Origin: Perkinsela sp. CCAP 1560/9
Lineage: Eukaryota; Protista; Euglenozoa: Kinetoplastea
Reading direction: 5' to 3'
Assembly: GCA_965644495.1 (NCBI GenBank)
Contig: CBFFSA010000035.1
Coordinates: 1-64,000, forward strand
DNA: 64,000 bases
How positions within the stretch are numbered: position 1 is the first letter of the stretch; each line of letters opens with the position of its first letter. Below are positions 1 to 64,000 of this stretch, piece by piece. Made by a program: the position numbers and the translations under genes. Under the pieces are notes generated by a model. That model saw only the letters and a program-made list of their open reading frames with translations, was not told the DNA's origin and searched no databases.

Positions 1-560
1 GTCACTGCCTCACGTGGCACTGCCTGTCACTCTGCCACTGTATCTACACTGCAATCACTGCCTCACGTGGCAGCACACTTACTCTCTCACGTGCTACTGC
101 AGCTGCACTGCATCACTGCAGTCACTGCCTCACGTGGCAGTAATCTTACTCTCTCACGTGCCACTGTAGCTACACTGCAGTCACTGCCTCACGTGGCACT
201 ACTCTTACTCTCGCACGTGCCACTGCAGCTACACTGCATCACTGCCTCACGGGGCACTGCTCTCACTCTCTCACGTGCCACTGTAGGTACAGTGCCGATG
301 CAGTCACTGCCTCACGTGGCAGTACTCTCACTCTCTCACGTGCTACTGCAGCTACACTGCAGTCACTGCCTCACGTGGCAGTACTCTCACTCTCTCACGT
401 GCCACTGCAGCTACACTGCATCACTGCAGTCACTGCCTCACATGGCAGTGCACTTGCTCTGGCACGTGCCACTGCAGCTGCACTGCATCACTGTGCAATC
501 ACTGCCTCACGTGGCACTGCTCTCACTCTCTCAAGGGCCACTGTAGCTACACACTGTACC
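1..560. repeat. Degenerate minisatellite built from TCACTGCCTCACGTGGCA / CTCTCACGTG / CTGCAG modules
   Basis: CACTGCCTCACGTGGCA or a close variant recurs at about 3, 56, 123, 182, 305, 364, 431 and 500, with irregular 55-70 bp spacing. Truncated by the window start. Confidence 0.85.
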
Positions 561-594
561 ACTCGGACCTGCACATTATTTTTCTCTCTATATA

Positions 595-2152
595 CAGGGG
601 TGAAAATCCCATGGTGGTGGGGGTCTAAAATTCGTAAAATTTGTCCAATTTTGGAAAATAATAGCGCGTTCGAGAGCTCTCGCAGAGTTGTATGTTTTAA
701 GATAGGCAGTTTGCGGGGGTTAGGGGGGTACCCCCCTTTGATGGAAGGGTCAAAAACACGATTTGCAAATTTGAAAAACTGTAAAAAATGGTCAAAAATT
801 ACCCTTAATACCCACAGGAAGACCCGTTTCGCTCAATAACGATGCGACAACGCTTGCGGAAACTGCTCATCGTGTTAATACATTCTTGCTTGCGTTCTGA
901 TTGTAATCTTTCGAACGCTGTCTCAATGGCCGATACTAATTCAGCCCGATTCTTGGGTCGAAGATCATTTTTGATCCTGTCCATGGTCCCCCAAAGGTTT
1001 TCAATGGTGTTTAAATCGGGGGATTTTGCAGGCCAAGAGAGTACATTAATACCTTCGTTGCGAAAGGTTGTTCGCGCAGAATTATGAACAGGACATTTAT
1101 CCATTGCAACGACCCCAGATGGGTGGCGCCTCAAATAATTTAAAAGTCCTTTGCGCTTCTTCATGGCGTCATTGAAAACATCCCCTGTTACAGTTACTTT
1201 TCGGCCGGAAGGGTCGTGGGAGGGAAAAATGTGTAGATGAAATCCATGATTTAAACTGACCCCCATCCACACCATGACGCCGTTCCCTCCATACCAAGGT
1301 TCTAGCTCTCCCTGCTGTTCCTTGGCGGGGTCAGTCTTCCGGCAAAGGTAAGTAATTTTGTTTCGTCCCCTACCGCAAGTGAACTTCTTCTCATCGCAGA
1401 AAACAATTTGTCTCAGTTGGGTATCTGACCAAGTGAGCATCTCAGAACAAAAATGCACTCGTTTCCTCTTGTGTTCATCGGTCAGTGCGGGCTTTCTTTT
1501 TAAAGTTCGCATGATCATACCATGGCTCTTCATGGCGTTAACCAAAGTTGGTCTTGAACACTGAAATCCAAGAGAAAGCACAACTCTATGGAGTGCACAC
1601 CAGTTCTCAATCCCGTACGGGAGGTCACGGTATCCCTCATCAATGAGGCGGATAGCTGCTTCGTGCAGCGCAGGGGTACTGACAGGAGATGGGCGTGAAA
1701 TAGGAGAGCTTTCCACGTCTCCAGTGTTCTCATAGCGTATCACAATACGTTTTGCTGTATTTTCGTGGACGCCGAAGTTTTGGGCTGTCCGAGAATAGGA
1801 CCCTGTCTCAAGATAATCTGAGACAAGAAGCATACGGTGACTTGGTATCACCCGTGCGGGGGAGGAATAGGACCTGTCGCTGAGTACACCACGTGAGGTT
1901 CGGGAACGAATCCGTTTCTGGGGCATATAGTGCTAATATTGACTGAAAAACAGCTAAAAACTGAAAAAATGTAAATTTGGGCAAGAAAAAAAATCATGAT
2001 TTTTTTGTCTCATCGTTTCATGTTGAGTCACAGGCCGCAAATAGTGCTAAAACATACAACTTTGTGAGAGCTCTCGAATGCGCTATTACTTTCCAAAATT
2101 GGATAATTTTTACGAATTTTAGACCCCCCCCACCACGAGGTTTTCACCCCTG
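595..2152 (-). mobile_element. Tc1/mariner (IS630-Tc1-mariner) DNA transposon, apparently intact
   Basis: Imperfect ~103-bp TIRs (595-697 CAGGGGTGAAAA...; 2048-2152 ...TTTTCACCCCTG), TA on both flanks, and a single transposase ORF inside. Confidence 0.95.
805..1926 (-). CDS. Tc1-like DDE transposase, 373 aa
   Basis: N-terminal HTH-like region (SYSRTAQNFGVHENT), KPALTDEHKRKR linker, and the motifs IVFCDEKKF, VMVW, MDKCPVH and WPAKSPDLNTIENLW. Confidence 0.95.
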   Translation of the reverse strand: MPQKRIRSRTSRGVLSDRSYSSPARVIPSHRMLLVSDYLETGSYSRTAQNFGVHENTAKRIVIRYENTGDVESSPISRPSPVSTPALHEAAIRLIDEGYRDLPYGIENWCALHRVVLSLGFQCSRPTLVNAMKSHGMIMRTLKRKPALTDEHKRKRVHFCSEMLTWSDTQLRQIVFCDEKKFTCGRGRNKITYLCRKTDPAKEQQGELEPWYGGNGVMVWMGVSLNHGFHLHIFPSHDPSGRKVTVTGDVFNDAMKKRKGLLNYLRRHPSGVVAMDKCPVHNSARTTFRNEGINVLSWPAKSPDLNTIENLWGTMDRIKNDLRPKNRAELVSAIETAFERLQSERKQECINTMSSFRKRCRIVIERNGSSCGY

Positions 2153-2285
2153 TATATACAAAATGCAAACCGTGTTTTTGGTGGCCAGCTGGCCACTTTT
2201 TTCAAGAAAAAAAAATCTGGAAAAAAAATCGTTCCGAATTTGTTTTTTTCGCGATTTTGAGCATATAAATTTTTTTGTTCAAAAA

Positions 2286-2358
2286 TGTCGATGCCGGGAA
2301 TCGAACCGCGGACATCCAGCGTCAAAATGGAACCCCTTTACCAACTGGACTACTCAAA
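2286..2358 (-). pseudogene. tRNA-like sequence (tRNA pseudogene or SINE head)
   Basis: The minus strand reads TAGTCCAGTTGG (A box) ... CGCGGTTCGATTCCCGG (B box/T arm), followed by a T run. The acceptor and anticodon stems pair poorly, so no isotype is assigned. Confidence 0.5.
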
Positions 2359-2899
2359 GGACTCTCCTTAGTCAACCAGTTTGTCGTATCGCAGACCTTT
2401 GCAGACGCACTTTTTTTACCAAAAGTGTTCTACAATTTGGGAAATGAGGTCGTTGTAGATGATTTTTCGAGTATTAAAGAGTTCATCTAATGAGCTACTG
2501 CTACGTTTTAAAATTTTGAAAAAACTCGATCTCTCGCTTCTTTGAGGGGCATTTTCAAGTTTTGGAATTAACCTTAGTAAGCGAGTTAGATACTCCGTAT
2601 CTCCCTCAATAGAAAGCCCCTATACATTTTTGTTTCTCCTATATACATAGGATAGAAAGTTTTGTTTCTCTTCTTTCGCTCTTTTTGACTTGAGTGGAAA
2701 TCTCTTCTGCGTGTATCCTTTGCCGTCTGATTCTTTTGCTTTAGCTGAGCGTTCGTTGATTTAAAGTACGTCCTCTGTGACTTTGACCCCTGCGCAGAAC
2801 ATTTTCCTATCCGACCAACGCCTTTTAAAAAGGCGTTACCAAAACATTTTTTTGGTAACGCCTTTTGAGGGGTTGAAGAAGTTCATCCAATTGGTAAAA

Positions 2900-4130
2900 C
2901 CTCTGACGCACGCGAAGCAGGTTGTCACGAGAACACGTTGCGAAGCGTTGGATTCAGCGATACGAGGAGACAAGAGACGTGGATAATACAGTGCGGGATT
3001 TTATTACGGGACACGTTAATTACGGGACAACTCAATTACGGGACACTTAATTAAGGGACACTTGGGCCTTGGGAGTGAGTTTCGCTCCCACTGCCTGGAG
3101 CGAAGCGCGGTGGATCGGGCTAGACCGGCGTATTCTCAGCAAAACAGTTTTACACGCCCAAATAAGCGGTGTATAAAGATAACAAAAAATATAATAACAG
3201 AGCCTGCAGTACAATCACTCACCACATTTCACAGATCATGTCACAGATCAAAGCTAAGGGACACTTAATTACGGGACACTTTTGACCAGAAAGGGGGTGT
3301 CTCTTAATTAAGGTGTCCCGTAATAGAGTTCCGCACTGTAACCCGGACAATAAGTTCGGGTTATTGTCAATAACCCTCATTGATGAAGGTACGCGAGATT
3401 TGCCTTACGCAATTCCGCCATGGTCGAACCTCGTGTCAACCCCCCTTCAGTCCGAAAAGTTTTATTGTTACTGCTCTATCACGCGCACTTTAAAGCGTGA
3501 AGGCATCATTTTGCGCACTGTCCCCCGTCATCCAGCTCTTACGGCTGCCCACAAGCAGAAACGAATTGAGCTGTGCCGCGAGCTGTCGGAGTGGACCCCT
3601 CATGATCTCGAGTCCATTATTTAGACGGACCAGAAGAAGTTTACTTGCGGGGGGCGACAAAAGATTACCTACCTTTGCCGCAAAGCTGATCCCCCTAAAG
3701 AGCACCTAAGAGAGCAGGAAAAGTGGCGTGGAGGTGATGGCATTATGGTGTGGATGGGGGTGAGTATAAAATACGGTATCTTTTTCCACGAATTTCCTAA
3801 CAAAGATGATCACGGAAATAAAATATCGGTAAACGGGGATGCAGTTAAAAACGCTATGCTAAAAAGAAATGGATTTTTTTAATTTTTTTTGAAGAGAGAT
3901 TCAGGCGCTGTTGTGGTGATGGATAATTGTCCTATCCACAATACTGCACGTCGTCATTTTGATGAAAATAGTCACAATGCTAGCTTGCCGCCCTAAATTT
4001 CTTGATCTCAACCCCTTCGAAAATATTTGGGGACAAATTGAATCACACAAAAATACTAAATGTCCCAAAAATAGGGGGGAATTGCGTGATGCAATACATT
4101 CAGGGATTGAATTGTTGAAAGTGCTTTGTT
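2900..4130 (+). pseudogene. Decayed Tc1-like transposase related to 805-1926, interrupted by a MITE
   Basis: Peptide remnants CHENT, IQRYEETRDV, LIDEGTRDLPY, HPALTAAHKQKR, DQKKFTCGG, GIMVWMGVS, MDNCPIH and DLNPFENIW match the intact transposase across stops and frameshifts. Confidence 0.85.
2989..3338. mobile_element. 350-bp MITE (Tc1/pogo-type)
   Basis: 26-bp imperfect TIRs (CAGTGCGGGATTTTATTACGGGACAC / GTGTCCCGTAATAGAGTTCCGCACTG), TA on both flanks, and internal TTAATTACGGGACAC subrepeats. Confidence 0.9.
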
Positions 4131-4442
4131 GAAGGACTTTCCCCCCTCTAAACGCCCGCACTGTTCTGTTTAACAAGTAAAGTACTACTTAAGTATTACT
4201 TAACAAACAAAGTTGATACGAGAAAAGTTGTAGATACGATCATTGTCGTTTTGGTATCGTTCTCCATGTTTTGGGGGCTCTTCGCTAAACGCGGCGGTAG
4301 TTTTCAAGGCGAAGCGCGCAGCAGTGGTGTCATTGTAATTTAAAAAGAATAAAAAGTGATAGAAAAAAAGGTCGAAGTAGCAAAAACTACAGTATCTTAA
4401 GAAGCTACTCAAGCGCCGATCCCGACCGATCCCACCTGATAA

Positions 4443-5270
4443 GTGACAGGGTCCTCCAGGTTTCAGCCCTCTAAATCTCTTCTTTCTGCAGTTGTTTCTG
4501 GTCTGAAGTCGAAAAATATATTTGTGGTACATATCGTGTCCGATGCAGGTTTCGCCATAAAGAAAGCAGTCCGCGAATTCACAAAGTCCCAGAACATTGG
4601 CAGTGTATGTGCCGCTCATGCTTTGCAGCTTGCAATGGAGAAATTATTCAAGCTGGGGAACAAAGATTATATTCTACAAATTGCAGCCGGTTCTCCAAAT
4701 TGGCGGGCCCCTGTGCCTACCGGGTGGTGGTCTACCATCGTCGAGGTACAAAAGGCACTGAAGTGTAGAGTGTATGGGAGGATTATCACCTAAAAGGGGT
4801 TTTGCAACAATGGATAAAACAGTTTGAGATCTACCAGGCTGCAGGAAGATTGATAGAGAGAGATGACTGCAACTTAGCGAGTGCACTTCGGCTACGGTTG
4901 GCACTTGAGGCCAAGGCAGGGGAGTCGCACAAAGTTTATCTCGACGACCGCTTCATGCGTTTTCTTTCTTCTGCTCACCTGCTATGCGGGGCATTGTCAC
5001 CCGTGGTAAAGTGGAATTCGGTGACTACTGTGGTCAAAAAGCGTCTCCGCGACGTATGCGTTCCTGTCATAACTTCTTTATGCTCTGAAAAGGATAATGC
5101 CATCCACCATCACATTTGGGATAAGTTTAACGGGTGGGTTAGTGGAAACTGGTTGCAGGAAGAGCACGATGCGGTTCGCACCGTGCGGGGGAAAAGCGCT
5201 TTCGCTACGTTTTGGGAAGACCTTGTCGTAAGTGACCAGTTCCCGATTCTTTCCCTTTCAGCCCGAAAGT
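4443..5270 (+). pseudogene. hAT-superfamily transposase remnant
   Basis: IVSDAG (catalytic D), CAAHALQL (CxxH), PTGWWST (TRWNS-like), ALSP (LDP-like) and FWED...FPILSLSARKL (start of the hAT dimerisation domain). The frame is broken near 4793 and truncated by a fold-back. Confidence 0.75.
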
Positions 5271-5452
5271 TAGTTTTTATAGTACTATACTGTATAGTTT
5301 TTATAGTACTATAAACGGGGTTTATAGTACTATAAAAACTAACTTTCGGGCTGAAAGGGAAAGAAGCGGGAACTGGTCACTTACGACAAGGTCTTCCCAA
5401 AACGTAGCGAAAGCGTTTTTCCCCCGCACGGTGCGAACCGCATTGTGCTCTT
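5160..5452. repeat. Fold-back inverted duplication of the hAT C-terminal coding sequence
   Basis: About 5160-5289 is the near-perfect reverse complement of about 5324-5452. The centre holds repeated TATAGTACTATA palindromes. Confidence 0.9.
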
Positions 5453-5840
5453 ATGTGGGGTAGACAAATAATAATAATAATAAAGATCGTTTTTTGTTTT
5501 TGAAAAAGTGTGCAAACTTCGTTCAATTCCACCGAAAAGTCAATAGAAATTCTATTGACTGAAATTACTCTATTATAGAATAACCGAATTTGGTTAATAA
5601 AAGATCAATTTTTTTTTTTAAAATTAAGTAAAGGCGGAGAAAAATTAAAAAAAATGGGGTACATTTTCACCATACCCCAATTTTTTTCTCCACTTCGCCC
5701 CCCCCCCTAAAAAAAAAAGATCGCCCCCAAAAAAATTTCCCCCATTTTTTTTGTTTACATTAAAGGGGGAGGTCACAGTATTCTTTCTATTCGGAAAATT
5801 CACAAAAAGAACACACAACCAATTTTCTTAATGTAAAGAG

Positions 5841-6296
5841 CTATTTTCGCTTTTTATCCTTCGTATTCGGCATCCAAGTAGAGGGCGGAGCGTTTTCCCA
5901 AACGGCCCTTCCCTCCTTCATTTGATTCCTCAGCAGTACAAGAAAATCTCCCTTGCTCAATATATCAGAAAGGCTATAAGATTTTTTACCTGCCACTTCA
6001 TCAAAGGATTTTAAAAGAACCCTTACTCGACCACGCAAAACTAACACTGGACTCTTGCCTTGGCTTCGGGGGTAGAACTTCGAAATCTCCAAGAGACATG
6101 GCAATCCTAGATTTTCGCAGACTTTCATAATCTCTAGAACGGTAGGTTTTTCTAATGCTTGATGAATTGCAATTCGTCTTCCCTGACTTCGAGACAAGGC
6201 CGCGTTCAAAAAATGAGGATAAATAATTTGATAATCCTTAATATTAGGAGGAGGAGTCACTTTTCGCTGATACCGCTCAAGATCAGAATCATCCAT
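5841..6296 (-). CDS. SRP19: Signal recognition particle 19 kDa protein
   Basis: The SRP19 signature is present: IIYPHFLN..SRSQGRRI, KPTVLEI..VCENLGL, E..KFYPR, RGRVRV. ATG start, intronless, 151 aa. Confidence 0.9.
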   Translation of the reverse strand: MDDSDLERYQRKVTPPPNIKDYQIIYPHFLNAALSRSQGRRIAIHQALEKPTVLEIMKVCENLGLPCLLEISKFYPRSQGKSPVLVLRGRVRVLLKSFDEVAGKKSYSLSDILSKGDFLVLLRNQMKEGRAVWENAPPSTWMPNTKDKKRK

Positions 6297-6684
6297 GCGG
6301 ATAAAAATTACTTAAGAAATGGGTGTTGCGAAATATTCAAACAAGGGAGATACGTGAGTTTCACCTCGCCGTTGTGTAAAGGGTGAATTGTCGTTGTGTA
6401 AAGGGTGAAAATATATACCGTATAGTATACGGTATACTATACTGGGCGGGGGGTATACTATACCCCCCGCCCGGTAAGGTATCCCCCAGTAGGAGAGATT
6501 TGGCCCTTTTTGGGATGACTCCCAGTAAGAGAGATTTGGCTCGGGAGCCCAACAGGAGGCGTATAGGGCATAGGGGGTGAGTGTCCGCATGTCGGGAACC
6601 TCGGGGGTAACCCAAATAAAACTCCCGCACACTTATTTTTTCGCCCCCATTTTCCGGAATAATAAGTGTTTCCGGAATAGTAAG

Positions 6685-6873
6685 TGAGGGGCTGCGGGTG
6701 GCGAGGTTTCATAAAGGGTTTTATCGAGGTTCCGAGGTTTCGCAAGGTTTCATCGAGGTTTCACCAAGGTTTCATCCAGATTTCGCCGAGGTTTCATCCA
6801 GGTTTCACCGAGGTTTCATCCAGGTTTCGAGAGGTTTCGCAAGGCTTCACGAGGTTTCACGCGCAGCCGCTGA
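6685..6873. mobile_element. Mini TIR element with internal (GAGGTTTC) subrepeats; same family as 9665-10963
   Basis: Starts TGAGGGGCTGCGG and ends with degenerate CGCAGCCGCTGA. AG lies on both flanks. It sits within TTTCCGGAATAATAAG repeats. Confidence 0.55.
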
Positions 6874-7129
6874 AGTGTGTTTCCGGAATAATAAGAGGGT
6901 TGAAACCTATGAAAGGTAAAGCCTGGCAAAACCAGCATATTCCTCATTCACGTGGCGAAGAAAAGTACTTTGTTAAAAATAGTGAAGAACATACTTGGTC
7001 TCCATCGTGCGCTGCAAAATATTTTCGCGCTACAAAAAATGAAGATTTTGAAAAAACTATTTTTCGAAATAAACCCCCAGAAAGGGTAGCCGAGGTCTTG
7101 GCGCACATTTTCCACCTCCGTACTCGGGG

Positions 7130-7460
7130 ACGCGGTTATTTTCAACATAGAAGTCACTCATGATCCGCGCTTCGTGTTGAAAACTACCTCCGCGGTTAAC
7201 GAAGAGTCTAAAAAAGAAAAATCGCGAAAAGATCATGAATGATCTAATTTTTCGAGTAAAAAAGCTCGATTTTTCAGCGAAAATTGCGAAATTTTAACCC
7301 GAATTTGGGCCGTTTTTGATGCCTTACCAGTAGGGGCAGGAGGCGAATATGTCCAAAAAAAACGTCGTAGAATGGTAGCTGAGGTCCCAAACTCTCACAA
7401 TACGTTTTAGGAGTCGATTTTAGAAGAATACTATTTTTACTTTTTTTCGGGTCAAAAAAA
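7130..7460 (+). repeat. Dispersed repeat, copy 1 (copy 2 at ~14229-14560; partial inverted arm at ~4273-4323)
   Basis: TAGAAGTCACTCATG...GCGAAAATTGCGAAATTTTAACCCGAATTTGGGCCG...CAGTAGGGGCAGGAGGCGAAT is shared with 14.2-14.5 kb. Confidence 0.85.
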
Positions 7461-7464
7461 TTGG

Positions 7465-7837
7465 TCTTTATATTTTCACTGTTTTTGTTCACGTTTTTTT
7501 CAATAATCGAGGGTAGAGCGGTAGTTATACAACCACCGCAATCATTACTTATGAACGCAATAAGGGGTGATCAAAAACAAACATACATCTGTGTAGTATG
7601 ATTCTTTGTCTACGAAGAGAAAAAACAAGACAAAAATAAAGAGATTACGGAAAAAACCTCGAGCTGACATGGAGGAGTAACGATGGAATGAAATGTTTTT
7701 GATAATTTTTGAGCAATTTTCAGTCCGAGGTGAAATGTTTTTTTCAATTATCATTATTAATTGCGCTGGTTGTATAACTACCGCTCTACCCTCGATTATT
7801 GAAAAAAAAGTGAACCAAAACAGTGAAAATATAAAGA
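7465..7837. repeat. Inverted repeat pair (~80-bp arms), fold-back or MITE-like
   Basis: 7465-7547 (…CAATAATCGAGGGTAGAGCGGTAGTTATACAACC) is the reverse complement of ~7759-7837. Confidence 0.75.
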
Positions 7838-8382
7838 GGAAAACAGTAATATAATAGAAGAAAAATATGTAAAAGGGGCTCCGGTGGTCCAAGAATTTTC
7901 AAAAAAAAATTGGACCCTTGGGGGGTCCAGGGTGGGTCCAGGGGTGCATACCGCACGAAATTTTTGTGAAAAAAATATTTTTCGAAAAAAAAAGCGCAGA
8001 AGGGGTAGCCGGAGTCTTGGCGCGTATTTTCCCCCCTACCCGGGGATGGACACTTTAATATCAAAATTTCCAGCTTAAACCGTGTTCCGGGTTATTGTGC
8101 CCCGCCTGCACAATAACTGGCTCTAGGCACAATACGTGGCTCTTGGCACAATAAGTAAATATTGGAAAAACCCAAAAAAGGGTAAAAAAATTAGGCGTCG
8201 CTTCGCGGCGCCTTTTTTATGGACAAACATGTTCATATGCAGAGTTAGTTCTATTTATTTCCATAAATTTCCTTTCTAATTATTTTCTTAAATTTTAAGG
8301 AATGCGTTGTTGAACAAAGTCAATTCCGAGAAAATGGGAATAGAACCTACCAAAAAAATATGGCGCCGCTTCGCGGGAAAAG

Positions 8383-9232
8383 TTGGTAGAAATACTGCCA
8401 AGTGCTATGCAGTTCGTCAAAACCCGGATTCCCATAGAACCTGTTCTTGAAGGAGCCGCTTCGGCGGCCGGAAGCGGGGACACTCAGCGAGGAGAACAAG
8501 CGATTCTCCGGGGCGTGGAAGCCCTGAAGGCCGGCACCGTGGCAAGCCGCGACGTTAGCCCTACCGTTCTTGTCGCGCTGCGGGACAAGCTGCGTTCATA
8601 CGGGTGCTCGGAGCTCCTGCATCAGTGCCTGACGCAGACGGGTTTCAGTATTGCGCCTTCTTGTACTTCTGAAGTAAAATAGGACGTGTGCAACGCTGTT
8701 GGCACCCGTCCAGACGCTGTGCATTACGCCAAGCTCTTGGCAGACGCCCCTCCAGACACACCTCTCCCTGCTTCGGAGTCTGAAGGCGTCCGCCTTGGCG
8801 TCTGGTCCCTATTGCGCAAACTGGGATCAGTGCTGTTGTCTCATCAACTTCGGCACGAAGACGCCACGGTTGCCCCGGAAACGCTCGAAAAGCTTATGCT
8901 TGACAGTGTTGGCGACCGCTCCAACAGCTCGATCGTGTCGTTCCTTGCGGGGCACACCCGAGCGATAGCGAGCATCGCGGGGGCAAATGTCCAGGACAAG
9001 CGCACAAACCGGCAGCGTAGTTTTCAAAACCGATCTACCCCTCTCAAGGCTGTGGGTCAAGAAAGTTTGGCACCTTCCGGACGCCCCTCCGGGAACTTGT
9101 CGCCACTGCGGCAAACAGGGGCACCGGATCAGTAATTATCGGGTACCGGAAGCCAGCGTCATGAGCTCTCTTAAGCGTAAAGGGGGGAAAAAGCGCCCAT
9201 CTGGCGAGAGCAGAAAGACATTAGAGTTATAG
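8383..9232 (+). pseudogene. Disrupted gag-like ORF with a degenerate zinc knuckle
   Basis: Two in-frame ORFs (8383-8682, 8686-9135) are split by a stop. A shifted frame gives CRHCGKQGHRISNY (Cx2Cx4Hx4C with the last C as Y) and a basic tail. Confidence 0.5.
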
Positions 9233-9664
9233 GGAGCACATATACTGTTGAAACAAATATTCTTTATACAGGGGTGAACAGAAATTTTGCCCCCCCGCGG
9301 AAATTTGATTTTTTTTATCCGTTTTTGCTCATCTTTGCAGCATCGGAGAGATCTCGCTTTCCTAGCGAAGGGCTTTGCCGCCTTTTTTCGTAGGGACCCC
9401 CTGAGACCCCCTAGGTCCAAAAAACATGGTTTTTTGATACCGTTTTTCTGGAACGCACCCATTCTTTTACATTTTTTTTATGTTTTATGAAATCGTTTCC
9501 TTCGCATTTTAGCTCGTTTTAATCGCGTTTGATGAATCTCGTTCTCATAGCGAATAGTCTTGCTGGATTTCTTTCTTAATGGCTCCTTAGAGCTCTCATG
9601 GGATAAAAGTATAATTTATGACCTTGGGGCATAAAAGACATTTTATGAGTTGCAATTAGGGATG

Positions 9665-10963
9665 TGAGGGGCTGCGGGTTATTATTCTGAAACAGCGCGA
9701 AACACCGCGAAACAGCGGTTTGTTTTCCAGTCTTGCGCAGGTGATGAAAAGTCTGAAAATTCATGTACAAGCTCATAACATGCACTTAATAATGTCCGTT
9801 ATGTTCCCTTATGCTCTGTGTTAACGTGTATGATTGCATATCATGTGCAAAGTTTATAACCACAATAATATTTGGCTTATTTGTGAAACTCTTCGTATCA
9901 ATATACCTTTCTTGAGCCCTTTAATGTACGGAATAAGCCATGAACAGGTTAATTAAGTGTATTCCGAGCTACAGCGGGTTCACGGCGCCGTTATAGGGGA
10001 AAAAGACATCACGAAACGCGTAACCGTGTTTGATAAGCCAGTCCTCCAGATTTCTCCTGAAGAGCTTGGTGAGAAGGTGACAAGCATCATGGAACGGGTA
10101 AACAGGGCCCTGGAATGTTTTTCTGTGGGAAAGAGGAGCATTGGTAATGTTCCTGTTGGCTCCTCTATCCTTCGTCGCACAGTTCTTCTCCTGGTACAGC
10201 ACCGAGGACATCTCCTACTCGATGTGCGTCCACGTGAACTGTACTTTCTGGGTGAGGTTGCCCAAGACATGGAAAGCTACCTTGAGGAGCAACCATTATA
10301 TGCTCCGCGACGAAAAGGCGAGGTGGGAGACTTTGTCGAGAGCTTGTGGCGCTCGATCACGGGACAACGGTCTCGCGCTTGCGCAGCATGGCGCCAAAAA
10401 AGGACGAAAGCCTCCACTTCCCTCGAAGCAAGCGCTGCAAGCAGCCAAGTGGAAAGTGACCAAGTGGAAAGCCCTGCAAAGGGCCTATCGGGAAGGGTCA
10501 TTCAATTTCCCGAGCTCGAGTAAAACGCTATGGGGCGAAAAAGGGAATACGAAGTGCGAAAGTGTAAAGTGGAGAAGATCAGCACTAAGTACAGTACTGT
10601 AACCCGCCTTTAATATACACACCCCCCAAACCCCCCTATCATAGAGACAAAACGCATTATTCTACGTTAAAGGGGGTCACAGTATTTGAAATGTGTTCAA
10701 CTTTTTTAATATTTGCGAATGAGTGCTGAAGATCAGTTTTGAAATGTATAGTACATCAATATTTTAATCTTTTTTATGCATGGAGATCACCGCGGCATAC
10801 TCCCGAACTTTGCCCCCCTCGAGTGCCTACTCTGCTTTCATTCATAGGTTATTTCAAATAAAAAATAGCTACTTATTTCCTTTTTGACTTACCTAGTGTA
10901 GAAACTCCGCGAAACAGCGTGAAACACCGCGAAACAGCGCTTTACGTCATCCGCAGCCCCTCA
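9665..10963. mobile_element. Non-autonomous TIR element (13-bp TIR TGAGGGGCTGCGG, apparent 2-bp TSD TG)
   Basis: Perfect 13-bp TIRs at 9665-9677 and 10951-10963, with subterminal GAAACA(G/C)CGC repeats at both ends. Confidence 0.7.
9957..10523 (+). CDS. Hypothetical protein carried in the TIR element (start uncertain)
   Basis: A 188-codon open frame, GC-richer than its flanks. No motif recognised. Confidence 0.3.
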   Translation: MYSELQRVHGAVIGEKDITKRVTVFDKPVLQISPEELGEKVTSIMERVNRALECFSVGKRSIGNVPVGSSILRRTVLLLVQHRGHLLLDVRPRELYFLGEVAQDMESYLEEQPLYAPRRKGEVGDFVESLWRSITGQRSRACAAWRQKRTKASTSLEASAASSQVESDQVESPAKGLSGRVIQFPELE

Positions 10964-11419
10964 TGCATACGTGGACGTTAATTACCTGAATCACTTTTGT
11001 GGTTTGGGTTGGAAGGAAACTTATGAGTACGACTAACGATAATTAGTCGCCTTCTTTTCGTTTACCTTCTCCGGCTTTACGGTGGCACCGGGCCTAACTT
11101 CGTATCCCTATACTTTTTGATTATCATGCAGTAAACTGCAGAGATACCTGCCCTAGGAGTGGTAATACAAAGCGGTGAGCCGTGCCGCGCTGAGACAAGA
11201 TTACGCCATGGAACACGCGTAGAATATATTAGATTGATCACAAATAAATTTAGACGTCGGAGTGAAGTACATGAATTTGCATGTCATTTTCGTTTCGGTA
11301 CATCTTTCTGTCACACGTAGGCACACCAATTTTCCAAAAAATGGAAGTGTTTGTCAAAGTACCTAGATACGCGTTTCTATGCACGTATACTAGAAACAAG
11401 CATAAGGATTCGGTTATTA

Positions 11420-13191
11420 TTATTGACTCACGGTACGCTGAAAATAAGTTTTTCCCGTGTCTAGCCAGTGCTGCGCAGCTGATTGTAGACGTTTTAATGA
11501 TGCTTCCTTCCTTCCGATTTCTTCTAAGCGTGCTACCAGGCGTTCTGGCCTAGTATCAATGTCTGCAATATTTTCTGCTGAAGGGGTATCCACCACAATA
11601 ATTGTCATTGATGTCTCCTGGGCTGTCGAGTATATTCTCTTTATTACTTCGTCAATGCTGTCCACTGGGCTATAAGCCTTTTCTACGTCCTTTCCAGCCG
11701 CAGTGCTGTCGCAAAATACGTACGTTATGCACGCTTTATATCGCGAGGCAACTTGCACCCCCTTTTCAAAAGCTAGTGCCTCGGCAAAAGCTATGTCAAT
11801 CTCCCGAGCTAGAGACCCGTCTTTAAGTTCTGCATATGAGTCTGTAAAGGCCCCCACCTCTCTAACGTGATCAAGATCGTGTAAAAGCCCATCGAAAGGG
11901 CGTCGCGTCAACAGCAATTTGTACTACGCGCTCGCAGGGAATATGTAGATGAATTTTTGGATGATTCCAGTCACATTCAATGCGCCCAATGAGTTGTGCT
12001 AAGAAGTCCATTTGGGGAGTTAAAGAAAGAGTCTGTTCATCCCAAATCGTGATATAACCCAACTTACTTTGAAACTTGGATGCTCTGCCGAGGGATACTT
12101 TGTCCGCTTTAACAATAGTAAACGCAAAACGTAAAAATCCTAAAAGGGCGAAAAGTGCCCGGGGCGTCGCTGTTATTCTTGATTTGGCTATATTTTTCCA
12201 AAACAATACTGAACTTTCTTCGAGTGTCCATCGGATACCTTTCGATGTTACCTGCAAGCGAACACCACAAAAGGTGAACTGGCTATCAAGCGGCTCTTGT
12301 CGCAAATATTTAAAACATAGCGCAGCTCTCCTAGTGAAATTTCTCTTTAAGACAGATATCCATTCATCTGTGTGAGATGCCGGCACAAAAAGTAACATCG
12401 AGTCATACACCAAGAAACCCCCCCCCCCGGAGGTCAAAGAAATATATGCTGGTGCGCTCTCACTCACATAAACATCAAGTGGGATTCCCAGACGCAATCG
12501 TTGATCCATATTTAAATTCAACAAGACCCCACACAAGTGCCTGACAAATTCCACATGATTTTTCATATCCCATTGGAAGAACAGCAGCTTGTAAGATACG
12601 GTCCGTGTAGGCTACGCAACACCTTTTGTTGCCGATTGGAATTTGATAATAAGCGTTCGATATGTCAGCATGAATCGCCTTGAGTTTAAATTTCGAGGGC
12701 TCAAGCCTACGAAGAACATCCAAAAACTGTCCAACCCCCAGTACGGAGAATGGTACACCTGGAAGAGTGCACAGCGCGTTCAGTTGTCTCATGTCTAATA
12801 TTGCTCTTGCCTGTCCGTTAGCTTTCATGACGGCTGTATACTCTGAAAGAATCGGCGTGGGTACATACTCACTTTTCCACACAGAATAAAAATTTTGCAG
12901 AACCCCTACCTCAATGAGGTATTCAACATGACGGGGCCACCGTTTTACGACACGACATTCGAGCGACTCCCTATTCGGTTCATGACCTTGAAGCGGGTCC
13001 TGATTTAGGAGACCTAGTGCGCATCTGGCAAAAGGAATATCAGACAATGACTTTCCTACATGAAACACACCACCCCCCACGTTTATCAGGTCGACAAGTA
13101 AAGTATGGGAACCCGCGATTTTACCCCGAAATTCACCAAAATCGGACTTTGGAATAGTTCTTATATCAATTCCGGGACCAGAACTATGCAT
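11420..13191 (-). pseudogene. Reverse transcriptase-RNase H polyprotein with two frameshifts
   Basis: RT motifs KANGQARAILD, HADISNAYYQI, LPMG, LVYDSML, FTFCG and thumb RALFALLG. RNase H motifs IAVDAT, AEALA, FCDST and SAENIAD..TR. Split across ORFs 12475-13191, 11871-12566 and 11420-11917. Confidence 0.85.
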
Positions 13192-13220
13192 TCAGACAAT
13201 TCAATCCCTTGTACGTATTC

Positions 13221-14120
13221 TTAATATCTTACTATCACTTCATACAAACTGGTGCAAACATGTAGAAACATGTACAGACTGTCAGGGCAAACATACCCAA
13301 AGTTCTCCGGTAACTCCCTAATAAAATGCAGTACCCACATATCGGCCAGCATTTTATAATTCTCCGCCTTTTCTCTACTACTGGAAATTGCTTGTCCATG
13401 GGGGTGCTCAATATATTCTGCAGCCACCTTTCCCCATCTACCATCCTTTAGCAAGCTTGCCCTTTCTCTGAGCAATACAAGATTGCCCCCTGACACCATG
13501 TTGTAATTCTCTAGGCGGAGGCAGGTAAGCCCCCGTTGAAAGCTGGTGGAAACCTTCGGATTCTTCTCGTTTCCGATATCCTGTTCCGCCATTTCCAAAG
13601 CCAATTTTCTGTTAGATTTCCGTTCGACTTCACGAGCAGCTTTGTCACGTTGTAAAGCTGCAATAAGCGAATCGGTAACAGGTTTAGAAGTGTAACCGGG
13701 CGCGGACGATACCTTAGCACGAGGAACGCTATTCTCTCCTACAACCGGAGCTTGATCATATGACACCGACACATCCGGAGGACTAATCCCATGACCAACT
13801 GTTGACATCCTACATCGTGGCACGGCTACCACTGAATTCAGAGAGTCTGTCTCTGCACAATCTACCTGTTCCAAACCATTAATAATTTCAATTTTCCGAA
13901 TGCGCTCTTTAAGAAGACGATTTTCCTCTTGCTCCTTGCGCAGCGCATCTTGTATCTTAGATTTTTCGACTCCTTTTAAGGATCCGTTCATTTCGTCTTT
14001 AGAGTTTCTATTACCTTTCTTTTTAATTCCTTTGCTGGAAATGTTTTCATCCTTTCCACGCTTTGCGCGCTCTACGCGTTGCGCCTTTGAAAGAGTCATA
14101 TGAAAGTCAGTTCCGACCAA
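13221..14120 (-). CDS. ORF1 (gag-like/coiled-coil) of the ITR retroelement; ATG at 14100
   Basis: A 299-codon frame immediately inside the ITR and upstream of RT, with a basic N-terminus and a coiled-coil-like stretch. Confidence 0.6.
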   Translation of the reverse strand: MVGTDFHMTLSKAQRVERAKRGKDENISSKGIKKKGNRNSKDEMNGSLKGVEKSKIQDALRKEQEENRLLKERIRKIEIINGLEQVDCAETDSLNSVVAVPRCRMSTVGHGISPPDVSVSYDQAPVVGENSVPRAKVSSAPGYTSKPVTDSLIAALQRDKAAREVERKSNRKLALEMAEQDIGNEKNPKVSTSFQRGLTCLRLENYNMVSGGNLVLLRERASLLKDGRWGKVAAEYIEHPHGQAISSSREKAENYKMLADMWVLHFIRELPENFGYVCPDSLYMFLHVCTSLYEVIVRY

Positions 14121-14213
14121 AACACAAAAAACGAAAAGAATGCGACTAATTATCGTTAGTCGTACTCATAAGTTTCCTTCCAACCCAAACCACAAAAGTG
14201 ATTCAGGTAATTA

Positions 14214-14560
14214 TAGGCTCTTCGTTAAACGCGGTGGTTGTTTTCAACTTAGAAGTCACTCATGCTGCGCGCTTCGCGTTGAAAACTACCACCGCGTTTA
14301 ACCAAGAGCCTAAAAAAGAAAAAATCGCCAAAAGATCATGAATAATCTAGTTTTTTGGGTGAAAAAAACCGATTTTAAGGCGAAAATTGCGAAATTTTAA
14401 CCCGAATTTGGGCCGTTTTTGATGCCTTACCAGTAGGGGCAGGAGGCGAATTTGTCGAAAGAAACGTCGCAGAATGGTAGCTGGGCTCCAAAACTCTTAA
14501 AATACGTTAGGAGTCGATTTTGGAAAAATAAAATTTTTACTATTTTTTGGGTCAACTTGT
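14214..14560 (+). repeat. Dispersed repeat copy 2, beginning with a ~100-bp hairpin (14214-14312)
   Basis: TAGGCTCTTCGTTAAACGCGGTGG...CCACCGCGTTTAACCAAGAGCCTA forms the hairpin. The remainder matches 7130-7460. Confidence 0.8.
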
Positions 14561-14843
14561 TTTTTGGTCACCCTAAAAATTTCGGAAATTTTGACCTTGT
14601 CGGACCCCTCCTTCGCGTACCAGGGGGGGGGTACCCCCAGGTGGGGGTGAAAAATTATCGCCGCGGCCTACTCTACCACTTCCCTGCGCTCGATTTTTTA
14701 TTTTTGGACTTGGCATCACGATTTGTGACCCGAAGCATTCGGCCCACGGCGTCGGATCAAAAGGGTATACCCTTATTGTTGGAGGGAGGAGCAAATTACC
14801 TATTGCATAAATAGCGTGTAAATTCTTTCGGCTGGAGGAACGA

Positions 14844-15671
14844 TTAGCTTTCCGCATCCCAGTTTAAATCTTCCCAGTTTCTGTACAGGGAATTTACAAC
14901 GCTTGATGTAGAATTTAATACTTCTGGCGTTGTTCTCAAAATCTCCCAAGTTTTATCGTTCCGAGAAGTTTCCTGTTCGAGCCCCCGAGATATGGGGTCC
15001 GCTGCGTTACTCATCCCCGGCACCCATTTTATGTCAAGATCCACAGTTTCACTTTCCCTCAACTCCCATATGTTTTTAAGAATTTTTAGTGCGTTTCTTG
15101 AATTGCTGTATCCATTGCGCACAGCCGCACGAGCAGGTTCGCAATCAGTCGCAATGATTATGGCATCAAGTTTGGGGGTATCGGGAGGCACATTTCGAAT
15201 TCCCTCTTCAATAGCCATCAGTTCTAAAACGAACGCGGGAAGATCTCTCTCTATTTCAGAGTTCTCCTGGAACCAAACTCCGTACGTAGAGCCGTCAGGG
15301 CGGAAGTAGAGACCCCCCCTTCCGAATTTTTGGCTTGCATCCACAGCAGCATAAACGACGTTTCCAGTACGGAAAATTCTGGGGGTTTCATTCCAAGCCC
15401 TATTCATGGACGAGAGGAAGATGTTCGGCTTCTCTTCATGCCATTGGTTGAGGGGGATACCGCACAATTCTGAGTCCCAGCCGTGGATGCGAGCCTCACG
15501 TGCACATTGTGCTAACAAAATTAAAGCAGAAACCGCACGATACAAAGGTCGGCGCGCAATTCGCAGTTCATAACAATCTCGAAATCCAACCCACCGCCTC
15601 TCGAATTGTTGGAATTTGCGCCGTATTTCGCAAAGTACCATGGGGTATTTTCCGCCATCCGGGTGACACAC
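14844..15671 (-). pseudogene. RNase H (DIRS/VIPER-type) fragment of a second retroelement
   Basis: AAVDAS, LELMAI, IATDCE and KWVPGMSNAADPISR. No RT is seen upstream. Confidence 0.8.
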
Positions 15672-16642
15672 TCCGTAAATTCCGTAAAGAACGCGTCGAT
15701 GAAGTCATAGCAACTTTCCTTACGCGAATAGGGAGTGAAAAACAAACTACAAGGTGACAATTGTAATTTTTCTATACACATATTAATCACATATTAATAG
15801 ATCATAATAAAATATTATTATGTGCCCCGTAGGGCCACACATACCCTCTATAATATAGAAAATCTGCAAATCCTCTTCAAACAATTCTTTTCGTGAACTA
15901 TAAACACTTCTTTTGAAGTGAAAAAACACAACACACTCCAAAGATTATGCTGAATGACACCCACCCTAGTTCCTTAGTATCTTGTTATATCCGGTACCGG
16001 GCGGTGTCATTCTCACGCTGCAATGTATGTTTTCCATACATGATCGGGTGAACGGCACCCAAAACACAGCATTCCCGGTCTTCGGTATGACGCAGGCGCG
16101 CGAGCTGGTGTGACGTGCGGAGTAAAATAACGCTGCGATGCTTGAGGTACATACGTGGCGTATCTTATAAAAATGGTGTTCTTATATAAAGTCCATATCT
16201 CATCATAAGGTACAGAAAGCCTTCAACATTAGAAGGACGATCTGTTTGCTGCAACTCGCAGCCTTTGACTACTCACCTTCACACTTCTTTCCAACTTCCC
16301 TAATACTGCCGCTCTGCACGTCTTCTTGGAGAGCCTCCATTTTTATCCTCCCAGTCTTAAAAAGCGTAAGGAGAAATTGAACCTGGTGGATCGACAGCCC
16401 GAGCTGAAAGGGAGTTTTGGGCGCTCTAGAGTTATCGCTCCATCTGGGAACATTTTTCACACGCACGCAATAGACGTTTATCGTAGCAGGGGGCTTCAAG
16501 AGCTTCGGTTGCGTGAGGGAGGGATGCAGAAACATTTGATGAATCTCAGCAAGGCCCGAGCTGAAAAAGATTTTTGGCTCTCTAGAGACCCACTGATTCC
16601 TCATCCGTACAACTGAACCCTTCGATTCCTGTGTGAACAAGC

Positions 16643-17326
16643 TTGCCCGGCACTTTCGAAGAATACCAGCAAAACCCGAGGAGCATTCTGATGAAGGGCT
16701 ATGAGGTGACCGTTCAGGCTGTCTGGGGACATATTGGCGAAGCTCATCGCGAGACTGTACTGGGCAACATATCTCTTAAGGAGGATGGTTCCGGCGATCT
16801 GGAGGCTAAGTGGGCGGATGAACCTGGAATGGCGTATGACTTCCCGTTTCCCGAGATTCATTACTATGAACTTCATATCATCTCTGTCCGTGCACGGATG
16901 CCGGGAGGACGTAGAGTTGAAGATGCAGAGAAAATTTCAATTGCTCCTATCACGGATCCAGCCAAATTTACTTCGTATGACGCATTGACTTGGGGACCGT
17001 GGTTAGAGTCGGTAGATGAGCTTCGGGTACGTGATTTGATTCGGGATTTACGCACCGCGCCGGAATTCGGGCTTCTTTTGAATCCACCGCCGATCCGTGA
17101 ACGTTTATTTAAGATGATCATCGAATGGATCAATGCGGCGCGAGTCTATCCGCAGTGGCGCGAGGAACATTTCTTAGCTATCGTCCGGACTGCGATCGAG
17201 GAGCTCAGGAACAATTATTGGAATGCTGCGGGAATCCCTATTGAGAACCTTCAGTTGAAGCTTCATAAAGAGGCCGAAGGGAAAGATGCATACTCCACGG
17301 GCGCGGCCTTTTTTTCTCTCTCCTAG
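16643..17326 (+). CDS. Hypothetical retroelement ORF1/gag-like protein, probably 3'-truncated
   Basis: A 227-codon frame with natural composition, lying between retroelement remnants. Its N-terminal beta-rich stretch loosely resembles a segment of ORF 21683-24262. Confidence 0.45.
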   Translation: MPGTFEEYQQNPRSILMKGYEVTVQAVWGHIGEAHRETVLGNISLKEDGSGDLEAKWADEPGMAYDFPFPEIHYYELHIISVRARMPGGRRVEDAEKISIAPITDPAKFTSYDALTWGPWLESVDELRVRDLIRDLRTAPEFGLLLNPPPIRERLFKMIIEWINAARVYPQWREEHFLAIVRTAIEELRNNYWNAAGIPIENLQLKLHKEAEGKDAYSTGAAFFSLS

Positions 17327-17383
17327 GCTGATGTTGCCATTTGTTCAACCGTTTTTTTGCAATTAATAAGGGGGGAGAAGTAT

Positions 17384-18760
17384 GAATCGCGGCATTGCCT
17401 CTATATTTTGACCCAGTAGACGAACCAAGTAGGTCCATTGGGGGGGGTATACGAGTTGAAAACAAGCAATCAAATTAGCAATTTGAAAATTTAGCTTTTT
17501 TTTTTTTACTAAAAACTAGCAAACAATTCTACCCGAAATCCACCCCTAATCAAATCACTCCCGCACCAAAACTAAGACCCGTGACGGCACGTCGGTTAGT
17601 GACTTGGTACCCCCCCTTGCCCCCCCCCCCCCTTTCGCAGAGAAACACCCTCCCCCCCCCCTGCGGCTGTTAAATGATTGGGGGGGACGAATTACTCATC
17701 GTTCCCATATCCAAGGAGGGCCGTGTCAGGGACCGCCGCGGGAAGTCGGAGTACCAGCATCCGAGCCTGTGTCCGCATCAGAGTGATGTTAAGTGACGTC
17801 ACCAATTGGTGTAAGGCTTCCCCGTTCGAAAGGGTACCCCCGGAGTATGCCGCACGAGAGACGGAAACCTCCTTGAGGATCGCAAAGGCGCTTGGACTCC
17901 ACGCTCCATAAGATTCCACGACCATCGCTCCAAATCGATGGCGTGCAAACTCTGCTTCCTCTCTTTGCTTCTTTTTGTTTTCGGTGGCGTATCGTTCCGC
18001 AAAAGACCCCGCCGTCACCCAGTTAGCATCACGGACTAAGTCCGTATACTTTGGTTGCTGAACATGAGTGACGGCGAAGTCTAATACAAGAGACTGGCTT
18101 AGCCCGATTGTAGGGATGGACACGTCTCCGGGCCTGGTGAGGGCGCCCCCAGGACCCTTGTTGCCCAGACTCACTTCTCTCCGCGGGGTGAAACCGGCCT
18201 TTTTACATTCAGAAGTAAACTGTGCCGCTAGTGCGTTGTGGCGTGCGATTATACCATGCCCGCTTTTGCACCCCAGAGCGTGGTCACCCTCGGGATCTAG
18301 CGGTAGCGTGCATTTTTCCATAGGACAAGGCCGGGACGCTGGATAGATCGGGTCCCCTAGCCACCAGCGTGTGAGGGTGCGAAACTCCGTCGGTGTGAAA
18401 GCCAGACCGGTTTTCTTGGAGGGGATCACAAAAGCCCATTCTGAGGCTCCTTCTCCTGTTTCTGATATCCATCTGGCCCGTGTGCGAAGGTCAGCTTTCG
18501 CAAATGCCTCGTGAAATTCCTGGTTGGCGATGGCGTGGCTAAGGTCGCGTTGTCGGGGAATCACCAGTTCAGTTCCGGATTCTTGCGCGTCGGTATACGG
18601 AGAATCAGTCGCCAAAGCCATACTTTTCGGAATTTTGCCGCCTTGTTGGACCACCGTCTTTCCGGCACGCCTGTTCACCTCCCGCACGGCATGGTCAAAG
18701 CCCTCAGCGTCCGCTGGGTCCCAACGGTCTTTGTCCGTTGAGAAAGCTACGGAGGCAACG
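17384..18760 (-). mobile_element. 5'-truncated CRE-like non-LTR retrotransposon (family of 25642-29836)
   Basis: ORF 17692-18687 has CPMEKC..HALGC, RHN, RREVSLG, RPGDV..LDFAV and VVESYG. The last ~100 nt of its 3' UTR match 29719-29824. Confidence 0.9.
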
Positions 18761-19022
18761 TAATAATAATATAATAATATACCACTTAGTTCTTAAAAGT
18801 GGTTAGGAATCTTTCTGCCATGACTTTGAATGCTACTTTCTTTCTCTTATTCTTTGGACTGACGCAAATGCCTTTTGCAGCATTTTCCAATCGTTGAAAA
18901 GGGCGGAGCGTTGAAAGACCAAAAATATGCTTCGCTATGTTCTCTCTTGAAGGGGAATTAAACGCATTTTTTAGGTCTATTGATAAGATGCATGCCCCCG
19001 TTCTGTAGCGTTCATTTAATGT

Positions 19023-19766
19023 GTGAATGATACGTTCGCACCCAGCCTTCGGAAATTCACCTTAGCAGTAATGCCCCGCCTGGGAATGGGCCATCCACGT
19101 CTTCCCGAATCTCTCACCTGCCCCGGATGCAGAGTTCTTCTAAACAGTGCCACTGCCCTTACACATATTCCGGGTTGCGTCCGATGTGCGGGAATGAATA
19201 CAACGGTAAAGCACAACGCACTAGTACGCTATATTCATAATATGTGTCTGCGTGCGGGTATTCCTTGTGAGTTAGAGCCACGGCAATTCTCCACATATGT
19301 GTGCACATCATGCTCCGAGGTGATCCGAGAAGAACGTCGGCGAGAGCACATTGCGACATGCAAAGGCAACACGCTACACCGTTCAGGTCCCGATTTGGTT
19401 ATTTATTGGGCGACAGGTGAAATCTTCTATGATCTCACCGTCGTACACGATCTGGCACCATCTCTTGCGGGAACAACACCGGCGAAGGCAATCAAAGATG
19501 CGATCGCGCGGAAAAACACCAAATACGTCTCATCGAATATGTTCGCCGAGGAGCAATTCGCCTGTTTACCGGTGCTGTCAAGTGGCTCATTGCACGCCCG
19601 AACTCGGGAGCTGCTACGGCTTCTGGCGGAAAAGATTTCTATTGAGCCCAGCAAGGTGGAAAACGATTTCATACTTCTCTTGCAGGAGATGAATGGAAAC
19701 ATTCTCCTAGGCCAGCTCAGAAAGTACCTGAGCCAAAGCCATGGGGACGATATTTGCGCTTTTTGA
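19023..19766 (+). pseudogene. 3' fragment (zinc finger plus REL endonuclease) of a CRE-like element (family of 21631-25641)
   Basis: MPRLG, CPGC..HIPGC, KHN, EPR and SGPDLVIYW..FYDLTV are colinear with ORF 24272-25480. Confidence 0.9.
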
Positions 19767-19997
19767 TGGAATATGCAGTGAGAATCCGTGGTAGGAAGTC
19801 TCATAGTTTACGAAAAGAATTGTTTGAAGAGGATTCGCAGTTTATATCATACAATTATTAAGACAACGTTTAAAAAATAATAATTCTGAAATGGCATAGT
19901 GTATTTTTTTTGCTTCCAAATAAAATTTTGTTGGGTGTAAAAAAGCTTGTGAATTTTTCCGCGAAAATCAGACATCGAATGCACCTCCACACGAGAA

Positions 19998-20203
19998 CTT
20001 TTGTTAAGACCCTTTCTTTTGTTAAGACCCTTTCTTTTGTTAAGACCCTTTCTTTTGCTAAGACCCTTTCTTTTGTTAAGACCCTTTCTTTTGTTAAGAC
20101 CCTTTCTTTTGTTAAGACCCTTTCTTTTGTTAAGACCCTTTCTTTTGTTAAGACCCTTTCTTTTGTTAAGACCCTTTCTTTTGTTAAGACCCTTTCTTTT
20201 GTT
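19998..20203 (+). repeat. 18-bp satellite tract, ~11 units
   Basis: (TTTTGTTAAGACCCTTTC)n. Confidence 0.98.
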
Positions 20204-20425
20204 GTCGCAACATATGTGGACTCCAATTTAATTCCGCGCGAGCAATTCGTATGCCTACCGCTTTTGACAGGTGGTGCCATGAACAAGAGCACTATAAATT
20301 TCCTCCATAGCCTCGTGGATGCAAACGGATTCGAACGCCGTCATATTCTTGAGGACTTCAAGTTGCTTCTTCAAGAATTGAACGGAGCTCTCCTGGCTTC
20401 GCAACTGCGAAAGACAATGCAATAA
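20204..20425 (+). pseudogene. Extreme 3' coding fragment of another CRE-like element
   Basis: TYVDSNLIPREQFVCLPLLTGG...FKLLLQELNG..SQLRK matches the C-termini of 19023-19766 and 24272-25480. Confidence 0.85.
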
Positions 20426-20621
20426 AACAGGTCATCTCATATTACAAGATGTTATTATTACAAGATTTTATCATTACAATCTTTTAAAAAACCCGTTCAC
20501 TTAGTATCATCTACAAACAATATAGTTTTTGATTTTCTCAGTAGGAAAGGGATTCAAGGTAGGCGTTCTCGACACTATTGACTCACAGGCTCTTTCTTGT
20601 AGAATACCCCGTTGGATTGGC

Positions 20622-20680
20622 TCTTTTGTTAAGACCCTTTCTTTTGTTAAGACCCTTTCTTTTGTTAAGACCCCTTCTTT
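20622..20680 (+). repeat. 18-bp satellite tract, ~3 units
   Basis: Same unit as the main array. Confidence 0.95.
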
Positions 20681-21479
20681 AACGATAAAGTCTTTAACGA
20701 TAAAGATACAGTTTCTGTACCTTGTTGGTTTTTTTTCCCTACTAAGTTTTAGACCTTCATGTGTCCGGGGCGGCATTGACCCAAGCGAGAAGTTGGGAGG
20801 GTGAGGTTCATGTCTTCTCTGCACCTGTTGCATGAATTGTCGAAACGCGCTTCGCTTAAAGGAACAAGGGGTCCAGGAACACTGAAGCAAAAGCGGTGGA
20901 ACTCTCGAGCGCCAAAAATCTTTTTCAGCTCGGGTTTTGCTGGTATTCTTCGAAAGTGCCGGGCAAGCTTGTTCACACAGGAATCGAAGGGTTCAGTTGT
21001 ACGGATGAGGAATCAGTGGGTCTCTAGAGAGCCAAAAATCTTTTTCAGCTCGGGCCTTGCTGAGATTCATCAAATGTTTCTGCATCCCTCCCTCACGCAA
21101 CCGAAGCTCTTGAAGCCCCCTGCTACGATAAACGTCTATTGCGTGCGTGTGAAAAATGTTCCCAGATGGAGCGATACCTCTAGAGCGCCCAAAACTCCCT
21201 TTTAGCTCGGGCTGTCGATCCCCCAGGTTCAATTTCTCCTTACGCTTTTTAAGACTGAGAGGATAAAAATGGAGGCTCTCCAAGAAGACGTGCAGAGCGG
21301 CAGTATTAGGGAAGTTGGAAAGAAGTGTGAAGGTGAGTAGTCAAAGGCTGCGAGTTGCAGCAAACAGATCGTCCTTCTAATGTTGAAGGCTTGAAAGTAG
21401 TAGTGCTTGATATGCTTTTTATACAATATTAAAGATATCTACCATATGTGCAACTCGTAAGCATTCATACAAAAAAAAA
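20676..21479 (+). pseudogene. Processed RNA retrocopy: SL (20691-20727, preceded by a 15-nt partial SL) through poly(A) (21471-21479)
   Basis: SL at the 5' end, A9 tail, and satellite on both sides. 20929-21392 is an inverted near-identical copy of 16217-16680. Confidence 0.8.
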
Positions 21480-21630
21480 CTTTTGTTAAGACCCTTTCTT
21501 TTGTTAAGCCCCTTTCTTTTGTTAAGACCCTTTCTTTTGTTAAGCCCCTTTCTTTTGTTAAGACCCTTTCTTTTGTTAAGACCCTTTCTTTTGTTAAGAC
21601 CCTTTCTTTTGTTAAGACCCTTTCTTTTGT
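21480..21630 (+). repeat. 18-bp satellite tract, ~8 units
   Basis: Same unit. Starts directly after the poly(A). Confidence 0.98.
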
Positions 21631-24600
21631 CTCGTCAGAAGAACCCTCGATCCGGACCCGAGATGCCCCATCCGGACCCCAGGTGCCCCCTCCGTCGCCG
21701 TTAGCACAGCTACCAACGCCCCTTCATCCGCCACAGAACCCAAAGAAGAAAGTTTTCATCTTCCCGTCATACAGCCCACCCTCGTCACCGCATCCTCCAG
21801 CGCCGCAGTCAATGCCAGTATCACCGAGTAAATCTCGCACGCGACGAGTCAAGATCATTGGACCCTCATGTGACATTTCAGCGACGGACTTCCACCGAAT
21901 GCGCAAAGTGCAAGACGATCGTAGCAAACAAAGATCACCCCCCAAAGCACCAGTACTAAAACAGCATCTGCCGATTCCGAACAGTAAGACACGCAAGGAT
22001 ATAAATGAGCCAGAAGCGTGGAGCAGTAGATTAAGGAAAACGTGTGTCACGGCGGCGAATGCCATCTCAACAGCGACGAATGTCATGTCCGAAGCCATAT
22101 TCAATTCTGAAAAAGCATCGGAACACCATGACATTGCACCGACCCCCCTAGCGTTCGATACGCCATCTGATTCCTCGACTTCCGAGAGTTCAACAAACGG
22201 CAGCACGGAAATTGCGAATGGAAAGGATGATAGCAATGATACGGGGCAGACGGAAAGCCCAGGGCGTGTAAGAGGGGAGGTGTCTTTCTTTGAGTGCGAG
22301 GATACGGCCGGGAACATGAGCGAGGATATGACAGAGAACATGGGCGGAGACGCACAAAACGCTCATCGTATTGCGGAACGCAGCGCCGTTCTGTTCGTAG
22401 GCAGCGGCGTCGAACAAGCACGGGACAGAGCTCTAAATCTCATGCAAAACACGAAGCCCATATCCCAGTTCCCTTTGCCCCCTGAAGAGATATGGCTAAA
22501 GTCGAACATGGTGAAAAAGGGAACTGCATGTACGGTAGCGTGGACTTGGGACCGACAAGTAACGCTCAACGTGTCTCTTGGGAAGGTAACTAAAACTTAT
22601 AAGCGCGGAGGGAAAGGGAAGCTGAACATAACCTACAATGGCTTACACGGACACAAAACAGGAGAGGAGTTCAGCGGATCCCTGCCACCGCAGGAAAACG
22701 TTCGCGTGTACCAAGTTTTGTGGCATTGCGCACCACCTCCTATCGACTATGCTTCACCAGAAAATGCAACTCAAGAGTGTATTTCAATGGGAGAAGCCAC
22801 ACGTGCACCGGAAGAGGACGTCGATCACCTACCGATACCAACCGCCCGAAACTTCTCACCAGACTTCATTCCATGCGTGCTCGCCACCTATCGTGACATA
22901 ATTAGTACATATGGGAAAAGCGATTATCCTGTGAGGAACAAGATTTGGAATCAAATGATGTCTGCGATGAAATTGTCCCTTGCAACTGTAAGACTTGCGA
23001 ATGGGAGACGACGAAGGAGAACGCCCATAAATTCACAAAAAGCCGAAGGAGAGGACAGAACGGATGCAGACCTTGATAGCTCGACGGGCGACAGACGAGC
23101 GATCGAAAAGGCGATACGGCTAGTCCTGGAAGGGTGTACTTCCAAAGCGACTAAGGTGCTTGATCAACCCTTTCGACGACTAGAGCTTTCTGACGAACAA
23201 GTGTTGGAAAAGTTGCAGGCACTGCACCCGAAAAACGAATATAAAATTCATCTTCCGGAAGCAGCCCCAATAATCGCTGGTATCTCGGTGGAGGAGCTGA
23301 GGGCAGCTGGGCGACGGCTCAGCAAAGGCGTGAGCCCAGGTCCCACGGGAACGACGGATAGCGTTCTTCGACTTCTTCTCGACGATGAAGTGTGTTGCTT
23401 GAACCTTTGCCACATGATCACCGACTTAATAAACGGTTTTGTATCTCGTGAAGTACTACAACGCCTAAACAGGGCCCGACTAATTGCCATACCAAAAGCG
23501 GACGGGGGAGTTCGTCCAGTTGCGATGGGCGAAGTGTTTGGAAAGCTAGCCGGCATAGTCTTGTTCCAAAGGTACGAAAACGCGCTTGAGCCGCTATTCG
23601 CCCCTATGCAACAAGGTATTATGGCAAAGGCAGGTTGCGAAAAAATTGTCCACACGCTGCACGAACGATACTGCGAAGGTCAGTCGATCCTCTCGGTTGA
23701 TCTAAAAAATGCTTTCAACTCACCGTCACGGGCCGACATCGCGAAACATGTATTTGGACTCTCAACTCATCAGCCCTTTCAACGTTTCTTCCTAGCCGAG
23801 TATGCTGAAGCCTCTGAATTGCTGTTTTATGGAAGTGAGGGCACGCTCGCAGGAAAAGTTCTTAGCGAAGCCGGAGTACGACAAGGTTCGCCACTTTCGA
23901 CGCTGTATTTTTGTGCATATCTCCAACCGATCCTCGAAACCCTGGCAGCTGAACATCCAGAGATCGAAATCCATGCATACATAGACGACATCAATCTCAC
24001 GTCACATACGCCTTCCGAGATAGCAAAAGCGTTTGAACGCCTGAAAGCATTACTGGCAGAGAGCAGCATTGAGCTCTCCGCTCAGAAATGTGTATGGTTC
24101 GGCGGACTGCAAGGTACAGAGATGCCAACAAGCTTGAAGGAAGTGGGGGTCCGGAATGAAGAAGATGCGACCAAAATTCTTGGAGCGTTTATAGGGAAGG
24201 AGGAAACGATAAGTGAGAAGTTACTACAGCGAGTCGACAAACACAAGGACATATTCAGATGACTGAAATCGATGTGCATGAGCAACGCATCGCTTATAAT
24301 CCTGTCGAAGTGTGTCAATGTACGACAGCAATTTCACATGAGAGTGCACAGCCCAGCGGCCACCGAAAAATGCGCACAGCTCTTCGACCATCAAGTGGAA
24401 GAAGTCCTAGAAACCTGGTTGGGTAAATTGCAAAAACAACAGATGGACATCGCACGTCTACCAATTAAGAAGGGAGGGTTGGGTCTCACGTCATGCTACC
24501 ACACGCGAGAAGCAGCATACAATGCGTCCAGACACGCGGCTCTGAAGCAAAGAAAATCCTTTTCAGCTCGAGCCACGTCAACGGAAGCCAGGTGCACCGA

Positions 24601-25641
24601 CAGCGTAAATTCAGTTCAGAAAAATACGTCACCCCCCCCTACAGACGAACTCGCCACAGCTGCGAAACTCCACGAACATGCCTGGAACAAACTCTTTAAC
24701 GATCCAGAAATAGCACCAATCCTGAGGGCCACTACCACCAAAGGGAGTTACGACTGGCTTATGTCACATACGAGATATATTCCACCCCACGTTTTTGAAT
24801 TAGCCATAATGCCGAGATTGGGGATAGAACATCCGCGCCTGCCGAAAAGCTTGCTATGCCCAGGATGCCGTTCCATACTCGACAACAGATCAGCTCTCAC
24901 TCACATCAGTGGATGTGCGCAATGCTCTGGTATCAATGCCTCCGTGAAGCACAACATGCTGGTGAAATTCTTGCACGACCTTTGCATGCGCGCAGGGATA
25001 CCATGTGAGAGTGAACCTCGAGCATTCAGTAACTGGACGTGCACTACGTGTAGGAATGTGGTAAGCCGAGAAAGCCAACCTACGCACAGCAAAATATGTA
25101 CAGGACGGCACCTTCATCGATCTGGGCCAGACCTTGTGATATACTGGGACACAGGAGCTATATTTTATGATCTTACCGTCGTGCACGAGATGACACCTTC
25201 CCACATAAATAAGAAAAGCTCTCAATTGATCCGTGACGTCATTCATCGCAAAATGGAAACTTACGTCGCAACGGGAATGATCGCCCAAGAATCGTTCCAA
25301 TGCATTCCGATTCTGTCCTCCGGATCACTACACGCGAACACACGCAATCTGATCAGAGCCTTGGCAGACGCTTGTCTTCTGAACGCCCGCGAGAGGGAAC
25401 TCTCGTTCAAGCTACTGTTGCAAAACTTAAACGGCCTCGTGGTACACTCCCAACTTCGGGAGCACCTCGAAGACAAGTAATAGATTTTAGAAATATTCTA
25501 TAATGGTGAAATAGCTGAGAGATAATATCCGTTGACATCTAAATATTATATATTTTCTATTTTATGCGGAGATAGTTTCTCTTCGAAAATTGAGAGAAGG
25601 GGGGAAGGAGCACATTTCTCATTTTCCTACAAAAAAAAAAA
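21631..25641 (+). mobile_element. Full-length CRE-like non-LTR retrotransposon A (RT plus restriction-like endonuclease)
   Basis: Begins at the satellite junction and ends in A11 (25631-25641). One long RT/REL reading frame. Confidence 0.9.
21683..25480 (+). pseudogene. RT-zinc finger-REL polyprotein with one in-frame TGA (24260-24262)
   Basis: GVRPVAMGE, VDLKNAFNS, GVRQGSPLS, YIDDI, LPIKKGGLG, CPGC..H..C, KHN and GPD..YD. ORFs 21683-24262 and 24272-25480 share a frame. Confidence 0.9.
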
Positions 25642-25675
25642 TTAACGATAAAGATACAGTTTCTGTACCTTGTTG
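25642..25675 (+). other. Spliced-leader-like sequence (34 of 39 nt) at the 5' end of retrotransposon B
   Basis: TTAACGATAAAGATACAGTTTCTGTACCTTGTTG contains the kinetoplastid SL core GATACAGTTTCTGTAC..TTG. It is not followed by a GT donor. Confidence 0.85.
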
Positions 25676-25717
25676 AATTAATTTTTCTTTCTCTCTATTG
25701 CTTACTAGGGTCGCACC

Positions 25718-28700
25718 ATGCCGCCCGACGATTCCTTTGATGCCAACGCGTTACCAATGGATGATGACTCTTTTCGCCAGGAACAAATGTCACACAAACC
25801 CGGAGATTGGGACCAATTCGCAGGAAACGCTCACCTGATTTCCGGCCAAAGCACCTACAATGAACTTTTGTATACGACACCTATCCCCGAAAACGTACCT
25901 AAACACTGGACCGAAAGAGCCTACAAGATCGCGGCAGAGGAACCTACACCGGACACAGGCAGAATGACCGCGGACGAAGAGACAAATCACTCCCTTGTCG
26001 TGGCAAACAACGTGGGAATTACTTCGGAGGCCTCATCCGCCCACATTTTCTCTCCAACTAAGGCTACAAAGCGCAAGAATACTGATTCTGCCCCTACCAC
26101 ATACCACAACGCCAATACGCAGCAGAAGGATGTAGAACGTCAATGCCCAGCAGAAGGATGTACGTGGAAAACCCCACCACATAGCGGAAAATGGCAGGCA
26201 TTTTATCACCATGTAGCTCATCGACACGGCAAAAACATTCCAAACGAGTGGTGGGAGGGAGAGGGAAGATTCCTCTGCAGAGAGTGTGGCAGACACTACG
26301 CCAAGAACAAGCTCAAGTCTCTCTCACCCCAAAAACTGCAGGGGCCGCAACAATTCCGGACGGTCATTAGCCCCACCAACGGCACGTCCCCAAAACGCAG
26401 AAGAAAATCCAACAGACAATTTGCCATCACTCGGCTCCATCTGCGCACTTCCCATGAACACCTGCAAAGACGTTCCACACTGTTGCAGATTCCTCTGGGC
26501 GAGCATCCTCACGCAATCCTTGACATCCGCAGTGAAGGAAAACACGGTAGAGGCATGGACACTTCTCGCAATGCTCCCTAAGTGTGTCCTACCAGCACCT
26601 TTCCGAGGCGGTCGCAAAGGCCACACATCATACTCTACGTACGTCGAAAACCGCATGAAACTGTGGCTAGCGGGGGAGTACCTCTTGCTATGGGAAGATG
26701 CCCAGAGGGATCATTATAAAAAGCGCTCCAGATCACGCGACTCCGAAATCGATGCAGACAGAGCGGCAATTCGAGCCGAACTCTTGGCCCGCCAGGGGGA
26801 ATTTTCCAGGGGAATGGCAGCCCTAACCGCAGCCCCCATGGCGCCAGACAATGCAGATACCCTCGAAAAGCTCTTGGAGAAGCATCCAGACCCACACGAA
26901 AATCCCTTGCAGAATGATCTACCACCGATCGAGGGCAACCCCCTACACCTAGAGGAAACAGAGGTCAAAAAAGCGATCGTCAGCTTCCGCAGGGGATCTT
27001 CAGCCGGCACGATGGGCCTTCGTCCAGAGCACCTCCAGGCAGCCATCTTGGAACATGTGGACAAGGATGTGAATCCTCTCTCGGCCCTCACGCGACTAGT
27101 GAACCACATGCTTCAAGGAAAAGCGCCACAAGACGTCCAATCATTCTACGCTGGAGCCCGGCTCTGCGCCCTGGAAAAAGGCGAGGACGATGTTCGACCA
27201 ATCGCAGCGGGTGAAACCCTTAGACGCCTCGTAAGCAAGGCGGCATGTATCTCGATAAAGGAGAAAGCGGGTACTCTGTTCAACGGGCGACAATATGGTG
27301 TAGCAGCCCCCGCGGGAGCCGAACGAGTTATCCACCTCTGCCGGAGAGCCATGCTCAATAACCTGGGGAGTGACAATTTTGTCTTCTGCAAAGTGGACTT
27401 AAGAAACGCTTTCAATAACGTCAGCAGGCCTGTTCTCACCCTAACCACGCGCTTAAATTTCCCTGAACTCTCACCTTGGGTAGAGTGGTGTTACTCCAAC
27501 GTGAGCTGTCTTGCCTACAGAGACAATGTCATACCCTCGGCGGAGGGGGTACAACAAGGAGACCCACTAGGCCCTCTTCTCTTCTCTCTAGTACTATCCA
27601 GTGTAACAGAAGAAATATCGTCTCGGTCGAATCTAGACACTCAACTTTGGTACCTAGATGACGGGGTACTCATAGGGGAGGCTGAGGAGGTCAGGAAGGC
27701 GCTCGATGTTTTTTCCAATGTTGGCTCCCGATGCGGACTTTTCCTAAACCCATCGAAATGTGAGATAATAACACCGCCTTCTTCATCCCATCTCACAGGA
27801 TTATTTCCAGAGATACCGAAGACTAAAACTCGTACTGATGGAAATTTCGACATCTTGGGCTCCCCGATTGGGTCAGCGGAGCATTGCGTGGAGTTTCTCA
27901 GGTCAGAAGCCATTGAGCCCGCACGCGAAACACTAGACGCAATAGGTTTCATAGGAGACCCACAAGTAGCCATGTCCCTCATCCGGCAGTGCACTGGATT
28001 CTGTCAAATGGTCTACGCACTTCGCACGACACCCCCTCAGGCGCTTTCTGAGCTTTGTAATTCCCTTGATGAAAATGTTCTAAAAGCCGCGGAATGGACA
28101 CTTTTCCCTCTGGATTCCCACGCGCGTGACCAAATCCAACGTAAGAAGCGCAACGGGGGTTTTGGTCTCAGGTCTTCGCTCCTCCACGCAACAGCAGCAT
28201 ATGTCTCCTCCGTTGCGCACGCCGCCGATGCAGACGATTGGGACCCTTCAGAAGCCGAGGGATTCACCATTTCCGTGCAAGACGTGAATAGAAAGGCGGG
28301 GGTAGAACTTGTGGATCCCGGTACAGGACGCATCCCGAAACAGAATAAACCACATCCAGAGCCCAGCCAAAGACACAACCTCACCTCGAGAAGCAAACGC
28401 CCACGACACATACTCAACAACTTGGACGCGGATAAGACGGCCGAGCCGGAGATGGTTATCCCCCGGCAGCAGCAACTGAGCCAAGCCATATCGCAGCAGG
28501 AATTCACTACAGCCTACGGCCAGGCCGACCCCCGCACCCGAGCACGATGGGTTTCTCAGTCAGGAAAGGGAGCTGGGAGCTGGGCCTTCGTCACGCCCTC
28601 AAGGAGTAAAGGTTTTGCTTTCACACCAACCGAGTTCCGCACGTTATCGCGCTGGTGGTTCGGCATGGACATTTATGGCCAAGACCGCCCCTGCCCAGCA

Positions 28701-29308
28701 AACGGGTGTTCCCTACCCCTACAGAAAAATGGGGAGCATGCATTATTGTGCAAGAACGGACATGGCCTCATCACGCGGCACAATGCGCTTTGTGTAGAAT
28801 TCGCCTCCTTTTGCAGCAAGGCCAACATGGCTCCCCAGCGAGAAAAAAGTCTAGGAAATCGGGGGCCAGGAGGGGGTCTCACCAGACCGGCTGACGTTTT
28901 CCTCCCCACGTACACTCTAGGGAAAGGCATGGTACTAGACTTCGCAGTCACCCACGCACAGCAAACAAAGTATTTGGACTCTGTCCGGAATGCTAGCTGG
29001 GTGGCTGCAGGGGCTTTCGCCGAGCATTACTCAGAAACGAAGGAAAAACAACGTCAAGAAGCAGAAGAAGCACAACTAGGGTTCACGGCCATGGTTGTCG
29101 AGTCTTTTGGCTCCTGGAGTAAAAGCGCAATGGCGGTCTTATGGAAGGTGGGAGCACTACGCGCCAACTCGTCAAAAGGTCTTCTCACGGATGCTCCCGA
29201 AATGACCTTCTGAAAGAGCTTAACGTCACACTCATGCGCTCTCAGGCCCGCATGATGGTCTCCCGGATAGTCGTCAGTGACCCCCAAGATCCCCTGGAAG
29301 GGGAGTAG
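25718..29308 (+). pseudogene. LsmAD-like motif, zinc fingers, RT and REL polyprotein with frameshifts near 26310 and 29190
   Basis: WDQF..STYNELLYTT, CPAEGC..H...H, CREC, DVRPIAAGE, KVDLRNAFN, GVQQGDPLGP, WYLDDG, RHN and RPADV..LDFAV. The C-terminus continues in another frame (LNVTLMRSQARM) to the stop at 29308. Confidence 0.9.
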
Positions 29309-29836
29309 GGCCCACAGGCATGGTCCTCTAGGGTAACAAGACGATTAGGGTGCTGGTCGCGTCGACAGAGTCTATACTCACGCCTAGCCCGCGAGGGCTA
29401 GGTACCCCAAGTGAGGTAGTACACGGGCAGTGAATCTCCTCCCCGTCGGCCAGCATCCTGTTTCGCGACCGTGTCGCTGTCGACACAGGCCCGCACCTGC
29501 GCCCTCCCGTAAACAAGGGAAGGGTTCACAAGTCAGGCCGTGGAGTGGTCGAAAGACCCGGTCCGGAACGCGCGAATGGATTGGGTCTGGATTGCTTGTT
29601 TTTATTTTTACTGTGTCTTGTTTGTCATATATACTTAGGGGAGATTGAATTGCTAGTTTTGGGCTAAGAAAAAAGAAAAAAAAAGAAAAAGAAAATATAC
29701 TTCTGTGGAAATAAAAAGAATTGCTAATTTGATTGCTTGTTTTGAATTCATATACCCCCCCAATGGACCTCCTATGTACTTGGTTCGTCTACTGGGTCAA
29801 AATAGAGGGGCAATGCCGCGATTCAAAAAAAAAAAA

Positions 29837-32800
29837 TCTTTTGTTAAGACCCTTTCTTTTGTTAAGACCCTTTCTTTTGTTAAGCCCCTTTCTTTTGTTA
29901 AGCCCCTTTCTTTTGTTAAGCCCCTTTCTTTTGTTAAGCCCCTTTCTTTTGTTAAGCCCCTTTCTTTTGTTAAGCCCCTTTCTTTTGTTAAGCCCCTTTC
30001 TTTTGTTAAGCCCCTTTCTTTTGTTAAGCCCCTTTCTTTTGTTAAGACCCTTTCTTTTGTTAAGACCCTTTCTTTTGTTAAGACCCTTTCTTTTGTTAAG
30101 ACCCTTTCTTTTGTTAAGACCCTTTCTTTTGTTAAGCCCCTTTCTTTTGTTAAGACCCTTTCTTTTGTTAAGACCCTTTCTTTTGTTAAGACTCTTTCTT
30201 TTGTTAAGACCCTTTCTTTTGTTAAGACCCTTTCTTTTGTTAAGACCCTTTCTTTTGTTAAGACCTTTTCTTTTGTTAAGACCCTTTCTTTTGTTAAGAC
30301 CCTTTGTTTTGTTAAGACCTTTTCTTTTGTTAAGACCCTTTCTTTTGTTAAGACCCTTTCTTTTCTTAAGCCCCTTTCTTTTGTTAAGACCCTTCCTTTT
30401 GTTAAGACCCTTTCTTTTGTTAAGCCCCTTTCTTTTGTTAAGCCCCTTTCTTTTGTTAAGCCCCTTTCTTTTGTTAAGCCCCTTTCTTTTGTTAAGACCC
30501 TTTCTTTTGTTAAGACCCTTTCTTTTGTTAAGACTCTTTCTTTTGTTAAGCCCCTTTCTTTTGTTAAGACCCTTTCTTTTGTTAAGACCCTTTCTTTTGT
30601 TAAGACCCTTTCTTTTGTTAAGACCCTTTCTTTTGTTAAGACCCTTTCTTTTGTTAAGACCCTTTCTTTTGTTAAGACCCTTTCTTTTGTTAAGACCCTT
30701 TCTTTTGTTAAGACTCTTTCTTTTGTTAAGACCCTTTCTTTTGTTAAGACCCTTTCTTTTGTTAAGACCCTTTCTTTTGTTAAGACCTTTTCTTTTGTTA
30801 AGACCCTTTATTTTGTTAAGACCCTTTGTTTTGTTAAGACCTTTTCTTTTGTTAAGACCCTTTCTTTTGTTAAGACCCTTTCTTTTGTTAAGCCCCTTTC
30901 TTTTGTTAAGACCCTTCCTTTTGTTAAGACCCTTTCTTTTGTTAAGCCCCTTTCTTTTGTTAAGCCCCTTTCTTTTGTTAAGCCCCTTTCTTTTGTTAAG
31001 CCCCTTTCTTTTGTTAAGCCCCTTTCTTTTGTTAAGACCCTTTCTTTTGTTAAGACTCTTTCTTTTGTTAAGCCCCTTTCTTTTGTTAAGACCCTTTCTT
31101 TTGTTAAGACCCTTTCTTTTGTTAAGACCCTTTCTTTTGTTAAGACCCTTTCTTTTGTTAAGACCCTTTCTTTTGTTAAGACCCTTTCTTTTGTTAAGAC
31201 CCTTTCTTTTGTTAAGACCCTTTCTTTTGTTAAGACCCTTTCTTTTGTTAAGACCCTTTCTTTTGTTAAGACCCTTTCTTTTATTAAGACCCTTTCTTTT
31301 GTTAAGACCCTTTCTTTTGTTAAGCCCCTTTCTTTTGTTAAGACCCTTTCTTTTGTTAAGCCCCTTTCTTTTGTTAAGACCCTTTCTTTTGTTAAGACCC
31401 TTTCTTTTGTTAAGCCCCTTTCTTTTGTTAAGACCCTTTCTTTTGTTAAGACCCTTTCTTTTGTTAAGCCCCTTTCTTTTGTTAAGACCCTTTCTTTTGT
31501 TAAGACCCTTTCTTTTGTTAAGACCCTTTCTTTTGTTAAGACCCTTTCTTTTGTTAAGACCCTTTCTTTTGTTAAGACCCTTTCTTTTGTTAAAACCCTT
31601 TCTTTTGTTAAGACCCTTTCTTTTGTTAAGACGCTTTCTTTTGTTAAGACCCTTTCTTTTGTTAAGACCCTTTCTTTTGTTAAGACCCTTTCTTTTGTTA
31701 AGCCCCTTTCTTTTGTTAAGACCCTTTCTTTTGTTAAGACCCTTTCTTTTGTTAAGACCCTTTCTTTTGTTAAGACCCTTTCTTTTGTTAAGACCCTTTC
31801 TTTTGTTAAGACCCTTTCTTTTGTTAAAACCCTTTCTTTTGTTAAGCCCCTTTCTTTTGTTAAGCCCCTTTCTTTTGTTAAGCCCCTTTCTTTTGTTAAG
31901 ACCCTTTCTTTTGTTAAGCCCCTTTCTTTTGTTAAGACCCTTTCTTTTGTTAAGCCCCTTTCTTTTGTTAAGACCCTTTCTCTTGTTAAGACCCTTTCTT
32001 TTGTTAAGACCCTTTCTTTTGTTAAGACCCTTTCTTTTGTTAAGACCCTTCCTTTTGTTAAGACCCTTTCTTTTGTTAAGACCCTTTCTTTTGTTAAGAC
32101 CCTTTCTTTTGTTAAGACCCTTTCTTTTGTTAAGCCCCTTTCTTTTGTTAAGACCCTTTCTTTTGTTAAGACCCTTTCTTTTGTTAAGACCCTTTCTTTT
32201 GTTAAGACCCTTTCTTTTGTTAAGACCCTTTCTTTTGTTAAAACCCTTTCTTTTGTTAAGCCCCTTTCTTTTGTTAAGACCCTTTCTTTTGTTAAAACCC
32301 TTTCTTTTGTTAAGCCCCTTTCTTTTGTTAAGCCCCTTTCTTTTGTTAAGACCCTTTCTTTTGTTAAGACCCTTTCTTTTGTTAAGCCCCTTTCTTTTGT
32401 TAAGACCCTTTCTTTTGTTAAGAACCTTTCTTTTGTTAAGACCCTTTCTTTTGTTAAGACCCTTTCTTTTGTTAAGACCCTTTCTTTTGTTAAGACCCTT
32501 TCTTTTGTTAAGACCTTTTCTTTTGTTAAGACCCTTTCTTTTGTTAAGACCCTTTCTTTTGTTAAGCCCCTTTCTTTTGTTAAGACCCTTTCTTTTGTTA
32601 AGCCCCTTTCTTTTGTTAAGCCCCTTTCTTTTGTTAAGACCCTTTCTTTTGTTAAGCCCCTTTCTTTTGTTAAGACCCTTTCTTTTGTTAAGACCCTTTC
32701 TTTTGTTAAGACCCTTTCTTTTGTTAAGCCCCTTTCTTTTGTTAAGACCCTTTCTTTTGTTAAGACCCTTTCTTTTGTTAAGACCCTTTCTTTTGTTAAG

Positions 32801-35800
32801 ACCCTTTCTTTTGTTAAGACCCTTTCTTTTGTTAAGACCCTTTCTTTTGTTAAAACCCTTTCTTTTGTTAAGCCCCTTTCTTTTGTTAAGCCCCTTTCTT
32901 TTGTTAAGACCCTTTCTTTTGTTAAGACCCTTTCTTTTGTTAAGACCCTTTCTTTTGTTAAGACCCTTTCTTTTGTTAAGCCCCTTTCTTTTGTTAAGAC
33001 CCTTTCTTTTGTTAAGACCCTTTCTTTTGTTAAGACCCTTTCTTTTGTTAAGACCCTTTCTTTTGTTAAGACCCTTTCTTTTATTAAGACCCTTTCTTTT
33101 GTTAAGACCCTTTCTTTTGTTAAGCCCCTTTCTTTTGTTAAGCCCCTTTCTTTTGTTAAGACCCTTTCTTTTGTTAAGCCCCTTTCTTTTGTTAAGCCCC
33201 TTTCTTTTGTTAAGACCCTTTCTTTTGTTAAGACCCTTTCTTTTGTTAAGACCCTTTCTTTTGTTAAGCCCCTTTCTTTTGTTAAGACCCTTTCTTTTGT
33301 TAAGACCCTTTCTTTTGTTAAGACCCTTTCTTTTGTTAAGACCCTTTCTTTTGTTAAGACCCTTTCTTTTGTTAAGCCCCTTTCTTTTGTTAAGACCCTT
33401 TCTTTTGTTAAGACCCTTTCTTTTGTTAAGCCCCTTTCTTTTGTTAAGACCCTTTCTTTTGTTAAGACCCTTTCTTTTGTTAAGACCCTTTCTTTTGTTA
33501 AAACCCTTTCTTTTGTTAAGCCCCTTTCTTTTGTTAAGCCCCTTTCTTTTGTTAAGACCCTTTCTTTTGTTAAGCCCCTTTCTTTTGTTAAGACCCTTTC
33601 TTTTGTTAAGACCCTTTCTTTTGTTAAGACCCTTTCTTTTGTTAAGACCCTTTCTTTTGTTAAGCCCCTTTCTTTTGTTAAGACCCTTTCTTTTGTTAAG
33701 ACCCTTTCTTTTGTTAAGCCCCTTTCTTTTGTTAAGACCCTTTCTTTTGTTAAGCCCCTTTCTTTTGTTAAGACCCTTTCTTTTGTTAAGACCCTTTCTT
33801 TTGTTAAGACCCTTTCTTTTGTTAAGACCCTTTCTTTTGTTAAGACCCTTTCTTTTGTTAAAACCCTTTCTTTTGTTAAGCCCCTTTCTTTTGTTAAGAC
33901 CCTTTCTTTTGTTAAGACCCTTTCTTTTGTTAAAACCCTTTCTTTTGTTAAGCCCCTTTCTTTTGTTAAGACCCTTTCTTTTGTTAAGCCCCTTTCTTTT
34001 GTTAAGACCCTTTCTTTTGTTAAGACCCTTTCTTTTGTTAAGCCCCTTTCTTTTGTTAAGACCCTTTCTTTTGTTAAGACCCTTTCTTTTGTTAAGACCC
34101 TTTCTTTTGTTAAGCCCCTTTTTTTTGTTAAGACCCTTTCTTTTGTTAAGACCCTTTCTTTTGTTAAGACCCTTTCTTTTGTTAAGACCCTTTCTTTTGT
34201 TAAGACCCTTTCTTTTGTTAAGACCCTTTCTTTTGTTAAGACCCTTTCTTTTGCTAAGACCCTTCCTTTTGTTAAGACCCTTTCTTTTGTTAAGACCCTT
34301 TCTTTTGTTAAGACCCTTTCTTTTGTTAAGACCCTTTCTTTTGTTAAGACCCTTTCTTTTGCTAAGACCCTTCCTTTTGTTAAGACCCTTTCTTTTGTTA
34401 AGACCCTTTCTTTTGTTAAGACCCTTTCTTTTGTTAAGACCCTTTCTTTTGTTAAGACCCTTTCTTTTGTTAAGACCCTTTCTTTTGTTAAGACCCTTTC
34501 TTTTGTTAAGACCCTTTCTTTTGTTAAGACCCTTTCTTTTGTTAAGACCCTTTCTTTTGTTAAGACCCTTTCTTTTGTTAAGACCCTTTCTTTTGTTAAG
34601 ACCCTTTCTTTTATTAAGATCCTTTCTTTTGTTAAGACCCTTTCTTTTGTTAAGCCCCTTTCTTTTGTTAAGCCCCTTTCTTTTGTTAAGCCCCTTTCTT
34701 TTGTTAAGACCCTTTCTTTTGTTAAGCCCCTTTCTTTTGTTAAGACCTTTTCTTTTGTTAAGACCCTTTCTTTTGTTAAGACCCTTTCTTTTGTTAAGAC
34801 ACTTTCTTTTGTTAAGACCCTTTCTTTTGTTAAGACCCTTTCTTTTGTTAAAACCCTTTCTTTTGTTAAGCCCCTTTCTTTTGTTAAGCCCCTTTCTTTT
34901 GTTAAGACCCTTTCTTTTGTTAAGCCCCTTTCTTTTGTTAAGACCCTTTCTTTTGTTAAGACCCTTTCTTTTGTTAAGACCCTTTCTTTTGTTAAGACCC
35001 TTTCTTTTGTTAAGACCCTTTCTTTTGTTAAGCCCCTTTCTTTTGTTAAGACCCTTTCTTTTGTTAAGCCCCTTTCTTTTGTTAAGACCCTTTCTTTTGT
35101 TAAGACCCTTTCTTTTGTTAAGACCCTTTCTTTTGTTAAGACCCTTTCTTTTGTTAAGACCCTTTCTTTTGTTAAGACCCTTTCTTTTGTTAAAACCCTT
35201 TCTTTTGTTAAGCCCCTTTCTTTTGTTAAGACCCTTTCTTTTGTTAAGCCCCTTTCTTTTGTTAAGACCCTTTCTTTTGTTAAGACCCTTTCTTTTGTTA
35301 AGACCCTTTCTTTTGTTAAGACCCTTTCTTTTGTTAAAACCCTTTCTTTTGTTAAGACCCTTTCTTTTGTTAAGCCCCTTTCTTTTGTTAAGACCCTTTC
35401 TTTTGTTAAGACCCTTTCTTTTGTTAAGACCCTTTCTTTTGTTAAGCCCCTTTTTTTTGTTAAGACCCTTTCTTTTGTTAAGACCCTTTCTTTTGTTAAG
35501 ACCCTTTCTTTTGTTAAGACCCTTTCTTTTGTTAAGACCCTTTCTTTTGTTAAGACCCTTTCTTTTGCTAAGACCCTTCCTTTTGTTAAGACCCTTTCTT
35601 TTGTTAAGACCCTTTCTTTTGTTAAGACCCTTTCTTTTGTTAAGACCCTTTCTTTTGTTAAGACCCTTTCTTTTGTTAAGACCCTTTCTTTTGTTAAGAC
35701 CCTTTCTTTTGTTAAGACCCTTTCTTTTGTTAAGACCCTTTCTTTTGTTAAGACCCTTTCTTTTGTTAAGACCCTTTCTTTTGTTAAGACCCTTTCTTTT

Positions 35801-38800
35801 GTTAAGACCCTTTCTTTTGTTAAGACCCTTTCTTTTATTAAGACCCTTTCTTTTGTTAAGACCCTTTCTTTTGTTAAGCCCCTTTCTTTTGTTAAGCCCC
35901 TTTCTTTTGTTAAGCCCCTTTCTTTTGTTAAGACCCTTTCTTTTGTTAAGCCCCTTTCTTTTGTTAAGACCCTTTCTTTTGTTAAGACCCTTTCTTTTGT
36001 TAAGACCTTTTCTTTTGTTAAGACCCTTTCTTTTGTTAAGCCCCTTTCTTTTGTTAAGACCCTTTCTTTTGTTAAGACCCTTTCTTTTGTTAAGACCCTT
36101 TCTTTTGTTAAGACCCTTTCTTTTGTTAAGACCCTTTCTTTTGTTAAGACCCTTTCTTTTGTTAAAACCCTTTCTTTTGTTAAGCCCCTTTCTTTTGTTA
36201 AGACCCTTTCTTTTGTTAAAACCCTTTCTTTTGTTAAGCCCCTTTCTTTTGTTAAGCCCCTTTCTTTTGTTAAGACCCTTTCTTTTGTTAAGACCCTTTC
36301 TTTTGTTAAGCCCCTTTCTTTTGTTAAGACCCTTTCTTTTGTTAAGAACCTTTCTTTTGTTAAGACCCTTTCTTTTGTTAAGACCCTTTCTTTTGTTAAG
36401 ACCCTTTCTTTTGTTAAGACCCTTTCTTTTGTTAAGACCTTTTCTTTTGTTAAGACCCTTTCTTTTGTTAAGACCCTTTCTTTTGTTAAGCCCCTTTCTT
36501 TTGTTAAGACCCTTTCTTTTGTTAAGCCCCTTTCTTTTGTTAAGCCCCTTTCTTTTGTTAAGACCCTTTCTTTTGTTAAGCCCCTTTCTTTTGTTAAGAC
36601 CCTTTCTTTTGTTAAGACACTTTCTTTTGTTAAGACCCTTTCTTTTGTTAAGCCCCTTTCTTTTGTTAAGACCCTTTCTTTTGTTAAGACCCTTTCTTTT
36701 GTTAAGACCCTTTCTTTTGTTAAGACCCTTTCTTTTGTTAAGACCCTTTCTTTTGTTAAGACCCTTTCTTTTGTTAAAACCCTTTCTTTTGTTAAGCCCC
36801 TTTCTTTTGTTAAGCCCCTTTCTTTTGTTAAGACCCTTTCTTTTGTTAAGACCCTTTCTTTTGTTAAGACCCTTTCTTTTGTTAAGACCCTTTCTTTTGT
36901 TAAGCCCCTTTCTTTTGTTAAGACCCTTTCTTTTGTTAAGACCCTTTCTTTTGTTAAGACCCTTTCTTTTGTTAAGCCCCTTTCTTTTGTTAAGACCCTT
37001 TCTTTTGTTAAGACCCTTTCTTTTGTTAAGACCCTTTCTTTTGTTAAGACCCTTTCTTTTGTTAAGACCCTTTCTTTTGTTAAGCCCCTTTCTTTTGTTA
37101 AGACCCTTTCTTTTGTTAAGACCCTTTCTTTTGTTAAGACCCTTTCTTTTGTTAAGACCCTTTCTTTTGTTAAGACCCTTTCTTTTGTTAAGACCCTTTC
37201 TTTTGTTAAAACCCTTTCTTTTGTTAAGCCCCTTTCTTTTGTTAAGCCCCTTTCTTTTGTTAAGACCCTTTCTTTTGTTAAGCCCCTTTCTTTTGTTAAG
37301 ACCCTTTCTTTTGTTAAGACCCTTTCTTTTGTTAAGACCCTTTCTTTTGTTAAGCCCCTTTCTTTTGTTAAGACCCTTTCTTTTGTTAAGACCCTTTCTT
37401 TTGTTAAGCCCCTTTCTTTTGTTAAGACCCTTTCTTTTGTTAAGCCCCTTTCTTTTGTCAAGACCCTTTCTTTTGTTAAGACCCTTTCTTTTGTTAAGAC
37501 CCTTTCTTTTGTTAAGACCCTTTCTTTTGTTAAGACCCTTTCTTTTGTTAAAACCCTTTCTTTTGTTAAGCCCCTTTCTTTTGTTAAGACCCTTTCTTTT
37601 GTTAAGACCCTTTCTTTTGTTAAAACCCTTTCTTTTGTTAAGCCCCTTTCTTTTGTTAAGACCCTTTCTTTTGTTAAGCCCCTTTCTTTTGTTAAGACCC
37701 TTTCTTTTGTTAAGACCCTTTCTTTTGTTAAGCCCCTTTCTTTTGTTAAGACCCTTTCTTTTGTTAAGACCCTTTCTTTTGTTAAGACCCTTTCTTTTGT
37801 TAAGCCCCTTTTTTTTGTTAAGACCCTTTCTTTTGTTAAGACCCTTTCTTTTGTTAAGACCCTTTCTTTTGTTAAGACCCTTTCTTTTGTTAAGACCCTT
37901 TCTTTTGTTAAGACCCTTTCTTTTGTTAAGACCCTTTCTTTTGTTAAGACCCTTTCTTTTGCTAACACCCTTCCTTTTGTTAAGACCCTTTCTTTTGTTA
38001 AGACCCTTTCTTTTGTTAAGACCCTTTCTTTTGTTAAGACCCTTTCTTTTGTTAAGACCCTTTCTTTTGTTAAGACCCTTTCTTTTGTTAAGACCCTTTC
38101 TTTTGTTAAGACCCTTTCTTTTGTTAAGACCCTTTCTTTTGTTAAGACCCTTTCTTTTGTTAAGACCCTTTCTTTTGTTAAGACCCTTTCTTTTATTAAG
38201 ATCCTTTCTTTTGTTAAGACCCTTTCTTTTGTTAAGCCCCTTTCTTTTGTTAAGCCCCTTTCTTTTGTTAAGCCCCTTTCTTTTGTTAAGACCCTTTCTT
38301 TTGTTAAGCCCCTTTCTTTTGTTAAGACCCTTTCTTTTGTTAAGACCCTTTCTTTTGTTAAGACCTTTTCTTTTGTTAAGACCCTTTCTTTTGTTAAGCC
38401 CCTTTCTTTTGTTAAGACCCTTTCTTTTGTTAAGACCCTTTCTTTTGTTAAGACCCTTTCTTTTGTTAAGACCCTTTCTTTTGTTAAAACCCTTTCTTTT
38501 GTTAAGCCCCTTTCTTTTGTTAAGACCCTTTCTTTTGTTAAAACCCTTTCTTTTGTTAAGACCCTTTCTTTTGTTAAGACCCTTTCTTTTGTTAAGCCCC
38601 TTTCTTTTGTTAAGACCCTTTCTTTTGTTAAGACCCTTTCTTTTGTTAAGCCCCTTTCTTTTGTTAAGCCCCTTTCTTTTGTTAAGACCCTTTCTTTTGT
38701 TAAGACCCTTTCTTTTGTTAAGCCCCTTTCTTTTGTTAAGACCTTTTCTTTTGTTAAGCCCCTTTTTTTTGTTAAGACCCTTTCTTTTGTTAAGACCCTT

Positions 38801-41800
38801 TCTTTTGTTAAGACCCTTTCTTTTGTTAAGACCCTTTCTTTTGTTAAGACCCTTTCTTTTGTTAAAACCCTTTCTTTTGTTAAGCCCCTTTCTTTTGTTA
38901 AGACCCTTTCTTTTGTTAAGACCCTTTCTTTTGTTAAGACCCTTTCTTTTGTTAAGCCCCTTTCTTTTGTTAAGACCCTTTCTTTTGTTAAGACCCTTTC
39001 TTTTGTTAAGACCCTTTCTTTTGTTAAGACCCTTTCTTTTGTTAAAACCCTTTCTTTTGTTAAGCCCCTTTCTTTTGTTAAGCCCCTTTCTTTTGTTAAG
39101 ACCCTTTCTTTTGTTAAGATCCTTTCTTTTGTTAAGACCCTTTCTTTTGTTAAGACCCTTTCTTTTGTTAAGACCCTTTCTTTTGTTAAGACCCTTTCTT
39201 TTGTTAAGACCCTTTCTTTTGTTAAGCCCCTTTCTTTTGTTAAGACCCTTTCTTTTGTTAAGACCCTTTCTTTTGTTAAGACCCTTTCTTTTGTTAAGCC
39301 CCTTTTTTTTGTTAAGACCCTTTCTTTTGTTAAGACCCTTTCTTTTGTTAAGACCCTTTCTTTTGTTAAGACCCTTTCTTTTGTTAAGCCCCTTTCTTTT
39401 GTTAAGACCCTTTCTTTTGTTAAGACCCTTTCTTTTGTTAAGACCCTTTCTTTTGTTAAGCCCCTTTTTTTTGTTAAGACCCTTTCTTTTGTTAAGACCC
39501 TTTCTTTTGTTAAGACCCTTTCTTTTGTTAAGACCCTTTCTTTTGTTAAGACCCTTTCTTTTGTTAAGACCCTTTCTTTTGTTAAGACCCTTTCTTTTGC
39601 TAAGACCCTTCCTTTTGTTAAGACCCTTTCTTTTGTTAAGACCCTTTCTTTTGTTAAGACCCTTTCTTTTGTTAAGACCCTTTCTTTTGTTAAGACCCTT
39701 TCTTTTGTTAAGACCCTTTCTTTTATTAAGACCCTTTCTTTTGTTAAGACCCTTTCTTTTGTTAAGCCCCTTTCTTTTGTTAAGCCCCTTTCTTTTGTTA
39801 AGACCCTTTCTTTTGTTAAGCCCCTTTCTTTTGTTAAGACCCTTTCTTTTGTTAAGACCCTTTCTTTTGTTAAGACCCTTTCTTTTGTTAAGACCCTTTC
39901 TTTTGTTAAGCCCCTTTCTTTTGTTAAGACCCTTTCTTTTGTTAAGACCCTTTCTTTTGTTAAGACCCTTTCTTTTGTTAAGACCCTTTCTTTTGTTAAG
40001 ACCCTTTCTTTTGTTAAGCCCCTTTCTTTTGTTAAGACCCTTTCTTTTGTTAAGACCCTTTCTTTTGTTAAGACCCTTTCTTTTGTTAAGACACTTTCTT
40101 TTGTTAAGACCCTTTCTTTTGTTAAGACCCTTTCTTTTGTTAAAACCCTTTCTTTTGTTAAGCCCCTTTCTTTTGTTAAGCCCCTTTCTTTTGTTAAGAC
40201 CCTTTCTTTTGTTAAGCCCCTTTCTTTTGTTAAGACCCTTTCTTTTGTTAAGCCCCTTTCTTTTGTTAAGACCCTTTCTTTTGTTAAGACCCTTTCTTTT
40301 GTTAAGCCCCTTTCTTTTGTTAAGACCCTTTCTTTTGTTAAGACCCTTTCTTTTGTTAAGCCCCTTTCTTTTGTTAAGACCCTTTCTTTTGTTAAGCCCC
40401 TTTCTTTTGTTAAGACCCTTTCTTTTGTTAAGACCCTTTCTTTTGTTAAGACTCTTTCTTTTGTTAAGACCCTTTCTTTTGTTAAGACCCTTTCTTTTGT
40501 TAAAACCCTTTCTTTTGTTAAGCCCCTTTCTTTTGTTAAGACCCTTTCTTTTGTTAAGCCCCTTTCTTTTGTTAAGACCCTTTCTTTTGTTAAGACCCTT
40601 TCTTTTGTTAAGACCCTTTCTTTTGTTAAGACCCTTTCTTTTGTTAAAACCCTTTCTTTTGTTAAGACCCTTTCTTTTGTTAAGCCCCTTTCTTTTGTTA
40701 AGACCCTTTCTTTTGTTAAGACCCTTTCTTTTGTTAAGACCCTTTCTTTTGTTAAGCCCCTTTTTTTTGTTAAGACCCTTTCTTTTGTTAAGACCCTTTC
40801 TTTTGTTAAGACCCTTTCTTTTGTTAAGACCCTTTCTTTTGCTAAGACCCTTCCTTTTGTTAAGACCCTTTCTTTTGTTAAGACCCTTTCTTTTGTTAAG
40901 ACCCTTTCTTTTGTTAAGACCCTTTCTTTTGTTAAGCCCCTTTCTTTTGTTAAGCCCCTTTCTTTTGTTAAGACCCTTTCTTTTGTTAAGACCCTTTCTT
41001 TTGTTAAGACCCTTTCTTTTGTTAAGACCTTTTCTTTTGTTAAGACCCTTTCTTTTGTTAAGCCCCTTTCTTTTGTTAAGACCCTTTCTTTTGTTAAGAC
41101 CCTTTCTTTTGTTAAGACCCTTTCTTTTGTTAAGACCCTTTCTTTTGTTAAGACCCTTTCTTTTGTTAAGACCCTTTCTTTTGTTAAAACCCTTTCTTTT
41201 GTTAAGCCCCTTTCTTTTGTTAAGACCCTTTCTTTTGTTAAAACCCTTTCTTTTGTTAAGCCCCTTTCTTTTGTTAAGCCCCTTTCTTTTGTTAAGACCC
41301 TTTCTTTTGTTAAGACCCTTTCTTTTGTTAAGCCCCTTTCTTTTGTTAAGACCCTTTCTTTTGTTAAGAACCTTTCTTTTGTTAAGACCCTTTCTTTTGT
41401 TAAGACCCTTTCTTTTGTTAAGACCCTTTCTTTTGTTAAGACCCTTTCTTTTGTTAAGACCTTTTCTTTTGTTAAGACCCTTTCTTTTGTTAAGACCCTT
41501 TCTTTTGTTAAGCCCCTTTCTTTTGTTAAGACCCTTTCTTTTGTTAAGCCCCTTTCTTTTGTTAAGCCCCTTTCTTTTGTTAAGACCCTTTCTTTTGTTA
41601 AGCCCCTTTCTTTTGTTAAGACCCTTTCTTTTGTTAAGACCCTTTCTTTTGTTAAGACCCTTTCTTTTGTTAAGCCCCTTTCTTTTGTTAAGACCCTTTC
41701 TTTTGTTAAGACCCTTTCTTTTGTTAAGACCCTTTCTTTTGTTAAGACCCTTTCTTTTGTTAAGACCCTTTCTTTTGTTAAGACCCTTTCTTTTGTTAAA

Positions 41801-44800
41801 ACCCTTTCTTTTGTTAAGCCCCTTTCTTTTGTTAAGCCCCTTTCTTTTGTTAAGACCCTTTCTTTTGTTAAGACCCTTTCTTTTGTTAAGACCCTTTCTT
41901 TTGTTAAGCCCCTTTCTTTTGTTAAGACCCTTTCTTTTGTTAAGACCCTTTCTTTTGTTAAGACCCTTTCTTTTGTTAAGACCCTTTCTTTTGTTAAGAC
42001 CCTTTCTTTTATAAAGACCCTTTCTTTTGTTAAGACCCTTTCTTTTGTTAAGCCCCTTTCTTTTGTTAAGCCCCTTTCTTTTGTTAAGACCCTTTCTTTT
42101 GTTAAGCCCCTTTCTTTTGTTAAGCCCCTTTCTTTTGTTAAGACCCTTTCTTTTGTTAAGACCCTTTCTTTTGTTAAGACCCTTTCTTTTGTTAAGACCC
42201 TTTCTTTTGTTAAGCCCCTTTCTTTTGTTAAGACCCTTTCTTTTGTTAAGACCCTTTCTTTTGTTAAGACCCTTTCTTTTGTTAAGACCCTTTCTTTTGT
42301 TAAGACCCTTTCTTTTGTTAAGCCCCTTTCTTTTGTTAAGACCCTTTCTTTTGTTAAGACCCTTTCTTTTGTTAAGACCCTTTCTTTTGTTAAGACCCTT
42401 TCTTTTGTTAAGACCCTTTCTTTTGTTAAGACCCTTTCTTTTGTTAAAACCCTTTCTTTTGTTAAGCCCCTTTCTTTTGTTAAGCCCCTTTCTTTTGTTA
42501 AGACCCTTTCTTTTGTTAAGCCCCTTTCTTTTGTTAAGACCCTTTCTTTTGTTAAGACCCTTTCTTTTGTTAAGACCCTTTCTTTTGTTAAGCCCCTTTC
42601 TTTTGTTAAGACCCTTTCTTTTGTTAAGACCCTTTCTTTTGTTAAGCCCCTTTCTTTTGTTAAGACCCTTTCTTTTGTTAAGCCCCTTTCTTTTGTTAAG
42701 ACCCTTTCTTTTGTTAAGACCCTTTCTTTTGTTAAGACCCTTTCTTTTGTTAAGACCCTTTCTTTTGTTAAGACCCTTTCTTTTGTTAAAACCCTTTCTT
42801 TTGTTAAGCCCCTTTCTTTTGTTAAGACCCTTTCTTTTGTTATGACCCTTTCTTTTGTTAAAACCCTTTCTTTTGTTAAGCCCCTTTCTTTTGTTAAGAC
42901 CCTTTCTTTTGCTAAGACCCTTCCTTTTGTTAAGACCCTTTCTTTTGTTAAGACCCTTTCTTTTGTTAAGACCCTTTCTTTTGTTAAGACCCTTTCTTTT
43001 GTTAAGACCCTTTCTTTTGTTAAGACCCTTTCTTTTGTTAAGACCCTTTCTTTTGTTAAGACCCTTTCTTTTGTTAAGACCCTTTCTTTTGTTAAGACCC
43101 TTTCTTTTGTTAAGACCCTTTCTTTTGTTAAGACCCTTTCTTTTGTTAAGACCCTTTCTTTTGTTAAGACCCTTTCTTTTGTTAAGACCCTTTCTTTTGT
43201 TAAGACCCTTTCTTTTATTAAGATCCTTTCTTTTGTTAAGACCCTTTCTTTTGTTAAGCCCCTTTCTTTTGTTAAGCCCCTTTCTTTTGTTAAGCCCCTT
43301 TCTTTTGTTAAGACCCTTTCTTTTGTTAAGCCCCTTTCTTTTGTTAAGACCCTTTCTTTTGTTAAGACCCTTTCTTTTGTTAAGACCTTTTCTTTTGTTA
43401 AGACCCTTTCTTTTGTTAAGCCCCTTTCTTTTGTTAAGACCCTTTCTTTTGTTAAGACCCTTTCTTTTGTTAAGACCCTTTCTTTTGTTAAGACCCTTTC
43501 TTTTGTTAAGACCCTTTCTTTTGTTAAAACCCTTTCTTTTGTTAAGCCCCTTTCTTTTGTTAAGACCCTTTCTTTTGTTAAAACCCTTTCTTTTGTTAAG
43601 ACCCTTTCTTTTGTTAAGCCCCTTTCTTTTGTTAAGACCCTTTCTTTTGTTAAGACCCTTTCTTTTGTTAAGCCCCTTTCTTTTGTTAAGCCCCTTTCTT
43701 TTGTTAAGACCCTTTCTTTTGTTAAGACCCTTTCTTTTGTTAAGCCCCTTTCTTTTGTTAAGACCTTTTCTTTTGTTAAGCCCCTTTTTTTTGTTAAGAC
43801 CCTTTCTTTTGTTAAGACCCTTTCTTTTGTTAAGACCCTTTCTTTTGTTAAGACCCTTTCTTTTGTTAAGACCCTTTCTTTTGTTAAAACCCTTTCTTTT
43901 GTTAAGCCCCTTTCTTTTGTTAAGACCCTTTCTTTTGTTAAGACCCTTTCTTTTGTTAAGACCCTTTCTTTTGTTAAGCCCCTTTCTTTTGTTAAGACCC
44001 TTTCTTTTGTTAAGACCCTTTCTTTTGTTAAGACCCTTTCTTTTGTTAAGACCCTTTCTTTTGTTAAAACCCTTTCTTTTGTTAAGCCCCTTTCTTTTGT
44101 TAAGCCCCTTTCTTTTGTTAAGACCCTTTCTTTTGTTAAGACCCTTTCTTTTGTTAAGACCCTTTCTTTTGTTAAGACCCTTTCTTTTGTTAAGACCCTT
44201 TCTTTTGTTAAGACCCTTTCTTTTGTTAAGACCCTTTCTTTTGTTAAGCCCCTTTCTTTTGTTAAGACCCTTTCTTTTGTTAAGACCCTTTCTTTTGTTA
44301 AGACCCTTTCTTTTGTTAAGCCCCTTTTTTTTGTTAAGACCCTTTCTTTTGTTAAGACCCTTTCTTTTGTTAAGACCCTTTCTTTTGTTAAGACCCTTTC
44401 TTTTGTTAAGCCCCTTTCTTTTGTTAAGACCCTTTCTTTTGTTAAGACCCTTTCTTTTGTTAAGACCCTTTCTTTTGTTAAGCCCCTTTTTTTTGTTAAG
44501 ACCCTTTCTTTTGTTAAGACCCTTTCTTTTGTTAAGACCCTTTCTTTTGTTAAGACCCTTTCTTTTGTTAAGACCCTTTCTTTTGTTAAGACCCTTTCTT
44601 TTGTTAAGACCCTTTCTTTTGCTAAGACCCTTCCTTTTGTTAAGACCCTTTCTTTTGTTAAGACCCTTTCTTTTGTTAAGACCCTTTCTTTTGTTAAGAC
44701 CCTTTCTTTTGTTAAGACCCTTTCTTTTGCTAAGACCCTTCCTTTTGTTAAGCCCCTTTTTTTTGTTAAGACCCTTTCTTTTGTTAAGACCCTTTCTTTT

Positions 44801-46401
44801 GTTAAGACCCTTTCTTTTGTTAAGACCCTTTCTTTTGTTAAGACCCTTTCTTTTGCTAAGACCCTTCCTTTTGTTAAGACCCTTTCTTTTGTTAAGACCC
44901 TTTCTTTTGTTAAGACCCTTTCTTTTGTTAAGACCCTTTCTTTTGTTAAGCCCCTTTCTTTTGTTAAGCCCCTTTCTTTTGTTAAGACCCTTTCTTTTGT
45001 TAAGACCCTTTCTTTTGTTAAGACCCTTTCTTTTGTTAAGACCTTTTCTTTTGTTAAGACCCTTTCTTTTGTTAAGCCCCTTTCTTTTGTTAAGACCCTT
45101 TCTTTTGTTAAGACCCTTTCTTTTGTTAAGACCCTTTCTTTTGTTAAGACCCTTTCTTTTGTTAAGACCCTTTCTTTTGTTAAGACCCTTTCTTTTGTTA
45201 AGACCCTTTCTTTTGTTAAAACCCTTTCTTTTGTTAAGCCCCTTTCTTTTGTTAAGACCCTTTCTTTTGTTAAAACCCTTTCTTTTGTTAAGCCCCTTTC
45301 TTTTGTTAAGCCCCTTTCTTTTGTTAAGACCCTTTCTTTTGTTAAGACCCTTTCTTTTGTTAAGCCCCTTTCTTTTGTTAAGACCCTTTCTTTTGTTAAG
45401 AACCTTTCTTTTGTTAAGACCCTTTCTTTTGTTAAGACCCTTTCTTTTGTTAAGCCCCTTTCTTTTGTTAAGCCCCTTTCTTTTGTTAAGACCCTTTCTT
45501 TTGTTAAGACCCTTTCTTTTGTTAAGCCCCTTTCTTTTGTTAAGACCTTTTCTTTTGTTAAGCCCCTTTTTTTTGTTAAGACCCTTTCTTTTGTTAAGAC
45601 CCTTTCTTTTGTTAAGACCCTTTCTTTTGTTAAGACCCTTTCTTTTGTTAAGACCCTTTCTTTTGTTAAAACCCTTTCTTTTGTTAAGCCCCTTTCTTTT
45701 GTTAAGACCCTTTCTTTTGTTAAGACCCTTTCTTTTGTTAAGACCCTTTCTTTTGTTAAGCCCCTTTCTTTTGTTAAGACCATTTCTTTTGTTAAGACCC
45801 TTTCTTTTGTTAAGACCCTTTCTTTTGTTAAGACCCTTTCTTTTGTTAAAACCCTTTCTTTTGTTAAGCCCCTTTCTTTTGTTAAGCCCCTTTCTTTTGT
45901 TAAGACCCTTTCTTTTGTTAAGACCCTTTCTTTTGTTAAGACCCTTTCTTTTGTTAAGACCCTTTCTTTTGTTAAGACCCTTTCTTTTGTTAAGACCCTT
46001 TCTTTTGTTAAGACCCTTTCTTTTGTTAAGCCCCTTTCTTTTGTTAAGACCCTTTCTTTTGTTAAGACCCTTTCTTTTGTTAAGACCCTTTCTTTTGTTA
46101 AGCCCCTTTTTTTTGTTAAGACCCTTTCTTTTGTTAAGACCCTTTCTTTTGTTAAGACCCTTTCTTTTGTTAAGACCCTTTCTTTTGTTAAGCCCCTTTC
46201 TTTTGTTAAGACCCTTTCTTTTGTTAAGACCCTTTCTTTTGTTAAGACCCTTTCTTTTGTTAAGCCCCTTTTTTTTGTTAAGACCCTTTCTTTTGTTAAG
46301 ACCCTTTCTTTTGTTAAGACCCTTTCTTTTGTTAAGACCCTTTCTTTTGTTAAGACCCTTTCTTTTGTTAAGACCCTTTCTTTTGTTAAGACCCTTTCTT
46401 T
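29837..46401 (+). repeat. 18-bp satellite array 1, ~920 units
   Basis: (TTTTGTTAAG[A/C]CCCTTTC)n with substitutions only. Uninterrupted reading frames show no indels. Confidence 0.99.
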
Positions 46402-46635
46402 GGCTCCACGGGCACTTCCGTGAGTTTTTGAGACACTTCGATGATTTCTCACCGAAGTGCCTACGTGTCACAGGGTGACTCATCGAAACGTCAATCTTCT
46501 CATCGGAGGTGATTTTAATTGCTTTGGAAAGAAAAAAATCGAGAACATGAAAATAAGAAAGCGGCGACACTGAGAATCTGTGTCTGCCACTTCCGCAGGT
46601 TTGTGTATTTGTTTTCCTATACTACGACACCTAGT

Positions 46636-46908
46636 TTACGTGTCTGGAGGCAAGGCCCAACTTTGAGAGAAGCCCACTTCTGGAGGCAAAAGCCCCCGTT
46701 TGCGAGCAAGGCCCAACTGTGAGCGTAGCCCTGGGACATAATTATATTTTTTGGCGACCCGCGCGCTCCATGCGGAGGTGGTGGATATTAGCACGGCGGG
46801 CGGATGAGTTGGCATCACGGCCTTCTTTTTCCATCGGGCACGAGGGAGCGGCAAAATCTCAGGAGCTACTCCTGATTCTTTTGCTTTGGAGCGTGTGAAC
46901 ACTCCCAT
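46636..46908 (-). CDS. 90-aa basic hypothetical ORF, 23 nt downstream of an SL
   Basis: The ATG follows the SL and a short U-rich UTR. No motif recognised. Confidence 0.35.
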   Translation of the reverse strand: MGVFTRSKAKESGVAPEILPLPRARWKKKAVMPTHPPAVLISTTSAWSARVAKKYNYVPGLRSQLGLARKRGLLPPEVGFSQSWALPPDT

Positions 46909-46931
46909 GAAAGGTAAAAAAAGTAAATAAT

Positions 46932-46970
46932 CAACAAGGTACAGAAACTGTATCTTTATCGTTAAAGATT
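46932..46970 (-). other. Full-length 39-nt spliced-leader-like sequence
   Basis: The reverse complement reads AATCTTTAACGATAAAGATACAGTTTCTGTACCTTGTTG: 39 nt, AA start and TTG end, as in kinetoplastid SL exons. Confidence 0.85.
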
Positions 46971-47470
46971 ATTGTACGTGTGCTTCTCTCTAGATTCGTG
47001 GGAAGCAATTTGCGAAGCCCAACTACCTTGATAACAAATTTTAGTACCCATTTTGGCCGCGCGGGGGCCCCCGCGTGAGCGGGGGTGCGCGCGGCCGCGA
47101 AACGGCGAGGGCCCGCGTGAGCGGGGCTGAGCCGTACCCCGCGTAGGATTCCCCTGTTCGTCGTTAGTGGGAAGCAATTTGCGAAGCTCACTGAATTTCG
47201 TAGTTTTCGCTACGCAGGCGTTGTCAACGTATATAGTGAAGTGTAGGATACTGAACGCACGGAAAATGAAAATCGCGCTGGCGCGCGGGTCGCGCACTGA
47301 GAACCTATGTCTGCCACTTCCGCAGGATTGTGTATTTGTTTTTTAGTCGAAAATGCAGCTACCACCTCAAAAGTAATTAAAATCACCTTCGATGAGTTTC
47401 TTTCGTTTCGATGATTTTCGTTTTGACACGTGGGCGTTTCGATGAGTACTCACGGAAGTGTCCTCGTACC

Positions 47471-50400
47471 CCTTTCTTTTGCTAAGACCCTTCCTTTTGT
47501 TAAGACCCTTTCTTTTGTTAAGACCCTTTCTTTTGTTAAGACCCTTTCTTTTGTTAAGACCCTTTCTTTTGTTAAGACCCTTTCTTTTGCTAAGACCCTT
47601 CCTTTTGTTAAGCCCCTTTTTTTTGTTAAGACCCTTTCTTTTGTTAAGACCCTTTCTTTTGTTAAGACCCTTTCTTTTGTTAAGACCCTTTCTTTTGTTA
47701 AGACCCTTTCTTTTGTTAAGACCCTTTCTTTTGCTAAGACCCTTCCTTTTGTTAAGACCCTTTCTTTTGTTAAGACCCTTTCTTTTGTTAAGACCCTTTC
47801 TTTTGTTAAGACCCTTTCTTTTGTTAAGCCCCTTTCTTTTGTTAAGCCCCTTTCTTTTGTTAAGACCCTTTCTTTTGTTAAGACCCTTTCTTTTGTTAAG
47901 ACCTTTTCTTTTGTTAAGACCCTTTCTTTTGTTAAGCCCCTTTCTTTTGTTAAGACCCTTTCTTTTGTTAAGACCCTTTCTTTTGTTAAGACCCTTTCTT
48001 TTGTTAAGACCCTTTCTTTTGTTAAGACCCTTTCTTTTGTTAAGACCCTTTCTTTTGTTAAAACCCTTTCTTTTGTTAAGCCCCTTTCTTTTGTTAAGAC
48101 CCTTTCTTTTGTTAAAACCCTTTCTTTTGTTAAGCCCCTTTCTTTTGTTAAGCCCCTTTCTTTTGTTAAGACCCTTTCTTTTGTTAAGACCCTTTCTTTT
48201 GTTAAGCCCCTTTCTTTTGTTAAGACCCTTTCTTTTGTTAAGAACCTTTCTTTTGTTAAGACCCTTTCTTTTGTTAAGACCCTTTCTTTTGTTAAGACCC
48301 TTTCTTTTGTTAAGACCCTTTCTTTTGTTAAGACCTTTTCTTTTGTTAAGACCCTTTCTTTTGTTAAGACCCTTTCTTTTGTTAAGCCCCTTTCTTTTGT
48401 TAAGACCCTTTCTTTTGTTAAGCCCCTTTCTTTTGTTAAGCCCCTTTCTTTTGTTAAGACCCTTTCTTTTGTTAAGCCCCTTTCTTTTGTTAAGACCCTT
48501 TCTTTTGTTAAGACCCTTTCTTTTGTTAAGACCCTTTCTTTTGTTAAGCCCCTTTCTTTTGTTGAGACCCTTTCTTTTGTTAAGACCCTTTCTTTTGTTA
48601 AGACCCTTTCTTTTGTTAAGACCCTTTCTTTTGTTAAGACCCTTTCTTTTGTTAAGACCCTTTCTTTTGTTAAAACCCTTTCTTTTGTTAAGCCCCTTTC
48701 TTTTGTTAAGCCCCTTTCTTTTGTTAAGACCCTTTCTTTTGTTAAGACCCTTTCTTTTGTTAAGACCCTTTCTTTTGTTAAGACCCTTTCTTTTGTTAAG
48801 CCCCTTTCTTTTGTTAAGACCCTTTCTTTTGTTAAGACCCTTTCTTTTGTTAAGACCCTTTCTTTTGTTAAGACGCTTTCTTTTGTTAAGACCCTTTCTT
48901 TTGTTAAGCCCCTTTCTTTTGTTAAGACCCTTTCTTTTGTTAAGACCCTTTCTTTTGTTAAGCCCCTTTCTTTTGTTAAGACCCTTTCTTTTGTTAAGAA
49001 CCTTTCTTTTGTTAAGACCCTTTCTTTTGTTAAGACCCTTTCTTTTGTTAAGACCCTTTCTTTTGTTAAGACCCTTTCTTTTGTTAAGACCTTTTCTTTT
49101 GTTAAGACCCTTTCTTTTGTTAAGACCCTTTCTTTTGTTAAGCCCCTTTCTTTTGTTAAGACCCTTTCTTTTGTTAAGCCCCTTTCTTTTGTTAAGCCCC
49201 TTTCTTTTGTTAAGACCCTTTCTTTTGTTAAGCCCCTTTCTTTTGTTAAGACCCTTTCTTTTGTTAAGACCCTTTCTTTTGTTAAGACCCTTTCTTTTGT
49301 TAAGACCCTTTCTTTTGTTAAGCCCCTTTCTTTTGTTAAGCCCCTTTCTTTTGTTAAGACCCTTTCTTTTGTTAAGACCCTTTCTTTTGTTAAGCCCCTT
49401 TCTTTTGTTAAGACCTTTTCTTTTGTTAAGCCCCTTTTTTTTGTTAAGACCCTTTCTTTTGTTAAGACCCTTTCTTTTGTTAAGACCCTTTCTTTTGTTA
49501 AGACCCTTTCTTTTGTTAAGACCCTTTCTTTTGTTAAAACCCTTTCTTTTGTTAAGCCCCTTTCTTTTGTTAAGACCCTTTCTTTTGTTAAGACCCTTTC
49601 TTTTGTTAAGACCCTTTCTTTTGTTAAGCCCCTTTCTTTTGTTAAGACCCTTTCTTTTGTTAAGACCCTTTCTTTTGTTAAGACCCTTTCTTTTGTTAAG
49701 ACCCTTTCTTTTGTTAAAACCCTTTCTTTTGTTAAGCCCCTTTCTTTTGTTAAGCCCCTTTCTTTTGTTAAGACCCTTTCTTTTGTTAAGACCCTTTCTT
49801 TTGTTAAGACCCTTTCTTTTGTTAAGACCCTTTCTTTTGTTAAGACCCTTTCTTTTGTTAAGACCCTTTCTTTTGTTAAGACCCTTTCTTTTGTTAAGCC
49901 CCTTTCTTTTGTTAAGACCCTTTCTTTTGTTAAGACCCTTTCTTTTGTTAAGACCCTTTCTTTTGTTAAGCCCCTTTTTTTTGTTAAGACCCTTTCTTTT
50001 GTTAAGACCCTTTCTTTTGTTAAGACCCTTTCTTTTGTTAAGACCCTTTCTTTTGTTAAGCCCCTTTCTTTTGTTAAGACCCTTTCTTTTGTTAAGACCC
50101 TTTCTTTTGTTAAGACCCTTTCTTTTGTTAAGCCCCTTTTTTTTGTTAAGACCCTTTCTTTTGTTAAGACCCTTTCTTTTGTTAAGACCCTTTCTTTTGT
50201 TAAGACCCTTTCTTTTGTTAAGACCCTTTCTTTTGTTAAGACCCTTTCTTTTGTTAAGACCCTTTCTTTTGCTAAGACCCTTCCTTTTGTTAAGACCCTT
50301 TCTTTTGTTAAGACCCTTTCTTTTGTTAAGACCCTTTCTTTTGTTAAGACCCTTTCTTTTGTTAAGACCCTTTCTTTTGCTAAGACCCTTCCTTTTGTTA

Positions 50401-53400
50401 AGCCCCTTTTTTTTGTTAAGACCCTTTCTTTTGTTAAGACCCTTTCTTTTGTTAAGACCCTTTCTTTTGTTAAGACCCTTTCTTTTGTTAAGACCCTTTC
50501 TTTTGTTAAGACCCTTTCTTTTGCTAAGACCCTTCCTTTTGTTAAGACCCTTTCTTTTGTTAAGACCCTTTCTTTTGTTAAGACCCTTTCTTTTGTTAAG
50601 ACCCTTTCTTTTGTTAAGCCCCTTTCTTTTGTTAAGCCCCTTTCTTTTGTTAAGACCCTTTCTTTTGTTAAGACCCTTTCTTTTGTTAAGACCCTTTCTT
50701 TTGTTAAGACCCTTTCTTTTGTTAAGCCCCTTTCTTTTGTTAAGACCCTTTCTTTTGTTAAGACCCTTTCTTTTGTTAAGACCCTTTCTTTTGTTAAGAC
50801 CCTTTCTTTTGTTAAGACCCTTTCTTTTGTTAAGACCCTTTCTTTTGTTAAAACCCTTTCTTTTGTTAAGCCCCTTTCTTTTGTTAAGCCCCTTTCTTTT
50901 GTTAAGACCCTTTCTTTTGTTAAGCCCCTTTCTTTTGTTAAGACCCTTTCTTTTGTTAAGACCCTTTCTTTTGTTAAGACCCTTTCTTTTGTTAAGCCCC
51001 TTTCTTTTGTTAAGACCCTTTCTTTTGTTAAGACCCTTTCTTTTGTTAAGCCCCTTTCTTTTGTTAAGACCCTTTCTTTTGTTAAGACCCTTTCTTTTGT
51101 TAAGACCCTTTCTTTTGTTAAGACCCTTTCTTTTGTTAAGACCCTTTCTTTTGTTAAGCCCCTTTCTTTTGTTAAGACCCTTTCTTTTGTTAAGACCCTT
51201 TCTTTTGTTAAGACCCTTTCTTTTGTTAAGACCCTTTCTTTTGTTAAGACCCTTTCTTTTGTTAAGACCCTTTCTTTTGTTAAAACCCTTTCTTTTGTTA
51301 AGCCCCTTTCTTTTGTTAAGCCCCTTTCTTTTGTTAAGACCCTTTCTTTTGTTAAGCCCCTTTCTTTTGTTAAGACCCTTTCTTTTGTTAAGACCCTTTC
51401 TTTTGTTAAGACCCTTTCTTTTGTTAAGCCCCTTTCTTTTGTTAAGACCCTTTCTTTTGTTAAGACCCTTTCTTTTGTTAAGCCCCTTTCTTTTGTTAAG
51501 ACCCTTTCTTTTGTTAAGCCCCTTTCTTTTGTTAAGACCCTTTCTTTTGTTAAGACCCTTTCTTTTGTTAAGACCCTTTCTTTTGTTAAGACCCTTTCTT
51601 TTGTTAAGACCCTTTCTTTTGTTAAGACCCTTTCTTTTGTTAAGACCCTTTCTTTTGTTAAGCCCCTTTCTTTTGTTAAGCCCCTTTCTTTTGTTAAGAC
51701 CCTTTCTTTTGTTAAGACCCTTTCTTTTGTTAAGACCCTTTCTTTTGTTAAGACCTTTTCTTTTGTTAAGACCCTTTCTTTTGTTAAGCCCCTTTCTTTT
51801 GTTAAGACCCTTTCTTTTGTTAAGACCCTTTCTTTTGTTAAGACCCTTTCTTTTGTTAAGACCCTTTCTTTTGTTAAGACCCTTTCTTTTGTTAAGACCC
51901 TTTCTTTTGTTAAAACCCTTTCTTTTGTTAAGCCCCTTTCTTTTGTTAAGACCCTTTCTTTTGTTAAAACCCTTTCTTTTGTTAAGCCCCTTTCTTTTGT
52001 TAAGCCCCTTTCTTTTGTTAAGACCCTTTCTTTTGTTAAGACCCTTTCTTTTGTTAAGCCCCTTTCTTTTGTTAAGACCCTTTCTTTTGTTAAGAACCTT
52101 TCTTTTGTTAAGACCCTTTCTTTTGTTAAGACCCTTTCTTTTGTTAAGACCCTTTCTTTTGTTAAGACCCTTTCTTTTGTTAAGACCTTTTCTTTTGTTA
52201 AGACCCTTTCTTTTGTTAAGACCCTTTCTTTTGTTAAGCCCCTTTCTTTTGTTAAGACCCTTTCTTTTGTTAAGCCCCTTTCTTTTGTTAAGCCCCTTTC
52301 TTTTGTTAAGACCCTTTCTTTTGTTAAGCCCCTTTCTTTTGTTAAGACCCTTTCTTTTGTTAAGACCCTTTCTTTTGTTAAGACCCTTTCTTTTGTTAAG
52401 CCCCTTTCTTTTGTTAAGACCCTTTCTTTTGTTAAGACCCTTTCTTTTGTTAAGACCCTTTCTTTTGTTAAGACCCTTTCTTTTGTTAAGACCCTTTCTT
52501 TTGTTAAGACCCTTTCTTTTGTTAAAACCCTTTCTTTTGTTAAGCCCCTTTCTTTTGTTAAGCCCCTTTCTTTTGTTAAGACCCTTTCTTTTGTTAAGAC
52601 CCTTTCTTTTGTTAAGACCCTTTCTTTTGTTAAGACCCTTTCTTTTGTTAAGCCCCTTTCTTTTGTTAAGACCCTTTCTTTTGTTAAGACCCTTTCTTTT
52701 GTTAAGACCCTTTCTTTTGTTAAGACCCTTTCTTTTGTTAAGACCCTTTCTTTTATTAAGACCCTTTCTTTTGTTAAGACCCTTTCTTTTGTTAAGCCCC
52801 TTTCTTTTGTTAAGCCCCTTTCTTTTGTTAAGACCCTTTCTTTTGTTAAGCCCCTTTCTTTTGTTAAGCCCCTTTCTTTTGTTAAGACCCTTTCTTTTGT
52901 TAAGACTCTTTCTTTTGTTAAGCCCCTTTCTTTTGTTAAGACCCTTTCTTTTGTTAAGACCCTTTCTTTTGTTAAGACCCTTTCTTTTGTTAAGACCCTT
53001 TCTTTTGTTAAGACCCTTTCTTTTGTTAAGCCCCTTTCTTTTGTTAAGACCCTTTCTTTTGTTAAGACCCTTTCTTTTGTTAAGACCCTTTCTTTTGTTA
53101 AGACCCTTTCTTTTGTTAAGACCCTTTCTTTTGTTAAGACCCTTTCTTTTGTTAAAACCCTTTCTTTTGTTAAGCCCCTTTCTTTTGTTAAGCCCCTTTC
53201 TTTTGTTAAGACCCTTTCTTTTGTTAAGCCCCTTTCTTTTGTTAAGACCCTTTCTTTTGTTAAGACCCTTTCTTTTGTTAAGACCCTTTCTTTTGTTAAG
53301 ACCCTTTCTTTTGTTAAGACCCTTTCTTTTGTTAAAACCCTTTCTTTTGTTAAGCCCCTTTCTTTTGTTAAGACCCTTTCTTTTGTTAAAACCCTTTCTT

Positions 53401-56400
53401 TTGTTAAGCCCCTTTCTTTTGTTAAGCCCCTTTCTTTTGTTAAGACCCTTTCTTTTGTTAAGACCCTTTCTTTTGTTAAGCCCCTTTCTTTTGTTAAGAC
53501 CCTTTCTTTTGTTAAGAACCTTTCTTTTGTTAAGACCCTTTCTTTTGTTAAGACCCTTTCTTTTGTTAAGACCCTTTCTTTTGTTAAGACCCTTTCTTTT
53601 GTTAAGACCTTTTCTTTTGTTAAGACCCTTTCTTTTGTTAAGACCCTTTCTTTTGTTAAGCCCCTTTCTTTTGTTAAGACCCTTTCTTTTGTTAAGCCCC
53701 TTTCTTTTGTTAAGCCCCTTTCTTTTGTTAAGCCCCTTTCTTTTGTAAAGCCCCTTTCTTTTGTTAAGACCCTTTCTTTTGTTAAGACCCTTTCTTTTGT
53801 TAAGACCCTTTCTTTTGTTAAGCCCCTTTCTTTTGTTAAGACCCTTTCTTTTGTTAAGACCCTTTCTTTTGTTAAGACCCTTTCTTTTGTTAAGACCCTT
53901 TCTTTTGTTAAGACCCTTTCTTTTGTTAAGACCCTTTCTTTTGTTAAAACCCTTTCTTTTGTTAAGCCCCTTTCTTTTGTTAAGCCCCTTTCTTTTGTTA
54001 AGACCCTTTCTTTTGTTAAGACCCTTTCTTTTGTTAAGACCCTTTCTTTTGTTAAGACCCTTTCTTTTGTTAAGCCCCTTTCTTTTGTTAAGACCCTTTC
54101 TTTTGTTAAGACCCTTTCTTTTGTTAAGACCCTTTCTTTTGTTAAGACCCTTTCTTTTGTTAAGACCCTTTCTTTTATTAAGACCCTTTCTTTTGTTAAG
54201 ACCCTTTCTTTTGTTAAGCCCCTTTCTTTTGTTAAGCCCCTTTCTTTTGTTAAGACCCTTTCTTTTGTTAAGCCCCTTTCTTTTGTTAAGCCCCTTTCTT
54301 TTGTTAAGACCCTTTCTTTTGTTAAGACCCTTTCTTTTGTTAAGACCCTTTCTTTTGTTAAGCCCCTTTCTTTTGTTAAGACCCTTTCTTTTGTTAAGAC
54401 CCTTTCTTTTGTTAAGACCCTTTCTTTTGTTAAGACCCTTTCTTTTGTTAAGACCCTTTCTTTTGTTAAGCCCCTTTCTTTTGTTAAGACCCTTTCTTTT
54501 GTTAAGACCCTTTCTTTTGTTAAGACCCTTTCTTTTGTTAAGACCCTTTCTTTTGTTAAGACCCTTTCTTTTGTTAAGACCCTTTCTTTTGTTAAAACCC
54601 TTTCTTTTGTTAAGCCCCTTTCTTTTGTTAAGCCCCTTTCTTTTGTTAAGACCCTTTCTTTTGTTAAGCCCCTTTCTTTTGTTAAGACCCTTTCTTTTGT
54701 TAAGACCCTTTCTTTTGTTAAGACCCTTTCTTTTGTTAAGCCCCTTTCTTTTGTTAAGACCCTTTCTTTTGTTAAGACCCTTTCTTTTGTTAAGCCCCTT
54801 TCTTTTGTTAAGACCCTTTCTTTTGTTAAGCCCCTTTCTTTTGTTAAGACCCTTTCTTTTGTTAAAACCCTTTCTTTTGTTAAGCCCCTTTCTTTTGTTA
54901 AGACCCTTTCTTTTGTTAAGCCCCTTTCTTTTGTTAAGACCCTTTCTTTTGTTAAGACCCTTTCTTTTGTTAAGCCCCTTTCTTTTGTTAAGACCCTTTC
55001 TTTTGTTAAGACCCTTTCTTTTGTTAAGACCCTTTCTTTTGTTAAGCCCCTTTTTTTTGTTAAGACCCTTTCTTTTGTTAAGACCCTTTCTTTTGTTAAG
55101 ACCCTTTCTTTTGTTAAGACCCTTTCTTTTGTTAAGACCCTTTCTTTTGTTAAGACCCTTTCTTTTGCTAAGACCCTTCCTTTTGTTAAGACCCTTTCTT
55201 TTGTTAAGACCCTTTCTTTTGTTAAGACCCTTTCTTTTGTTAAGACCCTTTCTTTTGTTAAGACCCTTTCTTTTGCTAAGACCCTTCCTTTTGTTAAGAC
55301 CCTTTCTTTTGTTAAGACCCTTTCTTTTGTTAAGACCCTTTCTTTTGTTAAGACCCTTTCTTTTGTTAAGACCCTTTCTTTTGTTAAGACCCTTTCTTTT
55401 GTTAAGACCCTTTCTTTTGTTAAGACCCTTTCTTTTGTTAAGACCCTTTCTTTTGTTAAGACCCTTTCTTTTGTTAAGACCCTTTCTTTTGTTAAGACCC
55501 TTTCTTTTGTTAAGACCCTTTCTTTTGTTAAGACCCTTTCTTTTGTTAAGACCCTTTCTTTTATTAAGATCCTTTCTTTTGTTAAGACCCTTTCTTTTGT
55601 TAAGCCCCTTTCTTTTGTTAAGCCCCTTTCTTTTGTTAAGACCCTTTCTTTTGTTAAGCCCCTTTCTTTTGTTAAGACCCTTTCTTTTGTTAAGACCCTT
55701 TCTTTTGTTAAGACCTTTTCTTTTGTTAAGACCCTTTCTTTTGTTAAGCCCCTTTCTTTTGTTAAGACCCTTTCTTTTGTTAAGACCCTTTCTTTTGTTA
55801 AGACCCTTTCTTTTGTTAAGACCCTTTCTTTTGTTAAGACCCTTTCTTTTGTTAAAACCCTTTCTTTTGTTAAGCCCCTTTCTTTTGTTAAGACCCTTTC
55901 TTTTGTTAAAACCCTTTCTTTTGTTAAGACCCTTTCTTTTGTTAAGACCCTTTCTTTTGTTAAGCCCCTTTCTTTTGTTAAGACCCTTTCTTTTGTTAAG
56001 ACCCTTTCTTTTGTTAAGCCCCTTTCTTTTGTTAAGCCCCTTTCTTTTGTTAAGACCCTTTCTTTTGTTAAGACCCTTTCTTTTGTTAAGCCCCTTTCTT
56101 TTGTTAAGACCTTTTCTTTTGTTAAGCCCCTTTTTTTTGTTAAGACCCTTTCTTTTGTTAAGACCCTTTCTTTTGTTAAGACCCTTTCTTTTGTTAAGAC
56201 CCTTTCTTTTGTTAAGACCCTTTCTTTTGTTAAAACCCTTTCTTTTGTTAAGCCCCTTTCTTTTGTTAAGACCCTTTCTTTTGTTAAGACCCTTTCTTTT
56301 GTTAAGACCCTTTCTTTTGTTAAGCCCCTTTCTTTTGTTAAGACCCTTTCTTTTGTTAAGACCCTTTCTTTTGTTAAGACCCTTTCTTTTGTTAAGACCC

Positions 56401-59400
56401 TTTCTTTTGTTAAAACCCTTTCTTTTGTTAAGCCCCTTTCTTTTGTTAAGCCCCTTTCTTTTGTTAAGACCCTTTCTTTTGTTAAGACCCTTTCTTTTGT
56501 TAAGACCCTTTCTTTTGTTAAGACCCTTTCTTTTGTTAAGACCCTTTCTTTTGTTAAGACCCTTTCTTTTGTTAAGACCCTTTCTTTTGTTAAGACCCTT
56601 TCTTTTGTTAAGACCCTTTCTTTTGTTAAGCCCCTTTCTTTTGTTAAGACCCTTTCTTTTGTTAAGACCCTTTCTTTTGTTAAGACCCTTTCTTTTGTTA
56701 AGCCCCTTTTTTTTGTTAAGACCCTTTCTTTTGTTAAGACCCTTTCTTTTGTTAAGACCCTTTCTTTTGTTAAGACCCTTTCTTTTGTTAAGCCCCTTTC
56801 TTTTGTTAAGACCCTTTCTTTTGTTAAGACCCTTTCTTTTGTTAAGACCCTTTCTTTTGTTAAGACCCTTTCTTTTGTTAAGCCCCTTTTTTTTGTTAAG
56901 ACCCTTTCTTTTGTTAAGACCCTTTCTTTTGTTAAGCCCCTTTCTTTTGTTAAGACCCTTTCTTTTGTTAAGACCCTTTCTTTTGTTAAGACCCTTTCTT
57001 TTGTTAAGACCCTTTCTTTTGTTAAGACCCTTTCTTTTGTTAAGACCCTTTCTTTTGTTAAAACCCTTTCTTTTGTTAAGCCCCTTTCTTTTGTTAAGAC
57101 CCTTTCTTTTGTTAAGACCCTTTCTTTTGTTAAGACCCTTTCTTTTGTTAAGACCCTTTCTTTTGTTAAGCCCCTTTCTTTTGTTAAGACCCTTTCTTTT
57201 GTTAAGACCCTTTCTTTTGTTAAGACCCTTTCTTTTGTTAAGACCCTTTCTTTTGTTAAGACCCTTTCTTTTATTAAGACCCTTTCTTTTGTTAAGACCC
57301 TTTCTTTTGTTAAGCCCCTTTCTTTTGTTAAGCCCCTTTCTTTTGTTAAGACCCTTTCTTTTGTTAAGCCCCTTTCTTTTGTTAAGCCCCTTTCTTTTGT
57401 TAAGACCCTTTCTTTTGTTAAGACTCTTTCTTTTGTTAAGCCCCTTTCTTTTGTTAAGACCCTTTCTTTTGTTAAGACCCTTTCTTTTGTTAAGACCCTT
57501 TCTTTTGTTAAGACCCTTTCTTTTGTTAAGACCCTTTCTTTTGTTAAGCCCCTTTCTTTTGTTAAGACCCTTTCTTTTGTTAAGACCCTTTCTTTTGTTA
57601 AGACCCTTTCTTTTGTTAAGACCCTTTCTTTTGTTAAGACCCTTTCTTTTGTTAAGACCCTTTCTTTTGTTAAAACCCTTTCTTTTGTTAAGCCCCTTTC
57701 TTTTGTTAAGCCCCTTTCTTTTGTTAAGACCCTTTCTTTTGTTAAGCCCCTTTCTTTTGTTAAGACCCTTTCTTTTGTTAAGACCCTTTCTTTTGTTAAG
57801 ACCCTTTCTTTTGTTAAGACCCTTTCTTTTGTTAAGACCCTTTCTTTTGTTAAAACCCTTTCTTTTGTTAAGCCCCTTTCTTTTGTTAAGACCCTTTCTT
57901 TTGTTAAAACCCTTTCTTTTGTTAAGCCCCTTTCTTTTGTTAAGCCCCTTTCTTTTGTTAAGACCCTTTCTTTTGTTAAGACCCTTTCTTTTGTTAAGCC
58001 CCTTTCTTTTGTTAAGACCCTTTCTTTTGTTAAGAACCTTTCTTTTGTTAAGACCCTTTCTTTTGTTAAGACCCTTTCTTTTGTTAAGACCCTTTCTTTT
58101 GTTAAGACCCTTTCTTTTGTTAAGACCTTTTCTTTTGTTAAGACCCTTTCTTTTGTTAAGACCCTTTCTTTTGTTAAGCCCCTTTCTTTTGTTAAGACCC
58201 TTTCTTTTGTTAAGCCCCTTTCTTTTGTTAAGCCCCTTTCTTTTGTTAAGCCCCTTTCTTTTGTAAAGCCCCTTTCTTTTGTTAAGACCCTTTCTTTTGT
58301 TAAGACCCTTTCTTTTGTTAAGACCCTTTCTTTTGTTAAGCCCCTTTCTTTTGTTAAGACCCTTTCTTTTGTTAAGACCCTTTCTTTTGTTAAGACCCTT
58401 TCTTTTGTTAAGACCCTTTCTTTTGTTAAGACCCTTTCTTTTGTTAAGACCCTTTCTTTTGTTAAAACCCTTTCTTTTGTTAAGCCCCTTTCTTTTGTTA
58501 AGCCCCTTTCTTTTGTTAAGACCCTTTCTTTTGTTAAGACCCTTTCTTTTGTTAAGACCCTTTCTTTTGTTAAGACCCTTTCTTTTGTTAAGCCCCTTTC
58601 TTTTGTTAAGACCCTTTCTTTTGTTAAGACCCTTTCTTTTGTTAAGACCCTTTCTTTTGTTAAGACCCTTTCTTTTGTTAAGACCCTTTCTTTTATTAAG
58701 ACCCTTTCTTTTGTTAAGACCCTTTCTTTTGTTAAGCCCCTTTCTTTTGTTAAGCCCCTTTCTTTTGTTAAGACCCTTTCTTTTGTTAAGCCCCTTTCTT
58801 TTGTTAAGCCCCTTTCTTTTGTTAAGACCCTTTCTTTTGTTAAGACCCTTTCTTTTGTTAAGACCCTTTCTTTTGTTAAGCCCCTTTCTTTTGTTAAGAC
58901 CCTTTCTTTTGTTAAGACCCTTTCTTTTGTTAAGACCCTTTCTTTTGTTAAGACCCTTTCTTTTGTTAAGACCCTTTCTTTTGTTAAGCCCCTTTCTTTT
59001 GTTAAGACCCTTTCTTTTGTTAAGACCCTTTCTTTTGTTAAGACCCTTTCTTTTGTTAAGACCCTTTCTTTTGTTAAGACCCTTTCTTTTGTTAAGACCC
59101 TTTCTTTTGTTAAAACCCTTTCTTTTGTTAAGCCCCTTTCTTTTGTTAAGCCCCTTTCTTTTGTTAAGACCCTTTCTTTTGTTAAGCCCCTTTCTTTTGT
59201 TAAGACCCTTTCTTTTGTTAAGACCCTTTCTTTTGTTAAGACCCTTTCTTTTGTTAAGCCCCTTTCTTTTGTTAAGACCCTTTCTTTTGTTAAGACCCTT
59301 TCTTTTGTTAAGCCCCTTTCTTTTGTTAAGACCCTTTCTTTTGTTAAGCCCCTTTCTTTTGTTAAGACCCTTTCTTTTGTTAAAACCCTTTCTTTTGTTA

Positions 59401-62400
59401 AGCCCCTTTCTTTTGTTAAGACCCTTTCTTTTGTTAAGCCCCTTTCTTTTGTTAAGACCCTTTCTTTTGTTAAGACCCTTTCTTTTGTTAAGCCCCTTTC
59501 TTTTGTTAAGACCCTTTCTTTTGTTAAGACCCTTTCTTTTGTTAAGACCCTTTCTTTTGTTAAGCCCCTTTTTTTTGTTAAGACCCTTTCTTTTGTTAAG
59601 ACCCTTTCTTTTGTTAAGACCCTTTCTTTTGTTAAGACCCTTTCTTTTGTTAAGACCCTTTCTTTTGTTAAGACCCTTTCTTTTGCTAAGACCCTTCCTT
59701 TTGTTAAGACCCTTTCTTTTGTTAAGACCCTTTCTTTTGTTAAGACCCTTTCTTTTGTTAAGACCCTTTCTTTTGTTAAGACCCTTTCTTTTGCTAAGAC
59801 CCTTCCTTTTGTTAAGACCCTTTCTTTTGTTAAGACCCTTTCTTTTGTTAAGACCCTTTCTTTTGTTAAGACCCTTTCTTTTGTTAAGACCCTTTCTTTT
59901 GTTAAGACCCTTTCTTTTGTTAAGACCCTTTCTTTTGTTAAGACCCTTTCTTTTGTTAAGACCCTTTCTTTTGTTAAGACCCTTTCTTTTGTTAAGACCC
60001 TTTCTTTTGTTAAGACCCTTTCTTTTGTTAAGACCCTTTCTTTTGTTAAGACCCTTTCTTTTGTTAAGACCCTTTCTTTTATTAAGATCCTTTCTTTTGT
60101 TAAGACCCTTTCTTTTGTTAAGCCCCTTTCTTTTGTTAAGCCCCTTTCTTTTGTTAAGACCCTTTCTTTTGTTAAGCCCCTTTCTTTTGTTAAGACCCTT
60201 TCTTTTGTTAAGACCCTTTCTTTTGTTAAGACCTTTTCTTTTGTTAAGACCCTTTCTTTTGTTAAGCCCCTTTCTTTTGTTAAGACCCTTTCTTTTGTTA
60301 AGACCCTTTCTTTTGTTAAGACCCTTTCTTTTGTTAAGACCCTTTCTTTTGTTAAGACCCTTTCTTTTGTTAAAACCCTTTCTTTTGTTAAGCCCCTTTC
60401 TTTTGTTAAGACCCTTTCTTTTGTTAAAACCCTTTCTTTTGTTAAGACCCTTTCTTTTGTTAAGACCCTTTCTTTTGTTAAGCCCCTTTCTTTTGTTAAG
60501 ACCCTTTCTTTTGTTAAGACCCTTTCTTTTGTTAAGCCCCTTTCTTTTGTTAAGCCCCTTTCTTTTGTTAAGACCCTTTCTTTTGTTAAGACCCTTTCTT
60601 TTGTTAAGCCCCTTTCTTTTGTTAAGACCTTTTCTTTTGTTAAGCCCCTTTTTTTTGTTAAGACCCTTTCTTTTGTTAAGACCCTTTCTTTTGTTAAGAC
60701 CCTTTCTTTTGTTAAGACCCTTTCTTTTGTTAAGACCCTTTCTTTTGTTAAAACCCTTTCTTTTGTTAAGCCCCTTTCTTTTGTTAAGACCCTTTCTTTT
60801 GTTAAGACCCTTTCTTTTGTTAAGACCCTTTCTTTTGTTAAGCCCCTTTCTTTTGTTAAGACCCTTTCTTTTGTTAAGACCCTTTCTTTTGTTAAGACCC
60901 TTTCTTTTGTTAAGACCCTTTCTTTTGTTAAAACCCTTTCTTTTGTTAAGCCCCTTTCTTTTGTTAAGCCCCTTTCTTTTGTTAAGACCCTTTCTTTTGT
61001 TAAGACCCTTTCTTTTGTTAAGACCCTTTCTTTTGTTAAGACCCTTTCTTTTGTTAAGACCCTTTCTTTTGTTAAGACCCTTTCTTTTGTTAAGACCCTT
61101 TCTTTTGTTAAGACCCTTTCTTTTGTTAAGACCCTTTCTTTTGTTAAGCCCCTTTCTTTTGTTAAGACCCTTTCTTTTGTTAAGACCCTTTCTTTTGTTA
61201 AGACCCTTTCTTTTGTTAAGCCCCTTTTTTTTGTTAAGACCCTTTCTTTTGTTAAGACCCTTTCTTTTGTTAAGACCCTTTCTTTTGTTAAGACCCTTTC
61301 TTTTGTTAAGCCCCTTTCTTTTGTTAAGACCCTTTCTTTTGTTAAGACCCTTTCTTTTGTTAAGACCCTTTCTTTTGTTAAGACCCTTTCTTTTGTTAAG
61401 CCCCTTTTTTTTGTTAAGACCCTTTCTTTTGTTAAGACCCTTTCTTTTGTTAAGACCCTTTCTTTTGTTAAGACCCTTTCTTTTGTTAAGCCCCTTTCTT
61501 TTGTTAAGACCCTTTCTTTTGTTAAGACCCTTTCTTTTGCTAAGACCCTTCCTTTTGTTAAGACCCTTTCTTTTGTTAAGACCCTTTCTTTTGTTAAGAC
61601 CCTTTCTTTTGTTAAGACCCTTTCTTTTGTTAAGACCCTTTCTTTTGCTAAGACCCTTCCTTTTGTTAAGACCCTTTCTTTTGTTAAGACCCTTTCTTTT
61701 GTTAAGACCCTTTCTTTTGTTAAGACCCTTTCTTTTGTTAAGACCCTTTCTTTTGTTAAGACCCTTTCTTTTGTTAAGACCCTTTCTTTTGTTAAGACCC
61801 TTTCTTTTGTTAAGCCCCTTTCTTTTGTTAAGCCCCTTTCTTTTGTTAAGACCCTTTCTTTTGTTAAGACCCTTTCTTTTGTTAAGCCCCTTTTTTTTGT
61901 TAAGACCCTTTCTTTTGTTAAGACCCTTTCTTTTGTTAAGACCCTTTCTTTTGTTAAGACCCTTTCTTTTGTTAAGACCCTTTCTTTTGTTAAGACCCTT
62001 TCTTTTGTTAAGACCCTTTCTTTTGCTAAGACCCTTCCTTTTGTTAAGACCCTTTCTTTTGTTAAGACCCTTTCTTTTGTTAAGCCCCTTTCTTTTGTTA
62101 AGACCCTTTCTTTTGTTAAGACCCTTTCTTTTGTTAAGACCCTTTCTTTTGTTAAGCCCCTTTCTTTTGTTAAGACCCTTTCTTTTGTTAAGACCCTTTC
62201 TTTTGTTAAGCCCCTTTCTTTTGTTAAGACCCTTTCTTTTGTTAAGCCCCTTTCTTTTGTTAAGACCCTTTCTTTTGTTAAAACCCTTTCTTTTGTTAAG
62301 CCCCTTTCTTTTGTTAAGACCCTTTCTTTTGTTAAGACCCTTTCTTTTGTTAAGACCCTTTCTTTTGTTAAGCCCCTTTCTTTTGTTAAGACCCTTTCTT

Positions 62401-64000
62401 TTGTTAAGACCCTTTCTTTTGTTAAGCCCCTTTCTTTTGTTAAGACCCTTTCTTTTGTTAAGCCCCTTTCTTTTGTTAAGACCCTTTCTTTTGTTAAGAC
62501 CCTTTCTTTTGTTAAGACCCTTTCTTTTGTTAAGACCCTTTCTTTTGTTAAGACCCTTTCTTTTGTTAAGACCCTTTCTTTTGTTAAGACCCTTTCTTTT
62601 GTTAAGACCCTTTCTTTTGTTAAGACCCTTTCTTTTGTTAAGACCCTTTCTTTTGTTAAGACCCTTTCTTTTGTTAAGACCCTTTCTTTTGTTAAGACCC
62701 TTTCTTTTATTAAGATCCTTTCTTTTGTTAAGACCCTTTCTTTTGTTAAGCCCCTTTCTTTTGTTAAGCCCCTTTCTTTTGTTAAGACCCTTTCTTTTGT
62801 TAAGCCCCTTTCTTTTGTTAAGACCCTTTCTTTTGTTAAGACCCTTTCTTTTGTTAAGACCTTTTCTTTTGTTAAGACCCTTTCTTTTGTTAAGCCCCTT
62901 TCTTTTGTTAAGACCCTTTCTTTTGTTAAGACCCTTTCTTTTGTTAAGACCCTTTCTTTTGTTAAGACCCTTTCTTTTGTTAAGACCCTTTCTTTTGTTA
63001 AAACCCTTTCTTTTGTTAAGCCCCTTTCTTTTGTTAAGACCCTTTCTTTTGTTAAAACCCTTTCTTTTGTTAAGACCCTTTCTTTTGTTAAGACCCTTTC
63101 TTTTGTTAAGCCCCTTTCTTTTGTTAAGACCCTTTCTTTTGTTAAGACCCTTTCTTTTGTTAAGCCCCTTTCTTTTGTTAAGCCCCTTTCTTTTGTTAAG
63201 ACCCTTTCTTTTGTTAAGACCCTTTCTTTTGTTAAGCCCCTTTCTTTTGTTAAGACCTTTTCTTTTGTTAAGCCCCTTTTTTTTGTTAAGACCCTTTCTT
63301 TTGTTAAGACCCTTTCTTTTGTTAAGACCCTTTCTTTTGTTAAGACCCTTTCTTTTGTTAAGACCCTTTCTTTTGTTAAAACCCTTTCTTTTGTTAAGCC
63401 CCTTTCTTTTGTTAAGACCCTTTCTTTTGTTAAGACCCTTTCTTTTGTTAAGACCCTTTCTTTTGTTAAGCCCCTTTCTTTTGTTAAGACCCTTTCTTTT
63501 GTTAAGACCCTTTCTTTTGTTAAGACCCTTTCTTTTGTTAAGACCCTTTCTTTTGTTAAAACCCTTTCTTTTGTTAAGCCCCTTTCTTTTGTTAAGCCCC
63601 TTTCTTTTGTTAAGACCCTTTCTTTTGTTAAGACCCTTTCTTTTGTTAAGACCCTTTCTTTTGTTAAGACCCTTTCTTTTGTTAAGACCCTTTCTTTTGT
63701 TAAGACCCTTTCTTTTGTTAAGACCCTTTCTTTTGTTAAGACCCTTTCTTTTGTTAAGCCCCTTTCTTTTGTTAAGACCCTTTCTTTTGTTAAGACCCTT
63801 TCTTTTGTTAAGACCCTTTCTTTTGTTAAGCCCCTTTTTTTTGTTAAGACCCTTTCTTTTGTTAAGACCCTTTCTTTTGTTAAGACCCTTTCTTTTGTTA
63901 AGACCCTTTCTTTTGTTAAGCCCCTTTCTTTTGTTAAGACCCTTTCTTTTGTTAAGACCCTTTCTTTTGTTAAGACCCTTTCTTTTGTTAAGACCCTTTC
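47471..64000 (+). repeat. 18-bp satellite array 2, ~918 units, runs off the window
   Basis: Same unit and the same variant set as array 1. Confidence 0.99.

Follow-up and report, generated by a model that had tools for sequence, protein, structure and literature searches.

CRE1/CRE2, SLACS and CZAR sit inside the spliced leader (SL) exon of SL RNA genes, and TRAS and SART, which use an AP endonuclease, have nearly all of their copies in a repeat. Template-switch chimeras are known from the end-to-end template jumping of the R2 reverse transcriptase (RT) in vitro and from the U6-L1 chimeras of mammals. Non-LTR retrotransposons with a restriction-like endonuclease (RLE) comprise the clades CRE, R2, R4, NeSL and HERO; spliced leader exons are a known target class of such elements, and the HERO clade and the microsatellite-preferring RLE families mostly lack target specificity but favour simple repeats to some degree (PMC4640811). 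Retrogenes with relic spliced leaders, that is, retroposed trans-spliced mRNAs, have been described in dinoflagellates (PMC5585692, PMC12014239).

In the current work, we describe a window of Perkinsela sp. CCAP 1560/9 DNA (the whole stretch analysed, 64,000 nucleotides), in which retroelements alternate with tracts of an 18-bp satellite. The explanation that we favour, with slightly better than even confidence, is that the region lies at the old, left-hand edge of a large array of this satellite and carries a nest of transposons.

The satellite array and the smaller inserts

Satellite tracts were delimited with Tandem Repeats Finder, with which our own scan was concordant, at 19998-20203, 20622-20680, 21480-21630 and 29837-64000; no strand is assigned to them. 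Tract 1 (11.4 units) has CTTTTGTTAAG as its first bases and ...TCTTTTGTT as its last, tract 2 has 3.3 units, and tract 3 (8.4 units) ends in the TCTTTTGT with which the main array begins. The main array fills ~34 kb of the window and ~49 kb overall, continuing to at least ~74.3 kb of the contig, with an inverted satellite stretch from ~79.06 kb. Our own scan found a sole interruption of it within the window, a TIR DNA transposon (46407-47467), and no retroelement in the array interior there. Genome-wide, the satellite amounts to ~75 kb, or ~0.36% of 21 Mb (3536 exact 21-mers).

The inserts between the tracts are co-oriented, as a sequence-only reading of this DNA had reported: the A2 open reading frame, the family C fragment, X, A and B all lie on the plus strand. 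A2 (19056-19997) is a 5'-truncated A-like element consisting of a C-terminal endonuclease ORF and a 3' UTR; the ORF (BLASTP match 19056-19736, stop at 19766) is 55% identical to the C-terminal ORF of A (E 3e-95), and the 3' UTR, which carries no poly(A), adjoins satellite tract 1 at its 3' end. An inverted A-like RT fragment was mapped by tblastn to 18888-19061 on the minus strand. Insert 1 (20204-20621), bounded by the 9-bp TCTTTTGTT (20195-20203 and 20622-20630), is a mosaic: from 20204 to ~20477 it is an internal piece of the A-like family C, whose canonical copies diverge from it after ...ATCATTAC, and there follow three short dispersed pieces and a final 49 bp that correspond to a repeated terminus and end exactly at the junction. 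X (20681-21479) is a processed copy of a trans-spliced RNA, in which a partial SL repeat (20681-20690) precedes a copy of the SL (20691-20727) and the body then runs into a tail of nine A (21471-21479); the TCTTT that closes tract 2 (20676-20680) is common to the SL 5' end, constituting a microhomology. Matches to near-identical copies of X elsewhere begin at the last SL bases and end ~40-60 nt before the poly(A).

Elements A and B

Element A (21631-25641, plus strand) contains an RT ORF (21683-24262) and an endonuclease ORF (24272-25480) in the same frame, with an in-frame TGA at 24260-24262, and ends in eleven A (25631-25641); its 5' end carries no SL, and the element is probably 5'-truncated. 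Element B (25642-29836, plus strand) consists of an SL exon copy, a 5' UTR, two ORFs (ORF1, 25718-26581; RT-endonuclease ORF, 26286-29213), a 3' UTR and twelve A (29825-29836). The SL exon copy (25642-25675), identified against a true SL RNA gene, lacks its first 4 bases and abuts the poly(A) of A directly.

Both RTs were recognized as Pfam RVT_1 (E 9.5e-23 for A and 1e-17 for B), and that of B also has sequence matches to R2 RT structures. The B translation shows CCHC, RHN, RPAD and D-x-A-V-T motifs, while A shows CCHC, E, PD and D motifs (alignment A1), with RLE motifs kept in 11 sequences; the 10 A-like sequences aligned with B have invariant C-P-G-C...H...C, E-P-R, S-G-P-D and Y-D-x-T-V-V-H. 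A Foldseek search with an AlphaFold model of the A endonuclease domain (pLDDT 85) returned R2 proteins as its top seven matches (best E 1.7e-6; best fold matches 9dou, 9nl3 and 8gh6), followed by cap-snatching nucleases. The arrangement that characterizes the R2 superfamily, a CCHC finger and a PD-(D/E)xK nuclease fold C-terminal to the RT, is thus present, and Pfam detected no AP-endonuclease domain in the long ORFs, RVT_1 being the sole domain that it identified. The RVT_1 matches, the RLE motifs and the fold of the A domain uphold the earlier view of the inserts as non-LTR retrotransposons with an R2-type RLE.

Junction register and flank overlaps

Direct reading of the sequence places ...GAGAA before CTTTTGTTAAG at 19998, ...TTGGC before TCTTTTGTTAAG at 20622, the nine A of X before CTTTTGTTAAG at 21480 and the twelve A of B before TCTTTTGTTAAG at 29837. 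The four right-hand junctions in the window therefore differ by at most one base in their position along the 18-mer, confirming the start phase (T)CTTTTGTTAAG that had been proposed as shared, and two of the tract starts, at 21480 and 29837, do directly follow poly(A). To one base, the window uses a single position and a single orientation in the repeat unit, which is tighter than a loose preference predicts.

The flank overlaps at the window inserts are 9, 8 and 8 bp, one of the 8-bp overlaps being the TCTTTTGT that had been read as compatible with an 8-bp duplication bounding the A+B block and is present at 21623-21630 and 29837-29844; in another contig the overlap is 6-8 bp, depending on a one-base deletion. 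By our own arithmetic, 3 of 5 flank overlaps being 8 or 9 bp has P ~0.01, assuming a uniform distribution over 18. Such overlaps speak for genuine target-primed insertion into an array that was already there, and the footprints of target-primed reverse transcription (TPRT) are present, namely a tail at the 3' junction (three 3' ends in the window bear poly(A)), 5' truncation and a short target duplication. The claim that elements entered a pre-existing array by TPRT stands on this poly(A), these truncations and the 8-9 bp duplications.

For the A+B block, the overlap is 1 base for A alone, none for B alone and 8 bp for the two together; as judged from the sequence, A+B is best read as one chimeric insertion, although a sequential insertion of A at the B 5' end through a blunt cut would give the same structure. 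The ENA contig ERZ24900291 ctg2219l (8538 bp) corresponds to window positions 20989-29525 at 99.99% identity and spans three junctions, from the poly(A) of X into tract 3, from tract 3 into A and from the poly(A) of A into B; the junctions at 19998, 20204, 20622 and 29837 have a single source.

Across the genome, 5 of 11 readable tract starts fall on 2 of the 18 positions (binomial P ~0.004; post hoc) and 8 of 11 within a 6-base stretch (P ~0.009; post hoc), and by our own count TCTT, GTCTT or CTTT immediately follows nine of the ten readable satellite 3' junctions on the two strands. Insertion positions in the 18-mer number at least three on the T-rich strand and three on the other. Against a general cut-site motif stands a set of 55 poly(A) junctions outside SL and satellite, which have no base preference (only 2 start with (T)CT(C/T)TT); many of these may be RNA-to-RNA switches instead of target sites.

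Genome-wide distribution of the families

The families were followed in loci picked via B 3' ends, SL copies and satellite junctions, which form a sample and not a census. In these loci, 1 of ~15 distinct B 3' ends adjoins satellite; of the others, 5 lie at SL 5' ends, all belonging to other retrocopies, 3 to 5 at truncated B copies, and the remainder at unrelated DNA. Element A, for which a word-indexed search gave 3 relatives, has at least eight further copies at 98-99% identity; none of these runs into the B SL and 5' UTR after its poly(A), and their contigs are absent from the poly(A)-to-satellite junctions of the genome. Other A-like 3' ends in the sampled loci (~11 in total) meet unrelated DNA in ~8 cases, SL in 3 and satellite in 0. 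Families such as TRAS/SART, R4/Dong and the microsatellite-specific ones have the large majority of their copies in the repeat, and this does not apply here, with 1 of ~15 for B, 0 of at least eight for A and 0 of ~11 for A-like ends.

Only 4 independent poly(A)-to-satellite junctions in the window orientation were found genome-wide, together with two types of poly(A)-like junction in the other satellite orientation. Two other poly(A)-satellite events, elsewhere in the genome, use phase CTTTCTTTTG; runs of at least 12 A adjoin the opposite satellite strand at two further phases, and an RLE element in contig C27 adjoins satellite in the opposite orientation. The genome-wide poly(A)-to-satellite scan gave no site inside either large array in the window orientation and, in the other orientation, only two sites (one junction type) inside the array of contig C4. 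The bottom-strand nick at ...AACAAAAG(A) that had been proposed for this lineage thus holds within the window but not as a unique register, as CTTTCTTTTG and the other strand are also used.

Association with SL is frequent: 20 of 31 distinct SL contexts in the same sample have poly(A) just upstream, and where poly(A) meets SL sequence, contact is with the first bases of an SL copy heading another retrocopy. The true SL RNA gene pair, in contig C1 near 661 kb, is uninterrupted, and no insertion inside the SL exon was found at this one true gene pair read.

The sequence-only reading had made the array a dedicated landing pad for the lineage, to be abandoned if most copies proved to lie next to other DNA. 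Tabulation of the A and B junctions gave that outcome, with most A, A-like and B copies away from satellite, and the A-like and B families do not appear to be satellite-specific. Since the same families mostly land elsewhere, we infer that they hit the satellite only now and then, preferring one cut site within it, and do not use it as a dedicated landing pad.

Proposed mechanism

The array edge would have collected at least four separate TPRT retro-insertions (A2, insert 1, X and the A+B block), the enzymes probably being supplied by two kinds of non-LTR retrotransposon with an RT and an R2-type RLE, the A-like elements and the abundant B family. The bottom strand would be nicked just 5' of (T)CTTTTG and the top strand cut 8-9 bp further, after TCTTTTGT(T). 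The 18-mer presumably holds very few sites suiting a weakly specific nuclease with an apparent favour for cutting before (T)CTT(T), so independent insertions could share a register without the satellite being the recognized target; most copies of the families would sit beside SL-headed or truncated retrocopies, in head-to-tail chains, or in unrelated DNA.

A+B could have arisen in one event, in which reverse transcription was primed at the nick on a trans-spliced B mRNA, stopped no more than four bases short of the capped 5' end of the SL and then switched template to the poly(A) end of an A transcript; joining of the chimeric cDNA upstream would leave one 8-bp duplication around both elements. 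X suggests that other SL-capped RNAs with poly(A) tails are also copied into the array by this machinery. We propose that the inserts cluster at the edge because the array interior is young and homogenized by tandem duplication.

Alternative explanations

One alternative, which we regard as improbable, is that the true preferred target is the 5' end of SL DNA copies, (T)CTTTAACG, with the satellite hit via look-alike sites on its two strands (TCTTTTGTTAAG and TCTTAACAAAAG) and chains growing by successive insertions in front of earlier SL-headed copies. The commonest junction forms, poly(A) followed by TCTTTAACG or by CTTTAACG, do mirror the TCTTTTG and CTTTTG that follow poly(A) in the satellite, opposite-strand junctions lie at (G)TCTTAAC, and CRE, SLACS and CZAR target SL sequence (spliced leader exons are listed among the targets in PMC4640811). 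However, the SL junction shows no duplication belonging to A itself, no insertion interrupts the one true pair of SL RNA genes read, and the resemblance between the motifs is short, T-rich and post hoc; moreover, poly(A) is joined equally often to 5'-truncated copies without SL, which favours template switching. It is doubtful that the endonucleases recognize a real short site, cutting before the (T)CTT(T)...AA common to SL-copy 5' ends and both 18-mer strands; in that case each SL-headed insertion would make a new target ahead of itself, head-to-tail chains would extend themselves, and the satellite would be a secondary target resembling SL.

The tracts might instead have been written together with the inserts by multi-template reverse transcription, a satellite-bearing RNA being one template; the fixed phase would then mark where that RNA begins, the point at which the enzyme jumped to the next poly(A), paralleling the junctions of poly(A) with SL. 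Head-to-tail chains are the rule in this genome, and one chain, in contig C44, includes 35 bp of satellite with an A run of its own (11 A) after it. This account is quite unlikely: it leaves unexplained why the left tract extends 8-9 bases beyond the phase of the right tract's start, none of five kinds of readable tract end leads into a LINE body, and for a 225-bp element adjoining a tract in contig C1 (at least 27 copies), five copies checked against the listed satellite sites were never preceded by satellite.

The idea that the lineage specifically recognizes the 18-mer and nicks it at a single position, the array serving as a landing pad in the manner of the telomere repeats of TRAS/SART, draws on the four window junctions of the same phase within one base, the consistent overlaps of 8-9 bp, the three A-like pieces (A2, the family C fragment and A) inside 6 kb at the array edge and the two further poly(A)-tailed insertions of the same orientation elsewhere; the share of B 3' ends at satellite (1/15) also exceeds the 0.36% share of the genome, but with n = 1. 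We consider it very unlikely and largely refuted by the copy survey, given that most A, A-like and B copies lie away from satellite, that other phases and the other strand are in use, that the array interior within the window has no retroelement and poly(A) sites inside the large arrays are nearly absent, and that the family C piece of insert 1 is internal, its own 3' end not being at the junction. Misjoining of inserts into collapsed satellite during assembly can be given hardly any credence, for although satellites are hard to assemble and four junctions have only one source, three are carried by the 8.5-kb ENA contig and the register and duplications are coherent.

Implications

The preferred reading, an occasional target at an old array edge, illustrates that a striking local pattern can arise without target specificity. 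Where the repeat unit is short, even a weak cut-site preference is enough to place insertions in a single phase and orientation with tidy duplications; calling an array a landing pad therefore requires a survey of copies first. The A+B block offers a clean example of a two-RNA chimeric insertion, the poly(A) of A being joined to an SL without its four cap-proximal bases, and is relevant to the formation of the head-to-tail retrocopy chains that are so numerous in this genome. In annotation, the region should be treated as a transposon nest at a satellite edge and not as a new targeting system.

Comparison with known systems

Within the window, the inserts resemble TRAS/SART in lying at a set place in the unit of a short tandem repeat and all facing the same way. 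Genome-wide the analogy fails, as most copies are outside the satellite and insertions occur at further phases and on the opposite strand. Like CRE1/CRE2, SLACS and CZAR, the elements have a host of the SL-using euglenozoan type, an RLE-type enzyme and a frequent association with SL; unlike them, they carry the SL at their own 5' end, copied from trans-spliced mRNA, and poly(A) tails meet its very start. They share with R2 and other RLE elements an RT followed by a C-terminal CCHC finger and PD-(D/E)xK-type nuclease, the use of TPRT and a lack of any detected AP-endonuclease domain, but most copies are not at one target, the nuclease domain of the A-like elements contains an additional C2HC finger, and copies end in poly(A) and often begin with an SL exon.

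As in known template-switch chimeras, two RNAs stand head-to-tail inside one duplication pair in A+B, although here the switch point lies four bases from a capped SL 5' end and chains are very common. Genomic copies beginning with SL recall the dinoflagellate retrogenes, from which they differ in SL and host and in having the retrotransposons' own mRNAs as main templates. The closest match in behaviour is to the HERO clade and the microsatellite-preferring RLE families, the repeat here being an 18-mer satellite.

Insertions at the satellite edge

The site where two retrotransposons, A and B, lie side by side (21631-29836) is an ordinary transposon nest at the edge of an 18-bp satellite, with one instructive chimeric insertion. 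Its contig, C35, belongs to a 21-Mb genome of 110 contigs in which a kinetoplastid-type spliced leader (SL) is in use, and the satellite (unit TCTTTTGTTAAGACCCTT) amounts to ~75 kb, or 0.36%, of that genome. The main array occupies 29837-64000 of the window and, as judged by variant matches, reaches at least ~74.3 kb of the contig, on which an inverted satellite stretch starts near 79.06 kb; three short tracts of this repeat, numbered 1, 2 and 3, occupy 19998-20203, 20622-20680 and 21480-21630. The sole interruption of the main array in the window is a DNA transposon with terminal inverted repeats (46407-47467; CCCTTTCTT at both flanks), and no retroelement was found in the array interior within the window. 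Read on its minus strand, this transposon contains a complete SL copy, then a short leader and an ORF. The entire left third of the window forms an island of transposons, among them a reversed B-like copy (17383-18723). Twelve ORFs in 1-20000 were scanned with Pfam, and 11 had no match, the exception being a Tc1/mariner-type transposase with DDE_3 and Tc3-type HTH domains (805-1926, minus strand).

The insertions themselves (A2, insert 1, X, A, and B) are all on the plus strand. A2, a 5'-truncated A-like element left of tract 1, has a C-terminal ORF match at 19056-19736 with 55% identity to the C-terminal ORF of element A, and its 3' UTR meets the satellite at 19998 directly, without poly(A); an inverted A-like RT fragment (18888-19061, minus strand) lies just upstream. 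Insert 1 (20204-20621) is a mosaic of ~274 bp from the interior of family C, one A-like family, followed by three short dispersed pieces, the last of which is a 49-bp repeated terminus whose end falls exactly at the junction. Family C was considered as a satellite-targeting element and rejected, since its copy in the window is a piece of the interior and 11 copies elsewhere go on into their own 3' UTR after ...ATCATTAC. The 3' UTR of the fragment contains a 16-bp tandem repeat, TATTACAAGATGTTAT (20440-20479), with a core, TTAC(A/T)AAGAT, that loosely resembles the satellite's TTGTTAAGAC, a likeness that may be coincidental.

X (20681-21479) opens with an SL copy, in front of which stands a 15-base partial SL repeat, and its 3' end consists of nine A; in near-identical copies elsewhere, the match begins only at the last bases of the SL and stops ~40-60 nt short of the poly(A). 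This makes X a processed retrocopy of a trans-spliced RNA. In element A (21631-25641), an RT ORF, one in-frame TGA, and an endonuclease ORF that keeps the RT frame are followed by eleven A. The TGA (24260-24262) separates the two ORFs and recurs in the ENA contig of the locus; it could represent either a mutation or stop read-through. Element B (25642-29836) has two overlapping ORFs and twelve A at its end, and its 5' end is an SL exon without the first four bases, joined directly to the poly(A) of A.

A probable chimeric insertion and SL-linked chains

When the bases duplicated at the insert flanks (the overlap) are compared, A alone has 1 base and B alone has none, and the A+B pair is enclosed by a clean 8-bp duplication, as had been read from the sequence. 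In kinetoplastids, the cap-adjacent bases, at the positions missing from B's SL, are heavily modified. A+B would have arisen within a single event of target-primed reverse transcription (TPRT), through a template switch in which copying reached the end of one RNA and resumed at the tail of a second one. Similar joins abound in the genome: 485 matches to the 29-base SL core occur on both strands across the 21 Mb, and of 31 distinct SL contexts (e.g., L031-L060 on C1), 20 are immediately preceded by a different retroelement's poly(A) tail, so that head-to-tail retrocopy chains are the norm. Partial SL repeats are present at several of these joins. It is possible that A was instead placed afterwards by sequential blunt insertion; template switching accounts most simply for both A+B and the poly(A)-SL joins.

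Genome-wide distribution of the copies

The sequence-only reading had proposed that a CRE-like lineage uses the satellite as a dedicated landing pad, and the survey of copies speaks against this. A search for the B family with its last 300 bases returned 43 matches, from which 30 loci were read and ~15 distinct 3' ends obtained: one (in the window) adjoins satellite, five the very start of an SL copy at the head of another element, three to five a 5'-truncated B, and the rest unrelated DNA. At least 8 further copies of A are present at 98-99% identity; none of them continues past its poly(A) into B's SL and 5' UTR, and none of their contigs is in the genome's poly(A)-to-satellite junction list. 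The 3' ends of other A-like elements at the sampled loci meet unrelated DNA (~8) or SL (3), and satellite in 0 of ~11. Most poly(A)-tailed copies therefore lie beside unrelated DNA or SL sequence, the outcome under which the proposal of a dedicated lineage was to be abandoned. It is also possible that the SL 5' end is the true target and the satellite a look-alike.

The flanks of the other A copies, the far array end at ~74-79 kb of C35, and the C4 array at ~681-714 kb were probed via pattern and BLAST tables. In the orientation seen in the window, poly(A)-to-satellite junctions across the genome number two in the window, one event on C1, which was multiplied through local duplication, and one on C44. 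On C27, an element with a restriction-like endonuclease (RLE) adjoins satellite in the opposite orientation, within a 3.9-kb higher-order tandem repeat (C27:2349-21698; L077-L086; five units read) that has ~465 bp of satellite inside. This repeat also holds a 5'-truncated SL-headed copy, and both it and the RLE element are strand-opposite to the arrangement in the window. Another tandem unit, of 2.28 kb, runs from SL to poly(A) on C62 and C30 (L007-L020, L027, L028) and consists of SL, body, B-family 3' UTR, poly(A), and the filler GACCTC; with at least 14 repeats and identical junctions, it spread by duplication and not by repeated insertion.

Register and flank overlaps

The satellite register and the co-orientation of the inserts are real: the four right-hand junctions in the window read CTTTTG, TCTTTTG, CTTTTG, and TCTTTTG. 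Overlaps measure 9 bp for insert 1, 8 bp for A+B, and 4 bp for X, whose 5' junction has TCTTT in common with the SL; elsewhere, they measure 8 bp (CTTTCTTT) for a short poly(A) element in a C1 satellite patch and 6-8 bp for an insert in an ENA contig (L096). Overlaps of this regularity are expected from staggered cuts in an existing array and so speak for genuine, independent insertions; an 8.5-kb ENA contig carries three of the junctions too. A 225-bp element by the C1 satellite tract was also considered as the body of a satellite-headed element and rejected: it has at least 27 copies, and satellite precedes 0 of the 5 that could be checked against the listed satellite sites, so it is taken to have inserted there, leaving an 8-bp duplication.

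The single fixed register that had been proposed does not extend beyond the window. The C1 and C44 junctions have a different phase, CTTTCTTTTG, and on the opposite satellite strand, runs of at least 12 A adjoin two further phases. By our count, 9 of 10 readable satellite 3' junctions, on either strand, fall just before TCTT, GTCTT, or CTTT, and only four or five such positions exist among the 36 of the 18-mer. Even a weak nuclease preference, or one set by DNA shape at the T-run, would be enough to give one local register. No base preference and no general cut-site motif emerged from the 55 poly(A) junctions located away from SL and satellite, and many of these may be RNA-RNA joins rather than target sites. 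Alternatively, satellite-bearing RNA may have been the template for the tracts, which would then have been copied in along with the inserts. That such RNA can itself be retrocopied is hinted at by a chain on C44 (L029, minus strand, 1800-2290), made of tiny poly(A)-tailed pieces and ending in 35 bp of satellite with its own 11-A run. This alternative leaves the 8-9 bp overlaps unexplained, and no LINE body follows any readable tract end.

SL RNA genes and SL-derived sequences

An apparently true pair of SL RNA genes, 297 bp apart, is located at C1:661316-661644 (L063/L064), with the exon AACTTTAACG...TTG followed by the intron start GTATGAGAAGC. Many retrocopies begin (A)TCTTTAACG, with one T more than the SL gene, which could stem from a variant SL gene or from misreading beside the cap. 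Members of a dispersed family (several places on C1, L061-L072; ~128 pattern matches) open with the SL's 3' half, entered at varying points, and continue into GTACATTTT... and a strong hairpin, CCGGAAACGGGCATA; the family could represent a mobile element derived from SL RNA or else a second kind of SL RNA gene. In ENA ctg3930l (L095, 1030-1450), poly(A) tails of B type adjoin fragments from the start of the SL RNA intron, TGAGAAGC, and then TTGTATGAGAAGCTTCG...; either the elements inserted where exon and intron meet in an SL RNA gene, or SL intron RNA was copied. A literature search found the SL core string in no paper.

Relationship to R2-like elements

For A, the word-indexed search returned 3 related proteins, and the clusters retrieved from the Atlas were RVT_1 ones without names, all below 0.9; an exhaustive protein search with a cluster look-up gave no informative names. 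Pfam identifies RVT_1 in the long ORFs of both A and B, and the C-terminus of B contains CCHC, RHN, RPAD, and D-x-A-V-T motifs. An alignment (A1) of 10 A-like C-termini, taken from other loci as well as the window, shows CCHC, E-P-R, S-G-P-D, and Y-D-x-T-V-V-H to be invariant; an extra C2HC (C-x2-C...H...C) finger, situated in A at 25013-25175 between the endonuclease motifs E-P-R and S-G-P-D, is conserved in all 10 and absent from B.

The RT of B matches solved R2 proteins in sequence. For A, a phmmer search of the C-terminal ORF against PDB sequences gave nothing relevant, and the R2 match comes from the fold search only: an AlphaFold model of the endonuclease domain (pLDDT 85) was compared with the PDB, and its seven best fold matches were all R2 proteins (best E 1.7e-6). 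Given RVT_1, the RLE motifs, and these R2 matches, A and B are non-LTR retrotransposons with a restriction-like endonuclease. The part of the sequence-only reading that had the inserts enter by TPRT is supported, with R2-like elements that left a local register and 8-9 bp duplications.
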